Shown one piece after another: positions 1 through 64,000 of a stretch of DNA of 64,000 nucleotides (positions are counted from its first letter, which is position 1; each line of letters opens with the position of its first letter). The notes under the pieces are model-generated. The model made no database searches. It worked only from the letters and a program-made list of their open reading frames with translations, and was not told the DNA's origin. The position numbers and the translations under genes were made by a program. The stretch comes from Candidatus Omnitrophota bacterium (lineage in GTDB: Bacteria > Omnitrophota > Gorgyraeia > Gygaellales > Profunditerraquicolaceae), in NCBI GenBank assembly GCA_043798795.1, contig JAZDOJ010000007.1, positions 28,259 through 92,258 on the forward strand, given 5' to 3'.

Positions 1-1
1 T

Positions 2-262
2 GTGGTGACCGCTGTCAAGGTCCCTCAGGGTATAGACGGAGAGAAGCTGGTCAAGAGCATGCGGGACACCTATGGCGTGACCATCGCGGGCGGACAGTCG
101 GAAATGAAAGGAAAGATTTTTAGGATTGCCCACATGGGTTATATCGAAGAGTTTGATATCATTTTGGGCATCTCTTGTTTAGAAAAAGTGTTACATCAGA
201 TGGGATACAAGTTCTCTTTAGGCGCGGGCGTCAAGGCCGCAGAGGAAATTTTCTTGAAATAA
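2..262 (+). CDS. C-terminal fragment of a class-V aminotransferase (phosphoserine / serine-pyruvate aminotransferase-like); 5' end lies outside the window
   Basis: Translation [32 protein letters not shown] resembles the C-terminal small domain of class-V aminotransferases; serA lies immediately downstream (serC-serA style pairing). Confidence 0.6.
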
Positions 263-317
263 GGTTAGAAACAGGCATAAAGGTACCCTTAGGAATCTAT
301 TATAACGGGAGTCAAAG

Positions 318-1904
318 ATGATCAAAATATTAGTAAGTGATCCGCTGTCGGAAGAAGGCCTCAAAATACTTAAAGATCGTAAGGAATTTCAGGTGGACGT
401 CAAGACAGATTTAAAACCGGATGCCTTAAAGGAGGCTATTAAGGATTATGATGCCCTTGTGGTCAGGAGCGCCACAAAAGTGACCAAAGATGTCCTTTCT
501 CAGGCGGCCAAGTTAAAAGTGATCGGCCGCGCCGGTGTCGGTTTGGATAATGTTGATTTAGAGGCTGCCACGCAAAAAGGCATCATCGTGATGAATACGC
601 CTGGCGGAAATACCATCTCGACGGCAGAGCATACCATGAGCTTGATTTTAGCGCTCTCCAGGAATATCCCGCAGGCAGACGTCTCTACAAAAAAAGGAGA
701 ATGGGAGCGTTCCAAATTTATGGGTGTGGAGCTTTATGGCAAGGTCTTGGGTATCGTGGGGTTCGGCAGGATTGGTTCAGAGGTAGCCAGGCGTGCTTTG
801 TCTTTCGGCATGAAAGTTCTGGCTTTTGATCCGTTTTTATCCCGGGAGGTGGCTCAGGGGATTGGTGTCGAACTGGTGGAATTAAAAGAGGCCCTGGAGA
901 AGTGCGACTATATCACGGTGCACACGCCTTTAACCGAAGAGACAAAGCACATGATATCCGCGAAAGAATTTGCCATGATGAAGAAAGGCGTACGCGTGGT
1001 CAATTGCGCCCGCGGAGGGATTATTGATGAGTTGGCTCTGGTTGAGGCGATCAAAGAAGGCAAGGTCGCAGGGGCTGCTCTGGATGTGTTTGAAAAAGAA
1101 CCCCTTGCCGCGGATAGCCCGCTTTTACAAGTTGACAATATCATTTTAACGCCCCATCTAGGGGCCTCGACGGAAGAAGCACAAGTGAACGTGGCCGTTG
1201 AGGTGGCCCAGATCGTTGCGGATGCGCTTCTGGGAAAGGGTATCCGTAATGCCGCGAATTACCCTTGTTTGGAGCCGGAGGTTTGCAAGATCATCGAGCC
1301 CTATATCAACCTGGCGGAAAAACTGGGTGCTTTTGGCAGCCAGTTAGCGGAAGGCAGGCTTCTCCAGTTGAATATCTCTTACAGCGGAGATTTCATCCAG
1401 CATGATCTGACGGCTGTGACACTGGCCTTGGTGAAGGGCGTTCTTTCTCCTATTTTACAGGAAACAGTCAACTTTATCAATGCCGTAGCCCTTGCCAAAG
1501 AAAGAGGCATCAAGATCAATGAGTCGAAAACGTCCCAGGAAGGGGAGTTCGTCACCCTGATCCAATTGGAAGTTAAGACCGATAAAGAAACCAGGAAAAT
1601 ATCTGGGACTCTTGCCTCCAATAAGCAGCCCAGGATCGTTAAGATCGACGGATGTTACGTGGAGATGATGCCTCTGGGGGAGGTCGTTTTCATCCAGAAT
1701 TGGGATAAACCGGGTATCATCGGTAACCTGGGTTCGCTTTTAGGCAAGCATAATATCAATATTGCCTCTATGACGTTCGGACGCGAAAAACCGGGCGCCA
1801 AGGCGATCAGCGTATTGAATGTGGACAGCCCTGTCTCAGCGGAGATCGCAGATAAAATAAAGAAGCTGGAGAATATCCTGGCGGTCAAAGTGATTAAGTT
1901 ATAA
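318..1904 (+). CDS. serA: D-3-phosphoglycerate dehydrogenase (long form with ACT regulatory domain)
   Basis: 528 aa; NAD-binding Rossmann motif GxGxxG (GIVGFGRIGSEVARRA); 2-hydroxyacid dehydrogenase catalytic region; C-terminal ASB/ACT-like tail. Confidence 0.9.
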   Translation: MIKILVSDPLSEEGLKILKDRKEFQVDVKTDLKPDALKEAIKDYDALVVRSATKVTKDVLSQAAKLKVIGRAGVGLDNVDLEAATQKGIIVMNTPGGNTISTAEHTMSLILALSRNIPQADVSTKKGEWERSKFMGVELYGKVLGIVGFGRIGSEVARRALSFGMKVLAFDPFLSREVAQGIGVELVELKEALEKCDYITVHTPLTEETKHMISAKEFAMMKKGVRVVNCARGGIIDELALVEAIKEGKVAGAALDVFEKEPLAADSPLLQVDNIILTPHLGASTEEAQVNVAVEVAQIVADALLGKGIRNAANYPCLEPEVCKIIEPYINLAEKLGAFGSQLAEGRLLQLNISYSGDFIQHDLTAVTLALVKGVLSPILQETVNFINAVALAKERGIKINESKTSQEGEFVTLIQLEVKTDKETRKISGTLASNKQPRIVKIDGCYVEMMPLGEVVFIQNWDKPGIIGNLGSLLGKHNINIASMTFGREKPGAKAISVLNVDSPVSAEIADKIKKLENILAVKVIKL

Positions 1905-3649
1905 TGGGAAGTCAAAAAGTAATGAAATTTCACCTCTTTGCTCTTTGCTTTCTACTTTTTTGCGGTACGGCTTATGCCAAGGAAATCGTCATCCTTTACA
2001 CCGGCGAGACGCACGCCATGCTCTACCCCTGCAGCTGTCCGAAGGGGCCAGATGGGGGTCTTGCGCGTCGAGCTACCCTGATCAAAGAAATGAAGGCCCG
2101 ACATCCAGATGCCCTTCTTTTGGATGCTGGTGCTTTTTTTGCAGGAGGCCTGTTGGATGAGTATGCCCAGAATACCCAGCTTGATATGGAGCGCACTGCC
2201 GTCAATCTGGAAGCCATGAAGAAGATGGGGTATGATGCTGTGGCCATAGGAGACAACGAATTCAATTTCGGGGAAAGCTTCCTTTTTGACGCTATCAGCA
2301 AGACGAACCTTCCCTTTTTATCGTGCAATGTCAGGACGCAACAGGCCGAGGGGGTCAAACCGTTCATCATTAAAGATGTGTCGGGCACGAAGATCGGCAT
2401 CATCGGGGTTACGAATCTGGCGGCTCGTAATAAATCAGGGACCTTGCGTTTCAGCGAGCCGAAGCAGGCGGTGAAAAAGGCCGTAGAAGAACTTAAAAGT
2501 ACCGGCGCGGATATCATTGTCCTCTTGAGTCAATTGGCAGAAAACGATGACCTGAGTCTAATAGAAGAGATTAAGGGGATAGATGTTTTGATAGGCTCCC
2601 ATCATCCTTTTAAGGATCAAGCCTTCGTCAAGTTTGAGAATACGCTCCTTTTAAAAACATTCTGGCAAGGCAGAAATCTGGGTGTCGCCACTTTAACCGT
2701 TGAAAACAACGAGTTGACAGAGTTTAAGGTTAATGAGGTGCGGTTATCGGATGAGGTCGCAGACGATGCGGATATTCCGGAGATTCTCCCGCGTTGTTTT
2801 TCCGATCAAAATTGCAGGAGGCAAGGTCTGGCAGGATCCTGCCGGAATCCGGGTACGCCGGAAGCCGATTGTTTATTCAGTGCAGGGCAAAGAATCAGTC
2901 TCGTCGTTATTACAGATAAGTCTTGCGTGACCTGCAATCCGGATGCGGTGATCGACCTTTTGAAGAAGGATTTTCCGGGTCTTGAGCCTGCCTATCTGTA
3001 TTATCCTGAGAAAAAAGCAAAGGACCTGATCAAAGACTTTGATATTTCCAGTTTACCCGCCTATCTCTTAAGCAAAGAAGCTGAAAAAGAAGAGAGATTC
3101 GAGAGTCTCAGAGAGAACTTTCAGGCCCAGGGAGATTTCTATCTGGTCAAACCGACATACAGCGGCATTTCTTACCTTTTTAATAGAAAAAAAATAAAAG
3201 GACGGCTGGATTTATTTATAAGCCTCTACGATCAGAACGCCGAAAAGCTGCTGGAGGTGATTAAGGATTTTAATCCTCAGCTCCATTTTTTGGTTAAGCG
3301 GGATCAGGCAGGATTCGATGCAGCTCAAGGAGAGCCCGAGGTCGAAGAATATTTGCGTGTTGTGTGCGTCCAAAAACATTACCCCCAAAAATTCTGGGAG
3401 TATATCCGTTGCCGCTCGAAGAATATCCACAGCACCTGGTGGGACGATTGTGCCTCTGATTTGGATGCGCGTAAGATCAAAACCTGCGCTAAAGGAGCCG
3501 AAGGCACCTCGCTTTTAAAGGACTATATAGGATTGAGCGAAGAGCTTCGCATCCTTTTCGGTCCAACGTACCTTTTAAATAACCAGGAAATATTTGTTTC
3601 TAACGGTGTGCCTAGCAAAGAAGAGCTGGAGGCCATCATCCAGAAGTGA
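1904..3649 (+). CDS. Secreted/exported hypothetical protein: N-terminal 5'-nucleotidase/metallophosphoesterase-like domain with degenerate metal ligands, plus C-terminal thioredoxin/DsbA-like region (CVTC motif)
   Basis: Signal peptide (MKFHLFALCFLLFCGTAYA); calcineurin-like motifs present but mutated (YTGETH for xxNDxH, LLDAGAFFAGG for GDxxxxG, GDNEFNFG for GNHEFD); SCVTCNPD thioredoxin-like CxxC. Confidence 0.45.
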   Translation: MGSQKVMKFHLFALCFLLFCGTAYAKEIVILYTGETHAMLYPCSCPKGPDGGLARRATLIKEMKARHPDALLLDAGAFFAGGLLDEYAQNTQLDMERTAVNLEAMKKMGYDAVAIGDNEFNFGESFLFDAISKTNLPFLSCNVRTQQAEGVKPFIIKDVSGTKIGIIGVTNLAARNKSGTLRFSEPKQAVKKAVEELKSTGADIIVLLSQLAENDDLSLIEEIKGIDVLIGSHHPFKDQAFVKFENTLLLKTFWQGRNLGVATLTVENNELTEFKVNEVRLSDEVADDADIPEILPRCFSDQNCRRQGLAGSCRNPGTPEADCLFSAGQRISLVVITDKSCVTCNPDAVIDLLKKDFPGLEPAYLYYPEKKAKDLIKDFDISSLPAYLLSKEAEKEERFESLRENFQAQGDFYLVKPTYSGISYLFNRKKIKGRLDLFISLYDQNAEKLLEVIKDFNPQLHFLVKRDQAGFDAAQGEPEVEEYLRVVCVQKHYPQKFWEYIRCRSKNIHSTWWDDCASDLDARKIKTCAKGAEGTSLLKDYIGLSEELRILFGPTYLLNNQEIFVSNGVPSKEELEAIIQK

Positions 3650-3662
3650 GGAGGCAAGAGAG

Positions 3663-4901
3663 ATGACCGATCAACCCAGAATTCATATTATTGATGTGAC
3701 GAACCGCGACGGCGTACAGACGTCCCGTATCTGCTTATCCAAGCTGCAGAAGACCATGATCAACTTGTATCTGAATGAGATGGGCGTGTTTCAGTCAGAA
3801 TTCGGCTTTCCGGTGACGCGCCATGAAACGAACTATTTAAACGCCAACCTCGAGCTGGCAGGGAAAAAAGTCCTTTTGCCCATTCGTCTGGGAGGATGGC
3901 TCAGGGCTACCCCAGAAGACGTCAAGACGGCTTTTCGGCTTGTCCCAAAACTGAAGCACCTGAACCTTTCCATTTCCACCTCTGACCAGATGATAATCCA
4001 TAAATTTAAAGGCAAGCTTGATCATTCCTCAGTGATAAAAGAGATGAGAGAGGGTGTTAAGCATGCTATTCAACAGGGGTGCGAATCTGTCGGTGTCAAT
4101 GCGGAAGACGCCTCGCGCACGAAGATGGATTATCTGATCGAGTTCTCCTCTGCCGCCAAAGAAGCAGGGGCCATGCGCATCCGTTATTGCGATACCTTAG
4201 GTTGCGATACACCTTTTACGATATACGAAAGAATAAGGCTCTTGGCGGAAGCCGTTTCTTTGCCTATAGAGATTCACTGCCACAATGATTTAGGTTTGGT
4301 GGTAGCCAATTCTCTTGCTGGAGCCAAGGCTGCCTTGGATTGCGGTTGCAACGCCTACATCAATACCTGTGTTAACGGAATGGGGGAAAGAGCGGGTAAT
4401 GCAGACCTGGTTTCCGTGATCCTGGCCATAAAATACGGTAACGGCATGCAGGATTACCCGTTGAGCGGATCCGTCAATCTTAAAATGGCCTGGAAGATTT
4501 GCAAGTACGCCTCTTATGCCTTTGGTGTCCCCATTCCTATCAATCAGCCGGGAATTGGCACAAATGCCTTTGCCCATGAATCGGGCATCCATGCGGATGG
4601 CGCCCTGAAGGACAGGCGCAACTACGAACTTTACGATTTTGAAGAACTGGGACGGGGAGACCCCGAGATCATTGAGACGGGCCGCAAGATTACCGCCGGA
4701 GAATATTCAGGGATAAAGGGTTTTAGAAACGTTTACGAAAAGTTGGAGGTCGCATTCAAAGACGACAAACAGGCCACGGAAGTTCTGGAGCTGGTCCGAT
4801 ACGCCAATGTTCATAACCAAAAACCTTTGGTGGATGAGGAGCTCAGGTTCATTGCGAAGTATCCGGATATCGCGCGTAAGATTTTTATGATGGCGCCTTA
4901 A
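3663..4901 (+). CDS. 2-isopropylmalate synthase / homocitrate synthase / citramalate synthase family (DRE-TIM HMGL-like) enzyme, short form without LeuA regulatory domain
   Basis: IIDVTNRDGVQT pyruvate-carboxyltransferase N-terminus, HCHNDLGLVVANSLAGAKAA and GERAGNADL motifs; ~413 aa from the ATG at 3663 preceded by GAGGAGG. Confidence 0.8.
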   Translation: MTDQPRIHIIDVTNRDGVQTSRICLSKLQKTMINLYLNEMGVFQSEFGFPVTRHETNYLNANLELAGKKVLLPIRLGGWLRATPEDVKTAFRLVPKLKHLNLSISTSDQMIIHKFKGKLDHSSVIKEMREGVKHAIQQGCESVGVNAEDASRTKMDYLIEFSSAAKEAGAMRIRYCDTLGCDTPFTIYERIRLLAEAVSLPIEIHCHNDLGLVVANSLAGAKAALDCGCNAYINTCVNGMGERAGNADLVSVILAIKYGNGMQDYPLSGSVNLKMAWKICKYASYAFGVPIPINQPGIGTNAFAHESGIHADGALKDRRNYELYDFEELGRGDPEIIETGRKITAGEYSGIKGFRNVYEKLEVAFKDDKQATEVLELVRYANVHNQKPLVDEELRFIAKYPDIARKIFMMAP

Positions 4902-6182
<1,281 letters not shown>

Positions 6183-6195
6183 GGCCATAAAAGGC

Positions 6196-6224
6196 TTGAC
6201 TATCCCTGAGGCCTGTGTTATATT
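6196..6224 (+). promoter_or_regulatory. Sigma70-like promoter (TTGACT - 17 bp - TATATT) upstream of the OmpA-like gene
   Basis: Near-consensus -35/-10 hexamers with 17-bp spacing read directly from the sequence, about 30 nt upstream of the AAAGGAGAAGG RBS and the ATG at 6257. Confidence 0.55.
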
Positions 6225-6256
6225 GGTTGTGTTCAATTTTAAAAGGAGAAGGTAAG

Positions 6257-6889
6257 ATGAAAAGCAGAATACTGATGTTCTTGGTGGTAGGTTTTCTGGT
6301 CTTGGCTTTATCGGGTTGCACGTTTATTTTCCAAAAGGGCAGACGTTCCGACGTGGAGAAGATCGAAGAGCTTTCGACTCAGTTGGACGAACTCAACCGT
6401 GCGAAGAGGCTTCTTGAAGACAGGCTGAGCCAGGAAATCAAGGATAAGCAGGTTAAGCTGGAGATGTTAGAAAAGGGATTAGTGATTACCGTCGTGGGTG
6501 ACCTTTTGTTTGATTCGGGCAAAGCCAAGGTAAGGTCTGAGGCCTATTCGGTACTGGATAAGGTTTCTACCGTTTTACAGGAGAATCTCGCCAGTTACAA
6601 CGTGGGTATCGAGGGCCACACGGATGACCAACCTATTAAATATTCTGGCTGGAAATCCAACTGGGAATTATCTGCTCATCGGGCCCTCAGTGTTTTAAAT
6701 TATCTGGAGAAGGAAAAAGGCATTGCCGGTTTTCGCCTATCGGCTATAGGTTACGGAGAGCATCATCCCGTTGCGTCCAATGATTCGGCGCAAGGCCGTC
6801 AGCTCAACCGCCGCGTTGAAATCATCGTTTTGCCCAAGCATGAAGGGACGCGCTCCTCGAAAGGATCTGCGGCACCAAAAGTCAAGTAA
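6257..6889 (+). CDS. OmpA/MotB-family peptidoglycan-binding lipoprotein with N-terminal coiled coil
   Basis: Lipobox LALSGC; OmpA-like C-terminal domain (NRRVEIIV) with coiled-coil linker; ATG at 6257 with strong SD, so the track's 6215 start is probably too far upstream. Confidence 0.8.
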   Translation: MKSRILMFLVVGFLVLALSGCTFIFQKGRRSDVEKIEELSTQLDELNRAKRLLEDRLSQEIKDKQVKLEMLEKGLVITVVGDLLFDSGKAKVRSEAYSVLDKVSTVLQENLASYNVGIEGHTDDQPIKYSGWKSNWELSAHRALSVLNYLEKEKGIAGFRLSAIGYGEHHPVASNDSAQGRQLNRRVEIIVLPKHEGTRSSKGSAAPKVK

Positions 6890-6902
6890 CCAGAGGTAGG
6901 GT

Positions 6903-7307
6903 GTGGAGGAAAACGTAAAATCAAGGCTTATTTTGATTCTGGGGGTCATGACGGTTATATTCTTTATCAGCACGGTGAGCTCTTGCGGTAATGCCTACAG
7001 GAATAAAATGGGGCAGGTTAAAGAGACGTTACAGCGCAAGGCTCTGGAGGAAAAACTGAATTTGATATCTCAGGAGAAAGTGAACCAAGAAGAGAATCTG
7101 GCTAGCCTGCAGAAACAGCTGGATGACGAGAAGGCCGGTCATGAGGCGACTCAAAAAGCACTGGTACAGGAGCAGCTCGTTAATCAAAGTTTGAAGGAAG
7201 AGCTGGTTAAAGTTACTAAACTGAAAGAGGCCCTTGAAGAGGATTTGAAAGAAGCCTTGGTTCAAGGCAAAGGGTCTTCGGCCACGAGTACAAAACCAAG
7301 GCAATAG
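6903..7307 (+). CDS. Membrane-anchored or lipoprotein coiled-coil protein; function unknown
   Basis: Hydrophobic N-terminus ending in a VSSC lipobox-like motif, followed by about 100 aa of heptad-rich E/K/L/Q sequence; start codon uncertain (GTG 6903 or ATG 6948). Confidence 0.5.
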   Translation: MEENVKSRLILILGVMTVIFFISTVSSCGNAYRNKMGQVKETLQRKALEEKLNLISQEKVNQEENLASLQKQLDDEKAGHEATQKALVQEQLVNQSLKEELVKVTKLKEALEEDLKEALVQGKGSSATSTKPRQ

Positions 7308-7375
7308 AGAAAGCCAATCATTCTTTAAAAGATGAGATAGAGGAGGCAGCAAGAAGGAAAGTGTATTTTTGCAGG

Positions 7376-7400
7376 AAGGGGATTCAATCCCCTTTTTTAT
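7376..7400 (+). terminator. Rho-independent terminator after the coiled-coil gene
   Basis: AAGGGGA-TTCAA-TCCCCTT 7-bp stem followed by TTTTAT. Confidence 0.6.
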
Positions 7401-7421
7401 TAGCGAGGAGGGCAAGAGACC

Positions 7422-8417
7422 ATGGCGCTATTCCGTAAGATAAAACAAAAAATCAAAGACCTGGTACAAAAAGAAAAGGCAAAAAAACAAGAATCAAAAA
7501 GGGTTCGCAGGGCCGAATCCCAAGAAATAAAAAAAGAAATCCTGGGGGCCCAGGAGATGGCTGTCGAACAGACAAAGTTCTCGCACCCGGAAACAGCACC
7601 TTTTCGTCGCACTCCTCCGACGGATCTGCCTTACCAATACGACCGGGATAGAATGATTCTCCAGGTAAGGGATCCCCGCTGGCTCCACACTTATTGGGAA
7701 GTCGCACCCCCTACCATTGAGAGGCTTAAGAATGATCTGCGGGAGGACTTTTTTAACGCCAAAAGGGTCTTACGCGTTTACGATGTCAGCGACATCGTTT
7801 TTAACGGAGAGAATGCGCACAGCCTTTTTGATATCCAGGTCAACGAATTTGCCAACAACTGGTATATCAACACGCAAGGCCCTGACCGCTCCTGGTGCGT
7901 TGATTTTGGATTATTGCTTGCTTCGGGAAGATTCATTACGATTGTGCGATCGAACGTGGTGCGCACACCTTTAGAGGGGCCTTCCTGGATTACCGACGAA
8001 GAATGGATGATCCCTGACGATATGTTCGCGCGCCTATACGGGATGGGATTTGGGCTGGGTCGCAGTTCCCCTGTGGGAAAGGCCTGGCAGGAGAGAGTGA
8101 GACAGGTGCTTTTTTCAGGAGCTATGGCCTCACCCGGTATGGCCTCGATGGCCAGTCCTGTTAAAAAAGAACTCAAACAAAGAAAATTCTGGCTTTTAGT
8201 TGATTGCGAATTGATTGTCTACGGAGCCACGGAGCCGGGTGCCAAGGTTTCGGTCCAGGGCAAGGAGGTCGCTTTAAGGCCGGATGGGACCTTTACCTTA
8301 AGGTTTGCTTTGCCGGATGGCAGGCAGGTCATGCCAGTTAAAGCTGTATCCTGCGATAAAGTGGAAGAGCGCACGATCACGCCCATTGTTTCCAGAGAAA
8401 CGAAAATCAGCATTTAA
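7422..8417 (+). CDS. DUF4912-family protein, the usual partner of GH57 branching enzymes
   Basis: DPRWLHTYWEV signature typical of DUF4912; sits immediately upstream of the GH57 gene. Confidence 0.7.
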   Translation: MALFRKIKQKIKDLVQKEKAKKQESKRVRRAESQEIKKEILGAQEMAVEQTKFSHPETAPFRRTPPTDLPYQYDRDRMILQVRDPRWLHTYWEVAPPTIERLKNDLREDFFNAKRVLRVYDVSDIVFNGENAHSLFDIQVNEFANNWYINTQGPDRSWCVDFGLLLASGRFITIVRSNVVRTPLEGPSWITDEEWMIPDDMFARLYGMGFGLGRSSPVGKAWQERVRQVLFSGAMASPGMASMASPVKKELKQRKFWLLVDCELIVYGATEPGAKVSVQGKEVALRPDGTFTLRFALPDGRQVMPVKAVSCDKVEERTITPIVSRETKISI

Positions 8418-8429
8418 CCCCTATCAGAT

Positions 8430-10010
8430 ATGTTAAAAGGATATCTTTGTCTCGTCTTGCACGGCCACCTTCCGTTTGTACGTCATCCGGAACACGAAAA
8501 CTTTCTGGAAGAGGATTGGCTTTACGAAGCGATCACGGAGACCTACATTCCGTTGATCTCTTGTTTCGAGAGATTATGCGAAGAGAAAGTGGATTTCCGT
8601 CTCACCATGACGTTAAGCCCTACGCTGATCTCTATGTTGAACGATCCGCTTCTCCAGGAACGCTACCTGAAACATATCAACAGGCTTATTGAATTAGCGC
8701 ATAAAGAGATCGAGAGGACTTCCTGGCAGGCCGCCTTTCAGAAGTTGGCGATTATGTATTTAAATCAGTTCTGTAAGGCGCGGGATACCTTTGAAAGATA
8801 TAACCGTCAATTAGTCAAGGCATTCAAAAATTTTCAGGATCTGGGAAAAATAGAGATTGTGACATGTGCCGCGACGCACGGTTACTTTCCTCTTATGGAT
8901 GTATGCAGGGCGTCTGTCAGGGCCCAGGTCAAGGTAGCTGTCAGCCAGTATGAATCTGTGTTTGGCAGGAAGCCACGGGGGATATGGCTGCCGGAATGCG
9001 GGTATCATCCCGGCCATGATGAGATTTTAAAGGAGGCCGGGATACGCTATTTCTTCAGTGATGCGCATGGGGTTTTACACGGCACCCCCAGGCCCAAATA
9101 CGGTGTATTTGCTCCGGTCTATTGCAAGGGTACGGGTGTCGCCTGTTTTGGTAGAGATCTGGAATCATCGAAACAGGTATGGAGTTCTATCGAAGGGTAT
9201 CCGGGTGATTATAATTACCGGGAATTTTATCGCGATATCGGTTTTGATCTGGAGTTCGATTACATCAGGCCCTACATCCATCCTGACGGTGTCCGGATCA
9301 ATACGGGGATCAAATATTACCGCATCACCGGCAACCAGAGTCCTAAGGAACCCTATGTCCCGGAATGGGCCACAGAGACGGCGGCTTCTCATGCCGGAAA
9401 TTTCATGTTCAATCGCCAAAAGCAGGCCGCGTACCTTTACGACTTTATGCAAAAACCGCCGATGTTCGTCTCTCCTTATGATGCCGAGCTGTTCGGCCAT
9501 TGGTGGTACGAAGGCCCCCAGTGGCTGGATTTTTTGATGAGAAAGATCGTCTTTGACCAGGATGAGTTGCGTCTTATCACTCCTTCGGAATATTTGGCCC
9601 AGAACCCGCGCCACCAGGTGATCACGCCCTCTTTATCCAGCTGGGGGTGGAAGGGATATAGCGAAATGTGGCTTCAGGGTTCCAATGACTGGATTTATCG
9701 GCATCTGCATGTGGCCTCTGACAGAATGACGGAATTAGCGAAAAGCTTCCCTCAGACGGATGGTTTGCTCAGAAGGGCCTTGAACCAGGCCTTGTGTGAG
9801 CTGCTTCTTGCCCAGAGTTCTGATTGGGCGTTCATCATGGGCACAGGAACGCATACGAGTTATGCGGTACGCCGCACCAAAGAACATCTCTTGAGATTCA
9901 GCCGCCTTTACGAAGATATCAAATCCAGCAGCATAGACCCAAACTGGTTATCCGATATCGAATACAAAGATAACCTATTTCCTAAAATAGATTACCGGGT
10001 CCATCAATAA
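8430..10010 (+). CDS. Glycoside hydrolase family 57 1,4-alpha-glucan branching enzyme
   Basis: LCLVLHGHLPFVRHPE N-terminal GH57 motif; 526 aa; Glu/Asp catalytic regions of GH57 present. Confidence 0.8.
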   Translation: MLKGYLCLVLHGHLPFVRHPEHENFLEEDWLYEAITETYIPLISCFERLCEEKVDFRLTMTLSPTLISMLNDPLLQERYLKHINRLIELAHKEIERTSWQAAFQKLAIMYLNQFCKARDTFERYNRQLVKAFKNFQDLGKIEIVTCAATHGYFPLMDVCRASVRAQVKVAVSQYESVFGRKPRGIWLPECGYHPGHDEILKEAGIRYFFSDAHGVLHGTPRPKYGVFAPVYCKGTGVACFGRDLESSKQVWSSIEGYPGDYNYREFYRDIGFDLEFDYIRPYIHPDGVRINTGIKYYRITGNQSPKEPYVPEWATETAASHAGNFMFNRQKQAAYLYDFMQKPPMFVSPYDAELFGHWWYEGPQWLDFLMRKIVFDQDELRLITPSEYLAQNPRHQVITPSLSSWGWKGYSEMWLQGSNDWIYRHLHVASDRMTELAKSFPQTDGLLRRALNQALCELLLAQSSDWAFIMGTGTHTSYAVRRTKEHLLRFSRLYEDIKSSSIDPNWLSDIEYKDNLFPKIDYRVHQ

Positions 10011-10018
10011 AACTCAAT

Positions 10019-10738
10019 ATGATAGACAAAGATAATCTTCCCAGGCATGTCGCTATCATCATGGACGGGAACGGCCGCTGGGCCAAAGAAAAAGGTTTGC
10101 CGCGTACAGCAGGTCACCGGGAAGGTATAAAACGCGTCCGGGAGATCGTTAAAGCGGCGGCAAAACGGGGGATTGAGGTGGTCACTTTTTTTGCTTTTTC
10201 TACAGAAAACTGGAGCCGGCCGAAGAAGGAAGTCGACATGCTGATACGTTCTCTGAAATTTTTTTTAGACCGCGAAGTCAAGGAATTAAACAAGAACAAT
10301 GTTCGGTTGAAGATCGTCGGCCGGCTGGCCCCCATCCCTGAGAGCCTGCTGAAGAAAGTAAGGGAAGCTGAGCACCTGACCCAAGAGAATACCGGCATCA
10401 CCATGGTCTTGGCTTTGAATTACGGTTCAAGGCAGGAGATATTGGATGCTGCTAAGAAATTCGCCGGTCAGGTCTTGTCGCAAGAAGTAACGATAGACGA
10501 TTTAAACGAAGAAAGGTTTAGCCAATACCTTTACACGGCGGGCCTGCCGGACCCGGATCTGTTGATCCGCACCAGCGGCGAGATGCGAATAAGCAATTTT
10601 CTGCTCTGGCAGCTCTCTTATGCCGAGCTTTATTTTCCTAAAAAATATTGGCCTGATTTTAAAGAAGAAGAACTTTCCAGGGCCCTGGAAGCTTACCAGA
10701 AACGAGAAAGAAGATTTGGCGGTATCCATGCAGACTAG
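10019..10738 (+). CDS. uppS: Undecaprenyl-diphosphate synthase (cis-prenyltransferase)
   Basis: HVAIIMDGNGRWA and RTSGEMRISNFLLWQ motifs. Confidence 0.95.
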   Translation: MIDKDNLPRHVAIIMDGNGRWAKEKGLPRTAGHREGIKRVREIVKAAAKRGIEVVTFFAFSTENWSRPKKEVDMLIRSLKFFLDREVKELNKNNVRLKIVGRLAPIPESLLKKVREAEHLTQENTGITMVLALNYGSRQEILDAAKKFAGQVLSQEVTIDDLNEERFSQYLYTAGLPDPDLLIRTSGEMRISNFLLWQLSYAELYFPKKYWPDFKEEELSRALEAYQKRERRFGGIHAD

Positions 10739-11522
10739 ACGAATCGTAAGTTCTGTCCTTCTTATCGCCCTCATCATTGTCGGGATTCAGATCGACTGGC
10801 TCTGCGGTCTCCTGGTCGCTTTATTTATCATCGGGGGGCTTTACGAATTCTTTACCATGCTGGAGCACAAAGGGATCAGCCTGTATAAATATTGCGGGAT
10901 AGGTATCGGCGCTATCATTCCTTTTTCCTTGATCTTTCGTTTTGAACTCACCAAGAGCTGGGAGTTGCTGTTTATCGTTTTGGCATTGTTGTTTCTCATT
11001 CTTATGCAGTTTCGGCGCAGAGAGAACTCAGGGGTGATCGTGGGAATTTCCACGACACTCTTCGGCATCCTCTATGTCTCCTGGTTCTTGAGTTTCCTTA
11101 TCAAGATAAGGTATCTGGCAGGAGGGCTGGGTTTGATCAGCAGCATCCTGTTGATTACCAAATTAGGCGATATCGGGGCGTATCTGGTGGGCTCGCGATT
11201 CGGTAAAAGGCCTCTTATTCCGCGCATCAGTCCCAACAAATCCGTCGAAGGGGCCTTAGGGGGATTGATTTTTAGTATCCTGGGGGCCTTGCTGAGCAGA
11301 GCCTTCTTAGGTTTTGCTTACGGACATCTTTTTTTCCTGGGTCTTTTTTTTGGGCTCTTAAGCCAATTAGGGGATTTGTCCGAGTCACTGATGAAGCGGG
11401 ATTGCCAGGTTAAGGATTCAGGATCGATCTTTCCTGGCTTGGGAGGCGCCTTGGATTCGGTGGACAGTCTCCTGTTTACGGCCCCTGTTTTTTATTTTTA
11501 CATGAGTATCATTTTAAAATGA
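10728..11522 (+). CDS. cdsA: Phosphatidate cytidylyltransferase
   Basis: Polytopic membrane protein with the CDS signature near the C-terminus (KRDxxVKDSGSIFPGHGGxLDRxDS-like); ATG at 10728 overlaps the uppS stop. Confidence 0.85.
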   Translation: MQTRRIVSSVLLIALIIVGIQIDWLCGLLVALFIIGGLYEFFTMLEHKGISLYKYCGIGIGAIIPFSLIFRFELTKSWELLFIVLALLFLILMQFRRRENSGVIVGISTTLFGILYVSWFLSFLIKIRYLAGGLGLISSILLITKLGDIGAYLVGSRFGKRPLIPRISPNKSVEGALGGLIFSILGALLSRAFLGFAYGHLFFLGLFFGLLSQLGDLSESLMKRDCQVKDSGSIFPGLGGALDSVDSLLFTAPVFYFYMSIILK

Positions 11523-12673
11523 CGTCTATCGTGCTGCTTGGCTCAACGGGTTCCATTGGTCAAAACGCGCTGGAAGTGGTGCGGCGGTTTCCGGACAAAT
11601 TCCGGGTGACAGGCTTAAGCACCCATTCCAATGTCGACCTTTTATCCAGGCAGATAAGCGAATTCCATCCTGAGTTTGTTTGCGTCAAAGACGCCTTGGT
11701 TGCGCAAAGTTTAGGGCGCAGGAAAAAGGCTGGACTTAAGATCCTGATAGGAGAGAAAGGGCTTAGTGAGTTGATTGAGAAGTCAAAAGCTAAAAAAGTC
11801 CTGTTGGCCATAAGTGGTTCCGGAGCCCTTCTACCCTTGCTAAAGGCTATTGATGAGGGAAAACAGATAGCCTTGGCGAATAAAGAGGCCATGGTCATGG
11901 CAGGCGCTCTTGTAATGAAAAAAGCCAAGGAGAAGAAAGTTGAGATCATTCCCATCGACAGCGAACAGTCAGCCATCTGGCAGTGTCTGGCTAAAGATAA
12001 ATCCAGCCCTCTGAAAACCATATATCTGACGGCTTCCGGCGGCCCCTTCAGACAGGTAAGCCAAAAAGCCCTCAAAGATATTTCTGTCAGGGAAGTTTTA
12101 AATCATCCCCGCTGGAAGATGGGAAAAAAGATTACGGTGGACTCGGCGACCCTCATGAACAAAGGGCTGGAACTTCTGGAAGCGATGTTCTTGTTTGACA
12201 TGCCTTGTGAGAAAATAAAAATAGTCGTTCATCCGCAAGCCATCGTCCATTCCATGGTTGAGTTCCTTGATGGTGTTATCCTGGCGCAGCTATCGGCGAC
12301 GGATATGCGTATTCCTATACAATACGCTTTGACGCACCCCTTGCGTCTTTCCAGCGGTTTTCCTCGCGTGGATTTCTTTAAACTAAGAGAGCTCTCTTTT
12401 TATAAGCCTGATTTCAAGAAGTTTCCCTGTTTAGGATTAGCCTATCGGGCGGCCCGCACCCTGGGGACCTTGCCGGCTGTCTTGAATGCTGCTAATGAAG
12501 TGTGCGTGGATGCGTTTTTGAGGCAAAGGATCAAATTTATTTCTATTCCCCAAATTATCGAGAAGGTCATGGACAGGCACCGCTCTACCCGGAATCCTGA
12601 TTTAGGCGAAATTTTACACGCGGATCAGTGGGCGAGGCTAGAAGCGGACCGCGTCATCGAAAATATGAATTAG
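11519..12673 (+). CDS. dxr: 1-deoxy-D-xylulose 5-phosphate reductoisomerase
   Basis: IVLLGSTGSIGQNALEVV NADPH-binding N-terminus; 384 aa; ATGA overlap with cdsA. Confidence 0.95.
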   Translation: MTSIVLLGSTGSIGQNALEVVRRFPDKFRVTGLSTHSNVDLLSRQISEFHPEFVCVKDALVAQSLGRRKKAGLKILIGEKGLSELIEKSKAKKVLLAISGSGALLPLLKAIDEGKQIALANKEAMVMAGALVMKKAKEKKVEIIPIDSEQSAIWQCLAKDKSSPLKTIYLTASGGPFRQVSQKALKDISVREVLNHPRWKMGKKITVDSATLMNKGLELLEAMFLFDMPCEKIKIVVHPQAIVHSMVEFLDGVILAQLSATDMRIPIQYALTHPLRLSSGFPRVDFFKLRELSFYKPDFKKFPCLGLAYRAARTLGTLPAVLNAANEVCVDAFLRQRIKFISIPQIIEKVMDRHRSTRNPDLGEILHADQWARLEADRVIENMN

Positions 12674-12679
12674 GTAAAT

Positions 12680-13771
12680 ATGCTGACATTTCTTATCTTT
12701 ATTCTTATCTTAAGCACGGTCATTGTCGTGCACGAATTCGGGCATTTTATGATGGCGAGAAGAATGGGTGTGCGCGTGGAGAAGTTTTCTTTGGGGTTTG
12801 GCCCTGCGCTCCTGAAGAAGAAAAAGGATGAGACAGAATATTGTCTGAGCGCTATTCCCTTGGGGGGCTACGTCAAGCTCGCCGGTGACAATCTGGAAGA
12901 ATATCAGGGGAAGAAGGATGAGTATTTGGCGCAGGCACCGGGCAGGCGGTTTCACGTTATTTTTTTTGGCCCCCTGCTTAATTATATTCTAGGACTGTTG
13001 CTTTTCTGGGTGATATTTGTTGTAGGTTATCCGTCCCTGACGACTCGGGTTGGCGGGCTGTTGGATGATTTCGGCGCCAAGGATGCAGGATTGCAAGTGG
13101 GAGACAAGATTGAAGCCGTAGACGGAAAGGCGGTGGTTCTTTGGGAGGAGCTCCAGAAGATTATTCAGAGCAAGAAAACCGCTGAAAAGGTAAGATTGAC
13201 GGTTCTGCGCGATGATGATAAGTTTGAGCTGGAGGTGCGCATAAGAGAAAAAAGCATGGACGATTCTTTAGGCCAGAAGCGTAGCGTCGGTTTATTGGGT
13301 ATAACGCCAGCTGATGAGATTATTACGGTCAAGCACGGTATCCTGGAATCTTTGGGCCTGGGGATCAGCAAGACTTGGGAGCTGACCGTCATGACCTATA
13401 AGGCATTAGGGTTTATGATCACAGGCAGGATTTCTATGCGCGAGTCGATCACGGGTCTACCCGGCATGTATTTTATAACTTCCAGAGCTGCCCAGATGGG
13501 GGTGGTGGCGATATTACATCTGGTAGCTGTTTTATCTTTGAGTCTGGCCATATTCAACCTTCTGCCCCTGCCGGTCCTTGACGGCGGACATATCCTTTTC
13601 CTGGGGGTCGAAAAAATAAGGGGGAAGGGTTTGAGTTTGAATGTGGATCGTCTGGTCACGCAGGTTGGGACCATGCTGATCCTGACTTTGGCCGTATTTG
13701 TAACCTATAATGACCTGGTGAGGTTTTACGGAGACAAGATAGACAAGGTTTGGGAGTGGTTTGTCAGGTGA
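12680..13771 (+). CDS. rseP: RIP site-2 zinc metalloprotease
   Basis: HEFGHF zinc motif, PDZ domain, LPLPVLDGGH motif; membrane protein. Confidence 0.9.
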   Translation: MLTFLIFILILSTVIVVHEFGHFMMARRMGVRVEKFSLGFGPALLKKKKDETEYCLSAIPLGGYVKLAGDNLEEYQGKKDEYLAQAPGRRFHVIFFGPLLNYILGLLLFWVIFVVGYPSLTTRVGGLLDDFGAKDAGLQVGDKIEAVDGKAVVLWEELQKIIQSKKTAEKVRLTVLRDDDKFELEVRIREKSMDDSLGQKRSVGLLGITPADEIITVKHGILESLGLGISKTWELTVMTYKALGFMITGRISMRESITGLPGMYFITSRAAQMGVVAILHLVAVLSLSLAIFNLLPLPVLDGGHILFLGVEKIRGKGLSLNVDRLVTQVGTMLILTLAVFVTYNDLVRFYGDKIDKVWEWFVR

Positions 13772-13777
13772 CGCCCT

Positions 13778-14845
13778 ATGAAGATCACAAGACGTAAATC
13801 CAGAATCGTGAAGATTGGTTCTGTTTCTATCGGAGGCACGTATCCGGTCGCCATCCAGTCTATGGTTAAGACCAAGACTTCTCGCATTGAGAAAGTGGTG
13901 AGAGAAATACAGGGCCTGGAAAGGGCCGGTTGCGAGATTGTCCGCGTTGCGGTCAAGGATTCATCCGATGCTTTGGGGATCAAAAAAATCAAACAAAGGG
14001 TGAATCTCCCTATTGTAGCGGATATCCATTTTGATTGGCGCTTAGGGATCAAGTCCATAGAGAGCGGAGCAGATAAGATCCGGTTGAATCCGGGCAATAT
14101 CTATAAAGAGACCCAGATCAAAGAAGTGGTGCGTGCCCTGAAGACCCACGGTGTGCCTTTACGTATTGGAGTTAACTCCGGTTCCGTAAGGAATCTCCGG
14201 GACAAAAGATCGAGCATGGCCGATAAATTAGTGACGAGTTGCCTAAATTATGTTAGGATAGTGGAGAAGCTAAAGTTCTTTGATATCGTCCTTTCCCTCA
14301 AGGGTTCTGGTTGTTTAGATACGCTAGAGGCTTACCGCAAGATGGCCAAATGTTGCGATTATCCTTTGCACCTAGGTGTGACGGCCACAGGCCTGAGCCT
14401 TCAGGGAGCTATCAAATCCAGTATCGCCATCGGCTCTCTTTTGTTGGATGGCATCGGCGATACTATCAGAATTTCTTTGACCGAGGAGCCCCGTCAGGAA
14501 GTGAAGGTAGCACAGATCATCCTGGAATCTTTGGGTCTCGGTACCTTCAGGCCGGAAATTATCAGTTGTCCGACCTGCGGCCGCTGCGAGGTGGATTTAG
14601 TTAAGATAGTAAAGGAACTAGAAAATAAATTATCGACTATACACTATAGACCATTGACCCATTCCCTCAAGGTCGCTGTGATGGGTTGCGTGGTGAACGG
14701 CCCTGGGGAGGCGAGGGAGGCGGATATCGGAATAGCCTTTGGTAAGAAAGAAGGGCTCTTGTTTAGAAACGGCAAGCCCATAAGAAAAATCACTTATGCT
14801 CAAGGTGTCACGGCCCTGCTTAAAGAGATGGAGGCAAAATGGTGA
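13778..14845 (+). CDS. ispG: 4-hydroxy-3-methylbut-2-enyl diphosphate synthase (GcpE)
   Basis: 355 aa; TIM-barrel N-terminal region and C-terminal CPTCGRC [4Fe-4S] motif. Confidence 0.95.
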   Translation: MKITRRKSRIVKIGSVSIGGTYPVAIQSMVKTKTSRIEKVVREIQGLERAGCEIVRVAVKDSSDALGIKKIKQRVNLPIVADIHFDWRLGIKSIESGADKIRLNPGNIYKETQIKEVVRALKTHGVPLRIGVNSGSVRNLRDKRSSMADKLVTSCLNYVRIVEKLKFFDIVLSLKGSGCLDTLEAYRKMAKCCDYPLHLGVTATGLSLQGAIKSSIAIGSLLLDGIGDTIRISLTEEPRQEVKVAQIILESLGLGTFRPEIISCPTCGRCEVDLVKIVKELENKLSTIHYRPLTHSLKVAVMGCVVNGPGEAREADIGIAFGKKEGLLFRNGKPIRKITYAQGVTALLKEMEAKW

Positions 14846-16101
14846 ATAAGGACTTTAAAGACAGGATCAGGCGAAAACTTATCGCCGATTATCGGGAAAT
14901 ACTCTCCAAGGAGTCCATTGATTCCAAACAGCTTGAAGGGGCTATTGGTTATATCTGGGATGAGATGATCCGTCGGGAAGGTATAGCGGTTTCGCAAGAA
15001 GAGAGGGCAAAAATAACCACGGATCTCATCCATGAATTCGCAGGGTTCGGGCCCCTGGAGACCCTTATGAAAGATCCTGTTGTCACCGAGATTATGGTCA
15101 ATGGCGCGGACAAGGTTTATGTGGAGCGTAACGGCAAGACCGAACGGACCCCCATTGTTTTTGAAAGTGAGCGGCAGCTTTTGAATCTGGTCGATAAAAT
15201 TCTCACCGCCACCCGCCGTCACGTCGATGAAAGCTATCCCTATACGGAAGTCGCTTTGAAAGACGGCTGCAGGGTCAACATTGTGATTCCACCCCTGGCT
15301 TTAGATGGTCCGATGTTGACCATCAGAAAATTCACAAAAGAGATCAATGCGGTGGAGGATTTGATAAACCTCAAAACCTTGGATAAGCGAATCAGTGATT
15401 TTCTCATTGCCTGCGTAAGAGCAAAGGTCAACATCATATTCTCGGGTGCGACGGGTGCTGGAAAGACTACGAGTCTTAATGTTTTTTCTTCTTATATCAA
15501 CAATGAAGAGCGCGTCATCACCATTGAAGATACGGCAGAACTGCGCCTGGATCAGGAACATGTGGTGCGGATGGAGGTCAAGCAGGCCAATATCGAAGGC
15601 AAGGGCGAGATCGGCATACGAGAGCTTTTTAAGAATTCTTTGCGCATGCGGCCGGACAGGATTATCTTGGGTGAAATCAGGGGTCAGGAAGCCCTGGATT
15701 TGCTTCAGTCCATCTGTTCCGGGCACAACGGCTCGCTTTCGGTCATCCACGCGAGTTCCCCTCAGGATGTCATCCGTCGTATTGAGGTGATGATTTTGAC
15801 TTCAGGGACGCCGATCCTTGAGCAGGTTATTCATCGTCAGATTGCCGCCGCCATCAATCTGATCATCCAACAGGAACAAATGGTGGATGGCTCAAGAAAG
15901 GTCACCCACGTCACTCAAATAAACGGCATGAAAGATGGACAAGTCGTCCTGGAGGATATTTTTCTTTATGCAAGCGAGGAAACAGGCTCAGGTCTTCCAG
16001 AGGTAGGCCGATGGAAGGCCACGGGCATCATCCCGGTGTTTTATCCTCAATTTAAAAAAGCAGGTGTCGATTTGCCAAGAGAGATATTCAATAAGGATTA
16101 G
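14839..16101 (+). CDS. CpaF/TadA-family type II/IV secretion ATPase (Flp-pilus assembly ATPase-like) with no partner genes
   Basis: Walker A IFSGATGAGKTT; Asp box, Walker B and His box regions typical of CpaF/VirB11; start overlaps the ispG stop by 7 nt (ATGGTGA). Confidence 0.8.
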   Translation: MVNKDFKDRIRRKLIADYREILSKESIDSKQLEGAIGYIWDEMIRREGIAVSQEERAKITTDLIHEFAGFGPLETLMKDPVVTEIMVNGADKVYVERNGKTERTPIVFESERQLLNLVDKILTATRRHVDESYPYTEVALKDGCRVNIVIPPLALDGPMLTIRKFTKEINAVEDLINLKTLDKRISDFLIACVRAKVNIIFSGATGAGKTTSLNVFSSYINNEERVITIEDTAELRLDQEHVVRMEVKQANIEGKGEIGIRELFKNSLRMRPDRIILGEIRGQEALDLLQSICSGHNGSLSVIHASSPQDVIRRIEVMILTSGTPILEQVIHRQIAAAINLIIQQEQMVDGSRKVTHVTQINGMKDGQVVLEDIFLYASEETGSGLPEVGRWKATGIIPVFYPQFKKAGVDLPREIFNKD

Positions 16102-16103
16102 AT

Positions 16104-17399
16104 ATGTTTTGGTCTAAGACGCTTATTCCTACGTTAAAGGAAGTTCCTCAGGAAACAGAATCCATTAGTCATCAGCTGCTTTTGCGCTCCGGCTGTGTCC
16201 GGATGCTTATGGCAGGGGTTTACTCCTACTTGCCTTTGGGTTTTAAGGTCTTAAAGAATATCGAAAAGATCATACGCCAAGAATTGAACAAGGCAGGAGC
16301 CAGTGAGCTGTTGCTTCCGGCTTTGCAGCCTATCGAGATCTGGCAGCGCTCAGGCCGCGATCAGGATTTAGGCGCGGTGATGGTCCGTTTCCAGGACAGA
16401 AAAGGCAGAAGCGTGTGTCTGGGCCCGACCCACGAAGAGGTCATCACGGATCTCGTCAAGAACCACGTGTCCAGTTATAGGCAGCTGCCCCTGGTTTTGT
16501 ATCAGATCCAGACGAAATTCCGGGATGAGATCCGGCCGCGTTCCGGGCTCATCAGGTCTTGCGAATTCATCATGAAAGATGCCTATAGTTTTGATGCGGA
16601 TTCCGCAGGCCTGGACAAAAATTATAAAGCGATGTTCGAGGCTTACAAAAAGATATTTAAGAGATGCGGGCTCGAAATTCTGATCACCGAGGCAGACCCC
16701 GGGGTCATGGGGGGTAACGTATCTCATGAATTTATGGTACCCAGCCGCGAGGGAGAGGATATCGTATGGTTGTGTCCAAGTTGTAAGCGTGTCAAAGCGT
16801 TCGGCCCGACGGATATGAACAAGGAGACAGGAGCCCCTGCGACAGGAGAAGAGGCTACAAAACAAACTTGTGACTGTGGCAGCTCCATGAATCCGATCAA
16901 CACCATTGAAGTCGGGCATATCTTTCAGTTGGGCACAAAATACAGCGCAAGCTTCAATGCCAATTTCCTCGATGCCGAGGGAAAGCTTAAGCCCCTCATC
17001 ATGGGTTGTTACGGAATAGGGGTCTCGCGTCTTGTATCCGGCATTGTGGCGCAAAATAACGACAAAGATGGTATCATCTGGCCCAAGGAAGTTTCTCCCT
17101 TTCAAGTGAGTATCCTTGTTTTGAGCGCAGAAGACCGAAAGTTGATGGATACAGCCCTTTCTGTTTATGAAGAGCTAGAAAGGCTGGGGTTTGATGTGCT
17201 AATGGATGACCGGCCGCAAGAAAGTTCGGGCGTCAAATTCAAAGACGCGGACCTGCTGGGGATTCCCCTACAGATCATCATCGGGAAGCAATCCCTGGAG
17301 AAGGAACTTTTAGAATTAAAAATAAGGCACTCTCAAGAAAAGAGGATGAAGCCAAGACCCGAGATCATAAAGGAAATAGAGATGTTTTTTCATGGATAG
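16104..17399 (+). CDS. proS: Prolyl-tRNA synthetase, bacterial type, short form lacking the INS editing domain
   Basis: N-terminus MFWSKTLIPTLKEVPQETESISHQLLLRSG aligns with bacterial ProRS; class II motifs; only 431 aa; Cys-rich insert CPSCKRV...CDCGS where INS would be. Confidence 0.85.
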   Translation: MFWSKTLIPTLKEVPQETESISHQLLLRSGCVRMLMAGVYSYLPLGFKVLKNIEKIIRQELNKAGASELLLPALQPIEIWQRSGRDQDLGAVMVRFQDRKGRSVCLGPTHEEVITDLVKNHVSSYRQLPLVLYQIQTKFRDEIRPRSGLIRSCEFIMKDAYSFDADSAGLDKNYKAMFEAYKKIFKRCGLEILITEADPGVMGGNVSHEFMVPSREGEDIVWLCPSCKRVKAFGPTDMNKETGAPATGEEATKQTCDCGSSMNPINTIEVGHIFQLGTKYSASFNANFLDAEGKLKPLIMGCYGIGVSRLVSGIVAQNNDKDGIIWPKEVSPFQVSILVLSAEDRKLMDTALSVYEELERLGFDVLMDDRPQESSGVKFKDADLLGIPLQIIIGKQSLEKELLELKIRHSQEKRMKPRPEIIKEIEMFFHG

Positions 17400-17859
17400 G
17401 CAGGAACGTATCGAAGAATTAAGAGGCACGATTCAGGAGTTTCTCAGCCGCCAGCATTTTGATCTCGTCGACCTTATTTACAGATTCGAAGGCCGGGATT
17501 TGTTCCTTAGGATTCTGGTGGACAAACCGGAAGGAGGGATCACGCTGGAGGATTGCGCGCATCTTAACAAAGAAATCAGTCTGTTGCTGGATGAAAAAGA
17601 TTTGGTGCAGCAAAGGTTCATCCTGGAGGTTTCCAGCCCAGGCCTGGACAGGCCCTTAAAGACAAAAAATGATTTTTCACGTTGTCTCAACAGGCAAGTC
17701 AAATTCTTTCTGAACGATGCGGCCCAGGGCCGATGGGAGTGGGAGGGTCTTATTCTTGAAGTCGAAGAGGATCGCGTCATCATTGGGGCGAAAGACACGA
17801 GGGTGACCTTGCCTTTGTCAAAGGTTGCCAAGGCAAAACAGATTATAGAAAATATTTAG
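17392..17859 (+). CDS. rimP: Ribosome maturation factor RimP
   Basis: 155 aa; conserved position immediately upstream of nusA; RimP N- and C-domain pattern. Confidence 0.8.
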   Translation: MDRQERIEELRGTIQEFLSRQHFDLVDLIYRFEGRDLFLRILVDKPEGGITLEDCAHLNKEISLLLDEKDLVQQRFILEVSSPGLDRPLKTKNDFSRCLNRQVKFFLNDAAQGRWEWEGLILEVEEDRVIIGAKDTRVTLPLSKVAKAKQIIENI

Positions 17860-17873
17860 AAATTGGAGTCAAA

Positions 17874-19085
17874 ATGAGTCAAGAATTATTAGCTATCATT
17901 GAGCAGATTGAAAGAGAAAAAGGCATCAAGAAGGAAGTTTTGATCAGTGCTGTGGAAAGCGCGCTGCTGAGTGCCGCCAAAAAAGTCATTGATGTTAAGC
18001 CTGATGAAGAACTTAAAGTCGAACTGGATACCAGTTCGGGGAAAGTCAAGGTCTTTAAAAACGAGGAAGAGGTTCGTTCTGTTGATTTCGGGCGGATAGC
18101 GGCTTCGACAGCTAGGCAGGTGATTATCCAGAAGATGCGCGAGGCCGAAAAGGATGTCGTTTTTAATGAATTCCAGGGCCGGGTCACGGAGATTGTCAGC
18201 GGTACGGTTTACCGATTTGAAAAAGGCAATATCATCGTGGATCTTCTGGGCAAGGCCGAAGGCCTGCTCCTTAAACGGGAACAGTCTCCTCGGGAAGAAT
18301 TCAAGCAGGGCCAACGGATCAGGGCTTATGTTGTTGAAGTCAAAAAAGATACCAAGGGGCCGCAGATCATGCTCTCCCGGGCCCATCCGAACCTGGTGAA
18401 AAAACTGTTTGAATTAGAGGTTCCGGAGATTTACGAAGGGATCGTCGAGATCAAGTCCATTTCCCGTCAGGCCGGAGAACGCACCAAGATTGCCGTTTGG
18501 TCTAAAAACGAAAAAGTGGATTCCGTAGGGGCCTGTGTGGGCGTGCGGGGAAACCGGGTCAGAAATATCGTGAATGAGCTGCAGGGAGAGAAGATCGATA
18601 TCGTGCGTTTTAGCGAAGATATCAGGGAATACATAAAAGCCGCCCTGTCCCCCGCAGAGGTCTCGGAGATAAAATTGGAAAAAGAGAATCTTAAGGCCAC
18701 GGTCATTGTGGACGATAGCCAGTTATCGCTGTCGATCGGTAAACACGGACAGAACGTGAGACTGGCTTCCCGACTGATTGGTTGGGAACTGGATATTCGA
18801 ACCAAGACAGCCCTTTTGGAAGCCGAGAAAGCCAAGAAAGCCGAGCAAGAGAAAGAGGAGGTTGCACCTTTGCCAAAAACAGAGAAGAAAAAGAAGAAAG
18901 AGGCCGTTTCCCTCCAACAGCTTTCAGGCATAGGAGAGAAGACTCTGGAAAACCTGAAGGCAGCCGGGATAAAATCCATCGAAGATCTTTTGAAGGCAGG
19001 CACTCCTGGCTTGACCAAGATAAAAGGCATTGGCGATAAGAAAGCGCAAAAATTAATCGAAGAAGCCAAGAATCTCAAGGCTTAA
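17874..19085 (+). CDS. nusA: Transcription termination/antitermination factor NusA
   Basis: N-terminal domain, S1 and tandem KH domains (GxxGxNVR), C-terminal HhH acidic repeat. Confidence 0.95.
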   Translation: MSQELLAIIEQIEREKGIKKEVLISAVESALLSAAKKVIDVKPDEELKVELDTSSGKVKVFKNEEEVRSVDFGRIAASTARQVIIQKMREAEKDVVFNEFQGRVTEIVSGTVYRFEKGNIIVDLLGKAEGLLLKREQSPREEFKQGQRIRAYVVEVKKDTKGPQIMLSRAHPNLVKKLFELEVPEIYEGIVEIKSISRQAGERTKIAVWSKNEKVDSVGACVGVRGNRVRNIVNELQGEKIDIVRFSEDIREYIKAALSPAEVSEIKLEKENLKATVIVDDSQLSLSIGKHGQNVRLASRLIGWELDIRTKTALLEAEKAKKAEQEKEEVAPLPKTEKKKKKEAVSLQQLSGIGEKTLENLKAAGIKSIEDLLKAGTPGLTKIKGIGDKKAQKLIEEAKNLKA

Positions 19086-19103
19086 GATAAAGGAATTTGA
19101 CTC

Positions 19104-21197
19104 ATGGCGAAATTAAAGGAAAAGAAAGTGGAGCACAAGAAGGTCAAGGTCGTAACGCAAAAGACCAAAAAAACGGTTGGCAATAAGCCCGTTAGACTTA
19201 AGGTTTCTTTAAAGCCCAAAGAGAAAGCCGCCCTTAAGCCTAAAAAACCCCTTTCTGTCAAACCAAAAATTGTCAGAAAAAAAGCAAAGATAGCTGCAGT
19301 TTCTCCTGCGCCTCCAATTTTGACCCAGGAGCCTCAGGTCAAGAAGGTCGTGTCGCCACCTCCACCTCCACCTCCACCTGCGCCTGAGCCGCGCGTGGCT
19401 CCCATCACAAAACCGGCTCCTCAAGAAGTCGCTGTTACCCCCGCCAAAGAGCTTGAGCTTGAATTTCCCATCACCCTAAAGGATTTAGCAGTTAAATTAC
19501 AGGAGAAGCCTTCCACATTGATAAAGATTCTTATGGATATGAGGATCATGGTAGGTATCAATCAGACCCTCGAGGAAGCCGTGGTCAGCAAGATCTGTGA
19601 AAAATATCAGTATGCGATCAAGAAGGCCCCTGACCAGGAGGAATTGGCCTTACGCCTGCATAAGGAGACGGATTCGCCTGAAAATCTAAAACCCCGCTTT
19701 CCTATTGTGACTCTTATGGGCCATGTCGATCATGGTAAAACGTCTTTATTGGACGCTATCAGGAAATCCAAGGTTGTCGATTCAGAGCATGGGGGGATCA
19801 CCCAGCATATCGGCGCTTACAAAGTGATTCTTCCTCACGGCGAGATAACGTTCCTGGACACACCTGGCCATGAGGCTTTTACGGCGATGCGCGCCCGCGG
19901 AGCCAGCATTACAGATATTGTCGTACTGGTGGTGGCTGCGGATGACGGCATGATGCCACAGACCGAGGAGGCTATTGATCATGCGCGTGCGGCTGGCGTA
20001 CCCATCATTGTGGCTGTCAATAAGATGGATAAGCCCCAGGCAGATATCGACCGCGTGAAGAAACAGCTTTCTAAGCTTGAGCTGGCAGCAGAGGACTGGG
20101 GAGGAAAAACGATCACGGTCCCAGTGTCGGCAAAGACAGGCCAGGGAATGGATGACCTCTTAGAGATGATTCTTTTGGAAGCCCAGATGTTGGAGCTTAA
20201 GGCTAATCCCGAACGCCCGGCATCTGGCGTGGTGATAGAGTCGAAAATGGCCAAAGGTAGAGGCCCCGTAGTCACTTTGCTCATTCATAGTGGTACGTTG
20301 CATCTAAATGAAAATATCATCGTCGGCACCTTTTACGGAAAAATAAGAGCCATGTTTAACGATAGAGGTCATTCCGTGACCAGCGTTGGCCCTTCTTCTC
20401 CCGTTGAGGTCCTGGGGATCTCCGGGATTCCTGCGGCCGGAGAGCCGTTTTTTGTGATTGAAGATGAAAAAGAGGCCAAGGGATTGGCTGCCGCACGCAT
20501 GGAAAAATTGAAGCTTCGCCAGATGAAATCCGTTAAAAGAGTGAGCCTTGAGGATCTCCATGCAGAAATAGAGGCCGGTAAGATTAAGGAATTGAAATTG
20601 ATCATCAAGGCAGATGTGCAAGGGTCTTTGGAGGCGATCAAGGACACCTTGAATAAAATCAATGCTTCTGAGATCAAACTCGATTTTATTCATATGGGGG
20701 TAGGCAATATCAATGCGTCGGATGCCATATTGGCTGTTGCCTCCAATGCTCTTATCCTGGGGTTCAATATCGCACAGGATGAAGGCTCCAAAGAGATCGC
20801 GGCTAAGGAAGGGCTTGACATCAGGATGTATAACATTATCTATGAGCTGGCTAATGATATCAAGGCAGCTTTGGAAGGCATGCTTGAGCCTAAGATCAAG
20901 AAGGTCTTTGTGGGCAGGGCAGAAATCAGGAAGGTGCTCAAGCTTTCAAGAGCCGGTACGGTAGCCGGCTGTTTTGTAGCGAAAGGTAAAATCAGCCGTA
21001 ACAACCTCATTCACCTGGTCAGAAACGACGAACTTGTCTTCGAGGGAAAACTATCTTCTTTAAAACGCTTCAAGGATGATGTCCGGGAGGTCAGCGAAGG
21101 TTTTGAATGCGGCTTAACCTTGGCCGGATTCGATGATGTGCATGAAGGGGACCTCGTTGAGGCGTTTGAGATAGAGAAAATAGCACGCAAGCTATGA
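19104..21197 (+). CDS. infB: Translation initiation factor IF-2
   Basis: G-domain motifs [24 protein letters not shown]; 697 aa; lysine-rich N-terminus with a poly-proline tract. Confidence 0.95.
19356..19379 (+). repeat. Hexanucleotide tandem repeat (CCACCT)x4 encoding the poly-Pro run in IF-2
   Basis: ccacctccacctccacctccacct read directly; encodes PPPPPPPP. Confidence 0.8.
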
Positions 21198-22174
21198 AAA
21201 AAAGAATCTTAAGCGGGATGCGTCCGACAGGTAAGTTGCATTTAGGCCACCTGGTGGGCGCCTTGGATAACTGGGTCAAGCTGCAGGAAGAATACGACAG
21301 TTTCTTTATGGTCGCAGACTGGCATGCCTTCATGTCCGAATATGAGAACACGAGGGAGTTGAAAGAGAACACGTTAGATAATGTCGTTGATTGGCTTGCC
21401 TGTGGCCTCGACCCCAAGAGGAGCACTCTCTTTATACAGTCCGAAGTCCCCGAGCACCTAGAATTATACATGATTTTTTCTATTGTAACGCCTCTCGGTC
21501 TTTTGGAGCGCTGCCCGACGTACAAAGAACAGCTGCGGGAACTCACGCACAGGGATTTGCACACCTTTGGATTCCTGGGTTATCCTGTTCTTCAGGCAGC
21601 GGATATCCTCATCTATAAAGCTGAGGTCGTTCCGGTGGGAGAAGACCAGCTTCCTCATCTGGAGCTGACCAGGCAGATCGCCAGAAAATTCAATCATCTT
21701 TATAAAAAAGATTATTTTTCCGAGCCGCAGGCACTCCTGACAAAGACCCAACGCCTTTTAGGGCTGGATGGAAGGAAGATGAGCAAGAGTTATAATAATT
21801 TTATTGCGTTATCGGAGGAGCCCTCTGTTATCCGAAAGAAAGTCGCGAACATGTTTACGGACCCTCAGAGGATTCGCTTGAGCGACCCTGGCCATCCGGA
21901 TAAATGCAATGTGCATTCTTATTATGCGGTCTTTGCCCCTGACAGAAAGAAGGAAGTGGATGAGCTCTGCCGCAAGGCTCAGATCGGCTGCACGGACTGC
22001 AAGAAAGAACTCGCCGAGAGACTCATCAGGGTCCTCGAGCCTGTCCAGAAGAAAAGAAACGAACTGCTCAAAGACAAGAATCAGATCTTTAAGATATTAG
22101 AAGAGGGTAAAAGTAAGGCTCAGTCCGTTGCAGGCAAGACTTTGTCGGAAGTCAAGAAATTGATCAATTTATAG
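21194..22174 (+). CDS. trpS: Tryptophanyl-tRNA synthetase
   Basis: HLGH-type motif (KLHLGHLVGAL) and KMSKS; 326 aa; ATGA overlap with infB. Confidence 0.95.
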   Translation: MKKRILSGMRPTGKLHLGHLVGALDNWVKLQEEYDSFFMVADWHAFMSEYENTRELKENTLDNVVDWLACGLDPKRSTLFIQSEVPEHLELYMIFSIVTPLGLLERCPTYKEQLRELTHRDLHTFGFLGYPVLQAADILIYKAEVVPVGEDQLPHLELTRQIARKFNHLYKKDYFSEPQALLTKTQRLLGLDGRKMSKSYNNFIALSEEPSVIRKKVANMFTDPQRIRLSDPGHPDKCNVHSYYAVFAPDRKKEVDELCRKAQIGCTDCKKELAERLIRVLEPVQKKRNELLKDKNQIFKILEEGKSKAQSVAGKTLSEVKKLINL

Positions 22175-22939
22175 ATGTCTTATAAGATAAAGTTAGAAAT
22201 ATTTGAAGGGCCGCTGGATCTCCTCTTGTATCTGGTCAAGAAAGATCACCTTAACATTTACGACATCCCTATTGCCAAAGTTACCGCGCAGTATCTTGAA
22301 TATTTGAATCTGATGCAGCTTTTAGATTTGAATATCGCCGGAGATTTTTTGGTGATGGCGGCGACCCTCATGCAGATTAAATCCAAAATGCTCCTGCCTC
22401 CTGAACCGCAAGAAGCCTCACAGGGCGAGCCTGAGGATCCCCGCGAGGAATTGGTGAAGCGATTGCTCGAATATGAAAGGTTCAAAGAGATTGCCGAATC
22501 TTTGCGTCAGAGAGAGACCAGCCAGAAAGAGGTGTTTAAACGGCCTAAAACAGAGATAGAAAAAGAGCTCCCCAGCGATGGGCGTGAGGTTTATTTTGAG
22601 GCGAGTATCTTTGATCTGATCCATGCCTTTACCAAAGCACTGAAAGATGTTCCCAAAGAAGTTTTTTACGAAGTCATCAAGGATGAATACACGATCGATG
22701 AGAAGATCCATGAGATCCTGCACCTTCTTCTGGAAAAGTCAACTATCCAGTTGACCCAGCTGTTTGGCAAGGCCAAAAGCAAGTTGGAGATTATTGTTAT
22801 ATTCCTGTCCATCCTGGAGCTCGTCAGGATGAAAGAGATTATCTGCCGACAAAGAGAACTGTTCCAGGACATCGAGATTTTAAGGAACAAAGAGAATATT
22901 ATCCCTTATGGCCGAAGAGACCAGAAAAACGCTTCTTAA
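22175..22939 (+). CDS. scpA: Segregation and condensation protein A
   Basis: N-terminus MSYKIKLEIFEGPLDLLLYLVKK typical of ScpA. Confidence 0.85.
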   Translation: MSYKIKLEIFEGPLDLLLYLVKKDHLNIYDIPIAKVTAQYLEYLNLMQLLDLNIAGDFLVMAATLMQIKSKMLLPPEPQEASQGEPEDPREELVKRLLEYERFKEIAESLRQRETSQKEVFKRPKTEIEKELPSDGREVYFEASIFDLIHAFTKALKDVPKEVFYEVIKDEYTIDEKIHEILHLLLEKSTIQLTQLFGKAKSKLEIIVIFLSILELVRMKEIICRQRELFQDIEILRNKENIIPYGRRDQKNAS

Positions 22940-23960
22940 GGGCCGGACTCCACCTTTCGTTCATGAGCCTCAAGAGACAGAAGAGGATGTTGTCCTCAAT
23001 ATTTCTTTAAGGCCGAAGAGATTGTCTGAGTTTGTCGGCCATAAAGAGATTGTGGATAATCTCAAAATATCCATTCAGGCGGCGAAACAAAGGAAGGAGC
23101 CCCTGGAGCATGTGTTATTAAGCGGCCCGCCGGGCTTAGGCAAGACGTCCCTTGCCCACATTGTCGCTCATGAGATGAGCTCCAAGATTACGGCCACCTC
23201 CGGACCCGCTATAGAGCGCGCCGGTGATTTGATAGGAATTCTCACCAATCTTGAAAAAGGGGACATCCTCTTTATTGACGAGATCCATCGGCTTTCCAAA
23301 GTGGTGGAAGAGTTTCTGTATCCGGCCATGGAGAGTTTTCAGATTGATTTTGTCATTGATAAGGGGCCTTATGCCAAGACCATCAAGTTTAACCTCAAGC
23401 CTTTTTCGCTGGTGGGAGCTACGACCCGAAGCGGCCTGTTAGCAGCGCCTCTGCGGGGGCGGTTCGGCATATTTTATAACTTGGATTTTTACAAGATAGA
23501 AGACCTGGCCAAGATCATCAAGCATTCCGCTAAGATTCTGAGCATGGATATAGAAGAGGAAGCGGCTTTTGAGATCGCCAGACGCAGCCGTGGCACGCCC
23601 CGCATTGCCAATAGGCTCCTGCGCCGGATCAGGGATTACGCCCAGGTCGCCAAAATAGCCACGGTCAACGCAGGATGTGCGGCCAAGACCCTGGATGAAT
23701 TGGGGATTGACAAGGCGGGCCTGGATGATTTGGACCGTAAGGTGCTGAAGTTGATTCTGGAATCTTACTCAGGTGGGCCCGTGGGTGTTGAGGCCTTGGC
23801 AGCCAGCCTGAATGAAGAAGTCGACACCATCGCCGATACGGTCGAACCGTATTTATTGAAAGCCGGATACCTGAAGCGCACCTCCCGCGGCCGCCTGGCC
23901 ACCAAATTGTCCTTTGAACACTTCGGCCTCAAATACGAAAAACAACCGGAATTATTCTAA
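22908..23960 (+). CDS. ruvB: Holliday junction branch-migration helicase RuvB
   Basis: LRPKRLSEFVGHKEI followed by LLSGPPGLGKTSLA Walker A; AAA+ and winged-helix C-terminus. Confidence 0.95.
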   Translation: MAEETRKTLLKGRTPPFVHEPQETEEDVVLNISLRPKRLSEFVGHKEIVDNLKISIQAAKQRKEPLEHVLLSGPPGLGKTSLAHIVAHEMSSKITATSGPAIERAGDLIGILTNLEKGDILFIDEIHRLSKVVEEFLYPAMESFQIDFVIDKGPYAKTIKFNLKPFSLVGATTRSGLLAAPLRGRFGIFYNLDFYKIEDLAKIIKHSAKILSMDIEEEAAFEIARRSRGTPRIANRLLRRIRDYAQVAKIATVNAGCAAKTLDELGIDKAGLDDLDRKVLKLILESYSGGPVGVEALAASLNEEVDTIADTVEPYLLKAGYLKRTSRGRLATKLSFEHFGLKYEKQPELF

Positions 23961-24022
23961 AGCGTTTCTAAACCCAATCTCAAAACGTTTCTAATCTTAA
24001 TCGTAAAACTGCTTTTTTCCAG

Positions 24023-24565
24023 ATGAAACTTTTACTCCATACCTGTTGCGCGCCGTGCGTGATTTATCCTTTGGAGAGGCTAAAGGCGCAAGGATATAGC
24101 GTCAGGGGATATTTTTACAACCCTAATATCCATCCCTTGAGCGAATACAAAAATCGTTTGAAAGCGGTCATGGATTTCAGCCATAAGCATAATCTGGAGA
24201 TGGTCCATCCGGAATACCATCCGGAGGAATTCTTTCAAGCCGTAAATCTAAAGGAAGATAGGCCCGAAAGATGCGCCATATGCTGGTCTTTAAGACTTCA
24301 AAGGTGCGCTTTGGCCGCAAAAGAAATGGGCTGCGGTTATTTTTCTACGACTCTGCTCGTCAGTCCCTATCAGGACCAGGAGAAACTAAAAGTCATAGGA
24401 AATGACATCTCCCGTGAAACAGGAGTGGAATTTCTTTATGAAGATTTTCGGCCCGGCTTTAAGATGGCGCATGAGCAGGCTAAGAACGAAGGGATCTATT
24501 GCCAGAAATATTGCGGATGTCTTTACTCAATGAAGCCCAGACTTACGTTCACTAACGTTCCGTAA
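24023..24565 (+). CDS. queH: Epoxyqueuosine reductase QueH (DUF208)
   Basis: MKLLLHTCCAPC N-terminal Cys cluster and CxxC...CGC pattern typical of QueH. Confidence 0.8.
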   Translation: MKLLLHTCCAPCVIYPLERLKAQGYSVRGYFYNPNIHPLSEYKNRLKAVMDFSHKHNLEMVHPEYHPEEFFQAVNLKEDRPERCAICWSLRLQRCALAAKEMGCGYFSTTLLVSPYQDQEKLKVIGNDISRETGVEFLYEDFRPGFKMAHEQAKNEGIYCQKYCGCLYSMKPRLTFTNVP

Positions 24566-24580
24566 GTCTGTGGCTGAATT

Positions 24581-24628
24581 GATCCTTGACATTTACACTT
24601 GAAAAATCATTTGAAAATGTCAAGGATC
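24581..24628. promoter_or_regulatory. Perfect 14-bp inverted repeat (GATCCTTGACATTT / AAATGTCAAGGATC) separated by 20 nt, downstream of queH
   Basis: Arms at 24581-24594 and 24615-24628 are exact reverse complements; each arm contains TTGACA. Confidence 0.6.
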
Positions 24629-24696
24629 CAATTCGCACTTATAACTTACTCACACTTTCAGTGTTCGTAAGTTATGTGCTCATTGGAAATCGAGAG

Positions 24697-24912
24697 ATGC
24701 AAGAAATCGGAAAAACATTAATTGTCTTCGGGATTATTTTAATAGGCCTCGGGTTTTTGCTGACATTTTTCAACAAAGTGCCTTTTTTGGGAACGCTTCC
24801 CGGGGATATTTACGTTGAAAAAAAGAATTTTACTTTTTATTTTCCCATTATGACGTCTATCGTGCTAAGTCTCATTCTGTCCCTCATATTTTGGCTAAGG
24901 TCTGGCCGATGA
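24697..24912 (+). CDS. Small DUF2905-family membrane protein
   Basis: Two TM helices and GTLPGDIYVEKKNFTFYFPI motif; internal ATG at 24697 preferred over the track start because the upstream part of the track ORF is hairpin-rich leader sequence. Confidence 0.6.
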   Translation: MQEIGKTLIVFGIILIGLGFLLTFFNKVPFLGTLPGDIYVEKKNFTFYFPIMTSIVLSLILSLIFWLRSGR

Positions 24913-26048
24913 AGCTTATCTGGAGAATCCTTTTTCTCATCTTTGTTATTCAGGCTAGCGCCGCAACCTGTCAGCAGGTTACCTGCGAGGAACCGTCCCG
25001 TTACGTGCGCGTGGCTGTTTTTCAGGAGGAACGCAGCCTTCGCGTTAAACTGAACGCCCCCTTTGAAATAACGGACTCCTCCGGGAGCATGATCCTAAAA
25101 GGCGATTCCCTGAAAACGACGGTCATCGCCCAAAAGGACAGGATCGTTTTAGCAGGTGAGTCTTTTAAGGTCTCAACCCTAATCATCCGGGTCGATTCCC
25201 CGAGCGTTATCAGCGTTAATGATCGGCTGTTCCGGGGCCAGATCCAGTTTATAAGAGGCAAGAAAGATACCCTGATCATCATCAACCTCATTGATTTAGA
25301 GGATTACGTCAAAGGAATTCTCTATCACGAAGTTTCTCATTATTGGCCTATGGAGGCTTTGATGGCCCAGGCCATCGTTTCCCGGACATATGCTTTGTAT
25401 CAAATGGAGGAAAACAAAGCGAAAGATTACGATGTCACCAGCGACATCTATTCTCAGGTTTACGGAGGCAGGACCTCTGAACGCTATCGGACCAACAGAG
25501 CCGTGGAGCAAACAAAAGGAAAAATTCTTAATTTTGAGGGAAAAGTTTTCCCGACTTATTTTTCGGCCACTTGCGCTGGGCACACAGAGAGGTCTGGTGA
25601 GCTCTGGAAGATAGATATGACGCCTCTTAAGGGTGTCGTGTGCGGATTCTGTAAAGACTCTCCCCATTTTCGTTGGCATTACGTTTTGTCACTGGAAGAG
25701 ATCCAGGAAAAGTTGTCCCAAGGAGGTATCCAGACAGGCCGCATAAAGGATTTGGTAATATTGGAACGTAATGAGTCCGGAAGAGTCAAGGGCCTTAAGA
25801 TCATAACCGCCGATGGAGAACAGGCCATTGCGGCCAAAGACTTCAGGAGTATGATTGGCGTTAATATCATAAGAAGTACCCGTTTTAACGTAAGCGTTAT
25901 CAATGAAGACGCTGTCTTTGAAGGGGCCGGCTGGGGGCATGGCGTCGGCCTCTGTCAATGGGGCGCTTATTTTATGGCCAAGCAGGGTCGCACGCACAAG
26001 GAAATCCTTACCTATTATTATCCTGGCTCACAGATGACGAATGACTGA
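24891..26048 (+). CDS. SpoIID/LytB-family amidase-enhancer domain protein
   Basis: Signal peptide; SpoIID signature YVKGILYHEVSHYWPMEALMAQAIVSRTYAL and CQWGAYFMAKQG near the C-terminus. Confidence 0.8.
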   Translation: MAKVWPMKLIWRILFLIFVIQASAATCQQVTCEEPSRYVRVAVFQEERSLRVKLNAPFEITDSSGSMILKGDSLKTTVIAQKDRIVLAGESFKVSTLIIRVDSPSVISVNDRLFRGQIQFIRGKKDTLIIINLIDLEDYVKGILYHEVSHYWPMEALMAQAIVSRTYALYQMEENKAKDYDVTSDIYSQVYGGRTSERYRTNRAVEQTKGKILNFEGKVFPTYFSATCAGHTERSGELWKIDMTPLKGVVCGFCKDSPHFRWHYVLSLEEIQEKLSQGGIQTGRIKDLVILERNESGRVKGLKIITADGEQAIAAKDFRSMIGVNIIRSTRFNVSVINEDAVFEGAGWGHGVGLCQWGAYFMAKQGRTHKEILTYYYPGSQMTND

Positions 26049-28863
<2,815 letters not shown>

Positions 28864-28866
28864 GGA

Positions 28867-29217
28867 ATGGATAAATTAAAAATGATTGAGGCTGATTTTA
28901 TCAAAAAAGAGATTCCAAAATTTAACGTGGGGGATACGGTTAAAATCCTGGTCAAGATCCCCGAAGGGCCTGACAGGGTGCGCCTGCATCCTTTTGAGGG
29001 CGTGGTGATTGCCAAGAAAGGTTCAGGGATAAGGGAGAGTTTTACCGTAAGAAAGGTTTCTTACGGAGAAGGGATCGAGCGCGTCTTTCCTACCTATTCA
29101 CCTAGTATTGAGCGTATCGAAGTCTTGCGTTCAGGTAAGGTCAAGAGGGCCAAGCTTTACTATTTAAGAGGCAAGGTCGGTAAACAAGCTACCAAGATCG
29201 AGAGCCGCGAAGAGTAG
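28867..29217 (+). CDS. rplS: 50S ribosomal protein L19
   Basis: 116 aa; [16 protein letters not shown] and RAKLYYLRG motifs. Confidence 0.95.
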
Positions 29218-29218
29218 C

Positions 29219-29821
29219 GTGCTTTATTTCGAGAGAAAATTCAGAAAAAAAGGATTTGAATTCATTATCGGCGTTGATGAGGCAGGCCGGGGCCCTTTAG
29301 CCGGGCCTGTGGTGGCAGCGGCTGTTAGCTTAAGACCCCACCGTTTTAAAAATCGCATTGATGATTCCAAGAAACTAACATTTTTAGCCCGGGAGAGAGC
29401 CTTCCAGGAGATTATTCTTAACTGCGTTTTTGGTATCGGGGTTGTCCCCGAGGCAACCATCGATCGGGTGAATATCTTAGAGGCCACGCGCTTAGCTATG
29501 CGACAGGCGATTCATCGTCTGATTATAAAATTAAAACCCAAAGGCGAAAGTCGCATTTGGGTTTTAATTGATGGGAATATGACCCTGGATATAGACTTTC
29601 CTTATTCGGGTATTGTCAAAGGGGACTCCAGGTCCAAGAGCATTGCCTGCGCCTCGATCCTCGCCAAAGTGACGCGGGACCGTATCATGGTTTCCTATGA
29701 CAAGACTTACCCTCAGTATCGATTCATTAAGCACAAAGGTTATCCCACGCAAGAACACCGAGATATATTGAGGAAGATGGGTCCTTGCTCCATTCATAGA
29801 AGGAGTTTTTGCTGTGTCTAA
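29219..29821 (+). CDS. rnhB: Ribonuclease HII
   Basis: IGVDEAGRGPLAGPVVAAAV active-site motif; GTG start. Confidence 0.9.
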   Translation: MLYFERKFRKKGFEFIIGVDEAGRGPLAGPVVAAAVSLRPHRFKNRIDDSKKLTFLARERAFQEIILNCVFGIGVVPEATIDRVNILEATRLAMRQAIHRLIIKLKPKGESRIWVLIDGNMTLDIDFPYSGIVKGDSRSKSIACASILAKVTRDRIMVSYDKTYPQYRFIKHKGYPTQEHRDILRKMGPCSIHRRSFCCV

Positions 29822-30194
29822 AAGAAGCGTATGCCTGGGGCAAAATGGGGAAGATTTAGCTGTTGGCTTCCTGAAAGAAAACGGTTATAAGATTCTGCAT
29901 AGAAATTTTAAAACCAGGTTGGGAGAGATAGATATCATCGGCATGGATCAGGATACACTTTGTTTCATCGAAGTCAAAACTAGGAACTCTCTCAGGTGCG
30001 GCGAGCCGCAAGAGGCTATTTCTTCTTTTAAGCAGAGGCAGATGTCCAAAGCAGCGCTCCTGTTTCTTAAAGGACATCATCTTCTGGATGCTAAAGCCAG
30101 GTTCGATGTGGTTTCCGTTATCTGTTTAGATAAAACGCCAACATTCGATTTGATCAAGAATGCTTTTGAACTGGAGGCAAGCTATGTTATCTGA
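29814..30194 (+). CDS. yraN: YraN-family (UPF0102) endonuclease
   Basis: GEDLAVGFLKENGYKILHRNFKTRLGEIDIIGMDQDTLCFIEVKTR signature. Confidence 0.85.
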   Translation: MSKRSVCLGQNGEDLAVGFLKENGYKILHRNFKTRLGEIDIIGMDQDTLCFIEVKTRNSLRCGEPQEAISSFKQRQMSKAALLFLKGHHLLDAKARFDVVSVICLDKTPTFDLIKNAFELEASYVI

Positions 30195-31878
30195 TATCAA
30201 AATTGCCCAGAAAGCAAAAATAGTCCCGATAGAGAATATCGCCAAGAAATTAAAAATCGATAAACGATTCCTTGTGCCTTACGGCCGGCATATGGCCAAG
30301 ATCGATTTGGGTATTCTGGATAAAATTAAGAATAGGAAATCAGGAAAATATGTTTTGGTAACCGCTATAACACCCACGCCTTTAGGAGAAGGCAAGACCG
30401 TCACGACCATAGGTCTCTCCATGGCTTTGAATCGATTAGGTCGGTTAACCTCAACCTGCATCAGGCAGCCGTCGCTGGGGCCTGTCTTTGGTATAAAAGG
30501 AGGGGCAGCTGGCGGTGGGTATTCCCAGGTTTTGCCCATGGAGAATTTTAATCTTCATTTTACCGGAGACGTGCATGCGGTTGGCCTGGCGCATAATCTG
30601 GCTGCTGCTTTTTTGGATAATTCTCTCTTCAAAGGAAACAAGCTCGGGATCGATCCCGAGCAGATAACCTGGAGACGGGTGGTAGATGTCAGCGACCGCT
30701 CTTTAAGGAATGTCAAGATCGGTTTGGGCTCAAAAGACGACGGGGTTCCCCGGGACAGCGGCTTTGATATAACGGTGGCTTCCGAAATCATGGCTATTTT
30801 GGCCTTGAGTTCCGGTTTAACGGACTTGCGTAAACGTCTGGGGCAAATCGTCGTGGCCCATACCCAGGACGGCAGACTCGTCACCTGTGAAGACCTGCAA
30901 GTGGCCGGGGCCATGGCTGTTCTCATGAAAGAGGCCATAAAACCTAATTTGATTCAGACGATCGAAAATACCCCTTGTTTTGTGCACGCCGGCCCTTTTG
31001 CGAATATCGCCCATGGCAATAACTCCATATTAGAGGACCGCATAGCTCTGAGGTTATCCGAGTATGTGGTGACAGAAGCCGGCTTTGGAGCGGATTGCGG
31101 GGCAGAGAAATTCTTTGATATAAAATGTCGCGCAAGCGGCCTGGCGCCTCATGCCGTAGCCATGGTCTGTTCTGTCAGGGCTTTAAAAGCGCATAGCGGC
31201 CGATTTAAGGTTGTCGCGGGTAAACCTTTAGATCCAGCTTTAACGCAAGAGAACTTAGATGCTATAGAGGAAGGAGTTTGTAACCTGCAGAAACAGATTG
31301 AGAATGTTTCTCTCTTTGGTGTACCGGTGGTGGTTGCCGTCAATCGATTTACCTCTGATACAAAAAGAGAAATAGAATTTGTAAGGAAAAAAGCCCTGGA
31401 GTTCGGAGCCTTTGACTGTTGTGTCAGCGAAGTATGGGCCAAGGGTTCCTCAGGAGGTCTGGAGCTGGCTAAGAGCATCATGGCCGCAGCCAAAGAGAAG
31501 AGCCGTTTTAAATTTCTATATCCGTTAGATATTTCCATAAAGGAGAAGATCGAAACCATCGCGACAAAAATATACGGGGCCAAGAATGTCGAATATGCAG
31601 GCCTGGCTGAGGAGAAAATTAAGGTTTACACAGAGCAGGGTTATGATAGACTACCTATCTGTATGGCCAAAACACACCTTTCTTTATCGCATGACCCTCA
31701 CCTTAAAGGAAGGCCTCGAGATTTTACGCTTCCCATCAGAGATATCCGGGCATCCATCGGTGCAGGATTTTTATATCCTCTTTGTGGGGAAATGAAAACC
31801 ATGCCGGCGCTGCCCAGCCACCCTGCAGGAGAGAAGATTGATATCGACAAGAGTGGGAATATTGTGGGTTTATCATGA
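30184..31878 (+). CDS. fhs: Formate--tetrahydrofolate ligase
   Basis: MLSDIKIAQKAKI start, PTPLGEGKTVTTIGL P-loop, 560+ aa typical of FTHFS. Confidence 0.95.
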   Translation: MLSDIKIAQKAKIVPIENIAKKLKIDKRFLVPYGRHMAKIDLGILDKIKNRKSGKYVLVTAITPTPLGEGKTVTTIGLSMALNRLGRLTSTCIRQPSLGPVFGIKGGAAGGGYSQVLPMENFNLHFTGDVHAVGLAHNLAAAFLDNSLFKGNKLGIDPEQITWRRVVDVSDRSLRNVKIGLGSKDDGVPRDSGFDITVASEIMAILALSSGLTDLRKRLGQIVVAHTQDGRLVTCEDLQVAGAMAVLMKEAIKPNLIQTIENTPCFVHAGPFANIAHGNNSILEDRIALRLSEYVVTEAGFGADCGAEKFFDIKCRASGLAPHAVAMVCSVRALKAHSGRFKVVAGKPLDPALTQENLDAIEEGVCNLQKQIENVSLFGVPVVVAVNRFTSDTKREIEFVRKKALEFGAFDCCVSEVWAKGSSGGLELAKSIMAAAKEKSRFKFLYPLDISIKEKIETIATKIYGAKNVEYAGLAEEKIKVYTEQGYDRLPICMAKTHLSLSHDPHLKGRPRDFTLPIRDIRASIGAGFLYPLCGEMKTMPALPSHPAGEKIDIDKSGNIVGLS

Positions 31879-32441
31879 TCATGTATAAAGACGGTTCCAT
31901 CAGGAAATATTTAGACGATTTGGCTGCTAAGCTAAGCGCTCCCGGCGGAGGTTCTGCGGCGGCGTTAACGGCAGGGTTGGGAGCCAGTCTTATCAGTATG
32001 GTGGTGAACTTTACTTTAGGTAAACCCAAGTACGCTCCCTTTGAGAGGGATTTAAAAAAGATCCTAAAAAAATCGGAAGAGCTGCGTGAAAAATTCTTAG
32101 ACCTCGTTGATTTAGACGTAGTCGCCTATAAATCCAAGAACATAAGAGACGCCCTGGATATCCCCTTTATGGTGTGCCGCCTTTGTTTTGAAGCCATAAA
32201 GTTATGCCCGGGCCTCATTAAGAAAGGCAATATTTACTTGATAAGCGACGTCATGGTGGCTGGGATTCTACTGGAATCGGCTTTTGCTTCGGCATGTGCC
32301 AACGTCGAGATAAACCTGAAATCATTAGATGATAAGTCCTTAACCAAATCCGTAAGAAAAGAATTAGAGAAGAAAGCCAGATGGATGAAAAAGATCCGAA
32401 GAGACACGGAGGTTAAAGTTGGCAAAATTATTAGAGGGTAA
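31875..32441 (+). CDS. fchA: Methenyltetrahydrofolate cyclohydrolase (FTCD C-terminal, cyclodeaminase-family domain)
   Basis: LSAPGGGSAAALTAGLGASL motif typical of the FTCD_C / FchA family; ATGA overlap with fhs. Confidence 0.8.
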   Translation: MIMYKDGSIRKYLDDLAAKLSAPGGGSAAALTAGLGASLISMVVNFTLGKPKYAPFERDLKKILKKSEELREKFLDLVDLDVVAYKSKNIRDALDIPFMVCRLCFEAIKLCPGLIKKGNIYLISDVMVAGILLESAFASACANVEINLKSLDDKSLTKSVRKELEKKARWMKKIRRDTEVKVGKIIRG

Positions 32442-33270
32442 GCCGTTAGCGGATCAGATCAAAGAGAAGATGAAAGAGGAGGTTGCTGGTTTAAGCAATA
32501 AGCCGGTCCTGGCGAGTATCATGGTGGGAGAGAATGCAGGGGCAGCTAGCTATGTAAGATCGCAAGCTAAAGCAGCAGAAAACTTAGGGATTGTTTATCA
32601 ATTGCATACATTAAGCGCTGATACGGCGGAAGAGACCCTCATTGAATTTATTCAAAAATTAAATTCTGATAAATCTATACACGGCATTATCGTTCAGATG
32701 CCCTTACCTGTTTCTATTGATTACAAAAAGATAAGCCAATTCATCCTTCCTGAAAAGGATATCGAAGGGATGCATCCGGCGAATATGGGCAAGATTGTTT
32801 TCGGCAAAGCCGGACTCCTGCCCTGTACGCCCCAGGCGGTGATGGAATTGCTGAATGTAAGCGGGGTCGATCTTTACGGTAAAGAGGTGGTTATCGTAGG
32901 ACACAGCGAGATAGTCGGCAAACCATTAGCCCTGCTCTTATTGGAGAAATTGGCCACGGTGACCGTATGCCACATCGGCACAAGCCAGGCAGGGAAATTA
33001 GAGGAGCATGTCCGAAAGGCCGAAGTCTTGGTCGTCGCCGTAGGCAAGGCAGGCCTTATCAGGGGAGAATGGATTAAAGAGGGTGCGGTGGTCATCGATG
33101 TAGGGATCAACCGCGTCGGCGATAAAATCGTAGGGGATGTGGAGTTCGAAGGTGCGCAAATGCGCGCCTCTTGGATCACCCCTGTACCCGGCGGCGTCGG
33201 ACCTCTGACCGTGATCATGCTGATGCGCAATTGCGTTGAAGCCGCCAAGGAGCAAAAAGCGACCAGATGA
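32419..33270 (+). CDS. folD: Bifunctional 5,10-methylene-THF dehydrogenase / methenyl-THF cyclohydrolase
   Basis: 283 aa; GKPLADQIKEK N-terminus, VVIVGHSEIVGKPLALLL NAD(P)-binding motif, PVPGGVGPLT C-terminus; TTG start. Confidence 0.95.
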   Translation: MAKLLEGKPLADQIKEKMKEEVAGLSNKPVLASIMVGENAGAASYVRSQAKAAENLGIVYQLHTLSADTAEETLIEFIQKLNSDKSIHGIIVQMPLPVSIDYKKISQFILPEKDIEGMHPANMGKIVFGKAGLLPCTPQAVMELLNVSGVDLYGKEVVIVGHSEIVGKPLALLLLEKLATVTVCHIGTSQAGKLEEHVRKAEVLVVAVGKAGLIRGEWIKEGAVVIDVGINRVGDKIVGDVEFEGAQMRASWITPVPGGVGPLTVIMLMRNCVEAAKEQKATR

Positions 33271-33890
33271 AGAAAATATTTAAGGATTTAGGGTTAGATT
33301 TTATGTTCATGCGCCGCAAACCCATCGTTGAGTATGGTTTTCTGGAAAGCGGTTACGGTTTCTTCCTTTTTTATAATCACACCCAACTGGATTTAAGGAT
33401 GCTGATCCAGAAGTTTCCGGAGATCATCGAAGGCAGGCATCTGCTCGTCACCTCCATATCCTCGGGAAAGATCGAAAAGGAAACGTTTGATAACTACGTT
33501 GCCAAAGGAGTTTCTTGCGAATACGCGCAGGGCAATCTTATCGTCGCCCCGGAACATACAAAGGATTTCATCCATTTCCTGTTTTCTCGAGGGCCGGGTG
33601 GCAGCACCATCTATTTTCTTCATCACAGGCCTCATGCCGCGGATATGGAAAACAAAACAATTTACGGGATCCCGGCTTTGCCTGTCAGCATTAAAATATT
33701 CAAGGCGCAAAGAATCGACAAGCCCTTGCTGGATATATTGCTGAGAGAAATGGACAGCATGGGCGTCTCTTTTTATTATGATAATAATTGGATGGAGGCT
33801 ATCTGTGCCATGAGGCGGAGCCACCTGTTTGAAGAAATAAAAGTCTATTTTCATTACAACTGTCACCTTAGAGAGATTCATTTCACTTAA
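33267..33890 (+). CDS. Uncharacterised 207-aa cytoplasmic protein translationally coupled between folD and metF
   Basis: No recognisable motif; start overlaps the folD stop (ATGA) and its stop overlaps the metF start (TAATG), so it is part of the C1 operon. Confidence 0.6.
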   Translation: MKKIFKDLGLDFMFMRRKPIVEYGFLESGYGFFLFYNHTQLDLRMLIQKFPEIIEGRHLLVTSISSGKIEKETFDNYVAKGVSCEYAQGNLIVAPEHTKDFIHFLFSRGPGGSTIYFLHHRPHAADMENKTIYGIPALPVSIKIFKAQRIDKPLLDILLREMDSMGVSFYYDNNWMEAICAMRRSHLFEEIKVYFHYNCHLREIHFT

Positions 33891-34759
33891 TGACGTTCAG
33901 GGAAAAAATCCTAGCGGGTCAATTTTTACTTACTTCCGAAATCGGGCCACCGAAGGGGATTGATACAGGCCGGATTCTGGAAGACGCTGAACTCATCCGT
34001 TCAAGGGTCGATGCGATCAATGTCACGGACCTTCAGAGTTCTGTGATGCGGCTGGGGTCCCTTGCGGTTTGCAGTCTTTTAAAGCAAAAAGGCTTTGAGC
34101 CGATATTTCAGGTGACCTGCCGCGACAGGAACCGTTTAGCCCTCCAGTCCGATATTCTTTCCGCAGCGAGTCTAGGGATAGAGAACCTTCTGATTTTAAC
34201 CGGAGACCACCCGGCCTTAGGGGACCATCCGGAGGCAAAACCCGTATTTGATCTGGATTCCGTTCAACTTTTGCAGGTGGTGCAGAGGTTGCAGGAGGGT
34301 TTTGATATGAAAGGAAACCCGTTAGAGGGTCCATCCCCGAAATTCTTGGCAGGGGCCGTGGTCAATCCCGGAGCAGATCCTTTAGAGCCTCAGATTATCA
34401 AGATGGAGCAAAAAATTCAGGCCGGTGCCCAGTTTTTCCAAACCCAGGCCATTTATGACGTGAAGATTTTTGAGAATTTCTTAAGCAAGGTCAAGCATTT
34501 AAAGGTCCCGATATTAGGGGGGATCGTTTTATTGAAATCTGCGGGGATGGCTAGATACATGAACAAGAATGTGGCAGGGGTGTCTGTCCCTGAGCATTTG
34601 ATCAAGGAAATGGAAGAGACGAAAGATAAGTCAGGACAGTCTGTCGCGATTGCGGCCCGCCTCATCAAAGAACTTAAACCCATGTGTCAGGGGGTTCACA
34701 TCATGCCCATTGGCTGGGATAAGAAAGTTCCGCTCGTGCTGGATGCCGCAGGATTATAA
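33890..34759 (+). CDS. metF: 5,10-methylenetetrahydrofolate reductase (acetogen-type MetF)
   Basis: MTFREKILAGQFLLTSEIGPPKG N-terminus typical of MTHFR; 289 aa. Confidence 0.9.
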   Translation: MTFREKILAGQFLLTSEIGPPKGIDTGRILEDAELIRSRVDAINVTDLQSSVMRLGSLAVCSLLKQKGFEPIFQVTCRDRNRLALQSDILSAASLGIENLLILTGDHPALGDHPEAKPVFDLDSVQLLQVVQRLQEGFDMKGNPLEGPSPKFLAGAVVNPGADPLEPQIIKMEQKIQAGAQFFQTQAIYDVKIFENFLSKVKHLKVPILGGIVLLKSAGMARYMNKNVAGVSVPEHLIKEMEETKDKSGQSVAIAARLIKELKPMCQGVHIMPIGWDKKVPLVLDAAGL

Positions 34760-34775
34760 ATAGAAGGGGAGCCTT

Positions 34776-36683
34776 ATGTCAAATATCGAGCAGAAATCAA
34801 TAGATTTAGCGACTCTGGAAGTTTTAAAAAAAGCCCAGGAGGAAAGCATCAAGACGACGTGGGATCGTCTGGAAGCGCAGCAGCCGCAGTGCGGATTCGG
34901 ACAGCTGGGCGTTTGCTGCACGGTCTGTAGCATGGGGCCTTGCCGCATTGACCCTTTTGGCGAGGGGGCTCAGGTCGGCGTGTGCGGGGCCAATGCCGAT
35001 ACCATTGCCGCAAGAAACCTGGCGCGTAAGATCGCTGTCGGTGCTTCAGCGCATTCAGACCACGGCCGGGATGTGGCGCATACCCTTTCTTTGTTATCTG
35101 AGGGGCACGCGCATGATTACGATATAACCGATATCACAAAATTCAAGAGTTTGGCCGAGGAGTTCCAAATTGACGTCAATAAACCTAAAGAGGAAATTCT
35201 CAAAGAGCTTTCCCAAAAATTGCTGCAGGAATTCGGAAAGCAGGAAGGAGAGTTGACCTTTATAAAACGGGCTCCCAAGAAGCGCCAGCAGATCTGGAAG
35301 AAATTGGGCATCACGCCTCGTGGCATTGACAGAGAAATCGTCGAGTTATTGCATACGACACATATGGGCGTGGATAACGATTATAAGAATCTTATGCTCA
35401 CAGGGATGCGTTGCGCTTTATCCGACGGTTGGGGAGGTTCCATGGTTGCCACGGACGTTCAGGATGTCATCTTAGGCAGTCCGCAACCCATAAGAGGCAA
35501 GGTCAATCTGGGCGTATTAAAAGAAGACTATGTCAATATCGTGGTGCATGGTCACGAACCGATTTTATCTGAGATGGCTGTTAAAGTCAGCCAGGATCCG
35601 GAATTGTTAAAGTTAGCCAAAGGCCTGGGTGCCGAAGGGATCAATTTGGCAGGTATCTGTTGCACGGCGAATGAGGTGCTGATGCGTCATGGCATTTCTG
35701 TGGTCGGTAACTTCTTGCAGCAGGAATTAGCGATTATTACGGGTGCGGTTGAACTGATGATGGTGGATGTGCAGTGTATCATGCCGGCCTTGCAGGAAAC
35801 GTCAGCCTGTTTTCACACGAAACTGGTCACCACGAGTCCCAAGGCGCGTTTTCCCGGAGTCACCCACATCGAATTTGAATCAAAAAGCGCTTATGAGGTG
35901 GCCAAACAGATTATCAAGATGGGTGTCGAGAATTTTGCCAACCGCAATAAAGCAAGAGTGAATATCCCAAAACAGGAGATGGATCTGGTGGCGGGTTTCA
36001 CCAAGGAGATCATCTTCCAGATTTTAGGGGGAAGGTACAGGGCAACCTACAAGCCGTTAAATGAAGCGATTATTTCCGGCAGGCTGCGCGGTTTAGCAGG
36101 GGTGGTGGGGTGCAATAATCCCAAACAGACGCACGATTATTTTCATACGGAGCTGGTAAAAGAACTGATTAAGAATGATGTCCTGGTTTTACAGACAGGC
36201 TGTGCTGCGATTGCCTGCGCAAAACAAGGTTTACTCATCCCGGAAGCAGCCAAAGAATACGCCGGGAAAGGCTTACAGGAAATATGCGAAGCCGTAGGAA
36301 TCCCGCCTGTGCTGCACCTTGGCTCTTGCGTGGATAATTCCCGGATTTTAACCGCAGCCTCATACATTATTCAGGAAGGCGGCCTGGGAGAAGATTTATC
36401 AGATATCCCTGCAGCAGGATGCGCTCCGGAATGGATGTCCGAGAAGGCCATCACCATCGGTTTCTATTTCATGGCCTCAGGAGTTTACACGATCTTTGGA
36501 GCCAGTCCCTTTGCTACTCTGGGCAGCAAAAATTTAACGGATTATCTGACCAAAGAGATAGAAGGGGTGGTGGGCGCAAGATTCGAATTCTGCGATGACC
36601 CTCTGGAGATGGCCAAGCTTATGATCGCGCATATTGACAAAAAACGCCAAGCGTTGAAATTGAAACCTGTGATGTACGCGTAA
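34776..36683 (+). CDS. cooS: Anaerobic Ni-dependent carbon monoxide dehydrogenase catalytic subunit (CooS/AcsA)
   Basis: CGFGQLGVCCTVCSMGPCRI B/D-cluster cysteine motif; 635 aa; C-cluster ligand regions present. Confidence 0.95.
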   Translation: MSNIEQKSIDLATLEVLKKAQEESIKTTWDRLEAQQPQCGFGQLGVCCTVCSMGPCRIDPFGEGAQVGVCGANADTIAARNLARKIAVGASAHSDHGRDVAHTLSLLSEGHAHDYDITDITKFKSLAEEFQIDVNKPKEEILKELSQKLLQEFGKQEGELTFIKRAPKKRQQIWKKLGITPRGIDREIVELLHTTHMGVDNDYKNLMLTGMRCALSDGWGGSMVATDVQDVILGSPQPIRGKVNLGVLKEDYVNIVVHGHEPILSEMAVKVSQDPELLKLAKGLGAEGINLAGICCTANEVLMRHGISVVGNFLQQELAIITGAVELMMVDVQCIMPALQETSACFHTKLVTTSPKARFPGVTHIEFESKSAYEVAKQIIKMGVENFANRNKARVNIPKQEMDLVAGFTKEIIFQILGGRYRATYKPLNEAIISGRLRGLAGVVGCNNPKQTHDYFHTELVKELIKNDVLVLQTGCAAIACAKQGLLIPEAAKEYAGKGLQEICEAVGIPPVLHLGSCVDNSRILTAASYIIQEGGLGEDLSDIPAAGCAPEWMSEKAITIGFYFMASGVYTIFGASPFATLGSKNLTDYLTKEIEGVVGARFEFCDDPLEMAKLMIAHIDKKRQALKLKPVMYA

Positions 36684-36690
36684 GGGGCCC

Positions 36691-37146
36691 ATGAAAAATC
36701 TCTATTACGATGTCAAGAAATGCTTAGGATGCAAATCCTGCGAGATAGCCTGTAGCCTCGCTCATTCCGTGATACAGGACCTGTTCAAGGCCGTCAAGGA
36801 AAGCAAATTGACTTTACCCAGAAAGAAAGTCGCAACGTCCAAGGGTAAGAATTATCCTGTGAGCTGCCGTCATTGCCAGGAGCCTAAGTGCGTGGATGCC
36901 TGTATGGCCTGCGCTTTAAGTTTTGATCAGGAGAAGGGCCTTGTCTTACACGACGAGGAGCGTTGCGTGGGTTGCTGGATGTGCGTGATGGTCTGTCCCT
37001 ATGGCGCCATTCGGCCGAGCCTTAAGGATAAAATTCCTATACGCTGCGATAAATGCAAGGATAAGGACGAACCGGCTTGCGTCAAGGCCTGCCCGACGGG
37101 CGCCATCATCTGGCAGGAGGCCCAAGTTTTCAAAGGAGTCAAATGA
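36691..37146 (+). CDS. cooF: CooF-like 4Fe-4S ferredoxin
   Basis: Multiple CxxCxxCxxxCP ferredoxin motifs in 151 aa. Confidence 0.85.
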   Translation: MKNLYYDVKKCLGCKSCEIACSLAHSVIQDLFKAVKESKLTLPRKKVATSKGKNYPVSCRHCQEPKCVDACMACALSFDQEKGLVLHDEERCVGCWMCVMVCPYGAIRPSLKDKIPIRCDKCKDKDEPACVKACPTGAIIWQEAQVFKGVK

Positions 37147-38408
37147 AGCATTTTATTATTATCGGTAATTCTGCGGCGGGGATCGCGGCGGCGGAGCAGA
37201 TCCGCAAAATCGACGCGCAATCTCAGCTGACCATGATCTCCGATGAGGAATATCCTTCTTACTGCCGCTGTCTGATTTCGTATTATTTGGCCGCAGAGGT
37301 TAAAGAAGAGAAGATGTTCTATCGGGGGAAGAGTTTTTATAAGGAAAACAATATCGAACTCCTCCTGGGGAAGAAAGTGGCGAGGGTGGATGCGAAGAAG
37401 AATCGCGTTATCCTCGAAGATAAGACGGCCTTGGGCTTTGACGCCCTTCTCATCGCAACAGGCTCAAGCCCTAAATTTCCGCAGACCGCCGGGATCAAAA
37501 AGACAGGCGTATTCGGTTTCCGGACCCTTAAGAACGCCAAAGATATTGAAGGCCTGCTTCCGGTCACTAAGTCCGCCTGCGTGTTGGGGGGAGGCCTTGT
37601 GGGGCTTAAAGCCGCGTATGCGCTCAAAAAAAGAAACGTGGATGTGAAGGTCATCGTGAAGTCCAAGCAGGTCTTATCGCAGATGCTTGATTTTGAAGCA
37701 GCTTCTTTCGTCCTGAAGAGATTAGAAGAGAACGGGATTGAGGTTCTTTTGGGACAGGACGCCGAGGAGATTATCGGTAACGGAGACATCAAAGCCGTCA
37801 AGCTCGATTCAGGAAAAGCCCTGGGTTGTTCTCTGATAGTCGTCGGCAAGGGGGTGGCCCCGAATATCGACTTAGTCAAGGAGAGCGATATAAAATTTAA
37901 CGAAGGGATCCTCTCGGATGAGTTTTTGAGGAGCAATATCCCCTCTGTTTATGCGGCAGGAGACGTTTGCGAAAGCTTTGACCTGACGCTGGGCGAGCAC
38001 ACCGTTAATGCCCTCTGGCCGATAGCCGTTGAACAGGGCAGGATCGCCGGGCAGAATATGGCTGGAGAGAAAATAAAATATGACGGGTCCCTGGGTATCA
38101 ATTCTATCGAATTCTTTGGTTTGCCGGTTATCTCTTTAGGCATATACAAAAAGAAGGAAGGAGAGGCTGGCTTCGAGGAGATGAAGACAGCAGATGAAAA
38201 GAACAATCTTTATAAAAGAGTGCTCTTAAAAAATAACATCATCGTGGGCACCCTCCTGGTGGGTGATATAAAAAATAGCGGTATTTTCTTAAGACTGATG
38301 AGAGAACGTCTCGATGTCAGGCCCGTTAAAGAGAGATTGCTCAGTGAAGGCTTTGGATATCCGGATATCATTGACTTAGTGAAAGAGAAGGAGAAGATTT
38401 ATGTCTAA
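37143..38408 (+). CDS. FAD-dependent pyridine nucleotide-disulfide oxidoreductase (CODH-associated NAD(P)H oxidoreductase-like)
   Basis: IIIGNSAAGIAAAEQI FAD-binding motif and a second GGGLVGLKAA NAD-binding motif; ATGA overlap with cooF; this protein family is commonly encoded next to cooS-cooF. Confidence 0.8.
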   Translation: MKHFIIIGNSAAGIAAAEQIRKIDAQSQLTMISDEEYPSYCRCLISYYLAAEVKEEKMFYRGKSFYKENNIELLLGKKVARVDAKKNRVILEDKTALGFDALLIATGSSPKFPQTAGIKKTGVFGFRTLKNAKDIEGLLPVTKSACVLGGGLVGLKAAYALKKRNVDVKVIVKSKQVLSQMLDFEAASFVLKRLEENGIEVLLGQDAEEIIGNGDIKAVKLDSGKALGCSLIVVGKGVAPNIDLVKESDIKFNEGILSDEFLRSNIPSVYAAGDVCESFDLTLGEHTVNALWPIAVEQGRIAGQNMAGEKIKYDGSLGINSIEFFGLPVISLGIYKKKEGEAGFEEMKTADEKNNLYKRVLLKNNIIVGTLLVGDIKNSGIFLRLMRERLDVRPVKERLLSEGFGYPDIIDLVKEKEKIYV

Positions 38409-40581
38409 GGAAGTTGCTGCTTCGGTTATCAGAGGTGCTAAAGATATTTTTCAGCAGGCTTCCCAATTTTTGGATAAGGCCATTAAAGAGAAGGGGGCTG
38501 AGTGCAAGATCGGGTTTCCGGAAACAGCCTTTTATCTGCCGATGGCCAATGCCTTATTAGGCGCTAAGGTTGAAACCATTAAAGACGTTTCTCCTATATT
38601 AGAACATGCCCGCACGCTGCTCCCTGCGGTGCCTACGGATAAGGTCTGGCTTCCTTATTTAGGGGACGCTTTGAATGCCGGAATGTCCACGTTATTCTGC
38701 GAAGAAATCATTCTGGCCCTGCGTTACCTTTACGGACAAGAGCCCCAGAAAGACTGTAACGGTTTCTTTACCGATACGATCATGCGTTCTCTGGGTATCC
38801 AGTTAGTCGATGGACGCATGCCTGGATTTGCCGCCATCCTCGGGGCAGCCCCTGATAACAAAATCGCGGTTGAAATCGTGCGGCAGCTGCAGGAAAGAAA
38901 TATCCTTATTTTTGTCGGCTCCTCGGTTAAAGGCAGGTCCATCATCGATCAACTGATCGAAGAGAATGTGCAGATGGGCTGGGACAACTATATTGTCCCT
39001 TACGGCCGAGATACGATATCGGCGAATTTCCCTTTGAACTGGGCGATCCGTTCAGCCCTGACCTTCGGCGGGCTCAAGCCTGGTCAGGCCGAGAAGTGCC
39101 TCATGTACACCAAGGAAAGGGTTTTTGCCTTTGGTCTGGTTTTAGGGGAACTCGATGACGCTAAGTATGCGACCGGTGCCGGCGCTATCAATATGGGATT
39201 TCCTATCATTGCGGACACCGATATCCCGGAAATAAAGCCTTCCGGCATCACCACCTATGAGGCCCTGGTCAAAGAATTAGACTATAAGAAAATCGTCGCG
39301 CGCTGTATCGAGGTCAGGGGTGTCAAGGTCAGGATCGCCCATATCCCCATCCCTGTTTCTTATGCGGCCGCTTTTGAGGGGGAACGGGTGAGGAAGGAAA
39401 ATTTGTATGTGGAGTTCGGAAGCAAGGCAAGCCTTTCCTTCGAATATTTGACGACAAAAAAGACGGAAGAGGTGGAGGACGCAAAAGTCGAGCTCATCGG
39501 CCCTGACATCGACGCGCTTGAGCCGGGCAAGAAATCTTTGCCCCTGGCTATCATCGTCGAGGTTGCCGGACGGAAGATGCAGAAGGATTTTGAGCCGATC
39601 CTGGAACGCCAGATCCACCGTTTTGTTAATTATGCCATGGGCCTGATGCACGTGGGTCAGCGCGATATGAACTGGATCAGGATCAGCCAGGATGCCTTTC
39701 AGAAAGGGTTTCGGTTGAAGCATCTGGGCGTGATTCTTCACGCCATGCTTCATCAGGAATATAGCGCTATCGTCGATAAAATACAGGTGAAGATCTATAC
39801 CCTGCTTCAAGACGTGGAAAAACTTATTGAGCAGGCCAAGAAAACTTACGACGAGCGCGACGAAAGGATCAGCGGCATGACGGATGAGAGCGTGGATACG
39901 TTTTATTCATGTTTATTATGTCAATCCTTTGCGCCGAATCATGTTTGCATAGTTACGCCCGAACGCTTAGGGTTATGCGGGGCTTATTCCTGGTTGGATG
40001 CCAAGGCCTCTTTCGAGATCACACCGACTGGACCCAACCAACCCGTCCTCAAAGGCGCCGTGACGGACGAAAGATTGGGCCAATGGAAGAACGTGAACGA
40101 CTTTTTGTTACAGAAATCCAACAAGAGTATTGAAAAGGTGAGTATGTATTCTCTGATGGATTCTCCTCAGTCTTCCTGCGGTTGTTTTGAATGCATTGTT
40201 GCCATCATCCCGGAAGCCAACGGTGTGATGGTGGTCCATCGGGACCATTCGGGGATGACTCCCTCGGGGATGACTTTTACGACCCTCGCGGGTTCCGTGG
40301 GAGGGGGTGTTCAGACACCCGGATTCTTAGGCGTGGGGAAATTGTACATACTCAGCAAAAAGTTTATCTCTGCGGAAGGGGGCCTCAAGCGCCTTGTCTG
40401 GATGCCTAAGGAACTAAAGGAACTCCTAGGAGAAAAACTTAAAGCGCGCTGCCAAGAGATAGGAATTCCTGATTTTGTGGAGAAAATTGCTGATGAAACC
40501 CAGGCGACCAGCTCTCAGGAGTTAGTCCAGTTCTTAACCCAGGTCAAACATCCTGCTCTGGATTTGGAACCCATGATATGA
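38401..40581 (+). CDS. acsB: Acetyl-CoA synthase catalytic subunit (bacterial AcsB, CODH/ACS alpha)
   Basis: 726 aa; A-cluster ligands CLLCQSFAPNHVCIVTPERLGLC (Cx2Cx8Cx9C) and Ni-site SCGCFEC; start overlaps the upstream gene by 8 nt. Confidence 0.9.
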   Translation: MSKEVAASVIRGAKDIFQQASQFLDKAIKEKGAECKIGFPETAFYLPMANALLGAKVETIKDVSPILEHARTLLPAVPTDKVWLPYLGDALNAGMSTLFCEEIILALRYLYGQEPQKDCNGFFTDTIMRSLGIQLVDGRMPGFAAILGAAPDNKIAVEIVRQLQERNILIFVGSSVKGRSIIDQLIEENVQMGWDNYIVPYGRDTISANFPLNWAIRSALTFGGLKPGQAEKCLMYTKERVFAFGLVLGELDDAKYATGAGAINMGFPIIADTDIPEIKPSGITTYEALVKELDYKKIVARCIEVRGVKVRIAHIPIPVSYAAAFEGERVRKENLYVEFGSKASLSFEYLTTKKTEEVEDAKVELIGPDIDALEPGKKSLPLAIIVEVAGRKMQKDFEPILERQIHRFVNYAMGLMHVGQRDMNWIRISQDAFQKGFRLKHLGVILHAMLHQEYSAIVDKIQVKIYTLLQDVEKLIEQAKKTYDERDERISGMTDESVDTFYSCLLCQSFAPNHVCIVTPERLGLCGAYSWLDAKASFEITPTGPNQPVLKGAVTDERLGQWKNVNDFLLQKSNKSIEKVSMYSLMDSPQSSCGCFECIVAIIPEANGVMVVHRDHSGMTPSGMTFTTLAGSVGGGVQTPGFLGVGKLYILSKKFISAEGGLKRLVWMPKELKELLGEKLKARCQEIGIPDFVEKIADETQATSSQELVQFLTQVKHPALDLEPMI

Positions 40582-40589
40582 TTATTTAC

Positions 40590-40617
40590 TTGACGGGCTA
40601 AGTTAAAAGTGTATAAT
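40590..40617 (+). promoter_or_regulatory. Sigma70-like promoter TTGACG - 16 bp - TATAAT immediately after acsB
   Basis: Perfect -10 hexamer and 5/6 -35 read directly; implies the downstream TPR gene starts at the ATG at 40633, not the track's GTG at 40609. Confidence 0.55.
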
Positions 40618-40632
40618 AACTTCAAGAAGCCC

Positions 40633-41487
40633 ATGCTTATTAATTCCTGCCGAAATTTCATCATACCTATCACCCTAATGGGTTGTGTTGTTTTTAGTTC
40701 CATCGATTTCCTTTTCGCCCAGGGCATAGAGAACTTGCCGTTTGACAATAAAGGTTACGTTCAAACAGGCAAGGCGCCTGAGAAAAAAAAGGGGACCGTC
40801 CTTTTAAAAGAAGGCGATATTCTCGGCTCGCAAGATGAAAAGAAGTTGACGGCCTTGCAGAAACACGCCAGGATCTATCGCGATCAGGGCTGCGCCCTTC
40901 AGAGCATAGGCAACTTGGATGAGGCCATGGTCTTATATCAAAAAGCCGCGGAATTCGACCCGTCTTATGCCATTGTCCACAATGACTTGGGGATTGTCTA
41001 TGAGACCAAAGGGATGCTGGAGCGCGCTGAAAAGAGTTACTTGAGAGCCACCCAAACAGACCCCCGTTTTTTAAGTCCTTATTCAAACCTCGCTCTTCTT
41101 TATGAAAATAAGCGCGACCTGGATAAAGCAAAGATTTATTGGGAGAAAAGGGCGCAGATGGGTTTGGGGGATGATCCCTGGACGCAAAGGGCACGAAAGC
41201 GCCTGGAAGATATTCGCCTGGTACTCTCGGACCGCCCCCTGGAAGATATCAGGGAGAGAGAGGTGGCGGGTTTCATAAAAGATGTCGAGAATCAAAAACG
41301 CCATTTTAAAAAAGATGATAAAAAGGAAAAGGTAAACAGACTTTTTGAAAAAGCAAAAATGAGTTACAAGGCAGGTGAATACGCCACGGCCATTAAAGAA
41401 GCTTTAGACGCCCAGCTGCTGGACCCCTCGAATAAACAAATCGAGACGTTCATCGAAGAAGCCCAATTGAGAGCGCTGTTAAAATAG
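40633..41487 (+). CDS. Secreted or membrane TPR-repeat protein
   Basis: Hydrophobic N-terminus followed by several TPR units (AxxYxxALxxDPxxxxA patterns). Confidence 0.7.
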   Translation: MLINSCRNFIIPITLMGCVVFSSIDFLFAQGIENLPFDNKGYVQTGKAPEKKKGTVLLKEGDILGSQDEKKLTALQKHARIYRDQGCALQSIGNLDEAMVLYQKAAEFDPSYAIVHNDLGIVYETKGMLERAEKSYLRATQTDPRFLSPYSNLALLYENKRDLDKAKIYWEKRAQMGLGDDPWTQRARKRLEDIRLVLSDRPLEDIREREVAGFIKDVENQKRHFKKDDKKEKVNRLFEKAKMSYKAGEYATAIKEALDAQLLDPSNKQIETFIEEAQLRALLK

Positions 41488-41537
41488 AGGGCCTCAAGAG
41501 TCCGATCCTACCACATTAAAATTCCTTATGTTCATTA

Positions 41538-44075
41538 ATGGATAAGAAGGTATTGTATTTGATCGATGCGACGGCTTTCTGTTACCGGGCCTTTTACGCG
41601 CTCAAGGGCCTTGCGACGTCTTTCGGCCAACCCACAAATGCTGTCTATGGGTTCGTTGTGATGTTGCGCAAGATCTTAAAAGAAAAAAATCCGCAGTATC
41701 TAGCCGTCTGCTTTGACGTCTCCCGGGACACCTTCCGAAAAAAAAAATTCGCCGAGTATAAGATCCACAGGCCCCCTATGCCGGAAGGGCTCACTAGTCA
41801 GATCCCTTTGATTAAACAGGTAATTCAGGCCCAGGGTATCGCCTCTGTCGAAAAGCAGGGTTTTGAGGCGGATGATATCATCGCGACAATCGCCCACAGG
41901 GCTAAAATAGAAAATTTTTCTACGGTGATCGTTAGTTCCGATAAGGATATTTTGCAGTTGGTCAACGAAAACACGGTCGTTTACAGCCCTTCGAAGGATG
42001 AGGACCAGACCTATACCCCGCAAGAGGTGCGAGAGCGTTTCGGCGTAGCCCCAGAAAGAATCCCTGACATCATGGCGTTGATGGGGGATGATGTGGATAA
42101 CATCCCGGGGGTGCGGGGAATCGGAGAAAAGACAGCCGTTCAATTAATTAAGGAATTCGGTTCTTTGAAGAAGTTGGTGGATGGCGCGGATCAAATCAAA
42201 CAGGAGAAGACCCGTAGGGTCATCTTGGATAGCCTGGATAGAATCCGCTTGAACAAAGAATTGGCAATGTTAGACCAAAACGTCGATGTCGCCATCGATT
42301 TAGAATCCCTGAAAATCAAAGATCCCGATCAGAAAGAGCTTTTCCGGTTATTCAAGTATCTCGAATTCAAAAAGTTCTCAGATGATATCAGGCCTAAAGA
42401 AGGCATTTCGGCAGAGGTGCCGTTATCCAGTATCCAGGATGAGGCTTTAGCGGATCTTGTAAAAGATGAGGAAGAGTTGGTTCTCTTTGGAATGTCCCAG
42501 GAGAATCTGGTTGTTAAAAAAGACAACAAGGCCTTTAAAATAAAAAACGCAAGGTCGAACCTTAAAAGTCTATTAGAGAACCCCAAGGTAGGTAAGATTG
42601 GCCATGACCTTAAAGAAATGAAATTGGCCTTGGCCCAGGAGGGAATCGATTTGAAGGGCCTCAAGTTTGATACGATGGTGGCAGCCTATCTCTTGAATCC
42701 TTCCAAAGCCCAGTACTCTCTTGCCGATATCGCCTGGGATTATCTGAATGAATTATCGGCTAAACTTATCGATGGCGCCCAGGCTGTGGTCTTGATTGAC
42801 CGATTGAAGCCTCATTTAGAGAAAGAGCTTAAAGAAAAAGATCTACTTGACCTTTTTGAAAAGTTAGAGATGCCTCTCGTGGAGGTTCTGGCGGCCATGC
42901 AGTTGACCGGGATAAAATTAGACGTGCCGGTCCTGGAACAGCTGTCCAGGGATATAGAAAAAAGATTGATCAAGCTGATCGAAGCCATTTATGAAAAAAG
43001 CGGTTGTTCCTTCAACATAAATTCTCCCAAGCAATTAAGGCAGATTTTGTTTGAGAACTTAAAATTACCGGTGGTCAAGAGAAGCAAGACCGGCCCCTCA
43101 ACAGATGAGGAGGTACTGAAGAGTTTGAGTGATAAGCACGAGCTGCCGAGGCTGTTGCTGGAGTACCGACAACTCACCAAGCTGAAGAACACCTATGTGG
43201 ATACGCTGCCTGCTTTGGTGAATCCCAGGACAGGCAGGCTGCATACCTCTTTCAATCAGACGGCGACCGAAACGGGAAGGCTTAGCTCCAGTAACCCCAA
43301 TCTGCAAAATTTGCCCGTAAAGACGGATATCGCGAAAGTCATAAGAAAAGCTGTCATTTCTTCAGATGAGGACAGTTATCTTCTGTCCTGTGATTATTCT
43401 CAGATAGAATTAAGGGTCCTGGCCCATTTATCCAAAGACGAGAACCTGACCTTGAGTTTTAAAGAAAACAGGGATATCCATAAGGCCACCGCCGCCTTAG
43501 TCTATGGTTTAGAGGAAAAAGATATCACCGGGCCTATGCGCGAAGTCGCCAAAAGGGTCAATTTCGGCATCGTCTACGGTCTTTCGTCTTTCGGGTTAAG
43601 CAGGGATTTAAACATTTCTCTTGAAGAGGCGCAGAGATTCATCGACGCTTATTTTCTAAGGTACCCGGGTGTCCAAGAATACATTCAGCACCAGATACAA
43701 AAAGCGAAAGAAAAAGGTTTTGTGACGACACTCTTAGGCAGGAGAAGGTATATTCCTCAAATCCATGACAAGAATCAGGGCATCCGGCAGTTTGCCCAGC
43801 GTCAGGCCGTCAATACCCCCATTCAGGGCACGGCCTCTGATCTCATCAAACTCGCCATGGTCCAGATACACGACCAGATTCGCCTTAGGCATTTTCGCTC
43901 ATCGATGATCCTGCAGATTCATGACGAGCTCCTGTTCGATGTCAAAAGCGATGAATTTGAAGCCCTGGAGAAACTGGTGAAAGACAGGATGGAAAATGTA
44001 TTACAGCTGGATGTGCCCATCAAAGTGGATATCAAGAAAGGCAAAAATTGGCTGGATATGGAGGAAATCAAATGA
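41538..44075 (+). CDS. polA: DNA polymerase I
   Basis: 5'-3' exonuclease N-terminus (VLYLIDATAFCYRAFYAL), pol A motifs DYSQIELR, RRxAKxxNFGIxYG and HDEL-like motif C; 845 aa. Confidence 0.95.
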   Translation: MDKKVLYLIDATAFCYRAFYALKGLATSFGQPTNAVYGFVVMLRKILKEKNPQYLAVCFDVSRDTFRKKKFAEYKIHRPPMPEGLTSQIPLIKQVIQAQGIASVEKQGFEADDIIATIAHRAKIENFSTVIVSSDKDILQLVNENTVVYSPSKDEDQTYTPQEVRERFGVAPERIPDIMALMGDDVDNIPGVRGIGEKTAVQLIKEFGSLKKLVDGADQIKQEKTRRVILDSLDRIRLNKELAMLDQNVDVAIDLESLKIKDPDQKELFRLFKYLEFKKFSDDIRPKEGISAEVPLSSIQDEALADLVKDEEELVLFGMSQENLVVKKDNKAFKIKNARSNLKSLLENPKVGKIGHDLKEMKLALAQEGIDLKGLKFDTMVAAYLLNPSKAQYSLADIAWDYLNELSAKLIDGAQAVVLIDRLKPHLEKELKEKDLLDLFEKLEMPLVEVLAAMQLTGIKLDVPVLEQLSRDIEKRLIKLIEAIYEKSGCSFNINSPKQLRQILFENLKLPVVKRSKTGPSTDEEVLKSLSDKHELPRLLLEYRQLTKLKNTYVDTLPALVNPRTGRLHTSFNQTATETGRLSSSNPNLQNLPVKTDIAKVIRKAVISSDEDSYLLSCDYSQIELRVLAHLSKDENLTLSFKENRDIHKATAALVYGLEEKDITGPMREVAKRVNFGIVYGLSSFGLSRDLNISLEEAQRFIDAYFLRYPGVQEYIQHQIQKAKEKGFVTTLLGRRRYIPQIHDKNQGIRQFAQRQAVNTPIQGTASDLIKLAMVQIHDQIRLRHFRSSMILQIHDELLFDVKSDEFEALEKLVKDRMENVLQLDVPIKVDIKKGKNWLDMEEIK

Positions 44076-45460
44076 AGATACTTTTCGCATCAAGCGAGGT
44101 GGTTCCTTTTGCCAAGACCGGCGGCCTGGCGGATGTGGCCGGTGCCTTACCTTTAGCCCTGGAAGAATTGGGAGAAGAGGTTATCATAACGCTTCCCCGC
44201 TACAAGGCCATTACGGACACCCGGTTTAAAATCCAGAGGCTGAAAGAAAATGTTTCTTTTTCAGTTATAGGCAGGAATATCAAGGTTTATTTTATCGAAA
44301 ATGATAAATATTTTTCCCGGGACGGTCTGTATCAGGATAAAGGCACTGATTTTGAAGATAATCTGGAGAGATTTTCCTATTACTGCGCGAGGTCCTTGGA
44401 GCTATTAAAAGAAATCAATTTCAAGGCGGATATCATCCATGTGCATGATTGGCAGGCCAGTCTCATCCCGGTCTATTTAAAGACCCGGTATGCCCAGGAT
44501 CCTTTTTTCAAGAAGACCCGGGTCCTGCTTACGGTTCACAACATCGGCTATCAAGGGCTTTTTCCTAAAGAGGAATTTCCTGAACTCGGTTTGAATGAGG
44601 AAGTGTTTAGCATAGAGGGCCTGGAGTATTACGGCAAGATCAATATCCTTAAAGGGGGCCTTGAGTTCTCGGATCTCATCAATACGGTCAGTCCTACGTA
44701 TGCCTCAGAGATCCGGACAAAGGAATTCGGCTTCGGTCTGGAGGGCGTCCTGAATAAACGAAAGGAGCGGCTCTTTGGTATATTGAACGGGCTGGACTAT
44801 AAAATCTGGAACCCTGAGACAGATCCCTCGATCGCCAAGAATTTTTCTCTTAAGGACTTAGCAGGCAAGCAAAAGAATAAAGAAGATCTGCAAAAGATCT
44901 GTCCCTTGCCCGTTTCCTCCGATACGCCGCTGATCGGTATTGTTTCCAGGTTAGCCCAGCAGAAAGGTTTTGATATAATGGCAGAGGGACTCGAGCGCAT
45001 TTGCAAGATGAAACTACAGCTTGTGATTTTGGGAACAGGGGATTTGAAATACCACAAGGTCCTGCAGGATTTGGTTAAGATTTATCCAAAGGTTATTTCT
45101 TTGCACCTGAAGTTTGACGATACTCTCGCGCATAAGATATACGCGGGATCCGATATTTTTCTCATGCCGTCTCGATACGAACCCTGCGGATTGGGCCAGA
45201 TGATCAGTTTCAGGTATGGCACCCTGCCGTTGGTGTTTAAGACGGGAGGCCTGGCGGATACAGTCAACAGGGATAACGGATTCGTCTTTGAGCACTATAC
45301 GAAAGAGGATCTCATTAAGACTATCACCAGGGCGCTTGCTGCATACGGGAACAAAGAAAAATGGACAAGGCTTGTTGCAGGCGCTATGAAGAGCAATTTC
45401 TCTTGGGAAGAGTCTGCCAAAAAGTATCTCGAACTTTATGCCAAGGCAAAATCTATGTAA
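44072..45460 (+). CDS. glgA: Glycogen synthase (ADP-glucose type)
   Basis: MKILFASSEVVPFAKTGGLADV N-terminus with K-T-G-G-L motif; GT5 family; ATGA overlap with polA. Confidence 0.95.
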   Translation: MKILFASSEVVPFAKTGGLADVAGALPLALEELGEEVIITLPRYKAITDTRFKIQRLKENVSFSVIGRNIKVYFIENDKYFSRDGLYQDKGTDFEDNLERFSYYCARSLELLKEINFKADIIHVHDWQASLIPVYLKTRYAQDPFFKKTRVLLTVHNIGYQGLFPKEEFPELGLNEEVFSIEGLEYYGKINILKGGLEFSDLINTVSPTYASEIRTKEFGFGLEGVLNKRKERLFGILNGLDYKIWNPETDPSIAKNFSLKDLAGKQKNKEDLQKICPLPVSSDTPLIGIVSRLAQQKGFDIMAEGLERICKMKLQLVILGTGDLKYHKVLQDLVKIYPKVISLHLKFDDTLAHKIYAGSDIFLMPSRYEPCGLGQMISFRYGTLPLVFKTGGLADTVNRDNGFVFEHYTKEDLIKTITRALAAYGNKEKWTRLVAGAMKSNFSWEESAKKYLELYAKAKSM

Positions 45461-46070
45461 AAAAAGAATCATTCTGGGTGTAACAGGCGTGTTTGGCAGC
45501 GGTAAGACCACCGTCTCTAAGATCTTTAAGTCTTTCGGAGTTGACGTCATCGATGCAGATAGGATTGCCCATCGCTGCCTGAACCAAGATCCTCATGCGC
45601 GCAAGAAGGTTATTCGTACGTTTGGCACAAAGATTCTGGATGCGCATGGTCGAATAAGCCGAAAAAAATTAGCCAAGGTAGTTTTTAGTAACAGAATTTC
45701 ATTACGGAGGCTCAACAGGATTTTGCATCCGGCTATCATCAGAATCATAAAAGGAAAGATGGGACTTTCCCGTTCAAGGGTTGTTGTCTTGGATGCGCCT
45801 CTCTTGCTGGAGGCGGGATTAAAAACTGTGGTAGACAAGCTAGTGGTGGTAACGATTACCCCGCCCAAGCAGCTTGAGAGGATCGCGAAAAGAGATTCCT
45901 TGGAACCTCAAGCCGTAAAGGTGCGGACCAGGAGTCAGATTCCCCAATCCCAAAAGGTGCAGTTGGCGGATTTTATCATAGATAACAGCGGCAGTCTCAA
46001 GAATACAAAAAGACAGGTGAAGGATGTTTGGAGCAAGTTGAACTTATCCCTCACACCCGAAAGGCGGTAG
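45438..46070 (+). CDS. coaE: Dephospho-CoA kinase
   Basis: ILGVTGVFGSGKTTV P-loop; about 200 aa; exact start uncertain (overlaps the glgA end). Confidence 0.85.
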   Translation: MPRQNLCKKRIILGVTGVFGSGKTTVSKIFKSFGVDVIDADRIAHRCLNQDPHARKKVIRTFGTKILDAHGRISRKKLAKVVFSNRISLRRLNRILHPAIIRIIKGKMGLSRSRVVVLDAPLLLEAGLKTVVDKLVVVTITPPKQLERIAKRDSLEPQAVKVRTRSQIPQSQKVQLADFIIDNSGSLKNTKRQVKDVWSKLNLSLTPERR

Positions 46071-46085
46071 ATGGGTGCTTGGGAT

Positions 46086-46119
46086 TAATTTGCTGAATCC
46101 GCTATAGCGGGCAAATTAA
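46086..46119 (+). promoter_or_regulatory. Nested palindrome in the rho leader: outer 9-bp stem TTAATTTGC/GCAAATTAA enclosing the perfect 12-bp palindrome CCGCTATAGCGG; the 3' arm abuts the SD
   Basis: Read directly from the sequence; the AGGAGG SD follows at 46119-46124 and the GTG start at 46130. Confidence 0.55.
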
Positions 46120-46129
46120 GGAGGAAAGA

Positions 46130-47386
46130 GTGGAAAAATTAGATATCGGAAACTTAAAAGACATGAAGATCATCGAGCTGAGTAAATTGGCTAGGGAACT
46201 CAATGTGAACGGCACGAGCGGCCTCAAGAAACAGGACCTCATTTTTAAAGTTCTTCAGGCCCAGGCCGAGAAAGAGGGGCTCATGTTCGGTGAGGGGATT
46301 TTAGAGATATTGCCCGAAGGATTCGGCTTTTTAAGGAGCCCGAACTACAATTACCTGCCCTGTCCGGACGACATTTATATTTCTCCGTCACAGATAAGGA
46401 AATTTGATTTGAGGACGGGAGACACGGTCAGCGGCCAGATCCGGCCGCCTAAGGAGGGGGAGAAATATTTTGCGCTTCTCAAAGTGGAGGCGGTGAACTT
46501 TGAGAATCCGGAAGAGGTCAAGGAAAAAGTCCTGTTCGATAATCTCACCCCTGTTTATCCGCGTGCCCCCTTTAATCTGGAGACAAAGCCGGAAGAGATA
46601 TCCATGCGGGTGATGAGTCTGCTGACACCCATCGGCAAAGGCCAGCGAGGGCTGATTGTTGCTCAACCTTATAGCGGTAAGACCGTTCTTTTGCAGAAGA
46701 TTGCCAATGCCATAACCGCCAATACGCCGGATGTGGTCTTGATTGTGCTTCTGATAGACGAACGGCCGGAGGAAGTGACCGATATGCAAAGAAACGTTAA
46801 GGGAGAAGTTATCTCATCCACCTTTGACGAGCCGCCGGAACGCCATGTGCAAGTTGCTGAGATCGTTCTTGAAAAAGCCAAAAGGCTCGTTGAGCATAAG
46901 AGGGATGTGGTGGTGCTTCTGGACAGTATCACGCGCCTGGCGCGGGCGTATAACTCCGTTATACCGCACAGCGGAAAAGTCCTCTCAGGGGGTATCGACT
47001 CCAATGCCCTTCAAAAACCAAAAAGATTTTTTGGGGCGGCGCGTGCCATTGAAGAGGGAGGAAGCCTGACCATCATTGCTACGGCACTGGTTGAGACCGG
47101 AAGCCGCATGGATGACGTGATCTTCGAGGAATTTAAAGGCACGGGTAATATGGAATTGCAGTTGGACAGGAATTTATTTCAGCGCCGGATTTACCCTGCC
47201 ATGGATATCAAACGTTCCAATACCCGACACGAAGAATTGCTGGTGAAACAGGAGCAATTACAGAAGATCTGGATCTTAAGGAAAGTCCTGAATGAGCTGA
47301 GCAACGTGGAGGCGATGGAGCTTCTCATTGAGAAGCTTTCCAAGACGAAGAATAACGAAGAGTTTTTGAACAGCATGAATCAATAA
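46130..47386 (+). CDS. rho: Transcription termination factor Rho
   Basis: N-terminal RNA-binding OB domain ([14 protein letters not shown]), Walker [17 protein letters not shown]- and R-loops; GTG start. Confidence 0.95.
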
Positions 47387-47400
47387 TGAGTTTACGGTTA

Positions 47401-47461
47401 CCCCCCCAGCTCAGTTAAATTTAAGGGGGGATCCCGCCAGCTATCAGATATCAGGGCGGGA
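47401..47461 (+). other. Two tandem GC-rich hairpins (C7...G6 and TCCCGCC...GGCGGGA) between rho and rpmE, without a U-tract
   Basis: Stems read directly: 47401-47407 pairs with 47425-47430; 47432-47438 pairs with 47455-47461. Confidence 0.5.
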
Positions 47462-47463
47462 AA

Positions 47464-47482
47464 AGTTCAGACTTCAAAGTAG
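47464..47482 (+). repeat. 7-bp periodic AGTTCAN-like repeats (AGTTCAG ACTTCAA AGTAG) upstream of rpmE
   Basis: Read directly; same motif family as the repeats at 53227, 55074 and (inverted) 49241. Confidence 0.5.
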
Positions 47483-47496
47483 AAAGGAAAAAGAAA

Positions 47497-47700
47497 ATGA
47501 AAGATAAGATTCATCCGAATTATAAAGAGTGCACGATTGTCTGCGCCTGCGGAGAGACCATCCATACGCGTTCCACCAAACCCAGTATCCGCGTCGAGAT
47601 ATGTTCTAAGTGCCATCCGTTTTTTACGGGGAAGCAAAAATTCGTGGATTCCGCGGGCCGTGTGGATAAATTCCTGAAAAAGTACGGCAAGAAAAGCTAA
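47497..47700 (+). CDS. rpmE: 50S ribosomal protein L31
   Basis: [28 protein letters not shown] with Cys zinc-ribbon; 67 aa. Confidence 0.95.
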
Positions 47701-47706
47701 GATTAT

Positions 47707-48771
47707 ATGTTTGAACAGTTACAAAAGTCAGAACAGCGCTATGGAGAATTAGAGCAGCTTTTGGCCTCATCCGACGTCATCTCTGACAAGGATAGTTACC
47801 ATAAGTTAGCTAAAGAGTTTTCGGATCTTAAAGACACGGTTTCATTCTTCAGGGAATATAAAAGGATCGCCAAGGAGATGGAGGACCTGGCAGCGGTGCT
47901 CAAAGAGAAGCACGATAAGGAGTTCGTTGATTTAGCCAAAGAAGAACTTCAGGATTTAGAAGCCCGTAAAACTCATTTAGAGGAAAGCTTGAAGGTGGCC
48001 TTGGCCGGTGAAGATCGAGATAGCGGAAGGGATGTCATCGTAGAGATAAGGCAGGGTACAGGAGGGGATGAAGCGGGATTGTTTGCGGCGGATCTTTACC
48101 GGATGTACGTTAAATATGCGGCTCATAAAGGCTGGATGGTGGAATCTATGTCTTCTAGTTCTAATGAGGCCGGCGGATTGAAAGAGGTTATTTTTAGCGT
48201 CAAAGGAAAAGAGGCGTACAGAAGGCTTAAATTTGAAAGCGGTGTCCATCGCGTGCAACGTGTGCCCGTGACAGAGGCCTCGGGCCGGATTCATACGTCT
48301 ACGGCAACCGTTGTTGTCCTGATCGAACCGGAAAAAACGGACCTGGTCATCGATGCGAAAGACCTCAAGATTGACACCTATCGGTCCAGCGGCCCCGGTG
48401 GCCAGCATATGCAGAAAACCGACTCGGCCGTCAGGATTACGCATATTCCCTCAGGCGTTGTGGTCGCTTGTCAGGATGAGCGTTCCCAGCTTAAGAATAA
48501 GCTCAAGGCCATGAGGATTCTTGGGGCCAAGCTCCTGGATATGAAAAAAGAGCAGGAATGCAGGAAATTATCTCAGGCGCGCAAGTCCCAGATCGGCACG
48601 GGTGACCGCAGTGAAAAAATCCGCACGTATAATTTTCCAGATCGCAGAGTCACCGACCACCGCATCAATTTTACCCTGCACCGGTTAGAGGCCGTCCTGG
48701 AGGGAGAGCTGGATGAATTATCGGAAGCCCTGATCAGGGCTCAAGAAGAAAAAGCAAAGGAGACAGGATAA
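47707..48771 (+). CDS. prfA: Peptide chain release factor 1
   Basis: GGQ motif (SSGPGGQHMQKT) and PxT-type recognition region. Confidence 0.95.
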   Translation: MFEQLQKSEQRYGELEQLLASSDVISDKDSYHKLAKEFSDLKDTVSFFREYKRIAKEMEDLAAVLKEKHDKEFVDLAKEELQDLEARKTHLEESLKVALAGEDRDSGRDVIVEIRQGTGGDEAGLFAADLYRMYVKYAAHKGWMVESMSSSSNEAGGLKEVIFSVKGKEAYRRLKFESGVHRVQRVPVTEASGRIHTSTATVVVLIEPEKTDLVIDAKDLKIDTYRSSGPGGQHMQKTDSAVRITHIPSGVVVACQDERSQLKNKLKAMRILGAKLLDMKKEQECRKLSQARKSQIGTGDRSEKIRTYNFPDRRVTDHRINFTLHRLEAVLEGELDELSEALIRAQEEKAKETG

Positions 48772-48775
48772 AGGC

Positions 48776-49582
48776 ATGAACGAAGCCGAACTCACTTTTA
48801 CACAGATTTTGGATTATAGTCGGTCGGACCTGTATCAAAACAGGCATTCATTTTTGGAGAAAGGTCAAGCCTCTTTGATAGCTTCCGTATTAAAAAGAAG
48901 AATTCATGGAGAACCGCTGCCGTATATTCTGAAAAAGACAGAATTCATGGGTCTGGAATTTAAAGTGAACAGGTGCGTACTTATCCCCAGGCCGGAGACG
49001 GAAATCTTGGTTGAGACGGCCCTAAAATATGTCACCACGTCACCACGTCACCACGTCACCCGCGTGAACATTTTGGATGTAGGTACAGGTTCGGGATGTA
49101 TTGCCATAAGTCTGGCTAAATTTCTACCAGATACGGATATAACAGCTACGGATATTTCAGAAAGGGCGATAGAAATCGCCAGGCAGAATGCGCTCATCCA
49201 TAATGTAGAAATCAATTTTTTATGCAGTGATTTGTTTGACAACTACGAACTACGAACTATGAACTATGAACTCATCATCTCTAATCCTCCCTACGTTCGC
49301 ACGCAAGATTTGAATTCTCTGCAGCCTGAGATTAGCTACGAGCCTCGGATCGCTTTGGATGGGGGGCAAGACGGAATGGATTTTTACCGCCGCATCATAA
49401 AGGAAGCCCCGAATCATTTAGAGAAAGAAGGCTTTTTACTCCTTGAGATCGGGTACGCTCAATTAGAACCCATAAGAATGCTATTCAAGAAGTCAGGAAG
49501 TTTAAAGATCATGGACGTTGTTAAAGACTATAATAACATCGATAGAATCATAGTAGCCAGAAAAATGAATAGACTGAGGTGA
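48776..49582 (+). CDS. prmC: Release-factor glutamine N5-methyltransferase (HemK/PrmC)
   Basis: SAM motif LDVGTGSGCIAISLA and NPPY catalytic motif; contains two in-frame tandem-repeat tracts. Confidence 0.9.
   Translation: MNEAELTFTQILDYSRSDLYQNRHSFLEKGQASLIASVLKRRIHGEPLPYILKKTEFMGLEFKVNRCVLIPRPETEILVETALKYVTTSPRHHVTRVNILDVGTGSGCIAISLAKFLPDTDITATDISERAIEIARQNALIHNVEINFLCSDLFDNYELRTMNYELIISNPPYVRTQDLNSLQPEISYEPRIALDGGQDGMDFYRRIIKEAPNHLEKEGFLLLEIGYAQLEPIRMLFKKSGSLKIMDVVKDYNNIDRIIVARKMNRLR
49031..49060 (+). repeat. 8-bp tandem repeat (GTCACCAC)x3.75 inside the prmC coding sequence (encodes VTTSPRHHVT)
   Basis: gtcaccacgtcaccacgtcaccacgtcacc read directly. Confidence 0.85.
49241..49275 (-). repeat. 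Five tandem 7-bp units inside prmC whose reverse complement reads AGTTCAT AGTTCAT AGTTCGT AGTTCGT AGTTG
   Basis: aactacgaactacgaactatgaactatgaactcat on the plus strand; same motif as the intergenic AGTTCAN repeats. Confidence 0.8.
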
Positions 49583-49588
49583 TGAAAG

Positions 49589-50851
49589 ATGGATAAGCTG
49601 ATCATAGAAGGGGGAGAGCGATTATCAGGGGAAGTGACGGTGTCAGGGGCCAAGAATGCCGTGCTTCCCATTTTGGCAGCAACTTTATTGACCGAGGATG
49701 CCTGTGTCATCCGGGGCGCACCTTATCTGCGGGATACCCAAACCATGGTCAAGATCTTGCGTTCTTTAGGAAAGGTCGCTGAATTTGACAAGGGCGTCAT
49801 CAGTCTGGTATCGGGTCGAAGCGTCAACTACACGGCGGATTATAAGCTCGTTTCGACCATGCGGGCTTCTTTTTGTGTCCTCGGTCCTCTTTTGGCAAAA
49901 TTTAAAAAGGCCAAAGTCTCTCTGCCGGGCGGTTGCGTTATCGGGGTCAGGCCCGTGGACTTGCATGTGAAAGGATTAAAAGCCCTGGGTGCTGGTATTG
50001 ATATTGATTCAGGTTATATCGTGGCAAAGGCGGACAGGCTTAAAGGCAGCCGTATCTATTTGGGCGGTGTTTGCGGTTCATCGGTCTTGGCAACAGATAA
50101 TGTGATGATGGCAGCGGTTCTTGCCCGAGGCAGGACGATTATCGAATCTGCGGCCTGCGAGCCGGAGGTCGTGGATTTAGCGGAGTTTTTGATCAAGATG
50201 GGAGCTAAAATAAAAGGTCATGGTACTCCGACCATAGAAATCGAGGGGGTCAAGCATCTGCATGGAGCGACCCACACCATCATCCCCGACAGAATAGAGG
50301 CCGGCACCTTGATGGTCGCAGCTTTGATTACGCGGGGAGATATCCTGATCAAAAATGTCTTTTTGCATCATTTGGGTGCGGTGATAGACAAATTAGAGGA
50401 AGCAGGGGCCTCTGTCCATAAGACGGACAGTTCCGTGCGGGTACGCGCCCGAAAAAGACTGAAGCCCGTGAACGTCACGACCCTGCCTTATCCTGGTTTT
50501 CCTACAGATATGCAGGCACAGATCATGGGATTGATGAGCGTGACGCAGGGTATCAGCGTTATCACCGAGAAGATTTATCCCGACAGGTTTATGCATGTGG
50601 CTGAGCTGAATCGTATGGGCGCCCATATTCAGAGAGAGGGGCCGCACGCCATTGTGGAGGGTGTCAAGGGTTTATCCGGCGCGCCGGTGATGGCCTCGGA
50701 TTTACGCGCATCCGCCTGTCTTATTCTGGCAGGCCTGGCGGCCAAGGGAAAGACGACTGTTTCCAGAATCTATCATTTGGAGCGCGGATACGAAAACATC
50801 GATGAGAAATTGCGTCGGTTAGGCGCCAGGGTGTGGAGGGAGAAAGAATAG
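49589..50851 (+). CDS. murA: UDP-N-acetylglucosamine 1-carboxyvinyltransferase
   Basis: MDKLIIEGG N-terminus, active-site Cys region (KVSLPGGCVIGVRPVDLH); 420 aa. Confidence 0.95.
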   Translation: MDKLIIEGGERLSGEVTVSGAKNAVLPILAATLLTEDACVIRGAPYLRDTQTMVKILRSLGKVAEFDKGVISLVSGRSVNYTADYKLVSTMRASFCVLGPLLAKFKKAKVSLPGGCVIGVRPVDLHVKGLKALGAGIDIDSGYIVAKADRLKGSRIYLGGVCGSSVLATDNVMMAAVLARGRTIIESAACEPEVVDLAEFLIKMGAKIKGHGTPTIEIEGVKHLHGATHTIIPDRIEAGTLMVAALITRGDILIKNVFLHHLGAVIDKLEEAGASVHKTDSSVRVRARKRLKPVNVTTLPYPGFPTDMQAQIMGLMSVTQGISVITEKIYPDRFMHVAELNRMGAHIQREGPHAIVEGVKGLSGAPVMASDLRASACLILAGLAAKGKTTVSRIYHLERGYENIDEKLRRLGARVWREKE

Positions 50852-50854
50852 GCC

Positions 50855-51418
50855 ATGATTCTTATGATCGATAACTACGATTCCTTCACCTTTAACCTGG
50901 TTCAGTATCTCAAGATTTTGGGCCAAGAGGTCAAGGTATTCAGAAACGATAAGATAACCCTGGAAGGCATCAGGAAGCTGGACCCTGAGAGAATCGTTAT
51001 TTCTCCCGGCCCCGGTCGTCCGGAAGGCGCAGGAATTTCCTGCGATTGCATAAGAGAATTCGCAGGGAAAATTCCTCTTTTGGGCGTATGTCTGGGCCAC
51101 CAATGTTTAGGGTTCGTTTATGGGGGGCACATTGGGTCTGCCAAAAGACTGATGCACGGAAAGATTTCGCGCATCTATCATAACGGGAAGGATATCTTTA
51201 AAGGCATCTCCAATCCCTTTGAGGCCACGCGTTACCATTCTTTGGTGGTTGAAAGAAAGGGGCTTCCGGATTGCCTGGAGATAACCGCCTGGACGCAAGA
51301 TAAAGAAATCATGGGGCTCAAGCATAAGAAATGCCCTCTCTGGGGCGTGCAATTCCATCCGGAATCCATTTTAACCAAGGCGGGTTTAAATATTTTAGCC
51401 AATTTCTTAAGAGAATGA
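50855..51418 (+). CDS. trpG: Anthranilate/aminodeoxychorismate synthase glutamine amidotransferase component II
   Basis: Class I GATase triad (GVCLGHQ ... H-x-E: WGVQFHPES); 187 aa. Confidence 0.9.
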
Positions 51419-52428
51419 TCCAACAGATCATAGAGTCGTTATCACAAGGTCAAAACTTAAGCAGCGCTTTCATGCAGTCCGTCATGGAAGAGATCATGAC
51501 CGGCAAAGTGGATACACAGGATATTGTTTCCTTTTTGACCCACTTAAGCCGTAAGGGCGAGACGGTGGAAGAGTTGACAGCCGCCGCTCTCATCATGCGC
51601 CAATACGCGACAAGCATACGTTCGTCGAAACATCAAGTGATTCTGGATACCTGCGGTACGGGCGGTGATCAGTCTGGCCTCTTTAATGTTTCTACGGCTG
51701 TTGCGTTTGTGGCTGCCGGTTGTGGCATTGCCGTGGCTAAACACGGAAATCGTTCGGTCTCCAGTTGTTGCGGCAGCGCGGATATCCTGGAAGCTTTAGG
51801 CATCGATATCCTGATGAGCAAAGAAAAAATTGAAAAGTGCTTAGATGGGATCGGCATCGCTTTTTTATTCGCTCAAAATCTGCATCCGGCCATGAAATAT
51901 GCCATGCCGGCAAGAAAACAGATTGGAAAAAGGACGATGTTTAATATCCTGGGCCCCCTGACGAACCCCGCAGGAGCCACGCACCAGTTGATCGGCGTCT
52001 TTGATAAGCGTTGGACTCAAGTGCTGGCTGAGGTGCTGGGTAACCTGGAGAGCGTTCACAGCCTTATCGTTCACAGCGAAGACGGCCTGGATGAAATAAG
52101 CACGATCGCAAAGACGCACGTTTCTGAGCAGCATAAAGGCACCATTAGAAATTACCAGCTGGACAGTGAGGCGTTCGGATTGAGAAGAGCCAGGCGGGAA
52201 GACCTGACAGGAGGAACGGTTCAGGATAATGCCAGGATATTGGTAGAGATCTTAAAGGGAGAGCCAGGTCCCAGGCGGGAGATTGTTTTATTGAATGCCG
52301 CAGCAGCTATTTACGTAGCAGATAAAGTCTCTTCCATCCAGGAGGCCCTCATACTTGCTCAAGAGTCCATTGATTCTGGTAAGGCTTATGAGAAGCTGGA
52401 ATTGATGAAGGCCTATTCTACAAGATGA
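51415..52428 (+). CDS. trpD: Anthranilate phosphoribosyltransferase
   Basis: [25 protein letters not shown] and KHGNRSVSS motifs; ATGA overlap with trpG. Confidence 0.95.
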
Positions 52429-53213
52429 AAAAGACAGATACGCTCAAAGAGATCGTTGCGAAAAAGAAGAAAAGGATCGCTTTGGCCAGGCAGCAATTTC
52501 CCGAAGAGGATTTAAAGGCTCGGTTAATGAACTTGGCGCCGACAAGGTCTCTGATGGAAGCGATCCATAAGCCCCGCACCATTTCCCTGATCGCCGAAAT
52601 AAAGAAACAGTCTCCTTCCCGTGGCACGATCCGTCAGGATTTCAACCACATGGAGATTGCCAAGGCCTATCAGGAGACAGGAGTCCAGGCTGTATCCGTC
52701 TTGACCGAAGAGGATTATTTCGCAGGAAGCCTTTCCACTATGAGCGAAGTCAGGAATCTGGTTGAGGCCCCTATCTTAAGAAAAGATTTTGTTTTGGAAC
52801 CCTATCAGATCTATGAGTCGCGTCTTTTCGGGGCCGATGCCATCCTGTTGATTGCGGACCTGTTGACCAAAGACAAGATATCAGAATTCCTGCAGATGGC
52901 CTCAGATCTGAAGATGCAGTGCCTGGTGGAGGTTCATACGGAAAAGGAGCTAAAAAAGGTTTTGAATCTGGATGTGCCGTTGATCGGCATCAATAATCGC
53001 GACCTCCATACGCTGGAAGTTGATTTTAAGACTACGGAGAGGCTTTTTCCTTTAATTCCAAAGGATAAAATCGTGGTCGTGGAAAGTGGGGTCAAGAGCT
53101 ATTCCGACGTCTTGTTTCTGAAAATCCTCGGGGTAGCAGCGGTCTTGATCGGCGAGGCCTTTATGGAGGCCCCCGATATAAAGAAAAAAATTGAAGAAGT
53201 GATGGGATGGTAG
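52425..53213 (+). CDS. trpC: Indole-3-glycerol phosphate synthase
   Basis: IAEIKKQSPSRG and LIGINNRDL motifs; 262 aa. Confidence 0.95.
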   Translation: MKKTDTLKEIVAKKKKRIALARQQFPEEDLKARLMNLAPTRSLMEAIHKPRTISLIAEIKKQSPSRGTIRQDFNHMEIAKAYQETGVQAVSVLTEEDYFAGSLSTMSEVRNLVEAPILRKDFVLEPYQIYESRLFGADAILLIADLLTKDKISEFLQMASDLKMQCLVEVHTEKELKKVLNLDVPLIGINNRDLHTLEVDFKTTERLFPLIPKDKIVVVESGVKSYSDVLFLKILGVAAVLIGEAFMEAPDIKKKIEEVMGW

Positions 53214-53226
53214 AGCCTAATTCAGA

Positions 53227-53243
53227 GTTCAGAGTAAACAAGT
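53227..53243 (+). repeat. AATTCAG AGTTCAG AGT 7-bp periodic repeat in the trpC-trpF spacer
   Basis: Read directly; same family as the repeats at 55074-55097. Confidence 0.5.
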
Positions 53244-53856
53244 GGTTAAGGTCAAGATATGCGGGATCACCAACTTAAAAGACGCCCTAGCTGCTCAAGA
53301 AGCAGGTTGCGATGCGCTCGGGTTTGTATTCTACAGGAAAAGCAAACGTTATATCTTACCCCTTAAAGCCAGGGGTATCATCAGGGTTTTGGATAAGGAC
53401 ATCCTGAAAGTCGGCGTGTTTGTAGATGCGAAAGAGAAAACAATAAAAAATATTGCGAACTCCTGTGCTCTTGATATACTACAGTTTCACGGCAAAGAAA
53501 CGCCTGCGTTCTGCCTGAAGTTTGCTGGATTCAAGGTCATAAAGGCGCTCAGGGTCAAAGATAAGATAAATCGGACTGACGTCCTAAGATATAAGACCTT
53601 CGGCTATTTGTTCGATACATACGTAAAGAAGCATCCGGGGGGCACAGGTAGGACCTTTGAGTGGAGTTTATTAAAGTTTTCTAATAAATTAAAGAAACAG
53701 GTATTCTTATCAGGTGGGTTAGACAAGGGAAACGTAAAAAAAGCCATAAGGATCGTGCGGCCAGCCTGGGTGGATGTTTCAAGTTCCGTCGAATCAAAGC
53801 CCGGCAGGAAAGACCATCAAAGGTTGCGTGCCTTTATCAAAGCTGCCAAAATATAA
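53242..53856 (+). CDS. trpF: Phosphoribosylanthranilate isomerase
   Basis: VKICGITNLKDALAAQEAGCDALGFVF N-terminus; GTG start. Confidence 0.9.
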   Translation: MVKVKICGITNLKDALAAQEAGCDALGFVFYRKSKRYILPLKARGIIRVLDKDILKVGVFVDAKEKTIKNIANSCALDILQFHGKETPAFCLKFAGFKVIKALRVKDKINRTDVLRYKTFGYLFDTYVKKHPGGTGRTFEWSLLKFSNKLKKQVFLSGGLDKGNVKKAIRIVRPAWVDVSSSVESKPGRKDHQRLRAFIKAAKI

Positions 53857-53879
53857 ATTTTTAAGTGAGGATCATTTAG

Positions 53880-55070
53880 ATGAAGAAGATGTTACCGGAT
53901 AAGAAAGGGCATTTCGGGGAATTCGGGGGCAGGTTTGTGCCGGAGACCCTCATTTATGCCCTGGATGAACTGGAGCGTGAATTCAGGAAGGCCAGGCACG
54001 ACAGAAAATTCAACCGCGAGCTGGATTATTATCTTAAGGAGTATGCGGGCCGGCCCACGCCTTTGTATTTTGCGAAGAATCTGAGTCGACTCTTGGGCGG
54101 AATAAAGGTTTATTTGAAAAGAGAGGATCTGTTGCATACGGGCGCGCACAAGATCAACAATACGCTGGGACAGGTTTTGCTGGCGCTTCGGATGAAAAAG
54201 TCACGCGTCATCGCAGAGACGGGCGCGGGGCAGCATGGCGTGGCTACGGCAACCGTGGCGGCGTTGTTTGGCTTGACGTGTGATATTTACATGGGGGAAG
54301 AAGATATAAGACGGCAGAGCCTCAATGTTTATCGTATGAAATTATTAGGTAGCCGCGTCATTCCGGTCGCAAGCGGGACAAAGACGCTCAAGGATGCCAT
54401 GACCGAGGCTTTAAGGGATTGGGTGACGAATGTGCGTAAGACCCATTATATCATAGGTTCTGTTGCAGGTCCCCATCCGTATCCGGTCATGGTGCGTGAT
54501 TTTCAGGCCGTCATCGGTCGGGAGGCAAGGTCTCAGATTCTCAAGAAAGAAAGCCGGCTCCCCGATTATCTGGTGGCATGCGTCGGCGGGGGCAGTAATG
54601 CCATGGGTTTGTTCCATCCTTTCTTTAATGATAAAAAGGTCAAAATGCTTGGTGTTGAGGCTGCGGGAACAGGGCTTGCTTCCGGCCGGCACTCCGCCAG
54701 TCTGGTTGCGGGAAGGCCGGGAGTCTTACACGGCTCAAAATCCGACCTTCTGGAAGATAGATTCGGTCAGATTAAAAACGCCTACTCGATTGCTCCAGGC
54801 CTGGATTATCCGGGCGTAGGCCCTGAGCATGCCTATTATAAAAGAATAGGCCGGGCGCGGTATGTCGCGGTTAGAGATGAAGAGGCCCTGGAAGGTTTTA
54901 AGCTTCTTTCGGAGGTAGAAGGGATTATTCCTGCCCTTGAGCCAGCGCATGCGATTTTTTATCTGAAGAAATTGAGAGGCAAAATAAATAAGAACTCCCT
55001 TATCATCGTCTGCCTTTCGGGAAGAGGGGATAAAGATACGCCTGTCGTAGCTCAGAGATTGAGATTATAA
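53880..55070 (+). CDS. trpB: Tryptophan synthase beta chain
   Basis: PLP-lysine region HTGAHKINN, and [10 protein letters not shown]. Confidence 0.95.
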
Positions 55071-55073
55071 GAG

Positions 55074-55097
55074 AGTTCATAGTTCAAAGTTCATAGT
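55074..55097 (+). repeat. AGTTCAT AGTTCAA AGTTCAT AGT: 3.4 tandem copies of a 7-bp unit in the trpB-trpA spacer
   Basis: Read directly from 55074-55097. Confidence 0.85.
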
Positions 55098-55122
55098 AAA
55101 ATCAAAATCAAGAACAAAAACA

Positions 55123-55908
55123 ATGAACAGAATTGATAAAAAGTTCAGGGAATTAAGAAGGGCGCATAAAAAAGCTTTTATTGCTTTCATCACTGCCGGA
55201 TACCCAAATTTACAAACGACCCGGAAACTTATCCTAGAATTTGCCAAAAAAGGCGTGGATATAATCGAACTGGGAGTGCCCTTTTCGGACCCCTTGGCAG
55301 ATGGCCCCATCATCCAGGAGGCCTCCCAAAAATCCCTAGAAAGAAATACACATCTTATAGACATCCTGCGCTTGGTTAAAGGCGTACGCCATTCCGTTGA
55401 TATCCCCCTTTGCCTTATGACCTACTTCAATCCCGTATTCTGTTTTGGTGAAAAAAAGTTTATTGATCAGGCGGCATCTTGCGGGGTGGATGGTTTGATT
55501 CTTCCGGACCTCACGCCCGAGGAAGGAATATCTTTCGCGCGCTACGCCCGAAAGAAGGAGTTGAATATTATCTATTTTCTTTCACCTACCAGCACACCCA
55601 AAAGAATGAAATATATATCGGGCATCTCTCGAGGCTTTATTTATTATGTTTCTTTGACGGGCGTCACCGGTGCAAGAAAGGATCTGCCAACGGACATCAT
55701 CCAAAAGATTCGCGCGATTAAAAAAATAACGGCAAAATCCGTCTGCGTGGGGTTCGGCGTATCCCGTCCGGAACAGGTCAGGCAGATTCAGAAATTCGCC
55801 GATGGTGTTATCGTCGGAAGCGCTATCATCCAGAAGATAAAGCAGCATATCCAAGACCCTCGCCTTGTCCAGAAAGTCAGCCAATTCGTCTCTTATCTTA
55901 AGTCTTAA
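55123..55908 (+). CDS. trpA: Tryptophan synthase alpha chain
   Basis: FITAGYPNL, ELGVPFSDPLADGPIIQ and GFGVS motifs. Confidence 0.95.
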   Translation: MNRIDKKFRELRRAHKKAFIAFITAGYPNLQTTRKLILEFAKKGVDIIELGVPFSDPLADGPIIQEASQKSLERNTHLIDILRLVKGVRHSVDIPLCLMTYFNPVFCFGEKKFIDQAASCGVDGLILPDLTPEEGISFARYARKKELNIIYFLSPTSTPKRMKYISGISRGFIYYVSLTGVTGARKDLPTDIIQKIRAIKKITAKSVCVGFGVSRPEQVRQIQKFADGVIVGSAIIQKIKQHIQDPRLVQKVSQFVSYLKS

Positions 55909-55910
55909 CC

Positions 55911-57179
55911 ATGTATAAAAAGACACTTTTACATAATGGTTTAAGGGTCGTTAGTCACCGTATGCCGGCCATGCAATCCGTGGCTTTGGGTATCTGGATT
56001 AAGGTAGGGGGCCGATATGAATCGGGACGCAACAAAGGCATATCTCATTTTCTAGAGCACCTTCTATTTAAAGGGAGCAAGAAATTCTCTTATCGTAAAC
56101 TTAAGGAATCCATTGAGGGGGTGGGAGGATCTCTCAATGGGTTCACCTCAGAAGAGTTTACCTGTTATTTGGCTAAGATACCGTCGCGCCACATAGAGAT
56201 CGCTTGGGATGTTTTGTCGGATATGGCTTTGAATCCGCTTCTGCCGGCCCAAGAAGTAGAAAAAGAAAGGACCGTTATTCTAGAAGAAATCAAGATGTAC
56301 AAAGACCAGCCCCAGGCGTATGTCTATGAATTACTAGTGGGATTGCTTTGGCCGGCTCAACCTCTGGGAACTCCCATTATTGGTACGAGGGACTCCGTCA
56401 CCAAGATGAAAAGAGGAGAAATTCTTTCCTTCAAGGAACGATTTTATACTCCTCTTAATATGGTGATCAGTGCTGCCGGTCAGCTGAAACACGAAAAGCT
56501 CGTGAGGCTGGCACAGAGGACCTTTTCTGATGTCCAAGAAGGCTCTCCCAACGATTTTGTAAGAGCCAAAGAAAATCAGGAATCGCCCTCCCTCAAGATT
56601 TTCCACAAGGAAACAGAACAGAGCCACATGGCTTTAGGATTTCACAGCCTTAAACGGGATCACTCGTTACGGCACGCGTTGGGGATCCTGAATATTGTTT
56701 TGGGCGCGAATATGTCCAGTCGTCTGTTTAATGAGATCAGGGAGAAGAGGGGGTTGGCCTATGAAATCGGCACACTCGTAAAGCGCTATCTGGACACAGG
56801 GGTCTTTCTGGTGCATGCAGGAATAGATAACGCAAGAGTCCAAGAAGCCGTTTCATTGATCTTAGGGCAGCTGAAGCTTTGTAAAAAAGAGTTGATCAGC
56901 ACAGATGAATTCAGGCGTGCCAAGGAATTTTATCTGGGGCAGCTGATGCTGGCTTTGGAAGATACGCTGGACCACATGCTCTGGATCGGCGAGACCACCA
57001 TAAGCCTGGGGCGCTCTTACACGCCAAGCGAAATCATCAAAGAGGTCGATAAGGTCAACAGAGAAGATGTGCGGTTGGCGGCGAGAGCCATTTTTCAGGA
57101 AAGAAAACTCAAAATGGCCCTGATCGGCCCTTTGCAGGACAGTCACCATAAAATCCAGAAGGAGCTAAGGATCGATTGA
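55911..57179 (+). CDS. M16-family zinc peptidase (insulinase/pitrilysin-like)
   Basis: Inverted zinc motif HFLEHLLFKG (HxxEH) and downstream Glu; 422 aa. Confidence 0.85.
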   Translation: MYKKTLLHNGLRVVSHRMPAMQSVALGIWIKVGGRYESGRNKGISHFLEHLLFKGSKKFSYRKLKESIEGVGGSLNGFTSEEFTCYLAKIPSRHIEIAWDVLSDMALNPLLPAQEVEKERTVILEEIKMYKDQPQAYVYELLVGLLWPAQPLGTPIIGTRDSVTKMKRGEILSFKERFYTPLNMVISAAGQLKHEKLVRLAQRTFSDVQEGSPNDFVRAKENQESPSLKIFHKETEQSHMALGFHSLKRDHSLRHALGILNIVLGANMSSRLFNEIREKRGLAYEIGTLVKRYLDTGVFLVHAGIDNARVQEAVSLILGQLKLCKKELISTDEFRRAKEFYLGQLMLALEDTLDHMLWIGETTISLGRSYTPSEIIKEVDKVNREDVRLAARAIFQERKLKMALIGPLQDSHHKIQKELRID

Positions 57180-58204
57180 TGGATTCGGTATTGACCCTGC
57201 CTAACATCCTTTTATTGTTAATTCTGGCGCTCGTATCCTTTCTCTTTTCCGCATCGGAAACATCCGTCATTAAATTAAGCAAAATAAAACTGCGCCATAT
57301 GGTGGCTAAGGGCGTCAAGCGGGCTAAGTACGTCCAGCGCCTGGTGGCCAATCTCGACAAGTTTATTGTGGGGATCCTGGTGGGTAACAATTTCGTCAAT
57401 ATCGCCATCTCCGCCATCGTGACGGCTATCTTTGTCAGCTTCCTTGGTTTTCGCTGGGGGATTATTGCGGCTACCCTCGTGACCAGTCTGTTCATTCTGA
57501 TTTTTTGCGAGATAGCCCCCAAGATCTTAGCCATCAAGCTTACGGAGAAGATGGCTTTATGGACAGCTCCCTTTATGGGAGTGTTCCTTAAGGTCTTTCA
57601 TCCCATCATCATCATTTTTACCGGAATAAGCAACCTTATTTTAAGAATATTCAATATCACTTCTCCCAAGAGGTCCCCCTTGATAACCGAAGAGGAGCTG
57701 AAACTGATGATTGAGATCGGCAGGGAGGAAGGGGTTGTAAGCGATGAAGAAAGGAAGATGTTGTATCGCATTTTCAAATTCGGGGATACTCAGTTGAAGG
57801 AGGTGATGATCCCCAAGGATAAAATCGTCGCGGTGAATCTTAAGGTGACGGCGGAAGAGCTCTTGAATATCTTTGTCGAAGAAGGCCATGCCAGGTTACC
57901 GGTTTATGAGGAATCCATGGACAGGATCATAGGCATCATCTATGCGAGCGACCTTCTTTATCTAATCAGGGACAAGGGCCTTTTCCTGATCCAGGACCAC
58001 ATACACGAGCCGCGTTATGTAAGAACAACCATGCGCGTGAATGAACTTCTGCTGGATTTTCAAAAGGACAAGATCCAGATCGCCATCGTGGTGGATGAGC
58101 ATAAAAATACCTTGGGCCTGGTGACTCTGGAGGACTTGCTTGAGGAAATTGTGGGGGAGATCGAAGAGAGGCATGTGAACCACGCCCCTAAAAATAAAAG
58201 TTAA
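57179..58204 (+). CDS. DUF21 (CNNM) transmembrane + tandem CBS domain protein (CorC/TlyC family) lacking the C-terminal CorC_HlyC domain
   Basis: Four TM helices, then a CBS pair; ends at LEDLLEEIVGEIEE, where a CorC_HlyC domain would normally begin. Confidence 0.8.
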   Translation: MDSVLTLPNILLLLILALVSFLFSASETSVIKLSKIKLRHMVAKGVKRAKYVQRLVANLDKFIVGILVGNNFVNIAISAIVTAIFVSFLGFRWGIIAATLVTSLFILIFCEIAPKILAIKLTEKMALWTAPFMGVFLKVFHPIIIIFTGISNLILRIFNITSPKRSPLITEEELKLMIEIGREEGVVSDEERKMLYRIFKFGDTQLKEVMIPKDKIVAVNLKVTAEELLNIFVEEGHARLPVYEESMDRIIGIIYASDLLYLIRDKGLFLIQDHIHEPRYVRTTMRVNELLLDFQKDKIQIAIVVDEHKNTLGLVTLEDLLEEIVGEIEERHVNHAPKNKS

Positions 58205-58235
58205 AGAAGCTGGGCGCATTTTACCTACGAATCTG

Positions 58236-58264
58236 TTGACACGCATGTGAACCTGTGATAAGAT
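58236..58264 (+). promoter_or_regulatory. Sigma70-like promoter TTGACA - 17 bp - TAAGAT upstream of the small zinc-ribbon ORF
   Basis: Consensus -35 with 17-bp spacer read directly; AGGAGG SD at 58298-58304. Confidence 0.5.
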
Positions 58265-58307
58265 TGTAAAAGTATTTAAGAACTTAAGGTTAAAAAGAGG
58301 AGGAGCA

Positions 58308-58457
58308 ATGGCAGAAAAAGGTTATTGCGTCAAATGCAAAGGTAAAAAGGAAATGAAGGATGAGCAAAAAGTGACCATGAAAAATAAGCGTTTAGCCATG
58401 AAAGGGAAATGCCCTGATTGCGGAACGGGCATGTACAAGATTCTAGGAAACAAATAG
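58308..58457 (+). CDS. Small (49 aa) Lys-rich zinc-ribbon protein (C-x2-C ... C-x2-C), absent from the ORF track
   Basis: MAEKGYCVKCKGKKEMKDEQKVTMKNKRLAMKGKCPDCGTGMYKILGNK; perfect AAAGAGGAGGAG SD 5 nt upstream of the ATG. Confidence 0.65.
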   Translation: MAEKGYCVKCKGKKEMKDEQKVTMKNKRLAMKGKCPDCGTGMYKILGNK

Positions 58458-58482
58458 TCGTTTTTAAGGAGGTCGACTACTC

Positions 58483-58845
58483 ATAGAGCCAAAGGATTTA
58501 GCATTTCGCATCACAGCGGCAGCCAGAGCCAAAAAAGCGCAGAAGGTTCTGGTTTTGGATATGCGTCGAGCTTCCAGCTTCTGTGATTACTTTGTTATCT
58601 TAAGTGGCACCTCCCTCAGGCACGTGAACGCCCTGGCGCAGGCCATAGAGGCTGTTTTAAATAAAGACAGGATAAAATCTCTCTCAAAGGTGTCACCTAA
58701 CGACGAATCCGGCTGGGTGGTCTTAGATTATGTGAGCGTCGTCGTTCATATCTTTTATAAACCGATGAGAGAGTTTTATTCTTTAGAGCGCCTCTGGTCG
58801 GACGCCAAAAGGGTACGGGTTCCTCGAAGCATTCCTACCGCTTAA
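58483..58845 (+). CDS. rsfS: Ribosomal silencing factor RsfS (Iojap); start codon uncertain and non-canonical
   Basis: DYFVILSGTSLRHVNALAQAI and VVLDYVSVVVHIF motifs; conserved N-terminal region (DLAFRITAAARAKKAQKVLVLDM) lies in-frame upstream of the track's TTG, and the frame is open from 58468 with no ATG. Confidence 0.7.
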   Translation: MEPKDLAFRITAAARAKKAQKVLVLDMRRASSFCDYFVILSGTSLRHVNALAQAIEAVLNKDRIKSLSKVSPNDESGWVVLDYVSVVVHIFYKPMREFYSLERLWSDAKRVRVPRSIPTA

Positions 58846-58853
58846 AAACCATC

Positions 58854-60491
58854 ATGAAGCAGAGCATTCAGGATGTTTTGATAAAAATAACGGGTGAGGC
58901 CTTGAAGGAGCTTGAGGTCGCTCAAGAGGCCCCTGTGGATATTTATCTTGATTTTCCAACAGACGTGCGCTTCGGAGATTTATCGACCAGCATTGCCCTT
59001 CGTTTGAGTAAGCAGGTTCAAAAACCTGCGGCCGAAATTGCCCGGACTTTGGTCGATTCCATAAGGAAACAGTTGGCCATGAGCCCTGCCCGAAATGTGG
59101 TCCAGCAGGTCAAGGTTGAGGGAGCCGGTTTCATCAATTTTTATTTAGAAGACGGATATTTTTATGAGCAGTTAAAGGATTTGTTAACGAGGGGGGATGA
59201 GGCTCTAAAAGCGGACCTCGGGAGAGGGAAAACTGTTCTGATTGAGTTTGTCAGCGCCAATCCCACAGGTCCTTTATCGGTGGCTCACGCCCGGCAGGCA
59301 GCTGTCGGAGATTCTTTAGCCAATATTTTGGATTTCTTGAACTTCAAGGTCAAAAGGGAATATTACCTGAATGACGAAGGGAATCAGATCGAAATCCTGG
59401 GTCGTTCCGTTGAGCTGAGGCTTAAGGAACTGGAGGGGGAGAAAATTGATTTTCCTCAAGACCATTATCAGGGAGACTACATTTACGATATAGCCAGAAA
59501 ATTCAAAACAGAAGATCCAGAGTCCAAGAATCTGGGGGAATTTGCGGCGGATTATTTATCGGATATTATAAAAAAAGAGCTGGGTGATTTTGGAGTGCGG
59601 TTTGATTTCTGGTATTCCCAGAAGAAACTCCGGGAGAGCGGCTCCATCGGTCAGGCGCTCGAGGGATTAAAGCAAAAAGGATTTCTCTATGAGCAGGAGG
59701 GGGCCCTGTGGTTTAAGTCTACTGAATTCGGGGATGATAAGGACAGGGTGGTGGTCAAGAGCGACGGTGCGTATACGTACTTAGCTCCCGATATGGCTTA
59801 TCATCAGGACAAATACGCGCGTGGCTTTCACTGGCTGATCAATCTCTGGGGCCCTGACCATCACGGTTACATCAGAAGGCTCAAAGCCGCTGTCCAGGCC
59901 ATGGGCCATGAATCGATGAGCCTGACGATCTTGATCGTGCAATTAGCGTCTCTGTTTAAGGATGGCCAGTCCTTGGAGATGTCCACACGCAAAGGTCAAT
60001 ACATTTCCCTCAGAGAAGTTCTGGATGAAGTGGGCGTGGATGCCGCCCGGTTCTTTTTTCTGATGCGCCGGATCTCCAGCCACCTGGATTTTGATTTGGG
60101 GTTGGCCAAGAAACAAACGCCTGAGAACCCCGTTTATTATATTCAGTACGCCCATGCCCGCATCTGCAGCATCCTTAAAGAAAGCTCTCTCAGATTAAAT
60201 AAAGAGGCGTCCTTGTCCCTCCTTAAGGAAAAAGAAGAAATAAACCTGATAAAGAAATTACTACAGTTCCCGTACATATTGAATATTTGCTTGATGACCA
60301 CAGACCCTTATATGTTGACAGTATACCTTCAGGAGCTTTCCGAGACCTTCCATAAGTTTTATGACCTGCACCGCGTTCTGGGCCAGGAAAAGGCGCTGAC
60401 AGAAGCGAGGCTTTCTCTCATCGAGGCCACCCGGCTCGTTATTGCTCAAGGGTTAGAACTCCTGGGAGTTTCCAGGCCCCAGAGCATGTAA
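58854..60491 (+). CDS. argS: Arginyl-tRNA synthetase
   Basis: Class I HIGH-type motif (SANPTGPLSVAHAR), anticodon-binding DALR C-terminus; 545 aa. Confidence 0.95.
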   Translation: MKQSIQDVLIKITGEALKELEVAQEAPVDIYLDFPTDVRFGDLSTSIALRLSKQVQKPAAEIARTLVDSIRKQLAMSPARNVVQQVKVEGAGFINFYLEDGYFYEQLKDLLTRGDEALKADLGRGKTVLIEFVSANPTGPLSVAHARQAAVGDSLANILDFLNFKVKREYYLNDEGNQIEILGRSVELRLKELEGEKIDFPQDHYQGDYIYDIARKFKTEDPESKNLGEFAADYLSDIIKKELGDFGVRFDFWYSQKKLRESGSIGQALEGLKQKGFLYEQEGALWFKSTEFGDDKDRVVVKSDGAYTYLAPDMAYHQDKYARGFHWLINLWGPDHHGYIRRLKAAVQAMGHESMSLTILIVQLASLFKDGQSLEMSTRKGQYISLREVLDEVGVDAARFFFLMRRISSHLDFDLGLAKKQTPENPVYYIQYAHARICSILKESSLRLNKEASLSLLKEKEEINLIKKLLQFPYILNICLMTTDPYMLTVYLQELSETFHKFYDLHRVLGQEKALTEARLSLIEATRLVIAQGLELLGVSRPQSM

Positions 60492-60499
60492 GCTGATCC

Positions 60500-62188
60500 A
60501 TGCCTAGCCATAAAATCTTAAAAATCGCAAAACCTTCTAACAGCCTGTGTGATCAGCTCAACAAAGAATTAGGGTTGCCGGAAATACTGGCCCAGATTCT
60601 CATTAACAGGGGGATAAGCACAGCCCAGGAGGCTGAAAGGTTCCTGAATGTCAACCCCGAACATCTTTTGGACCCTTTTCTCTTCAAGGATATGCGAAAG
60701 GCCGTCAGCCGTATCCAGGGGGCAGGCCGGGACAAAGAGGAGGTCATGGTCTTTGGAGATTATGATGCGGATGGGATAACCGCCTTGGTCCTTTTAAAGG
60801 ACACACTTAAGAAAATAGGGGTGGAAGCGCTCCATTACCTGCCGCATCGGATTAAGGAGGGGTATGGCCTGAACAAAAATATCGTCAGGCATATCCTGAA
60901 AACAAAAGTCAAGCTTTTGATCACCGTTGACTGCGGGATAAGCAACCACGAGGAAATCGAGGAGTTGAAACGTCACCACATAGATGTGATTATCACCGAC
61001 CATCATGAGTCGGCAACCGAGAGGCTTCCCCATGCTTTCGGTATCCTGAATCCCAAAACCAAAACAAGCGGTTACCCGTTCCGGGACCTGGCAGGGGTGG
61101 GCGTATCTTATAAGCTTTGTCAGGCCTTAAGCGATTCTCCTTTGACAGAGGATCTGGATTTAGTCTCCCTAGGGACTATCGCGGACTGCGTGCCGTTGAC
61201 AGGAGAAAACCGTATCATTGCCAAAGAAGGCCTCAAGCAGCTTGCGCAGACAGGAAGGGAGGGCTTGCGGGCTCTTATAGAGAACGCCGGAATCAGCGGT
61301 CGTAAGTTCACCTCAACTTTCGTCAGCTTTATCCTTGGTCCCCGTATCAATGCCAGCGGCCGGATGGATACGCCTGAGACTTCCCTCAATCTCTTGATGA
61401 GCCGGACGCCGGAAGAGGCCCAAAGGTACGCGAAGGTCATTGAAGGCCACAATCGGCAGCGGCAAAAAATAGAGAACAGGATCCTGGATGAGGCCCAGGA
61501 CCTGATTGATAAAGAGGTTAATTTTAAGGAACATAAAATCATCGTTATTGCCAAGGAGGATTGGCATCAGGGCGTGTTGGGTATCGTGGCCTCAAGACTG
61601 GCGGATCGATTTTACAGGCCGGCGATCGTGATCTCTTTGGATGAGAAATTATGCAAGGGTTCAGGCCGCTCCATTAAGAATTTTCATCTTTTGCAGGCGC
61701 TAACGGAGTGTAAAGAATTTCTGGATAGTTTTGGCGGGCATAGCCACGCGGCGGGCCTGGTGATTACCAAGGACAGCATAGAAGATTTTAAGCGCAGCAT
61801 CAACGAACTGGCTCATCAGCGCTTATCTATCGAGGACCTGTTGCCAAGTCTCGATATCGATATGGAGCTGGCCCTTTCGGATTTGAATGAAGCAACCGTC
61901 ACCGCGTTTGACAGATTGGAACCTTTTGGGGCAGGAAATCCCGAACCTTTATTTTTTTCAAGAAATTTAAGAAGGAAATCAGAACCTCAGGTTTTAAGCC
62001 GGGAGACTCTGAAATTCTGGGTCACGGATGGCCTAGCGACCTATCAGGCCATTGGTTTTGGTATGGGTCCTTTGAAGGATAACCTTTTAGAATCAGAAAG
62101 TTTCGATCTGGTTTATACAGCGCGCATAGACAACTGGGCGGGGGAGACCTCTGTTCTTTTGGAAATCAAAGATATATTTTTTAAGTGA
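60500..62188 (+). CDS. recJ: Single-stranded-DNA-specific exonuclease RecJ
   Basis: DHH motifs (VFGDYDADGITA, ITDHH), DHHA1 region GGHSHAAG, C-terminal OB domain. Confidence 0.95.
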   Translation: MPSHKILKIAKPSNSLCDQLNKELGLPEILAQILINRGISTAQEAERFLNVNPEHLLDPFLFKDMRKAVSRIQGAGRDKEEVMVFGDYDADGITALVLLKDTLKKIGVEALHYLPHRIKEGYGLNKNIVRHILKTKVKLLITVDCGISNHEEIEELKRHHIDVIITDHHESATERLPHAFGILNPKTKTSGYPFRDLAGVGVSYKLCQALSDSPLTEDLDLVSLGTIADCVPLTGENRIIAKEGLKQLAQTGREGLRALIENAGISGRKFTSTFVSFILGPRINASGRMDTPETSLNLLMSRTPEEAQRYAKVIEGHNRQRQKIENRILDEAQDLIDKEVNFKEHKIIVIAKEDWHQGVLGIVASRLADRFYRPAIVISLDEKLCKGSGRSIKNFHLLQALTECKEFLDSFGGHSHAAGLVITKDSIEDFKRSINELAHQRLSIEDLLPSLDIDMELALSDLNEATVTAFDRLEPFGAGNPEPLFFSRNLRRKSEPQVLSRETLKFWVTDGLATYQAIGFGMGPLKDNLLESESFDLVYTARIDNWAGETSVLLEIKDIFFK

Positions 62189-62190
62189 GC

Positions 62191-62418
62191 CTAGACCTTA
62201 TGCAGGTTTTCTTTTTTAATGCATTTGGTGCATACGTAGACTCTCTTGGGATGGCCTTTGATGAGGATGCGCATTTTTTGAAGGTTCGGCAGGAATTTAC
62301 GCATGGTCCAGCGGGCGATCTTGCTGCCGGTTCCGCCCTTGGCTTTATACTGGCCTTTTCGGGTGATGACTTTTCCGGATAATTCACCCTTTCCGCATAA
62401 CGCACATTTTTTTAACAT
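62191..62418 (-). CDS. rpmB: 50S ribosomal protein L28 (zinc-ribbon form); the only minus-strand gene in the window
   Basis: RKFLPNLQ core motif and CxxC...CxxC; 75 aa; GGAGAGG SD upstream on the minus strand. Confidence 0.6.
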   Translation of the reverse strand: MLKKCALCGKGELSGKVITRKGQYKAKGGTGSKIARWTMRKFLPNLQKMRILIKGHPKRVYVCTKCIKKENLHKV

Positions 62419-62452
62419 TGCATTCCTCTCCTTATTAGGAAGATAAGTATAC

Positions 62453-62481
62453 TTGAAATTTGGATATTGTCAAGATAGAAT
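62453..62481 (+). promoter_or_regulatory. Sigma70-like promoter TTGAAA - 17 bp - TAGAAT upstream of the UvrD-like helicase gene, in the rpmB-divergent region
   Basis: Hexamers and spacer read directly; about 30 nt upstream of the ATG at 62512. Confidence 0.5.
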
Positions 62482-62511
62482 AATGAGGGATTGACTCGGC
62501 GATAGAAAACG

Positions 62512-64000
62512 ATGAACGATATTCTGGAGGGTCTCAATAAGGAGCAGGAGGAGGCGGTGACGCACCGCCAAGGGCCTCTTTTGATCATTGCCGGCGCCGG
62601 AACGGGAAAAACCACGGTCATCACCCGCAGGATCGCCTGGCTTTTATCCAGCGGCCTGGCCAAGACGAACGAAATATTAGCCCTGACCTTTACGGATAAG
62701 GCCGCTGCCCAGATGCTGGAACGCGTGGATATCCTTGTGCCTTACGGCTATACGGATATCTGGATCTCGACCTTTCATGCCTTTGGAGATAGGCTTTTAA
62801 GAGAGAATGCCCTTATCGCCGGCCTGGATCCGGATTTTAAAGTCTTAACCCGGCCTGAGGCCGCGGTTTTTTTCCGTGAACATCTTTTTGAGTTTAATCT
62901 TTCCTACTACCGGCCCTTATCCGACCCCACGCGCTTCATTGAAGCCCTGATTCAGGTGTTTAGCCGCGCCAAAGACGAAGATATCTCTCCCCAAGAATAC
63001 CTTGATTTTGCCGCAAACCTTATGCAGAGGTCAAAAGAGCATTCAGAGGATGAGGCCCTGAAGGAGGAGGCCTTGCAGCAGTTGGATGTGGCGAAGGCCT
63101 ATTGCTTATATCAGGAGCTTCTTTCTAAATTCGGTGCCGTAGATTTTGGGAATCAATTCTTTTTAGGATTAAAACTCTTAAGAGAGCATCCTTTAATCCT
63201 AAAAAGATACCAGCAGCAGTTCAAATACATTCTGGTGGATGAGTTTCAGGATACCAACTTCGCGCAGTTCCAGATGGTCAAATTATTGGTCGGGCAGGAT
63301 AAGAATATTGCGGTGGTTGCCGACGATGACCAGTGCATCTATCGCTGGCGGGGCGCTGCTTACAGCAACGTGTTGAATTTTATGGAGAGTTTTCCGCAGG
63401 CCCAAAAGGTCAGCCTTATTCAGAACTACCGCTCTACGCAGCAACTCCTGGATAGCGCCTATCGGCTTATCCAGAATAATAATCCGGAGCGCTTTGAGGT
63501 GAAGGCTGGAATCGATAAAAAGCTTATCGCTGTTTCGAAGAAAGGTTCGAGACTTGAGTCTTTGCATTTTGAGAGCCATTCAGCAGAATCCGATTGGGTG
63601 GCGCAAACTATCAAAAAGAAGGTCGATTCCGGAAAATTCCACTATAAGGACTTTGCGATCCTTGTGCGTGCCAACTCAGACGCCCAGGCTTTTTTGCAGG
63701 CATTGAACATGCAGGGTCTGCCGTGGCAATTCAGCGGCGCCCAGGGGTTGTATTCCAGGGAAGAGGTCAAGTTGTGCATCCATTTCTTGCGCGTCACGGC
63801 CAATGCCTCGGATTCTTTAAGCCTTTATTATCTGGTCTCAAGCGAAGTCTATGACCTGAATCTTTCTGACCTGTCTTTATGCATGCATTATGCGAAACGC
63901 AGGAATAAATCGCTCTGTTTTGTATTTGAGAACATCGAAACGATCCAAGAGTTATCCGAGGTAAGCCCCACAAGCCGCGAAAAGATCAGAAAGGTTTTGG
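62512..64000 (+). CDS. UvrD/PcrA/Rep-family ATP-dependent DNA helicase (N-terminal ~496 aa; continues past the window end); not in the ORF track because it has no in-window stop
   Basis: Walker A AGAGTGKTTVI; motifs Ia-III (ALTFTDKAAAQM, VDEFQDTN, DDDQCIYRWRGA, NYRST). Confidence 0.85.
   Translation, partial: MNDILEGLNKEQEEAVTHRQGPLLIIAGAGTGKTTVITRRIAWLLSSGLAKTNEILALTFTDKAAAQMLERVDILVPYGYTDIWISTFHAFGDRLLRENALIAGLDPDFKVLTRPEAAVFFREHLFEFNLSYYRPLSDPTRFIEALIQVFSRAKDEDISPQEYLDFAANLMQRSKEHSEDEALKEEALQQLDVAKAYCLYQELLSKFGAVDFGNQFFLGLKLLREHPLILKRYQQQFKYILVDEFQDTNFAQFQMVKLLVGQDKNIAVVADDDQCIYRWRGAAYSNVLNFMESFPQAQKVSLIQNYRSTQQLLDSAYRLIQNNNPERFEVKAGIDKKLIAVSKKGSRLESLHFESHSAESDWVAQTIKKKVDSGKFHYKDFAILVRANSDAQAFLQALNMQGLPWQFSGAQGLYSREEVKLCIHFLRVTANASDSLSLYYLVSSEVYDLNLSDLSLCMHYAKRRNKSLCFVFENIETIQELSEVSPTSREKIRKVL

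Follow-up and report, generated by a model that had tools for sequence, protein, structure and literature searches.

An Omnitrophota protein combining a degenerate metallophosphoesterase domain with thioredoxin-like modules: a possible periplasmic thiol oxidoreductase

The stretch of DNA analysed here (the window) is 64,000 nucleotides long and contains, on its forward strand, a gene for a multidomain protein. Its features are as follows.

1904..3649, +, whole gene (581 aa; the coordinates take in the stop codon)
1904..1978, +, Sec-type signal peptide, residues 1-25, MGSQKVMKFHLFALCFLLFCGTAYA, read from the sequence
1979..2779, +, degenerate 5'-nucleotidase/SoxB-type metallophosphoesterase (MPE) domain, residues 26-292, with PDB, Foldseek and NF041198 matches
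2000..2014, +, former motif I, T33-G-E-T-H37; position 35 (Asp) variable, T36 and H37 invariant
2018..2059, +, invariant loop M39-L-Y41-P-C43-S-C45-P46...D50-G51-G52, equivalent in position to PCGU
2123..2176, +, former motif II, D74-A-G-A77, and the family-specific loop G82-L-L-D85-E86-Y87-A-Q-N-T; bridging Asp lost
2249..2269, +, former motif III, G116-D-N-E119-F-N121-F122; Asn-His and the Asp of the His-Asp dyad replaced
2789..2884, +, Cys4 β-hairpin linker, residues 296-327, P-R-C298-FSDQN-C304-...-C313-...-C323
2885..3178, +, thioredoxin/glutaredoxin-like domain, residues 328-425, with C341-V-T-C344 and the cis-Pro candidate P385
3191..3646, +, GILT/DsbA-like domain, residues 430-581, a thioredoxin (Trx) fold with a helical insert

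The NCBI record (P0001) is named 'MAG: metallophosphatase [Candidatus Omnitrophota bacterium]' and starts at the second Met (Met7, nt 1922) instead of nt 1904, giving a 575-aa product. Cleavage of the signal peptide is predicted by eye at AYA/KE, and a lipobox and a twin-arginine motif are absent. A25 does not vary among the orthologs, which also keep the x-[YFS]-A/[KQ]-E cleavage site. On the basis of this conserved signal peptide, recognised by eye, the protein is predicted to be Sec-exported and periplasmic, in agreement with the initial annotation. There is no paralog of either half of the protein elsewhere in the window, and tRNA and Rfam searches of the window gave no matches.

The N-terminal domain is an α/β sandwich with motifs I-V in order, as in the 5'-nucleotidase branch. 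It matches Thermus 5'-nucleotidase 2z1a in a phmmer search of the PDB (E 4.8e-23) and in Foldseek (E 1.6e-22), with CD73 at about 3e-20 in Foldseek, so that the 5'-nucleotidase-like fold suspected at the outset, and not a different one, is what the domain adopts. Pfam gives nothing above cut-off, PF00149 included, whether for the full-length sequence or for pieces of its C-terminal part. The domain shares its fold and motif order with the 5'-nucleotidase/UshA/CD73/CpdB branch (2z1a, 1ush, 4h2i), and also the GGxARR helix cap that follows the first loop. It differs in that ligands and dyad are not conserved, and in having an additional D-E-Y insertion behind motif II. The motif II loop is an 8-residue insertion relative to 2z1a, in which G82 and D85 are invariant and E86 and Y87 are kept in about 90% of the orthologs.

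The degenerate motifs YTGETH (residues 32-37), GAFFAGG (76-82) and GDNEF (116-120) are indeed present, together with CVTC at 341-344. In the HMMER alignment, TNDTHA of 2z1a becomes TGETHA (Asp to Glu), LDAGDVFQG becomes LDAGAFFAG (bridging Asp to Ala), GNHEF becomes GDNEF (Asn to Asp, catalytic His to Asn) and LSH becomes LSQ. The ligand set thus reads E-x-H, G-A, G-D-N-E...N, Q and S-H-H, where the canonical set is D-x-H, G-D, G-N-H-E, H and G-H-x-H. Among 105 orthologs, six of the seven metal-ligand or catalytic positions are unconserved and only H37 is invariant, while E119, N121 and F122 in former motif III are near-invariant. The residues found at the variable positions in the 105 orthologs are given below.

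Position 35: E47/Q20/D15/S9/N9
Position 77: G37/N25/A19/S13/D6
Position 117: D64/P12/S12
Position 118: D81/E12/N7
Position 210: H38/N23/T18/Q13
Position 233: H52/Y14/Q11
Position 235: R41/P28

Conserved ligands would have contradicted the proposal that this domain is dead as a phosphoesterase; they are not conserved, and the proposal holds. The C-terminal substrate-binding domain of 5'-nucleotidases is also absent: Pfam finds no match, and the C-terminal half folds as Trx-like and GILT/DsbA-like domains. The alignments indicate that the N-terminal domain descends from 5'-nucleotidase/SoxB-type MPEs, and that the dimetal and His-Asp catalytic apparatus has been lost.

Pfam matches no Trx, DSBA or GILT family in the C-terminal half. 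With AlphaFold2, the C-terminal half modelled alone gives a poorer result than the full-length model (72.7 vs 83.8). All four cysteines of the Cys4 hairpin are retained in every architecture with a detected module. In the AlphaFold2 model of the middle domain, a β-strand (331-338) leads into C341-x-x-C344, a helix (346-356), P385 and a further strand (386-390). The domain has a Trx fold in which helix 1 is headed by the CxxC and β3 is preceded by a cis-Pro loop. The family profile matches thioredoxin h (1wmj) weakly at the sequence level (E 0.0011), aligning CxxC with CGPC and LP with MP, and the CxxC and cis-Pro are kept in 104 of 105 orthologs. This domain is the Trx-type module that had been suggested by the CVTC motif.

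The second Trx-like region suspected is residues 430-581, a Trx fold carrying an inserted helical domain, as in GILT and DsbA. Unlike GILT (6nwx) and the DsbA family (3bci, 3eu3 and others), it has no active-site cysteines: S440-L-Y-D-Q-N-A446 stands in place of CxxC or CxxS, and close orthologs have S-L-Y-D-(Q/K)-N-(A/T). G553-P554 precedes β3, and the helical insert contains four clade-specific cysteines (C488, C503, C516 and C528).

The most conserved part of the protein escaped the initial annotation. The THAMLYPCxCP loop that follows motif I is invariant in the orthologs, with C43 and C45 (codons TGC AGC TGT, nt 2030-2038) present in all 105. The AlphaFold2 model has low confidence here, with pLDDT below 50 for residues 42-50. 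Two relatives have an in-frame TGA at the position equivalent to C45. They read ...APCG-TGA-KSRQLGG... (L087) and ...EPCG-TGA-KSKPIGG... (L091), both in the same register ahead of a GG-x-(A/S)-(R/K) motif. In the aligned sequences, C45 is positionally identical with the selenocysteine (Sec) of UshA-like selenoproteins. CxU is the published motif of the NF041198-type 'PCGU' selenoprotein family (PMC13188914, PMC2398784), and the CxU selenoprotein described in PMC13188914, PMC9312934 and PMC2398784 is this NF041198 'PCGU' family.

The presence of the CxC and of the original GNH motif was then tallied in 159 N-terminal domains from 150 cluster representatives. CxC without GNH was found in 110, GNH without CxC in 39, neither in 10, and both in none. 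The CxC occupies the Sec site and never occurs alongside an intact Asn-His, which speaks for a new active site and against decay. The invariant residues point the same way: 24 of the 33 in the N-terminal domain lie within the 66 residues that follow former motifs I-III (hypergeometric p about 5e-10, for windows chosen post hoc). These two observations argue against the pseudo-enzyme scaffold that was originally envisaged.

NF041198, 'UshA-like (seleno)protein', is also the best curated match of the N-terminal domain (155.4 bits over residues 23-272), although this covers only positions 19-274 of the 519 in the profile and does not reach the curated cut-off of 275 bits. The two have in common a signal peptide, the loss of Asp from motif II and of Asn-His from motif III, and a Cys-x-Cys/Sec in one loop, 6-8 residues past the motif I His. 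They differ in that NF041198 has Sec where our protein has Cys, and a tetraheme cytochrome c554 domain makes up its C-terminal half, in contrast to the Cys4-Trx-GILT-like arrangement, which has no CxxCH. The second-best curated family is SoxB, TIGR04486 (86.5 bits, far below its 550-bit cut-off), and it likewise ranks second for every CxC-type relative checked other than P0151 and P0259.

The initial annotation regarded the domain combination as unusual, but over 600 protein clusters and 153 species-level genomes, all apparently Omnitrophota, contain it. The gene sits at the same position beside serA in every Omnitrophota locus examined, within a fixed block serC-serA-X-HCS-like-purA, which makes it a candidate for a core envelope function in a phylum that lacks well-studied cultured members. 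Present phylum-wide as the Omnitrophota ortholog, it belongs to a wider superfamily that is uncharacterised; the Omnitrophota protein is a variant, itself new, within this poorly known superfamily. The block consists of housekeeping genes and holds no functional partner. Nothing informative came from the contexts of three relatives: a type C (P0124), a type B (P0273) and a cytochrome-bearing one of the Cys type (P0349). A literature search found no paper on this family in Omnitrophota, nor on a metallophosphoesterase-cytochrome selenoprotein.

CxC/CxU MPE-like domains number about 3,900 representatives at E <= 1e-10, and the wider superfamily has a range of fusion partners. A tetraheme cytochrome c554 domain is fused to the CxC-type P0259 and to the NF041198 member P0345, and a c554-type domain (4 x CxxCH) is present in all 16 inspected homologs of P0259. 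Type-B relatives have an extra GILT-like domain with CPYG or CPYC, while type-C relatives (P0124, P0140 and P0142) have the cytochrome c554 and the extra GILT-like domain together. P0256 combines the CxC-type domain with two Trx domains and a membrane domain. DsbD_TM and Redoxin genes lie downstream of the gene in one selenoprotein locus, though these could serve cytochrome c maturation instead.

A lost metal site, a CxC at the position of Sec and fusion to Trx-type domains together make an uncharacterised periplasmic redox protein more likely than a dead scaffold. The reading that we favour is a neofunctionalised periplasmic thiol oxidoreductase, to which we give a probability of roughly 45%. 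The former metal pocket would now hold the invariant H37...C43-x-C45 loop and the D85-E-Y insertion, with C43 and C45 as a redox-active dithiol/disulfide centre. The attack would come from C45, since its counterpart in the sister family NF041198 is Sec. The Trx-like C341-x-x-C344 may exchange reducing equivalents with this centre in cis, and the Cys-less GILT/DsbA-like domain and Cys4 hairpin may act as scaffold or as substrate- or partner-binding modules, in the manner of the a and b domains of protein disulfide isomerase (PDI). The redox activity itself, the way in which electrons would flow (reductase or oxidase) and the relay between domains are what we infer from these features. The redox link made in the initial annotation is plausible, but a binding protein is not the best reading.

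Other systems offer functional analogies. In PDI, catalytic Trx 'a' domains cooperate with non-catalytic Trx-fold 'b' domains, and here too a CxxC Trx-fold domain adjoins a Cys-less one. CxC motifs form shuttle disulfides in Erv2 (CGC) and Mia40 (CPC), and the CxC here is on a probably flexible loop. These proteins have no MPE domain, and the analogy is a functional one. SoxB, a periplasmic MPE, has as its substrate a sulfur species attached to a cysteine in a carrier protein, and is thus a precedent for the MPE fold in sulfur chemistry; it is, however, a dimanganese hydrolase, and those ligands are missing here.

A relay through C341/C344 cannot, however, be the universal mechanism in the superfamily. 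The Trx CxxC is missing in 10 of 56 type-A and 29 of 33 type-B/C representatives that retain the N-domain CxC, and there is no clean coupling between loss of the one motif and loss of the other. This dispensability fits the proposal that the MPE domain is purely a platform, with all twelve conserved cysteines in structural disulfides; such a protein would be a chaperone or ligand-binding protein with no redox chemistry. The loss of the catalytic residues, the absence of active-site cysteines in the GILT-like domain and the four clade-specific, structural-looking cysteines in its insert are all consistent with this, and inactive MPE folds do serve as scaffolds, in Vps29 and polymerase B subunits. 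Furthermore, the equivalent loop of vertebrate 5'-nucleotidases seems to contain a structural disulfide, which counts against a redox reading; two cysteines are visible there in an aligned venom 5'-nucleotidase, and in CD73 the pair is Cys51-Cys57. Nevertheless we consider the scaffold unlikely. The sister family has Sec at the equivalent residue, and to our knowledge Sec is found in redox or metal-ligand sites and not in structural disulfides. A CxC disulfide is a strained ring, and would be unusual as a structural bond. Conservation is highest in the old active-site loops, and cytochromes and Trx-fold domains that do have active-site cysteines recur as fusion partners of CxC domains.

We are similarly doubtful of a thiolate-rich metal or chalcogen site, formed by H37, M39, C43, C45 and possibly D74, D85 or E119. 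Its ligand would be a soft metal (Cu(I), Zn or Ni) or a sulfur or selenium species, and the protein would be a periplasmic metallochaperone, sensor or carrier. The H-x-M-x-Y-x-C-x-C composition, in what was a metal-binding pocket in the ancestor, is suggestive, and Sec can be a metal ligand in other enzymes. Type-B relatives keep E35, H37, D117, H210 and H233, and could therefore still hold one metal. On the other hand, divergent orthologs that keep the Cys pair have A, S, N or T in place of M39 and Y, N or F in place of H37, there are no metal-handling genes near the loci inspected, and the cytochrome and Trx fusions suit electron transfer better. Much the least probable is a phosphoesterase still working with non-canonical ligands (E35, H37, D74, D117, E119 and H233): the fold is intact and several former ligand positions are acidic or His, but these vary freely (position 35 is Q/S/N/T/G/L in 43 of 105 orthologs, and position 233 is Y/Q/R/G/S/N in many), the bridging Asp and Asn-His are absent, and the nucleotide-binding C-terminal domain is missing.

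If the thiol oxidoreductase reading is true, this protein would clearly illustrate how an enzyme fold can switch its chemistry, from dimetal hydrolysis to thiol/selenol redox, instead of simply dying. It would also offer a working hypothesis for the UshA-like selenoproteins, which have been in selenoproteome surveys since 2008 without a function. More tentatively, and taken as a whole, the CxC/CxU MPE-like domain may define an unrecognised class of extracytoplasmic Cys/Sec-dependent oxidoreductases. In these the phosphatase pocket would have become a chalcogen-based redox site with interchangeable electron-input modules (Trx/GILT-like, tetraheme cytochrome c, possibly a membrane thiol transporter), acting on a substrate such as sulfur/selenium species or protein-bound persulfides, and in Omnitrophota the gene would count among the core, and possibly essential, envelope genes of the phylum. 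The fusion series (Trx/GILT-like, cytochrome c554, or both) yields directly testable predictions.

It is worth adding that the membrane domain of P0256 may be CcdA/DsbD-like, which we treat as a lead and do not count as evidence: it has no Pfam match and BLASTP against a DsbD_TM protein gives only E 0.008; its one NCBIfam match, a weak one, is to ArsG.

The studied gene follows a D-3-phosphoglycerate dehydrogenase gene (serA), and the listing of open reading frames reproduces exactly the coordinates proposed in the initial annotation.

1904 to 3649, plus strand: studied gene, 581 aa

The start codon shares 1 base with the stop codon of the preceding gene (taATGg). A second ATG lies at nt 1922, just after GGGAAG, and is the start chosen for the identical NCBI protein, P0001 (575 aa, 'MAG: metallophosphatase [Candidatus Omnitrophota bacterium]'). 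As read from the sequence, a classical Sec signal peptide spans residues 7-25 (MKFHLFALCFLLFCGTAYA), with cleavage between AYA and KE and with neither a lipobox nor a twin-arginine motif. The Ala at -1 is invariant among orthologs, with a recurrent pattern of x-[YFS]-A before the cut and [KQ]-E after it. The product is clearly predicted to be exported.

Pfam gave no match above threshold for the protein. Two comparisons with known structures give the same fold: using phmmer against the PDB, residues 28-234 align with the Thermus 5'-nucleotidase 2z1a (E 4.8e-23), and CD73, UshA and CpdB-type enzymes also align with the N-domain, while Foldseek on the AlphaFold2 model (mean pLDDT 83.8) agrees (2z1a, E 1.6e-22). 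The 5'-nucleotidase type of fold proposed initially therefore stands. In the 2z1a alignment, TNDTHA, LDAGDVFQG, GNHEF and LSH of the enzyme lie opposite TGETHA, LDAGAFFAG, GDNEF and LSQ. The former ligand positions were compared in 105 orthologs (29 database proteins and 76 genes taken from species-representative genomes). They are not merely substituted, but differ between orthologs, H37 being the only invariant one.

Residues at former ligand positions in 105 orthologs
Position 35: E47, Q20, D15, S9, N9
Position 77: G37, N25, A19, S13, D6, R5
Position 117: D64, P12, S12
Position 118: D81, E12, N7
Position 210: H38, N23, T18, Q13
Position 233: H52, Y14, Q11
Position 235: R41, P28

The catalytic degeneracy and loss of metal ligands suspected from the single sequence are therefore confirmed for the whole family: the N-domain is a metallophosphoesterase fold from which the phosphoesterase residues have gone.

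Conserved positions instead cluster in the old pocket. No stretch of the protein is better conserved than T36-H37-x-M39-x-Y41-x-C43-x-C45-P46, immediately past motif I, with C43 and C45 in 105/105 sequences; this CxC loop was overlooked in the initial annotation. After motif II comes a family-specific insertion in which G82 and D85 are invariant and E86 and Y87 are conserved in ~90%, and the motif III remnant retains E119, N121 and F122. Of 33 N-domain positions conserved at 97% or above, 24 lie within the 66 residues after the three former motifs (hypergeometric p ~5e-10, a descriptive value since the windows were picked after inspecting the data). The AlphaFold2 pLDDT falls below 50 at residues 42-50 and 82-88, exactly the two family-specific loops, which fits elements that may be mobile or ligand-dependent.

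Among NCBIfam models, NF041198 scores highest ('UshA-like (seleno)protein', UshA_like_PCGU; 155 bits over residues 23-272, against a cut-off of 275 bits), followed by SoxB (86 bits). Selenoproteome reviews list the NF041198-type family with a CxU motif and give no function (PMC13188914, PMC9312934, PMC2398784). At one relative's locus, L087, ORFs of 44 and 447 aa form one frame across a TGA (LLYSNDVHGETAPCG, TGA, KSRQLGGLSKKAY; NCBI product name 'UshA-like (seleno)protein'), and at another, L091, reading through an in-frame TGA likewise gives FVGDEIGYLEPCG, TGA, KSKPIGGIARRAT. When these are aligned on the downstream GG-x-(A/S)-(R/K) motif, the U coincides with C45 of the query (LYTGETHAMLYPCSCPKGPDGGLARRAT). 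As judged from this alignment, the invariant CxC is positionally identical to the CxU of the selenoprotein family. With scores under the NF041198 cut-off and no cytochrome domain of that kind, the query family falls outside NF041198 and forms a Cys-type sister subfamily that has another set of redox modules. NF041198, the nearest known kind, is itself defined only bioinformatically. Gene callers split or truncate the selenoprotein genes at the in-frame TGA (L087, 2854-4344, where the two ORFs are a single gene; L091, about 6800-8134). Many homologs of 344-390 aa lack the N-terminal part of the search query (~67-73% coverage), and may be truncated in the same way.

When the N-domain was searched exhaustively with HMMER, 13,463 representatives matched at E <= 1e-3, of which 144 reached E <= 1e-30. 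The best 150 were then scored for the query's four modules with purpose-built HMMs.

Architectures among the best 150 representatives
Type A: N-Cys4-Trx-GILT-like, about 575-600 aa, the query's architecture
Type B: N-GILT-like-Cys4-Trx-GILT-like, about 750-800 aa, one member named Latescibacterota
Type C: type B then a second N-domain, about 1,200 aa
NF041198-like
Canonical: multi-domain 5'-nucleotidase-like proteins

CxC and the intact Asn-His of motif III (GNH) never occur together (0/159 N-domains with the loop covered, counting C-x-x-C of deep-branching type A as CxC).

CxC and intact GNH in 159 N-domains
CxC present: 110 without intact GNH, 0 with
CxC absent: 10 without intact GNH, 39 with

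The two exclude each other, and acquiring the Cys pair thus goes with losing phosphoesterase catalysis. A further Omnitrophota protein, P0250 (780 aa), has a CxxC-type metallophosphoesterase-like domain (loop A-C-p-T-C-P) and a DUF1573/OS_HP2 (seleno)protein-like domain.

In the AlphaFold2 model, the C-terminal half has a β-hairpin bearing C298, C304, C313 and C323 (Cys4), and a Trx-like domain in which C341-V-T-C344 stands at the N-terminal end of helix 346-356 and L384-P385 precede the next strand. All four hairpin Cys are retained in each architecture with a detectable Cys4 module. The profile of this half matches thioredoxin h 1wmj (E 0.0011), with CxxC on CGPC and LP on the cis-Pro MP, bearing out the thioredoxin-type CVTC motif noted initially; Trx-like and GILT/DsbA-like modules are both present. 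The Trx CxxC is found in 104/105 close orthologs, and is absent from 10/56 type-A and 29/33 type-B/C representatives that retain the N-domain CxC. Because it is often missing where CxC is kept, what the superfamily conserves as its core is the CxC domain together with the Cys4-Trx-fold scaffold, and the same absences are a caveat for a relay between CxC and CxxC. Different groups appear able to act as partner of CxC, namely the Trx CxxC in most Omnitrophota, CPYG/CPYC of GILT-like domains elsewhere and, in NF041198, hemes.

Relatives are fused to a range of redox modules. The NF041198-type proteins P0259 and P0345, and 16/16 inspected homologs, have four CxxCH and a Pfam Cytochrome_C554 domain (59.5 bits in P0259). 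The type C proteins P0124, P0140 and P0142 are a type-B protein fused to an NF041198-type, four-heme unit, and in P0269 and P0229 the cytochrome lies between the N-domain and the GILT-like domain. The extra GILT-like domain of types B and C reads 'DLY(I/V)MSxCPYG' (CPYC in P0153 and P0166, CIHC in P0142), which we take to resemble the GILT active-site region. P0256 (800 aa, named Edwardsbacteria) has a CHC-type N-domain together with one CAEC and one CPHC thioredoxin domain (Pfam Thioredoxin 27.9 bits), and its polytopic membrane domain weakly resembles CcdA. At L091, the Sec-containing UshA-like cytochrome gene is followed directly, on its own strand, by DsbD_TM (CcdA-like) and Redoxin/AhpC-TSA genes (8230-9512), which could equally serve cytochrome maturation. 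The theme common to these partners is electron supply or removal.

Tentatively, with a probability of roughly 0.45, we infer that the protein is a periplasmic oxidoreductase, in which CxC would be a redox centre trading electrons with the adjacent Trx-like CxxC. The evolutionary story is clean and testable, while function and substrate are inferred. The library searched held no paper on this family in Omnitrophota, nor on the metallophosphoesterase-cytochrome architecture. A purely structural or binding pseudo-enzyme, close to the scaffold of the initial annotation, would accommodate the variable ligand positions, and is unlikely. It is similarly doubtful that the CxC pocket is a thiolate metal or chalcogen-binding site, which would suit the conserved pocket and says little of the fused redox modules. 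Residual phosphoesterase activity is very improbable, the fold being kept and its catalytic residues gone.

One genome per species was scanned, and 153 of the genomes encode a relative. In the best 80 it is full-length (47-56% identity), and these are either Omnitrophota MAGs or ones that carry the label 'uncultured Planctomycetales' or 'Patescibacteria' and share Omnitrophota synteny. In essentially all 83 loci the studied gene is flanked by serA and an HMGL/homocitrate-synthase-like gene, serC lying farther upstream and purA farther downstream; this context held no functional clue. Neighbouring genes are ~75-85% identical across loci, the studied gene being far less conserved. The whole block, syntenic across Omnitrophota (window 1-11522; L001, L003, L086), runs (kdsA-SIS/CBS-HAD-lptC-ABC-tig-clpP)-serC-serA-X-HCS-like-purA-OmpA-like-small ORF-DUF4912-GH57 branching enzyme-uppS-cdsA, where X is the studied gene. 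It is intact even at ~34% identity of X, and an ortholog of 34% identity whose loop reads C-g-x-C likewise sits between serA and purA.

The downstream ORF (3594-4901) was mechanically listed with a TTG start at 3594, overlapping the end of the studied gene; its homologues start ~5-15 nt past the stop, matching an ATG near 3663 (MTDQPRIHIID...). Just upstream of the GH57 gene lie a 134-aa Glu/Lys/Leu/Gln-rich protein with an N-terminal hydrophobic segment and no Pfam match (6903-7307) and the adjoining DUF4912 protein (7422-8417), a pairing kept in other Omnitrophota loci. The organism is probably an anaerobe with the Wood-Ljungdahl pathway, because the window encodes formate-tetrahydrofolate ligase (30160-31878), a Prismane/CO-dehydrogenase family protein (34776-36683) and the ACS/CODH beta subunit (38401-40581). 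No tRNA or Rfam family was found in the 64 kb window. Of the 54 ORFs of 180 aa or more listed in 1-64000, the 50 that look real are all on the plus strand, the 4 on the minus strand being shadows within plus-strand genes, and GC skew is positive throughout.

Follow-up and report, generated by a model that had tools for sequence, protein, structure and literature searches.

A CpaF-type motor ATPase gene conserved between rseP/ispG and proS/rimP in a large group of Omnitrophota

Introduction

Genes for the secretion and pilus ATPases of the T2SSE superfamily nearly always lie next to those for the membrane platform that the ATPases drive. In a large group of Omnitrophota, which are ultra-small and probably predatory bacteria, a gene for such an ATPase lies instead among genes for isoprenoid synthesis and translation. 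We call this gene cpaF1; it was encountered in a 64,000-nucleotide stretch of a Candidatus Omnitrophota contig (class Velamenicoccia/Koll11) that was analyzed as a whole and is referred to below as the window. Its position raises the question of whether a pilus-type motor gene was displaced in a single genome, serves a filament machinery encoded elsewhere, or has taken up another function.

Results

The initial annotation described a motor ATPase gene whose ATG overlaps the ispG stop codon, which is followed 2 nt later by proS, and which sits within a housekeeping operon. All of this was borne out by the sequence and by profile searches of the flanking genes, which lie as follows.

10019..13771, + strand: uppS-cdsA-dxr-rseP, upstream part of the housekeeping block, in the same order in relatives
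13778..14845, + strand: ispG (HMBPP synthase), upstream neighbor; Pfam GcpE, 439 bits; NCBIfam NF001540, 435 bits, above the cut-off
14830..14834, + strand: putative GGAGG Shine-Dalgarno sequence of cpaF1 within the 3' end of ispG; letters read directly, function predicted
14839..14845, + strand: 7-nt ispG/cpaF1 overlap ATGGTGA, with the cpaF1 ATG inside the final ispG codons and stop; read directly
14839..16101, + strand: cpaF1, gene for a 420-aa CpaF/TadA-family (T2SSE) ATPase with an ATG start; open reading frame confirmed
16104..17399, + strand: proS, 431-aa ProRS without the INS domain
17392..21197, + strand: rimP-nusA-infB, downstream part of the housekeeping block, assigned by profile matches and from relatives

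The context of the cpaF1 start reads ...GGAGGCAAAATGGTGAAT... in the window. The ispG frame terminates as AAA TGG TGA, with the TGG TGA part ending in the stop at 14843-14845, and the 7 nt ATGGTGA are therefore common to ispG and cpaF1. At the other end of the gene, the TAG stop (16099-16101) is separated by a 2-nt spacer from the proS ATG at 16104. The surrounding genes are tightly packed on the same strand in the order uppS-cdsA-dxr-rseP-proS...rimP-nusA-infB, in the window and likewise in relatives, a gene order from which co-transcription would be expected. A scan for promoters and terminators between the operon genes found nothing notable. The ProRS encoded in the window is a short one, its INS editing domain being absent.

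By sequence and by fold, the cpaF1 product belongs to the CpaF/TadA family. It scores 182 bits against the Pfam T2SSE domain (PF00437), and its best phmmer matches in the PDB are the Caulobacter CpaF entries 8rkd, 8rjf, and 9e24 (E = 3e-95, residues 26-410), with 40% identity to Caulobacter CpaF over 386 aa. An AF2 model (pLDDT 76) used as a Foldseek query returned the same TadA/CpaF structures (8rjf, 9e24, and 8rkd) as top matches over the full length (419-423 columns, TM 0.62-0.73). Four family motifs are found at the following positions.

15445..15471, + strand: Walker A/P-loop GATGAGKTT, cpaF1 residues 203-211; conserved in every cpaF1 and canonical CpaF sequence of the comparison
15508..15543, + strand: Asp box ERVITIEDTAEL, residues 224-235
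15649..15684, + strand: Walker B region RPDRIILGEIRG, residues 271-282; includes the motif RPDRIILGE
15718..15753, + strand: His box SGHNGSLSVIHA, residues 294-305

A comparison of 14 cpaF1 with 64 canonical CpaF sequences showed Walker A, the Asp box, Walker B, and the His box to be conserved in both sets. The cpaF1 clade has 92 conserved positions in common with the 64 canonical sequences and just 8 clade-fixed differences from them. With a T2SSE domain carrying all four motifs and with full-length likeness in sequence and fold, cpaF1 encodes the complete CpaF/TadA-type ATPase that had been described, and, to judge from the intact gene and its catalytic motifs, the product is apparently an active hexameric motor.

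Matches to other branches of the superfamily fell below the family cut-offs. The best NCBIfam match, TIGR03819, reached 290 bits against a cut-off of 373; members of that family have a DEAH helicase as neighbor, and cpaF1 has no helicase neighbor. Scores against VirB11 (198 bits, cut-off 250) and TrbB (179 bits, cut-off 305) are accompanied by a lack of T4SS genes in the window, and the score against FlaI (187 bits, cut-off 550) by a lack of archaellum context. With 51 bits against a cut-off of 319, cpaF1 is not a member of the PilT family model by sequence. The archaeal ATPase PINA was among the weak matches.

Genes for a platform were sought by comparing every sizeable open reading frame of the window with Pfam and all open reading frames of at least 60 aa with a TadB/TadC HMM built here. 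No gene for a T2SSF protein (TadB/C), CpaE/TadZ, RcpC, a secretin, a prepilin peptidase, or a pilin was found by these searches in the whole 64 kb. The earlier statement that Tad partners are missing within 20 kb is therefore correct and can be widened to the entire window. A tad or cpa locus has tadB/tadC alongside the ATPase gene and usually cpaE/tadZ, a secretin gene, and a Flp pilin gene, and cpaF1 lacks this company. The same was true of related loci, in which no TadZ, secretin, or pilin genes were found within about 10 kb of cpaF1. The T2SSF HMM gave no match in 34 sources (33 related loci, spanning 8 to 10 kb around cpaF1, and the window), whereas the same HMM matched 59/70 and 45/69 CpaF loci of other lineages (104/139 in total; Fisher p = 6e-13 for the first comparison set, 59/70). 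One candidate platform, a 348-aa membrane protein encoded beside a cpaF1-like gene (locus L058), was ruled out, as its N terminus looks cyclase-like and it gives no T2SSF signal. None of the neighbors in a locus from a complete chromosome (L012) is pilus related.

A large protein database was searched with cpaF1, cpaF2 (a paralog described below), and a divergent cpaF1 profile, and the best 120 matches were considered. In all 33 related Omnitrophota loci, cpaF1 lies between rseP/ispG and proS/rimP, which answers the question of whether the gene order is conserved in relatives. These loci cover at least three orders, Gygaellales, Zapsychrales, and Duberdicusellales (taxonomy from PMC10066038, Table S1). 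A cpaF1 from V. archaeovorus was absent among the matches listed. Stop-to-start spacing around cpaF1 is tight in every locus, and the ispG/cpaF1 junction in relatives is an overlap of 4, 8, or 20 nt or a gap of 1 to 28 nt. Because all 33 loci share the placement, the arrangement is fixed and ancient and is no peculiarity of one genome; it is a conserved trait that marks a large Omnitrophota group. The initial annotation had called the placement atypical, which is correct in comparison with other phyla but not within the gene's own lineage.

The identity of cpaF1 in each locus tracks that of ispG and proS, and the dN/dS ratios are nearly the same (0.127 for cpaF1, 0.131 for ispG, and 0.126 for proS). 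Thus, cpaF1 is inherited vertically with its neighbors and is under equal purifying selection. Since it diverges in step with ispG and proS, we conclude that it is an old and strongly constrained operon member rather than an insertion or a misassembly. Misassembly, a recent mobile insertion, or a decaying pseudogene would account for the unusual context, which is all that speaks for such an artifact or recent event. However, identical junctions between these genes were met again in 33 independent contigs of JGI, ENA, and NCBI assemblies, some of them as long as 1.17 Mb and 1.82 Mb, and the frame and motifs are intact. Recurrence in so many independent assemblies excludes the misassembly that had been raised, and with the low dN/dS and the parallel divergence, the conservation data have already refuted this whole group of explanations, to which we attach practically no probability.

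Other motor ATPases of the T2SSE type occur in these bacteria. The paralog cpaF2 also has housekeeping contexts, lying between proS and rimP in sister lineages and adjoining dnaX-recR in one locus (L085). The precomputed annotation of cpaF2 shows PF27713 (UCP018868). The nearest non-housekeeping relatives found are the two ATPases of a putative Omnitrophota Tad-like locus (L168), with 49% and 41% identity to cpaF1, and in a rough tree built by neighbor joining only, the second of them branches beside the cpaF1 clade. Loci of this type contain genes for a PPIase, RcpC, a secretin, a CpaE::CpaF fusion, a second ATPase, and many Flp-type pilins, of which L168 has 8 or 9 genes. Its UvrD shares 30% identity with the UvrD of the window, which is too low to inform on taxonomic origin.

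Published surveys place filament machinery widely in the phylum. Type IVa pili (T4aP) and Tad or T2SS-like loci are common in Omnitrophota (PMC10066038; 10.1101/2023.11.21.568195), and the Tad/T2SS-like loci described by West-Roberts et al. carry their own gspE/CpaF-type ATPase and adjoin giant genes (10.1101/2023.11.21.568195). TadBC/RcpA are reported in 74/116 Velamenicoccia species, a "complete" Tad locus is attributed to V. archaeovorus, and family 4484-171, in which cpaF1 is present (locus L092), is reported without TadBC/RcpA (PMC10066038). Such calls of absence depend on HMM thresholds and on metagenome-assembled genomes that are ∼92% complete. The KO lists of the same source cover three genomes (58, 231, and 221) and are used here as anecdotal evidence: the entries available for genome 231 (4484-171) include cpaF, gspE, and pilB/C/D/M/T and do not include tadB, tadC, cpaB, cpaC, cpaE, or gspF, those for genome 221 include cpaB, cpaC, and cpaF together, and those for genome 58, which belongs to order B26-G9, include no cpaF (PMC10066038).

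Discussion

The initial annotation had offered a moonlighting or regulatory role for cpaF1 or a pilus system whose platform genes are scattered. In its simple form, the latter would make cpaF1 the only motor, or the principal one, of a canonical Tad/Flp pilus, with tadB, tadC, rcpA, and flp dispersed and lacking an ATPase of their own. That cpaF1 is a true CpaF-type ATPase, that most Velamenicoccia species are reported to have TadBC/RcpA, and that the KO entries for genome 221 combine cpaB, cpaC, and cpaF all agree with it. Against it, the Omnitrophota Tad/T2SS-like loci possess their own ATPases, two in the case of L168, a "complete" Tad locus is claimed for V. archaeovorus, and cpaF1 occurs in 4484-171, where TadBC/RcpA are reported absent. 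The sole-motor version is therefore the least favored and in our judgment improbable; the evidence agrees better with an additional motor that works in trans or with one that has been repurposed.

We prefer the former, a constitutively expressed motor that would act in trans on type-IV-filament machinery encoded elsewhere, and we regard the chances that this is correct as evenly balanced. The gene would have been fixed between rseP/ispG and proS in an ancestor of the Velamenicoccia/Koll11 Omnitrophota, inside the ancient uppS-cdsA-dxr-rseP-(ispG)-proS-rimP-nusA-infB block. Co-transcription and translational coupling with ispG and proS, as suggested by the junctions, would mean that the motor is made constitutively at housekeeping levels. 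It would then engage the T2SSF-type inner-membrane platform of a distant machinery, whether a Tad/Flp-like locus with RcpC, a secretin, a CpaE::CpaF fusion, and a second ATPase or possibly the T4aP system, and so be an unlinked additional motor in the way that pilT/pilU are unlinked from pilB/pilC. Such a motor would suit a lineage thought to be permanently dependent on pili for attachment to prey or host. The family, fold, and motifs of cpaF1, its fixed position in 33/33 loci without partners nearby, its co-inheritance with its neighbors, and the candidate machinery elsewhere in Omnitrophota are consistent with this scheme. On the other side, a platform partner of cpaF1 was found in no genome, as far as the window and the 33 related loci show, and a further motor is not obviously needed where Tad-like loci already own ATPases. 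The gene is also kept in the reportedly Tad-less 4484-171, and pilus genes do not usually evolve at the pace of core enzymes inside a housekeeping operon.

In a rival reading, cpaF1, and cpaF2 where present, would have left pilus biology for a central task in the cell that is peculiar to these Omnitrophota, such as the handling or export of giant surface proteins, envelope biogenesis, or nucleic acid translocation, and would therefore be kept with housekeeping genes. Fixation in the housekeeping block with a dN/dS like that of ispG and proS, retention in 4484-171, the ATPases that Tad-like loci already possess, and the housekeeping contexts of cpaF2 all point this way, and the superfamily offers a precedent in PINA, a Holliday-junction ATPase. 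However, cpaF1 is 40% identical to a bona fide CpaF, and its full-length alignment, complete motifs, and only 8 fixed substitutions give no sequence signal of changed function. To our knowledge, every known CpaF/TadA member acts on a T2SSF platform. Moreover, the T4aP gene pilC among the KO entries available for genome 231 indicates that a platform is still at hand in a Tad-less genome, and the absence of Tad is itself a call from incomplete genomes and HMM thresholds. We think it unlikely, while giving it real weight, that the motor has been repurposed. Slightly less probable again is a bolder form in which neither cpaF1 nor cpaF2 is a pilus motor and the CpaF fold has been exapted as a lineage-defining, essential, TadB/TadC-independent housekeeping motor, which would serve, for example, giant surface protein export or handling or a prey-attack or envelope machine of ultra-small predators or parasites.

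Throughout a lineage, a CpaF-type motor has become a fixed part of an operon for core isoprenoid and translation genes, and it is kept even where Tad is reported missing. If it acts in trans, its constitutive supply bears on prey attachment by uncultured, probably predatory nanobacteria; if it has been repurposed, a CpaF-type ATPase has gained a new core function. The ispG-cpaF1-proS arrangement also offers an easy way to recognize this Omnitrophota lineage by synteny. The question that results is which platform, if any, cpaF1 serves, and the one cultured representative and new complete genomes are suited to it.

Among known systems, TIGR03819 ("TadA family conjugal transfer-associated ATPase"), VirB11, and FlaI are T2SSE-superfamily hexameric ATPases like cpaF1, with all scores below the cut-offs. 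Much closer is the Tad/Flp (type IVc) motor, CpaF of Caulobacter crescentus and TadA of Aggregatibacter, which shares domain order and full-length fold with cpaF1, as well as the Walker A, Asp-box, Walker B, and His-box motifs and the TIRKF arginine motif. Caulobacter CpaF (501 aa), which reportedly powers retraction as well as extension, has an N-terminal extension that cpaF1 lacks. Canonical cpaF/tadA lies in a tad operon with tadB/tadC and cpaE/tadZ (104/139 comparison loci) and cpaF1 never does; unlike its canonical counterparts, it has its place within uppS-...-ispG-[cpaF1]-proS-rimP-nusA-infB, and its rate of evolution is that of a core gene. In the Omnitrophota Tad/T2SS-like loci, likewise, the ATPases stand amid pilus genes, whereas cpaF1 stands alone among housekeeping genes. 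The gene arrangement resembles that of PilT/PilU, the type IVa retraction and accessory ATPases of the same superfamily, whose genes are typically unlinked from the pilus assembly operon, are often adjacent paralog pairs, and act in trans on a distant platform. Retraction is a feature of PilT/PilU, and the likeness is limited to the unlinked, in-trans arrangement, in which their paralog pair parallels cpaF1 and cpaF2.

An intact CpaF-type ATPase gene in a housekeeping block

The initial annotation placed a complete CpaF/TadA-type ATPase gene between ispG and proS, with its ATG overlapping the ispG stop and proS beginning 2 nt beyond its end. Both junctions are read directly in the sequence, which is GGAGGCAAAATGGTGAAT at the ispG/cpaF1 junction, where ATGGTGA is common to the cpaF1 start and the ispG stop.

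14830-14834, + strand: GGAGG, predicted ribosome-binding site of cpaF1
14839-16101, + strand: cpaF1, ATG start, 420 aa, open reading frame confirmed
14843-14845, + strand: ispG stop TGA (frame end AAA-TGG-TGA)
16099-16101, + strand: cpaF1 stop TAG, followed by AT and then proS
16104, + strand: proS ATG, 2 nt (AT) past the cpaF1 stop
16104-17399, + strand: proS, product ProRS (431 aa only; bacterial ProRS model matched in two stretches)

Pfam and NCBIfam searches identified uppS, cdsA, dxr, rseP, and ispG upstream of cpaF1 and proS, rimP, nusA, and infB downstream. We infer that cpaF1 is co-transcribed and translationally coupled and would therefore be made constitutively. Being so short and matching the model in two pieces, this ProRS lacks the INS editing domain; ProRS of relatives is equally short (408 to 431 aa).

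The gene is complete, as annotated: the open reading frame is intact, the product matches Pfam T2SSE (182 bits), the Walker A, Asp-box, Walker B, His-box, and TIRKF motifs are all present and intact, and no signs of decay or catalytic loss were seen in the sequence. Among solved structures, those of Caulobacter TadA/CpaF match best (E = 3e-95, residues 26 to 410; 40% identity to Caulobacter CpaF over 386 aligned residues), while matches to FlaI/archaeal GspE, VirB11, PilT, and PilB were far weaker. All NCBIfam equivalog models scored under their cutoffs, the top one being TIGR03819 (290 bits versus 373). An AlphaFold2 model made from 23 homologs (mean pLDDT 76) had TadA/CpaF as its top structural matches (419 to 423 columns). 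Comparison of the cpaF1 clade with 64 canonical CpaFs gave 92 positions conserved in both and only 8 fixed differently. Judged by sequence and predicted fold, cpaF1 belongs to the CpaF/TadA family.

The absence of nearby pilus partner genes was borne out over the whole 64-kb window, where Pfam found no T2SSF, TadZ, RcpC, secretin, prepilin peptidase, or pilin genes and a TadB/TadC HMM made from 80 sequences had no match. The window holds about 57 credible genes, all on the + strand and tightly packed, and no tRNA genes; those remaining belong to ordinary core metabolism and information processing. A Wood-Ljungdahl cluster at 30160-40581 (formate-THF ligase, cyclohydrolase/dehydrogenase, MTHFR, CODH, and ACS beta subunit) fits what is reported of Omnitrophota, namely an acetogenic metabolism. 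At 6215-7307, ahead of the uppS block, an OmpA-family protein and a coiled-coil lipoprotein-like ORF of ~130 aa, for which Pfam gave no match, make up a pair that is conserved at the equivalent position in comparison loci L001, L003, L004, L088 to L091, and L093; DUF4912 and a GH57 branching enzyme separate this pair from uppS in the window and several relatives.

Position and divergence of cpaF1 across Omnitrophota

Among the matches listed, the closest cpaF1 homologs (59 to 89% identity) are annotated as Candidatus Omnitrophota/Omnitrophica. The named relatives belong to the class Velamenicoccia (GTDB Koll11; Gorgyraeia since R232), in the orders Gygaellales (family Profunditerraquicolaceae), Zapsychrales, and Duberdicusellales (PMC10066038 Table S1). 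Loci were gathered by exact-protein look-up, a GTDB species-genome scan, and a JGI metagenome scan. In all 33 Omnitrophota loci carrying the cpaF1 clade, not every one an independent species, cpaF1 has rseP/ispG on one side and proS/rimP on the other, all on one strand, in the order uppS-cdsA-dxr-rseP-(ispG)-cpaF1-proS-rimP-nusA-infB, and both its junctions are tight (overlaps of 4 to 20 nt or gaps mostly <30 nt). The ispG-cpaF-proS order is conserved in relatives, with some loci lacking ispG or proS there. Zapsychrales-type loci (L071, L088, L089, L148, and L162) read rseP-cpaF1-proS, so the constant feature is cpaF1 directly upstream of proS rather than the ispG-cpaF1 junction; L036 reads ispG-cpaF1-rimP. 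Two loci titled "uncultured Planctomycetales bacterium" (L006 and L009) share the complete Omnitrophota gene order and carry a cpaF1 that is 57 to 58% identical; these labels are probably taxonomic mislabels. Genome 58 (order B26-G9, 94% complete) has ispG and proS but no cpaF KO in the accessible part of the PMC10066038 KO table, so some members of the phylum probably lack the feature.

The placement, called atypical in the initial annotation, is so relative to about 139 CpaF loci from other phyla, in none of which ispG or proS adjoined cpaF, but it is the rule within the Omnitrophota clade. Unlike cpaF1, CpaF/TadA family genes are usually linked to tadB/tadC and tadZ. By the TadB/TadC HMM, T2SSF genes lay beside cpaF in 59/70 non-Omnitrophota loci of the genome scan and 45/69 of the metagenome scan, many of the negative loci being contigs that end at cpaF, versus 0/33 cpaF1 loci (Fisher p = 6e-13 for the genome-scan set). 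Canonical loci of the genome scan usually had two T2SSF genes and a CpaE/TadZ-like gene upstream.

Identity to the window protein, locus by locus, falls for cpaF1 almost one for one with ispG and proS (cpaF1/ispG/proS, for example, 87/89/87, 66/63/65, 53/43/54, and 45/44/50%). For the window paired with L001, the relative closest to it, dN/dS was 0.127 for cpaF1, 0.131 for ispG, and 0.126 for proS. Neighbor-joining trees gather the cpaF1 sequences into one clade, which includes only one interloper. Together, these results show that cpaF1 has long belonged to the block and has been passed down vertically with it, and that selection on it is equal in strength to that on its essential neighbors. 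They exclude a recent insertion, a pseudogene, or any other artifact, including the misassembly that the initial annotation had named as a way to refute its claim. The interloper (9992-11224) comes from a Verrucomicrobiia-labeled MAG with three T2SSE ATPases within 10 kb (L058:2307-11224) and could reflect horizontal transfer or a mis-binned contig.

A second paralog, cpaF2 (42% identical to cpaF1), is a large conserved Omnitrophota family of its own, absent from the proS-rimP interval of the window and of the loci closest to it.

L006:12530-13759, L008:12527-13792, L086:10001-11248, L087:10001-11230, also L097-L100: cpaF2 between proS and rimP, in several Gygaellales lineages
L085:10001-12619 (1.19-Mb contig): ATPase resembling cpaF2, beside a divergent T2SSE ATPase whose His box is degenerate, both directly upstream of dnaX-recR

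The L085 pair is again in a housekeeping context. No cpaF2 locus has a T2SSF gene nearby, and L085 has none within 10 kb.

Tad machinery elsewhere and the possible role of cpaF1

PMC10066038, which analyzed TadB, TadC, RcpA, TadZ, and Flp and left out the ATPase, reports TadBC/RcpA in 74/116 Velamenicoccia species and finds Tad complexes missing from families DTHP01, Fen-1317, and 4484-171 and from some Profunditerraquicolaceae. An ispG-cpaF1-proS locus is nevertheless found in a 4484-171 member (L092, GCA_003558915.1). For another, genome 231 (GCA_023819315.1, 92.7% complete), the accessible part of the KO table lists K02283 (cpaF), gspE, and pilB/C/D/M/T and does not list cpaB, cpaC, cpaE, tadB, tadC, gspD, or gspF (PMC10066038). 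In a conserved Omnitrophota secretion locus, gspD, gspE, gspF, and rcpC occur together with a Rotamase_2 PPIase gene and small genes whose products bear class III signal peptides (10.1101/2023.11.21.568195). This description is fitted by L168, a putative Omnitrophota locus whose source metagenome has two Omnitrophota contigs.

L168:3474-16454: Tad/Flp-like locus with, in order, Rotamase_2 PPIase, RcpC, secretin with TonB_C domain, CpaE::CpaF fusion (721 aa, 49% identical to cpaF1), second ATPase (355 aa, 41% identical to cpaF1), transposase, and 8 to 9 small genes with Flp-type N termini (KAQSTxEYAxL)

With gspE in the published locus and two ATPases in L168, loci of this kind come with motors of their own. 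The initial annotation had suggested a pilus system with scattered platform genes; because the Tad-like loci have these motors, a scattered Tad system with cpaF1 as its only motor is a less likely reading, which we regard as improbable. The main rival is that cpaF1 was repurposed for a Tad-independent core function. Its retention in Tad-less lineages, its evolution at the pace of housekeeping genes, and the placement of cpaF2 among such genes all speak for this reading, which we nonetheless hold to be rather unlikely. The most likely mechanism, to which we give about an even chance, is that cpaF1 acts in trans: the platform of a type-IV-filament machinery would be encoded away from cpaF1, and the cpaF1 product would drive this T2SSF-type platform as an additional motor.

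The analysis shows a CpaF-type ATPase that is intact and strongly constrained, holds a fixed place among housekeeping genes, and has platform genes linked to it in none of the loci. Full-text literature searches found no paper with a CpaF gene at the ispG-proS position and none on TadA/CpaF in Omnitrophota. That a pilus motor is uncoupled from its machine throughout a lineage, and under strong constraint, poses a clearly testable question. Action in trans would have a likeness in pilT and pilU, motor genes that, like cpaF1, are unlinked from the pilus assembly operon.

What the first reader, a model, noticed from the sequence alone, without database searches (positions are those of the whole stretch)
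34776..40581. Hybrid CODH/ACS architecture: a monofunctional-type cooS-cooF-FAD/NAD oxidoreductase module fused in one operon with acsB
The cooS-cooF-FNOR trio is the classic arrangement of monofunctional CODHs that pass CO-derived electrons to NAD(P)+. Here the same trio sits between metF and acsB, all with overlapping codons. That implies a single CODH serves both the electron-transfer role and the ACS partner role, with an NAD(P)-linked route feeding the methyl branch.
Basis: partly seen in the sequence, partly recalled or inferred. Interest (0 to 1): 0.5.

Follow-up and report, generated by a model that had tools for sequence, protein, structure and literature searches.

The report
CODH/ACS operon with NAD(P) module
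In this uncultured Omnitrophota bacterium, the CO dehydrogenase that partners acetyl-CoA synthase is encoded with an iron-sulfur "wire" protein and an NAD(P)-binding flavoprotein; this layout is common across the phylum and suggests, untested, that the carbon-fixing enzyme exchanges electrons with NAD(P)H rather than only with ferredoxin.

Summary
On the + strand lie cooS (34776-36683), a CooF-type polyferredoxin (36691-37146), an FAD/NAD(P) oxidoreductase (true start 37143, to 38408) and full-length acsB (38401-40581), directly after fhs-fchA-folD-metF.

It is not peculiar to this window. The same order occurs in 22 of 48 evaluable species-level genomes that carry close AcsB relatives, mostly Omnitrophota. 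Inoue et al. 2019 already list it, without comment, in a supplementary table.

In many relatives the cluster continues into acsC-RACo-cooC-acsD-acsE. In the window's type those genes form a separate locus with no second cooS or acsB, so this CooS is the ACS partner.

CooS is clade E, a clade that includes ACS-bound CODHs. The CooF/FNOR pair is homologous to AorA/AorC, the NAD-linked electron module of a tungsten aldehyde oxidoreductase. Other lineages carry a NuoE/NuoF (Bfu-type) module in the same slot. Lineages that lost cooS keep an FNOR fragment fused to AcsB.

Best reading: a CODH/ACS whose CODH is wired to NAD(P)(H). The physical complex, the direction of electron flow and the "single CODH" claim remain unproven. 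It is a new variant of known kinds, of moderate interest.

The parts
30160..31878 (+). fhs, formate-tetrahydrofolate ligase (methyl branch)
   Evidence: PF01268, 848 bits; syntenic in relatives
31875..32441 (+). fchA-like cyclodeaminase/cyclohydrolase (FTCD_C)
   Evidence: PF04961, 152 bits
32419..33270 (+). folD, methylene-THF dehydrogenase/cyclohydrolase
   Evidence: PF02882 plus PF00763
33267..33890 (+). 207-aa ORF of unknown function at the position where some relatives carry metV. It is not MetV.
   Evidence: No Pfam or NCBIfam hit. No similarity to MetV of L086-L088. Conserved only in L001.
33890..34759 (+). metF, small acetogen-type methylene-THF reductase, without a MetV partner in the window
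   Evidence: PF02219, 120 bits. 71-74% identical to MetF of L087/L088/L090, which sit next to MetV. No MetV hit in the window.
34776..36683 (+). cooS, Ni-CODH catalytic subunit, clade E / structural group E-1, with all cluster ligands
   Evidence: TIGR01702, 669 bits. Cys at 39/47 (D cluster), 48/51/56/70 (B cluster) and 295/334/446/476/518 (C cluster). 92% identical to KPK97464.1, which Inoue et al. classify as E-1. PDB hits.
36691..37146 (+). cooF-type polyferredoxin, about four [4Fe-4S] clusters; proposed wire from the CooS D cluster
   Evidence: Fer4_11 and related families. 17 Cys. PDB homologues HycB4, WorS and AorA. NCBIfam PadI-like.
37143..38408 (+). FNOR, an FAD- and NAD(P)-binding oxidoreductase (COG1251 type, AorC/PadH-like); start ATG 37143 overlaps the cooF stop
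   Evidence: PF07992, PF00070 and PF18267. Full-length match to 8c0z_E, E 1e-52. PadH-like, 288 bits. GGGLVG...VKVIVKSKQ motif with no acidic residue at the end of beta2.
38401..40581 (+). acsB, acetyl-CoA synthase (A-cluster subunit) with the N-terminal CODH-binding domain; overlaps FNOR by 8 nt
   Evidence: NF040764, 1038 bits. PF18537, PF03598 and PF19436. C504xxC507, C516 and C593-G-C595 motifs. PDB ACS hits of about 730 bits.
40590..40617 (+). sigma-70-like TTGACG-16-TATAAT just after the acsB stop; possible start of the next transcription unit (TPR-polA). Consensus match only.
   Evidence: 11 of 12 matches, but the total number of promoter-like sites in the region is at chance level.

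Best explanation
The four genes encode the carbonyl-branch enzyme of the Wood-Ljungdahl pathway in an unusual wiring.

- CooS is the CODH partner of AcsB. CO made or consumed at the C cluster is shared with the A cluster, as in Moorella- or Clostridium-type CODH/ACS.
- Instead of relying only on free ferredoxin, the exposed D cluster of the CooS dimer is served by a CooF polyferredoxin.
- CooF passes electrons to or from an AorC-like FAD protein that binds NAD(P)(H), probably NADP(H).

The net effect is that acetyl-CoA synthesis (CO2 + methyl group + CoA) or cleavage exchanges its two electrons with the pyridine-nucleotide pool.

CFeSP (AcsCD), its activator RACo, CooC and the methyltransferase AcsE are supplied from a second locus.

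Shown here: gene identities, intact cofactor ligands, conserved order, homology of CooF/FNOR to a solved NAD-linked module, and the absence of another CODH or AcsB beside acsCDE in a genome of the same type.

Inferred: the physical CooS-AcsB and CooS-CooF-FNOR contacts, the nucleotide specificity, and the direction of electron flow. I favour NAD(P)H to CO2 during fermentative acetogenesis, with the system reversible.
For: 1. Tight operon. The cooF/FNOR and FNOR/acsB reading frames overlap.

2. Conserved order. The order metF-cooS-cooF-FNOR-acsB is kept in 22 of 48 evaluable GTDB species loci. It is also kept in 8 of the 9 contexts looked up from AcsC relatives of L028; the ninth, L091, is classical cooS-acsB. 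These include the closed genomes CP070837.1 and CP070780.1, where the cluster runs on into acsC-RACo-cooC-acsD-acsE.

3. No second CODH or AcsB beside acsCDE. In assembly MHGW01, which is of the window's type (L008 has partial cooS-cooF-FNOR-acsB-TPR-polA), acsC sits on another contig with no cooS or acsB in the 10 kb upstream. That contig (L175) ends inside RACo. Sister contigs carrying the identical AcsC (L172-L174, L176, L177) show acsC-RACo-cooC-acsD-acsE with no cooS or acsB within 10 kb on either side. Further loci of this kind are L098 and L121.

4. Clade. CooS falls in clade E. ACS-bound CODHs (6ytt_B and 9fzy_B, about 654 bits) score as well as monofunctional ones. All ligands are present.

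5. Homology to a solved NAD-linked module. FNOR matches AorC (8c0z_E) over its full length at E 1e-52, and CooF matches AorA (8c0z_C) and WorS (9mqx_E). In AorABC these two subunits link a low-potential catalytic subunit to NAD (PMC12318220). NCBIfam also gives PadI/PadH, the corresponding subunits of NADH-dependent phenylglyoxylate dehydrogenase.

6. Precedent for the trio. In Geobacter, cell extracts reduce NADP+ with CO (PMC4703632).

7. Same slot, different NAD module. Other lineages have NuoE/NuoF/FeS (Bfu-type) between cooF and acsB.

8. Fusions. Lineages that lost cooS and cooF keep an FNOR fragment fused in frame to AcsB in 9 species. The extension averages 64% identity against 78% for the AcsB body. 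This points to physical association of FNOR and AcsB.

9. Nucleotide motif. All 49 full-length FNORs aligned from these cooS/acsB loci have K/R-S rather than an acidic residue at the end of beta2.
Against: - There is no biochemical or structural data for any member of this cluster type.
- Electron flow from NAD(P)H (about -320 mV) to CO2/CO (-520 mV) is uphill unless it is pulled by acetyl-CoA formation. This is my own thermodynamic reasoning, not a result.
- CooS and AcsB NJ trees are only moderately congruent (Spearman 0.59). CooS groups by the presence of an adjacent cooC, so CooS has been swapped at least once.
- The related MAG SM23_72 has a third, stand-alone CooS.
- In cooS-less lineages the FNOR remnant has a degenerate GxGxxG motif, so it may be only a structural relic.
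- Gene adjacency does not prove a complex.
- The window's own acsCDE locus and its cooS paralogue count could not be inspected.
Confidence: 0.55

Rival explanations
1. Two separate enzymes are merely co-transcribed. A monofunctional CooS-CooF-FNOR CO:NAD(P)+ oxidoreductase scavenges or makes free CO. AcsB works without a stable CODH partner and takes CO from solution.
For: The trio exists on its own in Geobacter and Clostridium (PMC4703632, PMC6344411). Many Omnitrophota keep acsB with no cooS at all (PMC10066038), so AcsB can be retained without an adjacent CODH. CooS has been exchanged independently of AcsB.
Against: AcsB keeps its CODH-binding N-terminal domain. No other CODH sits next to any acs gene in genomes of the same type. 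The order has been conserved over long divergence (AcsB down to about 65% identity) with overlapping reading frames. FNOR-AcsB fusions exist.
Confidence: 0.2
2. CooF and FNOR mainly feed MetF. They replace the missing MetV or RnfC2-type partner, so the NAD(P)H link belongs to methylene-THF reduction rather than to CODH.
For: metF lies directly upstream. The window-type loci lack MetV, although their MetF is 71-74% identical to MetV-associated MetF. FNOR-like genes persist next to metF after cooS and cooF are lost.
Against: In cooS-less loci CooF is lost together with CooS, not kept with MetF, and the FNOR decays or loses its NAD motif. In loci that have an E. coli-type MetF (L045, L082, L085) or MetV-MetF (L086-L090), the cooS-cooF-FNOR-acsB block is unchanged.
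Confidence: 0.1
3. FNOR is an NAD(P)H oxidase-type protective or activating device. It would use CO- or NAD(P)H-derived electrons to remove O2 and peroxide around the oxygen-sensitive CODH/ACS, or to reductively activate the A cluster.
For: An oxidative-stress role was proposed for CODH-IV-FNOR-rubrerythrin and for the C. ljungdahlii cluster (PMC6344411, PMC4703632). FNOR also matches NADH oxidases and CoA-disulfide reductases in the PDB. The fusion to AcsB is compatible with an activating role.
Against: There is no rubrerythrin or peroxidase gene in the operon. The best full-length homologue is AorC, not an oxidase. The interchange with a Bfu-type NADH module in the same slot points to bulk electron transfer.
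Confidence: 0.1

Closest known systems
Bacterial bifunctional CODH/ACS (Moorella thermoacetica AcsA/AcsB; Clostridium autoethanogenum and Carboxydothermus CODH/ACS)
   Same: AcsB is full length with all three domains and the A-cluster ligands, scoring about 704-730 bits to the solved ACS chains. CooS is a complete Ni-CODH in the same clade as the C. autoethanogenum ACS-bound CODH. Relatives carry acsC, RACo, cooC, acsD and acsE downstream.
   Different: Two extra genes, cooF and FNOR, lie between the CODH gene and acsB. In the window the CFeSP and methyltransferase genes are at another locus. No cooC lies next to cooS. The classical enzymes use free ferredoxin.
Monofunctional CooS-CooF-FNOR clusters (Geobacter sulfurreducens GSU2098-2095; Clostridium ljungdahlii/autoethanogenum; C. 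hydrogenoformans CODH-IV)
   Same: The same three-gene module in the same order, with a COG1251-type FAD/NAD(P) protein. CO-dependent NADP+ reduction has been measured in Geobacter extracts (PMC4703632).
   Different: Here the module is overlapped by acsB and embedded in the Wood-Ljungdahl operon. There is no RcoM, CooA or Rrf2 regulator and no rubrerythrin. The CooF is the COG1142 type that Inoue et al. associate with ECH clusters, rather than COG0437 (PMC6344411).
AorABC tungsten aldehyde oxidoreductase of Aromatoleum aromaticum (PDB 8C0Z) and PadEFGHI phenylglyoxylate dehydrogenase
   Same: The FeS subunit plus FAD subunit pair is homologous: AorA/CooF 75 bits, AorC/FNOR E 1e-52 over the full length; PadI/PadH by NCBIfam. 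Both link a catalytic site near -500 mV to NAD.
   Different: The catalytic subunit here is a Ni-CODH, not a tungstopterin or 2-oxoacid enzyme. This is a resemblance of mechanism, not family membership.
Codh-Bfu / 'CodhABCSF' (hypothetical electron-bifurcating CODH, Schut et al. 2022; PMC9304861, PMC12318220)
   Same: CooS plus CooF is joined to an NAD-binding flavoprotein module. Related loci (L035, L036, L060, L077, L097, L160 and others) carry NuoE/NuoF/FeS in the slot that FNOR occupies here.
   Different: The window has the single-flavin FNOR, not BfuABC. The published Codh-Bfu examples were from Firmicutes only, and ACS adjacency was not mentioned.
Dual-use CODH proposed for Ca. Tritonobacter lacicola (Auribacterota) (PMC9324843)
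   Same: One CooS/CooF is proposed to serve both an electron-transfer partner and ACS within one gene cluster.
   Different: There the partner is an Ech hydrogenase, not an NAD(P) flavoprotein.

Membership tests
Bacterial CODH/ACS | AcsB with A-cluster ligands and the N-terminal CODH-binding domain | tested here: met
   NF040764, 1038 bits against a cutoff of 800. PF18537, PF03598 and PF19436. CxxC...C and CGC motifs.
Bacterial CODH/ACS | Ni-CODH with complete B-, C- and D-cluster ligands encoded with acsB | tested here: met
   TIGR01702, 669 bits. Cys pattern. Same operon, two genes away. The 92%-identical KPK97464.1 has all ligands canonical in Inoue's Table S1.
Bacterial CODH/ACS | CFeSP (AcsC/AcsD), AcsE and RACo present in the genome | tested here: inconclusive
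   Absent from the 64-kb window. Present as a separate locus in a genome of the same type, MHGW01, and adjacent in many relatives.
Bacterial CODH/ACS | Stable CODH-ACS complex with an internal CO tunnel | not testable with these tools
   Needs purification, cryo-EM or multimer prediction.
Monofunctional CooS-CooF-FNOR module | Consecutive cooS, cooF and a COG1251-type FAD/NAD(P) oxidoreductase | tested here: met
   COG1151-COG1142-COG1251 in the 92%-identical SM23_72 locus.
Monofunctional CooS-CooF-FNOR module | No association with ACS (the meaning of 'monofunctional') | tested here: not met
   acsB overlaps FNOR by 8 nt. The association is conserved in 22 of 48 loci.
Monofunctional CooS-CooF-FNOR module | CO-dependent NAD(P)+ reduction | not testable with these tools
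   Known only from Geobacter extracts (PMC4703632).
AorABC-type FeS/FAD electron module | AorC-like FAD/NAD subunit plus AorA-like four-cluster polyferredoxin | tested here: met
   8c0z_E, E 1e-52, residues 1-408 against 1-410. 8c0z_C, 75 bits.
AorABC-type FeS/FAD electron module | Tungstopterin AOR catalytic subunit | tested here: not met
   No AOR-family gene in the window. The catalytic subunit is CooS.
Codh-Bfu (bifurcating CODH) | BfuB/BfuC (NuoF/NuoE-like) subunits next to cooS-cooF | tested here: not met
   No tblastn hit in the window. Present only in related loci.

The most novel reading that the evidence does not exclude
CooS2, CooF, FNOR and AcsB form one supercomplex in which NADP(H) is the physiological redox partner of acetyl-CoA synthesis and cleavage. 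The uphill CO2/CO step would be pulled by tunnelled CO consumption at the A cluster. These fermentative acetogens could then run the carbonyl branch on NAD(P)H and keep all reduced ferredoxin for Rnf-driven energy conservation. The Bfu-type clusters in other phyla would be the confurcating version of the same idea, and the FNOR-AcsB fusions a fossil of the contact.
Probability: 0.3. Interest if true: 0.75.

Novelty: new variant of a known kind. Interest (0 to 1): 0.5.

Why it matters
Acetogen bioenergetics assumes that the CO2-to-CO step of the Wood-Ljungdahl pathway costs reduced ferredoxin. A CODH/ACS hard-wired to NAD(P)(H) would change the energy budget of that pathway in a widespread, uncultured group: Omnitrophota and MAGs labelled Elusimicrobia and Planctomycetia.

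It would also give a defined four-gene target for biochemistry. In addition, it would remove the annotation split between 'AcsA' and 'CooS/F' that leads metabolic reconstructions, such as the one in PMC10066038, to treat them as separate capacities.

If the module is only a co-transcribed CO scavenger, the finding is a cataloguing refinement.

Tried and rejected
- **orf207 (33267-33890) as a divergent MetV.** Rejected: no similarity to MetV, it is not Cys-rich, and it has no Pfam or NCBIfam hit.
- **Exact look-up of the window's CooS contig.** Found nothing, although the identical protein MFH0826441.1 is in the protein collection. The rest of the 105,792-bp contig could therefore not be read.
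- **Locating the window-type acsCDE locus.** Nine look-ups of AcsC relatives of L028 all returned clusters with acsB adjacent. It was found only after a metagenome scan and a second protein search.
- **Promoter and terminator scan.** Counts were at chance level and no operon boundary could be set.
- **Rfam and tRNA scans of the window.** Nothing found.
- **Adam et al. 2018 (PNAS).** Could not be read, so I cannot say whether it shows this cluster type.
- **Literature searches.** No paper in the library describes cooS-cooF-FNOR-acsB as a unit. Absence from this library is not proof of absence.
- **Structure prediction.** Not run. The tool folds single chains only, the question concerns a complex, and the sequence-level PDB hits were already decisive for the folds.
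- **Limits of the comparative analysis.** The trees are NJ without bootstrap, built on longest-ORF calls. Taxon names are record titles.

Full report
**What is in the window**

The window comes from a Candidatus Omnitrophota MAG. Its CooS is identical to NCBI protein MFH0826441.1, which lies on a 105,792-bp contig. Every long ORF in the 64 kb is on the + strand.

From 29.8 to 40.6 kb the genes run yraN, fhs, fchA, folD, an unknown 207-aa ORF, metF, cooS, cooF, FNOR and acsB. A TPR protein, polA, glgA, coaE, rho and prfA follow.

- CooS (34776-36683) passes the curated CODH model at 669 bits against a cutoff of 478. It has Cys at 39/47, 48/51/56/70 and 295/334/446/476/518, the D-, B- and C-cluster pattern.
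- CooF (36691-37146) has 17 Cys in four ferredoxin-type motifs.
- The flavoprotein most plausibly starts at ATG 37143, overlapping the cooF stop as ATGA. It ends 8 nt inside acsB.
- AcsB (38401-40581) is full length, including the N-terminal CODH-binding domain and the CxxC...C / CGC A-cluster motifs.

No acsC, acsD, acsE, RACo or cooC is present anywhere in the window.

**How common the arrangement is**

I scanned one genome per GTDB species for AcsB relatives and obtained 80 loci. I annotated them by tblastn with the window's proteins and with acsC, RACo, cooC, acsD, acsE and NuoE/F taken from two loci and confirmed by Pfam. Among the 48 loci with at least 4.5 kb upstream of acsB:

| Arrangement upstream of acsB | Loci |
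|---|---|
| cooS-cooF-FNOR-acsB | 22 |
| cooS-cooF-NuoE-NuoF-FeS-acsB | 4 |
| cooS-cooF-(other)-acsB | 2 |
| classical cooS-acsB | 4 |
| no cooS, FNOR-like gene present | 10 |
| no cooS, no FNOR-like tblastn hit | 6 |

In at least four of those last six loci (L057, L059, L062, L080) the AcsB ORF nevertheless carries the fused FNOR remnant described below.

The full synteny yraN-fhs-fchA-folD-metF-cooS-cooF-FNOR-acsB-TPR-polA-glgA-coaE-rho is shared by many Omnitrophota species whose AcsB is 70-90% identical to the window's.

The same order, written as COG numbers, appears twice for Omnitrophica WOR_2 bacterium SM23_72 in Supplementary Table 2 of Inoue et al. 2019. One of those CooS proteins, KPK97464.1, is 92% identical to ours and is classed as clade E, structural group E-1, with all ligands canonical. 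That paper notes only in general terms that some E-1 CODHs coexist with FNOR. Seymour et al. 2023 score 'AcsA' and 'CooS/F' as separate traits of Omnitrophota acetogens and do not mention the flavoprotein.

So the arrangement is catalogued but, in the library I could search, not discussed as a unit.

**Is this CooS the ACS partner?**

Three lines of evidence say yes.

1. *Full clusters in relatives.* In many relatives the block continues directly into the rest of the acs genes: (fhs-fchA-folD-[metV]-metF-[cooC])-cooS-cooF-FNOR-acsB-acsC-RACo-(cooC)-acsD-acsE. This holds for L028, L031, L038, L041, L044-L046 and for 8 of the 9 AcsC contexts I looked up from AcsC relatives of L028. The ninth (L091) is classical cooS-acsB. 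The eight include the 1.55- and 1.43-Mb records CP070837.1 and CP070780.1.

2. *A separate acsCDE locus without CODH.* For the window's own type, where acsB is followed by TPR-polA, the remaining genes are at a second locus. A metagenome scan found acsC-RACo-cooC-acsD-acsE clusters with no acsB or cooS within 10 kb (L098, L121). Their AcsC belongs to a large, highly conserved Omnitrophota family. One member lies on MHGW01000006.1 (L175). That is the same assembly as L008 (MHGW01000044.1), which carries partial cooS-cooF-FNOR-acsB-TPR-polA. L175 shows gatCAB ... purE and an FmdE-domain gene upstream of acsC with no cooS or acsB, but the contig ends inside RACo. L172, a sister contig with the identical AcsC, shows the whole locus: those same upstream genes, then acsC-RACo-cooC-acsD-acsE, then dgkA. 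It has no CODH or AcsB within 10 kb on either side. In SM23_72 the only other CODH is a stand-alone gene among housekeeping genes.

3. *Clade.* Clade E contains ACS-bound enzymes. The CODH chains of solved CODH/ACS complexes 6ytt and 9fzy score 654 bits, the same as monofunctional CODHs 6vwy/6b6v (643-652 bits) and 6elq (630 bits). The Moorella-type chain 1mjg scores 494 bits.

**What CooF and FNOR are**

The flavoprotein's best solved homologue, over its whole length (E 1e-52), is chain E of 8C0Z. CooF matches chain C of the same entry, as well as WorS (9mqx_E) and HycB4. 8C0Z is annotated as an aldehyde oxidoreductase with an Fe-S subunit and a 'ferredoxin:NADH oxidoreductase-like' subunit. 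PMC12318220 describes it as the NAD-linked AorABC, in which AorA is the WorS/CooF homologue.

NCBIfam independently gives PadI and PadH, the corresponding subunits of NADH-dependent phenylglyoxylate dehydrogenase, though below the curated cutoffs. The pair is thus a known type of module that carries electrons between a catalytic site near -500 mV and NAD.

For the cooS-cooF-FNOR trio itself, the only functional data I found are CO-dependent NADP+ (and weaker NAD+) reduction in Geobacter extracts (PMC4703632).

In all 49 full-length FNORs aligned from these cooS/acsB loci, the second Rossmann motif reads GGGLxGL(K/R)...V(I/V)(V/I)(K/R)S. No acidic residue sits at the end of beta2. By the usual rule this suggests NADP(H); that is an inference.

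**Two further comparative observations**

First, in loci labelled Planctomycetia, Armatimonadota, Actinomycetes and unclassified, the slot between cooF and acsB holds NuoE-, NuoF- and 2Fe2S/4Fe4S-proteins. This is a Bfu-type NADH module. Some metagenome contigs place the module just upstream of cooS-acsB instead. Schut et al. proposed such 'Codh-Bfu' enzymes from four Firmicutes sequences and did not mention ACS (PMC9304861). Two different NAD-binding modules occupying the same position next to an ACS-linked CODH argues that the link to pyridine nucleotides is the selected trait.

Second, a sister group of Omnitrophota (AcsB about 62-66% identical) has lost cooS and cooF, matching the 'V. archaeovorus-type' pathway of PMC10066038. 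Across these lineages FNOR is variously:
- intact but divergent (L030);
- truncated to about 290-300 aa (L066, L074);
- fused as a 300-aa piece to AcsB (L063, a 1027-aa ORF);
- reduced to a roughly 120-aa NAD-domain remnant fused in frame to AcsB in eight species (843-865 aa).

In those eight the ORF starts right after the metF stop, and the GxGxxG motif is degenerate. The extension averages 64% pairwise identity against 78% for the AcsB body. CooF disappears together with CooS, which ties CooF to CooS. The conserved fusion suggests that FNOR and AcsB were physical neighbours.

**Evolutionary caveat**

NJ trees of CooS and AcsB from 42 loci agree on the main groups but not in detail (Spearman 0.59). 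CooS sequences split according to whether a cooC gene lies next to them. For example, L020-L027 group with L045 and L085, although their AcsB groups with the window's clade. So a cooC-cooS unit has been exchanged at least once while the gene order stayed the same. The trees have no support values.

**Mechanism proposed**

CooS2 binds AcsB laterally, as in solved CODH/ACS. The D cluster on the dimer axis stays free for CooF. This geometry is established knowledge from those structures and was not tested here. CooF's four clusters connect to the FAD of FNOR, which exchanges a hydride with NAD(P).

Direction is open. From my own knowledge of the published potentials, CO2/CO is about -520 mV. The overall couple (CO2 + methyl-pterin + CoA)/acetyl-CoA is near -200 mV. 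NAD(P)H could therefore drive acetyl-CoA synthesis if CO never accumulates.

I rate the wired-CODH/ACS reading at 0.55. The rivals are two independent enzymes (0.2), a MetF-directed module (0.1), and a protective or activating role (0.1).

**Comparison and verdict**

The system is a member of the bacterial CODH/ACS family on every sequence feature that could be tested. It contains the 'monofunctional' trio but fails that group's defining trait of having no ACS association. It works like, but is not, an AorABC or Codh-Bfu enzyme.

It is a new variant of known kinds. It is widespread and visible in public tables, but not analysed or tested. Interest is moderate (0.5). It would be higher if NAD(P)H-driven acetyl-CoA synthesis were demonstrated.

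Noticed in passing
L081 6227-9991 (CP070837.1) and L082 6164-9991 (CP070780.1): AcsB of two closed Omnitrophota genomes is 1254 and 1275 aa long and carries an intein (PF14890 with a LAGLIDADG endonuclease) inside the C-terminal domain.
   Followed up: no
L057 9644-12193; L059 9569-12154; L080 9608-12151; also L062, L064, L067, L071, L079; L063 8990-12073: In Omnitrophota that lack cooS and cooF, a roughly 120-aa remnant of the FNOR NAD-binding domain (300 aa in L063) is fused in frame to the AcsB N-terminus. The GxGxxG motif is degenerate. The extension is conserved at a mean of 64% identity across eight species.
   Followed up: partly
L036 6924-9998; L035, L060, L077, L097, L136, L158-L160, L163, L171: A NuoE/NuoF/2Fe2S-4Fe4S (Bfu-type) module sits between cooF and acsB, or just upstream of cooS-acsB, in MAGs labelled as several phyla. 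This amounts to a 'Codh-Bfu' next to ACS, whereas the published Codh-Bfu cases were from Firmicutes only (PMC9304861).
   Followed up: partly
window 33267-33890: A 207-aa ORF is wedged between folD and metF with overlapping start and stop. It has no Pfam or NCBIfam hit and is not MetV. It is conserved only in L001. The folD-metF junction varies from about 10 bp to 3.8 kb among relatives.
   Followed up: partly
L020, L021, L026, L027 versus window, L001-L019: CooS phylogeny follows the presence of an adjacent cooC rather than the AcsB phylogeny. CooS is 57-60% identical where AcsB is 71-76% identical. This suggests a cooC-cooS cassette was replaced inside an otherwise fixed operon.
   Followed up: partly
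L172-L177, about 9547-9999: A 150-aa FmdE-domain protein (PF02663) lies immediately upstream of the stand-alone acsC-RACo-cooC-acsD-acsE locus of window-type Omnitrophota.
   Followed up: no
L088/L089 1528-2409; L090 1460-2401: A NiFe-hydrogenase small-subunit-like gene (PF01058 plus PF14720), with no large subunit beside it, sits between folD and metV-metF in some full clusters.
   Followed up: no
window 1-64000: All long ORFs are on the + strand and GC skew is positive in every 2-kb bin. The window holds no tRNA and no Rfam match.
   Followed up: no
window 1904-3649 and 6903-7307: A 581-aa ORF and a 134-aa ORF have no Pfam family at E <= 1e-5.
   Followed up: no
window 40590-40617: A near-consensus sigma-70-like site (TTGACG, 16 nt, TATAAT) lies directly after the acsB stop and before the TPR gene. 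The TPR gene may really start at ATG 40633 rather than GTG 40609.
   Followed up: no

What the first reader, a model, noticed from the sequence alone, without database searches (positions are those of the whole stretch)
49031..49275. Two in-frame short tandem repeat tracts inside prmC: (GTCACCAC)x3.75 and a 5-unit 7-bp tract whose minus-strand reading matches the AGTTCAN family
Housekeeping methyltransferase genes rarely carry 8-bp and 7-bp tandem arrays. The 8-mer array is 30 nt and encodes VTTSPRHHVT. The 7-mer array is 35 nt; read on the minus strand it is AGTTCAT AGTTCAT AGTTCGT AGTTCGT AGTTG, matching the intergenic AGTTCAN repeats. Both preserve the reading frame only at specific copy numbers, so slipped-strand copy-number change would switch HemK/PrmC on or off or alter a linker. 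This could act as a contingency locus for release-factor methylation.
Basis: seen in the sequence. Interest (0 to 1): 0.5.

Follow-up and report, generated by a model that had tools for sequence, protein, structure and literature searches.

The report
Heptamer/octamer arrays written into prmC loops
Two short non-triplet tandem repeats sit in frame inside an intact release-factor methyltransferase gene (prmC). They belong to a phylum-wide family of ~32-nt repeat arrays that occupy the same loops of prmC and trmD in many Omnitrophota, and a one-unit slip can break the gene.

Summary
(GTCACCAC)x3.75 lies at 49031-49060 and a 7-nt array at 49241-49275. Both are in frame in an intact prmC and are far beyond chance.

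The tracts are not peculiar to this genome. In 58 Omnitrophota prmC genes, the same two connector loops carry clean period-7 or period-8 arrays of about 30-35 nt in 16 genes (loop 1) and 12 genes (loop 2). Almost nowhere else in the gene does, and no outgroup does.

- The unit sequence differs between lineages but is uniform within each array, which is the pattern of concerted evolution.
- Arrays in one locus share units far more often than arrays in different loci (P = 9e-6).
- One loop of the normally essential trmD shows the same thing, in this window too (28383-28417).
- Intergenic arrays of the same families exist (55074-55097).

A wild contig of a related species differs from its 10 sequenced counterparts by one deleted 7-nt unit, which truncates PrmC. 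Slippage to an OFF allele therefore happens. The tracts are short, though. Length is otherwise invariant within species, all 58 genes surveyed are ON, and trmD arrays are just as clean.

My reading: these are resident members of a dispersed, concertedly evolving heptamer/octamer array family tolerated in permissive loops. Frameshift liability is a by-product. A selected contingency switch is not shown. I class it as a new variant of a known kind.

The parts
48776..49582 (+). prmC (hemK), release-factor N5-glutamine methyltransferase, 268 aa, intact
   Evidence: TIGR03534 274 bits, cutoff 199. PF05175 and PF17827. 100% identical to an NCBI Omnitrophota MAG protein. It starts 5 nt after the prfA stop. 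Solved relatives: T. maritima HemK 1nv8/1sg9, E = 2e-38.
49031..49060 (+). Loop-1 array: (GTCACCAC)x3.75, 30 nt, exactly codons V86-T95 (VTTSPRHHVT). It covers the end of helix 73-88 and the coil before beta-1.
   Evidence: TRF score 60, 100% match. Detector score 22 against a shuffle maximum of 12. AF2 model secondary structure. Orthologous arrays: GTCACCAA/ATCACCAA in L081 and GTCACCAG x4 in L001.
49070..49096 (+). SAM-binding motif I, ILDVGTGSG
   Evidence: Read from the sequence. D101, G103, T104, G105 and G107 are invariant in alignment A1.
49241..49275 (+). Loop-2 array: AACTACG AACTACG AACTATG AACTATG AACTC (about 5 units; TRF calls 49241-49272). It covers codons N156-L166 (NYELRTMNYEL), the connector from beta-3 to beta-4. 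It is the reverse complement of the AGTTCAT family.
   Evidence: TRF score 50, 96% match. Detector score 21 against a shuffle maximum of 10. Peptide consensus NYELRTxNYEL in relatives. DNA arrays in relatives. AF2 model.
49283..49294 (+). Catalytic NPPY motif (N170-Y173), in frame downstream of both arrays
   Evidence: Sequence. Invariant in A1. Lost in all simulated +/-1 and +/-2 unit alleles.
28383..28417 (+). Sister array in trmD (ORF 28162-28863): AAGTCAC TGGTCAG AAGTCAC CGGTCAC AAGTCA, encoding [11 protein letters not shown]. It shares a GTCAC core with prmC loop 1.
   Evidence: TRF period 14/7, score 56. The gene is TrmD (PF01746, NCBI name). The same loop is 7- or 8-periodic in many Omnitrophota TrmD.
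55074..55097 (+). Intergenic array AGTTCAT AGTTCAA AGTTCAT AGT, between trpB (stop at 55070) and trpA (start at 55123). It is the same family as prmC loop 2, in the opposite orientation.
   Evidence: The middle unit carries the same TAG-to-AAG change that coding copies of this family need in order to avoid a stop.
47707..48771 (+). prfA (RF1), the substrate of PrmC, immediately upstream
   Evidence: NF001859 484 bits.

Best explanation
The two tracts belong to a family of short (about 30-35 nt) tandem arrays with 7- or 8-nt units that is dispersed through Omnitrophota genomes.

Shown:
- The arrays occupy two structurally permissive connectors of PrmC: helix to beta-1, and beta-3 to beta-4. They also occupy one loop of TrmD and some intergenic sites.
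- At each site the array is kept periodic while its unit changes between lineages.
- Arrays within one locus tend to share a unit.

Inferred:
- The arrays are homogenised by slipped-strand mispairing, together with some form of copying between arrays (ectopic conversion or re-insertion).
- They persist in prmC because these loops accept almost any 10-11 residues.

Because 7 and 8 are not multiples of 3, the array is read in all three phases. Any single-unit slip therefore frameshifts the gene upstream of NPPY. Such an OFF allele is shown to occur in nature in a relative. This makes prmC a mutational weak point, or a low-rate reversible switch. I judge the switching to be a by-product of the arrays' presence rather than the reason for it.
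For: 1. Period specificity. In 509 kb of Omnitrophota DNA a strict detector finds 28 period-7 and 6 period-8 arrays. Other periods from 4 to 12 give at most 2, apart from 8 weak period-9 hits. Shuffles give 0, and 144 kb of outgroup DNA gives 1 at each of periods 7 and 8.

2. Site specificity. Lag-7/8 self-match of at least 0.75 is found at loop 1 in 16/58 prmC genes and at loop 2 in 12/58. Only 1/58 genes reaches it anywhere else. Control periods give 0, and 0/12 outgroup genes reach it. In a 20.8-kb stretch with about 20 genes (L085), the only period-7 arrays are the two in prmC.

3. Concerted evolution. In loop 1 the core TCACCA is invariant, while the spacer dinucleotide is CG in every copy in the window, AA in L081 and GG in L001. 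The loop-2 units are ACGAACT/ATGAACT, TCGAACT and ACGCAAT respectively.

4. Units shared within a locus. 9 of 28 array pairs within a locus differ by at most 1 nt, against 67 of 1350 pairs between loci (Fisher P = 8.7e-6). Examples: L054 prmC loop 1 and trmD are both perfect (ATTCGAA)n, and window 49241 matches window 55074.

5. Discrete length. 43 of 53 period-7 arrays have 4.3-5.1 units, with a mode of 31-33 nt, in both coding and intergenic copies.

6. The same imperfect 32-nt array occurs in different contexts in different genomes: L016 prmC loop 1, L020 intergenic and L034 intergenic. The same nested GC hairpin lies inside (CAAAGTCA)n arrays in prmC loop 1 (L210) and in the trmD loop (L138).

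7. Permissive loops: AF2 model and alignment to T. maritima HemK.

8. Slippage allele: L083 against L085-L094.

9. Array purity in the trmD loop (6/24) equals that in prmC.
Against: - No mechanism of homogenisation or copying between arrays was observed directly.
- With only about 4 units, in-frame (+/-3 unit) slippage cannot easily homogenise an array. The pattern therefore needs either passage through OFF intermediates or an unidentified copying process.
- The narrow 31-33 nt length and the core-plus-spacer design (GTCAC+2-3 nt; ATAG+3 nt) look more like a selected or machine-made element than like neutral slippage products.
- The strong preference for prmC and trmD over hundreds of neighbouring genes is not explained by loop permissiveness alone.
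- The survey is centred on prmC and trmD loci and is not genome-wide.
Confidence: 0.55

Rival explanations
1. Selected contingency locus. The arrays are kept in prmC because reversible slippage turns release-factor methylation off and on. This would give population-level heterogeneity in termination efficiency.
For: - The unit sizes are not multiples of 3, and every +/-1 or +/-2 unit change truncates PrmC before NPPY.
- A natural -1 unit allele reached consensus in one assembly of a related species.
- The arrays stay pure across lineages in which synonymous sites are probably saturated (inferred from 78% protein identity). This fits selection for mutability.
- Homogenisation of arrays with about 4 units is easiest if OFF intermediates are viable.
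Against: - The tracts are short (3.75-4.6 units).
- Ten contigs of the one species sampled from different samples carry identical arrays, though these contigs were retrieved by exact identity to the ON protein.
- Cluster members at >90% identity have invariant length in 20 clusters.
- 58/58 representative genes are ON.
- Equally pure arrays sit in trmD, which is essential in the bacteria studied (established knowledge), and in intergenic DNA.
- PrmC is not a surface or restriction-modification function typical of contingency genes.
Confidence: 0.15
2. Mobile in-frame mini-element. The roughly 32-nt arrays, and the small GC hairpins nested in them, are selfish DNA actively inserted or copied by dedicated machinery. 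This would be analogous to Rickettsia palindromic elements or REPINs, with prmC and trmD loops as tolerated or preferred targets.
For: - Near-identical imperfect arrays occur at unrelated sites in different genomes (L016, L020, L034).
- The same family occurs in either orientation at prmC loop 1 (L016 against L208).
- Perfect identical-unit arrays occur in two genes of one genome (L054).
- Intergenic arrays often form inverted doublets that make hairpins: L005, L034, L131, L144, L159.
- A nested hairpin is shared by prmC and trmD arrays.
- The array length is discrete.
Against: - Loop 2 shows no length gain relative to T. maritima HemK.
- The occupied sites are orthologous across the phylum rather than scattered.
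- No target-site duplication, terminal repeat or associated transposase was identified.
- The arrays are far smaller than any known autonomous or non-autonomous mobile element.
Confidence: 0.2
3. Cis-acting nucleic-acid signal. The arrays are about five evenly spaced core motifs (GTCAC, or (A)TAG) read by a periodic RNA- or DNA-binding factor, or they pair with each other (loop 1 with loop 2). Either way they would regulate expression of translation-modifying enzymes.
For: - The core-plus-spacer pattern, with invariant cores and spacers that drift.
- A preferred count of about 5 cores.
- Units shared within a locus.
- In the AGTTCAT clade, loop 1 and loop 2 are near reverse complements (L085, L006, L023).
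- The hosts seen so far are PrmC, TrmD, Tgt and a deaminase.
Against: - In the window, loop 1 and loop 2 are not complementary, and the region folds no better than shuffles (z = +0.85).
- There is no Rfam match.
- Units differ widely between lineages, so any reader would have to co-evolve.
- L025 has direct rather than inverted arrays.
- The sampling of host genes is biased by how the loci were chosen.
Confidence: 0.12
4. Protein-level selection. The loop peptides (for example NYELRTxNYEL and KSQVTSHKSQV) are what is conserved, and the DNA periodicity is incidental.
For: The peptide NYELRTxNYEL recurs in many PrmC homologues at 55-78% identity. Lys/Ser-rich TrmD loops could plausibly contact tRNA.
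Against: - Orthologous loops encode unrelated peptides in other lineages, yet remain 7- or 8-periodic at the DNA level.
- Periodicity holds at codon third positions.
- Identical arrays occur in non-coding DNA.
- A 7-aa peptide period is exactly what translation of a 7-nt array produces.
Confidence: 0.03

Closest known systems
Dispersed heptameric SSRs: (GGGAATC)n in Xanthomonas, (GGGGAYT)n in Nostoc/Anabaena, and the STRR heptamers of Calothrix (PMC4692102)
   Same: Tandem 7-nt units. Many dispersed copies with a genome-specific unit. A clear preference for about four units: 43 of 53 arrays here have 4.3-5.1 units. They often lie close to ORF ends. Their function is unresolved.
   Different: [quoted passage not shown] The Omnitrophota arrays are not G-rich and include 8-mers. 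They sit in frame in conserved loops of housekeeping genes across a phylum, with unit turnover.
Heptanucleotide phase variation of neuO in E. coli K1 (PMC13001214; the copy-number rule is from my own knowledge)
   Same: A 7-nt repeat inside a coding region. The protein is made only when the copy number keeps the frame (multiples of 3). Slippage gives ON/OFF.
   Different: From memory, the neuO tract is long (tens of units), lies at the 5' end, is highly polymorphic between isolates, and controls a surface modification. The prmC tracts have about 4 units, lie mid-gene, are nearly invariant within species, and sit in a core translation gene.
Rickettsia palindromic elements: selfish DNA inserted in frame into unrelated genes (review PMC10969869)
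   Same: Repeated DNA that lives inside housekeeping ORFs at positions compatible with the protein fold. The same element family occurs at unrelated loci.
   Different: RPEs are palindromes of about 150 bp that lengthen the host protein and are scattered among many genes. The arrays here are about 32 nt, tandem rather than palindromic, replace loop sequence rather than add to it, and occupy orthologous sites.
REPINs: REP doublets forming hairpins (PMC3116915)
   Same: Intergenic Omnitrophota arrays frequently occur as inverted doublets that would form hairpins (L005, L034, L131, L144). Families are specific to a genome.
   Different: No RAYT transposase was identified. The units are tandem heptamers rather than about 20-nt REP palindromes. 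REPINs are extragenic.

Membership tests
PrmC/HemK release-factor N5-glutamine methyltransferase | Scores above the curated cutoff of the equivalog model | tested here: met
   TIGR03534 274.1 bits against 199.1.
PrmC/HemK release-factor N5-glutamine methyltransferase | SAM-binding motif I (GxGxG) and catalytic NPPY in one frame | tested here: met
   ILDVGTGSG at 49070-49096 and NPPY at 49283-49294.
PrmC/HemK release-factor N5-glutamine methyltransferase | Genomic linkage to prfA | tested here: met
   prfA 47707-48771 ends 5 nt upstream. Same order in L081 and L085.
SSR-driven phase-variable contingency locus | Non-triplet repeat inside the ORF, so that a unit change shifts the frame | tested here: met
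   Simulated +/-1 and +/-2 unit alleles give 91-166 aa products. +/-3 units keep the frame.
SSR-driven phase-variable contingency locus | Tract-length polymorphism among closely related strains or reads | tested here: inconclusive
   One -1 unit allele (L083) against 10 identical contigs in a related species. The 10 were retrieved by exact identity to the ON protein, so the count is biased towards that allele. No in-frame variants in 20 PrmC clusters. No second contig exists for the window's own species. Reads are not available.
SSR-driven phase-variable contingency locus | ON and OFF alleles both common among genomes | tested here: not met
   58/58 Omnitrophota prmC genes have motif I and NPPY in one frame.
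SSR-driven phase-variable contingency locus | Long tract giving a high slippage rate; gene for a surface, restriction-modification or similar niche function | tested here: not met
   3.75 and 4.6 units. The gene is a core translation-factor modifier. Sister arrays lie in trmD.
Dispersed heptameric SSR family (STRR / GGGAATC type) | Tandem 7-nt unit with a preferred copy number near four | tested here: met
   43 of 53 arrays have 4.3-5.1 units. Loop 2 has 4.6 units. Loop 1 is the 8-nt variant with 3.75 units.
Dispersed heptameric SSR family (STRR / GGGAATC type) | Many copies per genome sharing a genome-specific unit | tested here: inconclusive
   Units are shared within loci (P = 8.7e-6), and the 64-kb window holds four arrays. 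No whole genome could be censused.
Dispersed heptameric SSR family (STRR / GGGAATC type) | Predominantly intergenic; G-rich with G-quadruplex potential | tested here: not met
   The tracts are inside an ORF and have no G runs. PMC4692102 reports under-representation of such repeats in ORFs.
In-frame selfish repeat (RPE-like) or MITE | Insertion that lengthens the host protein relative to orthologues lacking it | tested here: not met
   Loop 2 has the same length as T. maritima HemK, and loop 1 is about 5 aa longer.
In-frame selfish repeat (RPE-like) or MITE | The same element at unrelated loci | tested here: met
   L016 loop 1 against L020 and L034 intergenic copies. L054 prmC against L054 trmD. 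The nested hairpin in L210 prmC against L138 trmD.
In-frame selfish repeat (RPE-like) or MITE | Terminal inverted repeats, target-site duplication, cognate transposase | not tested
   None were looked for systematically, and none are evident in the flanks inspected.

The most novel reading that the evidence does not exclude
Omnitrophota carry a previously undescribed class of discrete elements of about 32 nt, built from some five copies of a core-plus-spacer heptamer or octamer, sometimes with nested mini-hairpins. These elements would be actively copied or rewritten within a genome. They would have lived in frame, since early in the phylum's history, inside enzymes that tune translational fidelity: PrmC for termination and TrmD for frame maintenance, perhaps also Tgt. 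On this reading they are either a new kind of in-frame mobile DNA or a periodic cis-code read by a co-evolving factor. Single-unit slips would provide a built-in frameshift switch for those enzymes.
Probability: 0.3. Interest if true: 0.8.

Novelty: new variant of a known kind. Interest (0 to 1): 0.6.

Why it matters
Non-triplet tandem repeats are normally purged from the middle of core genes. Here they persist at the same loops of prmC and trmD across a whole phylum. Their units turn over and stay uniform within each array.

This gives a tractable natural system for an old open question: what makes and maintains dispersed heptamer repeats in bacteria. They have been known since the cyanobacterial STRRs, and a 2015 study could still find no detailed literature on them (PMC4692102).

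It also shows that release-factor methylation can be knocked out by a single slippage event in wild populations of ultra-small, uncultivated bacteria.

For annotation, these arrays explain odd 7-aa-periodic loop peptides and some split or "frameshifted" prmC calls in metagenome assemblies.

Tried and rejected
- **RNA structure or loop 1-loop 2 pairing in the window.** Folding 49015-49290 gives z = +0.85, and the arrays stay unpaired. Rejected for this genome.
- **Known RNA families.** No Rfam match anywhere in the window.
- **Phage link.** Scanning viral contigs for AACTAYG x2.7 gave 35 hits of mixed GC content, none of them in prmC. Uninformative.
- **Frameshifted trmD alleles.** Short TrmD cluster members (P0271, P0275, P0285, P0286) are not broken at the loop array.
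- **L084.** Its apparent prmC fragment is caused by an N-gap in the scaffold. Uninformative.
- **In-frame (+/-3 unit) polymorphism.** Not seen in 20 PrmC and 10 TrmD clusters. Length differences trace to start-codon calls or C-terminal tails.
- **Literature.** Searches for Omnitrophota combined with tandem, heptamer or phase variation found nothing on this subject.
- **P0259 DNA.** Could not be fetched because the sample file is too large.
- **Protein-level explanation of the periodicity.** Rejected because unit sequences differ between lineages and identical arrays are non-coding elsewhere.
Full report
**What is there**

The window comes from a Candidatus Omnitrophota metagenome-assembled genome. 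The product of ORF 48776-49582 is 100% identical to an NCBI Omnitrophota MAG protein carried on a 105,792-nt contig.

The ORF is prmC. It matches TIGR03534 at 274 bits against a cutoff of 199. It has the MTS and PrmC_N domains. It starts 5 nt after prfA and is followed by murA.

Tandem Repeats Finder reports two arrays:
- (GTCACCAC)x3.8 at 49031-49060, 100% match, score 60.
- (AACTACG)x4.6 at 49241-49272, 96% match, score 50.

The first array covers exactly codons V86-T95. The second covers N156-L166. Motif I (49070-49096) and NPPY (49283-49294) are in frame.

With a strict periodicity detector the tracts score 22 and 21. The maxima over 100 dinucleotide shuffles were 12 and 10.

It matches the array at 55074-55097 between trpB and trpA.

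Simulated changes of +/-1 or +/-2 units truncate the product at 91-166 aa, before NPPY. Changes of +/-3 units keep the frame.

**The tracts are not an oddity of this genome**

Aligning the closest 26 PrmC homologues (all 56-78% identical) shows that the peptide of the 7-mer tract, NYELRTxNYEL, recurs widely. Loop 1 of many relatives reads VHSSKFxVHS, which is the translation of (AGTTCAN)n.

The DNA of 57 Omnitrophota prmC loci from species-representative genomes shows the same thing at both loops. Loop 1 lies just before ILDxGTGSG. Loop 2 lies between DLF and YELIxSNPPY. Both are written as period-7 or period-8 arrays of about 30-36 nt, but the units differ by lineage:

| Locus | Loop 1 unit | Loop 2 unit |
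|---|---|---|
| L001 | GTCACCAG x4 | TACGCAA x4.6 |
| L002 | GCAAGTTC | GCGATAT |
| L006 | ATAGTTC | AACTACC |
| L023 | ATAGGTT | its reverse complement |
| L025 | GGTCTAC | GGTCTAC |
| L031 | AGAGAAC | GCGCTAT |
| L054 | ATTCGAA x5.1 | none detected |
| L055 | GTGTCAT | ACCTAAA |
| L071 | AGTTAGCC x4.5 | TTACGAG |

Quantitatively, a 30-nt window with lag-7/8 self-match of at least 0.75 occurs as follows:
- at loop 1 in 16/58 genes,
- at loop 2 in 12/58 genes,
- anywhere else in the gene in only 1/58 genes,
- never at these loops for control periods (4/5, 6/9, 10/11),
- in 0/12 outgroup prmC genes.

Across 509 kb of Omnitrophota DNA the strict detector finds 28 period-7 and 6 period-8 arrays. 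Other periods give essentially none, shuffles give none, and 144 kb of outgroup DNA gives one at each of periods 7 and 8.

In a 20.8-kb stretch of one relative (L085, about 20 genes), the only period-7 arrays are the two in prmC.

**Concerted evolution**

The closest relative with DNA is L081 (PrmC 78% identical). Its loop 1 reads GTCACCAA ATCACCAA ATCACCAA ATCACC, where the window has GTCACCAC x3.75 and L001 has GTCACCAG x4.

In the three-way alignment the core TCACCA is invariant. The two-base spacer is CG in every copy in the window, AA in L081 and GG in L001. The total tract length is unchanged between the window and L081.

Loop 2 behaves the same way: ACGAACT/ATGAACT in the window, TCGAACT in L081, and ACGCAAT in L001.

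At this divergence independent decay would have scrambled the copies. Instead, each lineage's substitutions are present in all of its copies.

**The same phenomenon in trmD and in intergenic DNA**

The window's trmD (28162-28863) carries AAGTCAC TGGTCAG AAGTCAC CGGTCAC AAGTCA at 28383-28417, in the loop between PIFxAV and ILLCPQG.

Among 120 Omnitrophota TrmD proteins (72-88% identical), this loop typically reads as a peptide with a 7- or 8-aa period:
- KSQVTSHKSQV, which is (AAGTCAC)n.
- KSKVKSQKSKV, which is (AAGTCAA)n.
- RSQGHKVTRSQV, from an 8-mer.
- RSPRHHVTKSHV, the same GTCACCAC-type unit as the window's prmC loop 1.

DNA from metagenome loci confirms this. By the same 0.75 criterion, 6/24 trmD loops are clean at lag 7/8 and 0/24 at control periods. 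TrmD is essential in the bacteria studied (established knowledge), yet its arrays are as clean as those in prmC.

Arrays in the same locus share units far more often than arrays in different loci: 9/28 pairs against 67/1350 pairs within one mismatch (Fisher P = 8.7e-6). Examples:
- L054 has perfect (ATTCGAA)n in both prmC loop 1 and trmD.
- Window 49241 matches window 55074.
- L005 loop 1 matches an intergenic array in the same locus.

Intergenic arrays often come as inverted doublets that would form hairpins (L005, L034, L131, L144, L159).

Array length is sharply peaked. 43 of 53 period-7 arrays have 4.3-5.1 units, with a mode of 31-33 nt. This holds although perfect arrays as short as 20 nt would have passed the threshold.

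Some arrays are near-identical, imperfections included, in different genomes and different contexts:
- L016 prmC loop 1: ATAGCGCATAGCGCAGAGCGTATAGCGGATAG.
- L020 intergenic: ATAGCGCATAGCGTAGAGCGTATAGCGGATAG.
- L034 intergenic: a similar copy.

A small GC hairpin (GTGCGCA..AGCCTCCCC-GRA-GGGGR) is nested inside (CAAAGTCA)n arrays both in prmC loop 1 (L210) and in the trmD loop (L138).

Other hosts of in-frame arrays in the sample are Tgt and a deaminase fusion. The loci were chosen around prmC and trmD, so this host list is biased.

**Units that contain a stop**

Because 7 and 3 share no factor, three units are read in all three phases. A unit such as AGTTCAT, which contains TAG, must therefore be altered in every third copy. 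Coding copies read ATAGTTC ATAGTTC A(A/G)A(G/A)TTC ATAGTTC ATAGT.

The window's intergenic copy at 55074 carries the same TAG-to-AAG change. In the window's loop 2, the in-frame TGA of (ATGAACT)n is avoided by CGA.

**Protein context**

- An AlphaFold model (mean pLDDT 74) places loop 1 at the end of helix 73-88 plus the coil before beta-1 (97-103).
- It places loop 2 in the connector from beta-3 (147-150) through a short helix (157-160) to beta-4 (164-170).
- Against the solved T. maritima HemK (1nv8/1sg9, E = 2e-38), loop 2 has the same length and loop 1 is about 5 residues longer.
- The arrays therefore overwrite existing connectors rather than insert new ones.

**Does slippage happen?**

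In the species of P0018 (PrmC 62% identical to the window's), ten contigs from different samples carry loop 2 as a perfect (AACTACG)x4.7. These ten were retrieved by exact identity to the ON protein, so the sample is biased towards that allele.

Contig L083 is identical to L085 over 2,801 nt, with 0 mismatches and a single gap. The gap is the loss of exactly one AACTACG unit. It gives FSNYELRTTN-stop, and the gene caller split the gene into 134-aa and 75-aa pieces. In a k=141 assembly this allele must have been present in the reads and abundant in that sample.

Apart from this, members of 20 PrmC clusters at >90% identity are constant in length. No trmD fragment is broken at its array. The window's own species has no second contig.

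**Interpretation**

The best-supported reading is that these tracts are resident members of a dispersed heptamer/octamer array family. The family evolves in concert and is tolerated in two permissive connectors of PrmC. Frameshift liability is a consequence.

The contingency-locus idea is mechanistically possible and has one natural example. It lacks the expected polymorphism, tract length and ON/OFF mixture, and it does not explain the equally clean arrays in trmD and in intergenic DNA.

Several features are not explained by slippage alone, so I keep the mobile mini-element and periodic binding-site readings open:
- the discrete length,
- the core-plus-spacer design,
- the sharing of units within loci,
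- the orientation flips,
- the nested hairpins.

An RNA-structure role is not supported in this window (z = +0.85; no Rfam hit).

**Comparison with what is known**

- **Dispersed heptamers.** Arrays with genome-specific units and a preference for four units are described for Xanthomonas and Nostoc. There they are G-rich, form quadruplexes and are under-represented in ORFs. The same paper notes that heptamers are over-represented among bacterial SSRs yet little studied (PMC4692102).
- **In-frame selfish DNA.** This is known from Rickettsia palindromic elements (PMC10969869).
- **Hairpin doublets.** These are known as REPINs (PMC3116915).
- **Heptanucleotide ON/OFF switching.** This is known for neuO (PMC13001214).

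None of these combines non-G-rich 7- or 8-nt arrays, in-frame residence at orthologous loops of core translation-modifying enzymes across a phylum, and lineage-wise unit turnover. Searches found nothing on this in Omnitrophota.

I therefore class it as a new variant of a known kind, of moderate to high interest.

Noticed in passing
window 28383-28417 (trmD, ORF 28162-28863): An in-frame period-7/14 array with a GTCAC core, in the TrmD loop between PIFNAV and ILLCPQG. The same loop is 7- or 8-periodic in many Omnitrophota TrmD.
   Followed up: yes
window 55074-55097: An AGTTCAT-family array directly after the trpB stop and 26 nt before the trpA start. It is open and in frame with trpA, and it carries the stop-avoiding TAG-to-AAG change typical of coding copies although no start codon precedes it.
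   Followed up: partly
window 1-64000: All substantial ORFs lie on the + strand. Minus-strand ORFs are short shadows of them. The order prfA-prmC-murA is followed directly by a trp operon (trpG/D/C/F/B/A, about 50855-55908).
   Followed up: no
window 23952-24009: An intergenic 23-nt repeat x2.5 (TTAATCTAAAACGTTTCTAAAC), TRF score 63, between ORFs ending at 23960 and starting at 24023.
   Followed up: no
window 19356-19379: A perfect (CCACCT)x4 hexamer repeat inside ORF 19104-21197. The unit is a multiple of 3, so it is an ordinary in-frame repeat.
   Followed up: no
L210 845-905 (PrmC loop 1) and L138 2340-2430 (TrmD loop): The same small GC-rich hairpin (GTGCGCA..AGCCTCCCC-GRA-GGGGR) is nested between CAAAGTCA units in two different genes of two different genomes. 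L138 has two tandem copies. Protein P0259 shows it too.
   Followed up: partly
L005 940-1049 and 3141-3272; L034 1541-1620; L131 11068-11160; L144 5897-6002; L159 3931-4004: Intergenic heptamer or octamer arrays arranged as inverted doublets that would fold into hairpins with stems of about 30 bp or longer (REPIN-like). The GTAACTA/TAGTTAC doublet downstream of trmD is conserved between L131 and L144.
   Followed up: partly
P0003-P0006 C-termini; L081 735-810: Several PrmC homologues have C-terminal tails (IPNPKxQIPNK...). These appear to be read-through into downstream (AAATCCC/CCAAATC)n heptamer arrays, though only the protein sequences were examined. L081 has an 11-unit array of that unit in an intergenic region upstream.
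   Followed up: no
L084 2850-2950: A scaffold of a related species has an N-gap replacing most of prmC. Assembly may have broken at the arrays.
   Followed up: no
L085 1-2076: The CODH/ACS subunit gene (CdhC) in a related Omnitrophota contig carries an intein with a LAGLIDADG endonuclease domain.
   Followed up: no
L144 4195-4225; L168 5804-5835; L157 622-654: Further in-frame heptamer arrays: in Tgt (CAGTTGT x4.4), in a deaminase-AAA fusion (AACTATC x4.6), and at a second site in TrmD (AAATTGG x4.7).
   Followed up: partly
L159, L164, L181 (GC 0.61-0.66): Period-7 and period-8 arrays, including perfect (AAATTCG)x4.4 and inverted GTGGCGAA doublets, also occur in high-GC contigs whose TrmD is only 57-59% identical. 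The phenomenon may extend beyond low-GC Omnitrophota.
   Followed up: no
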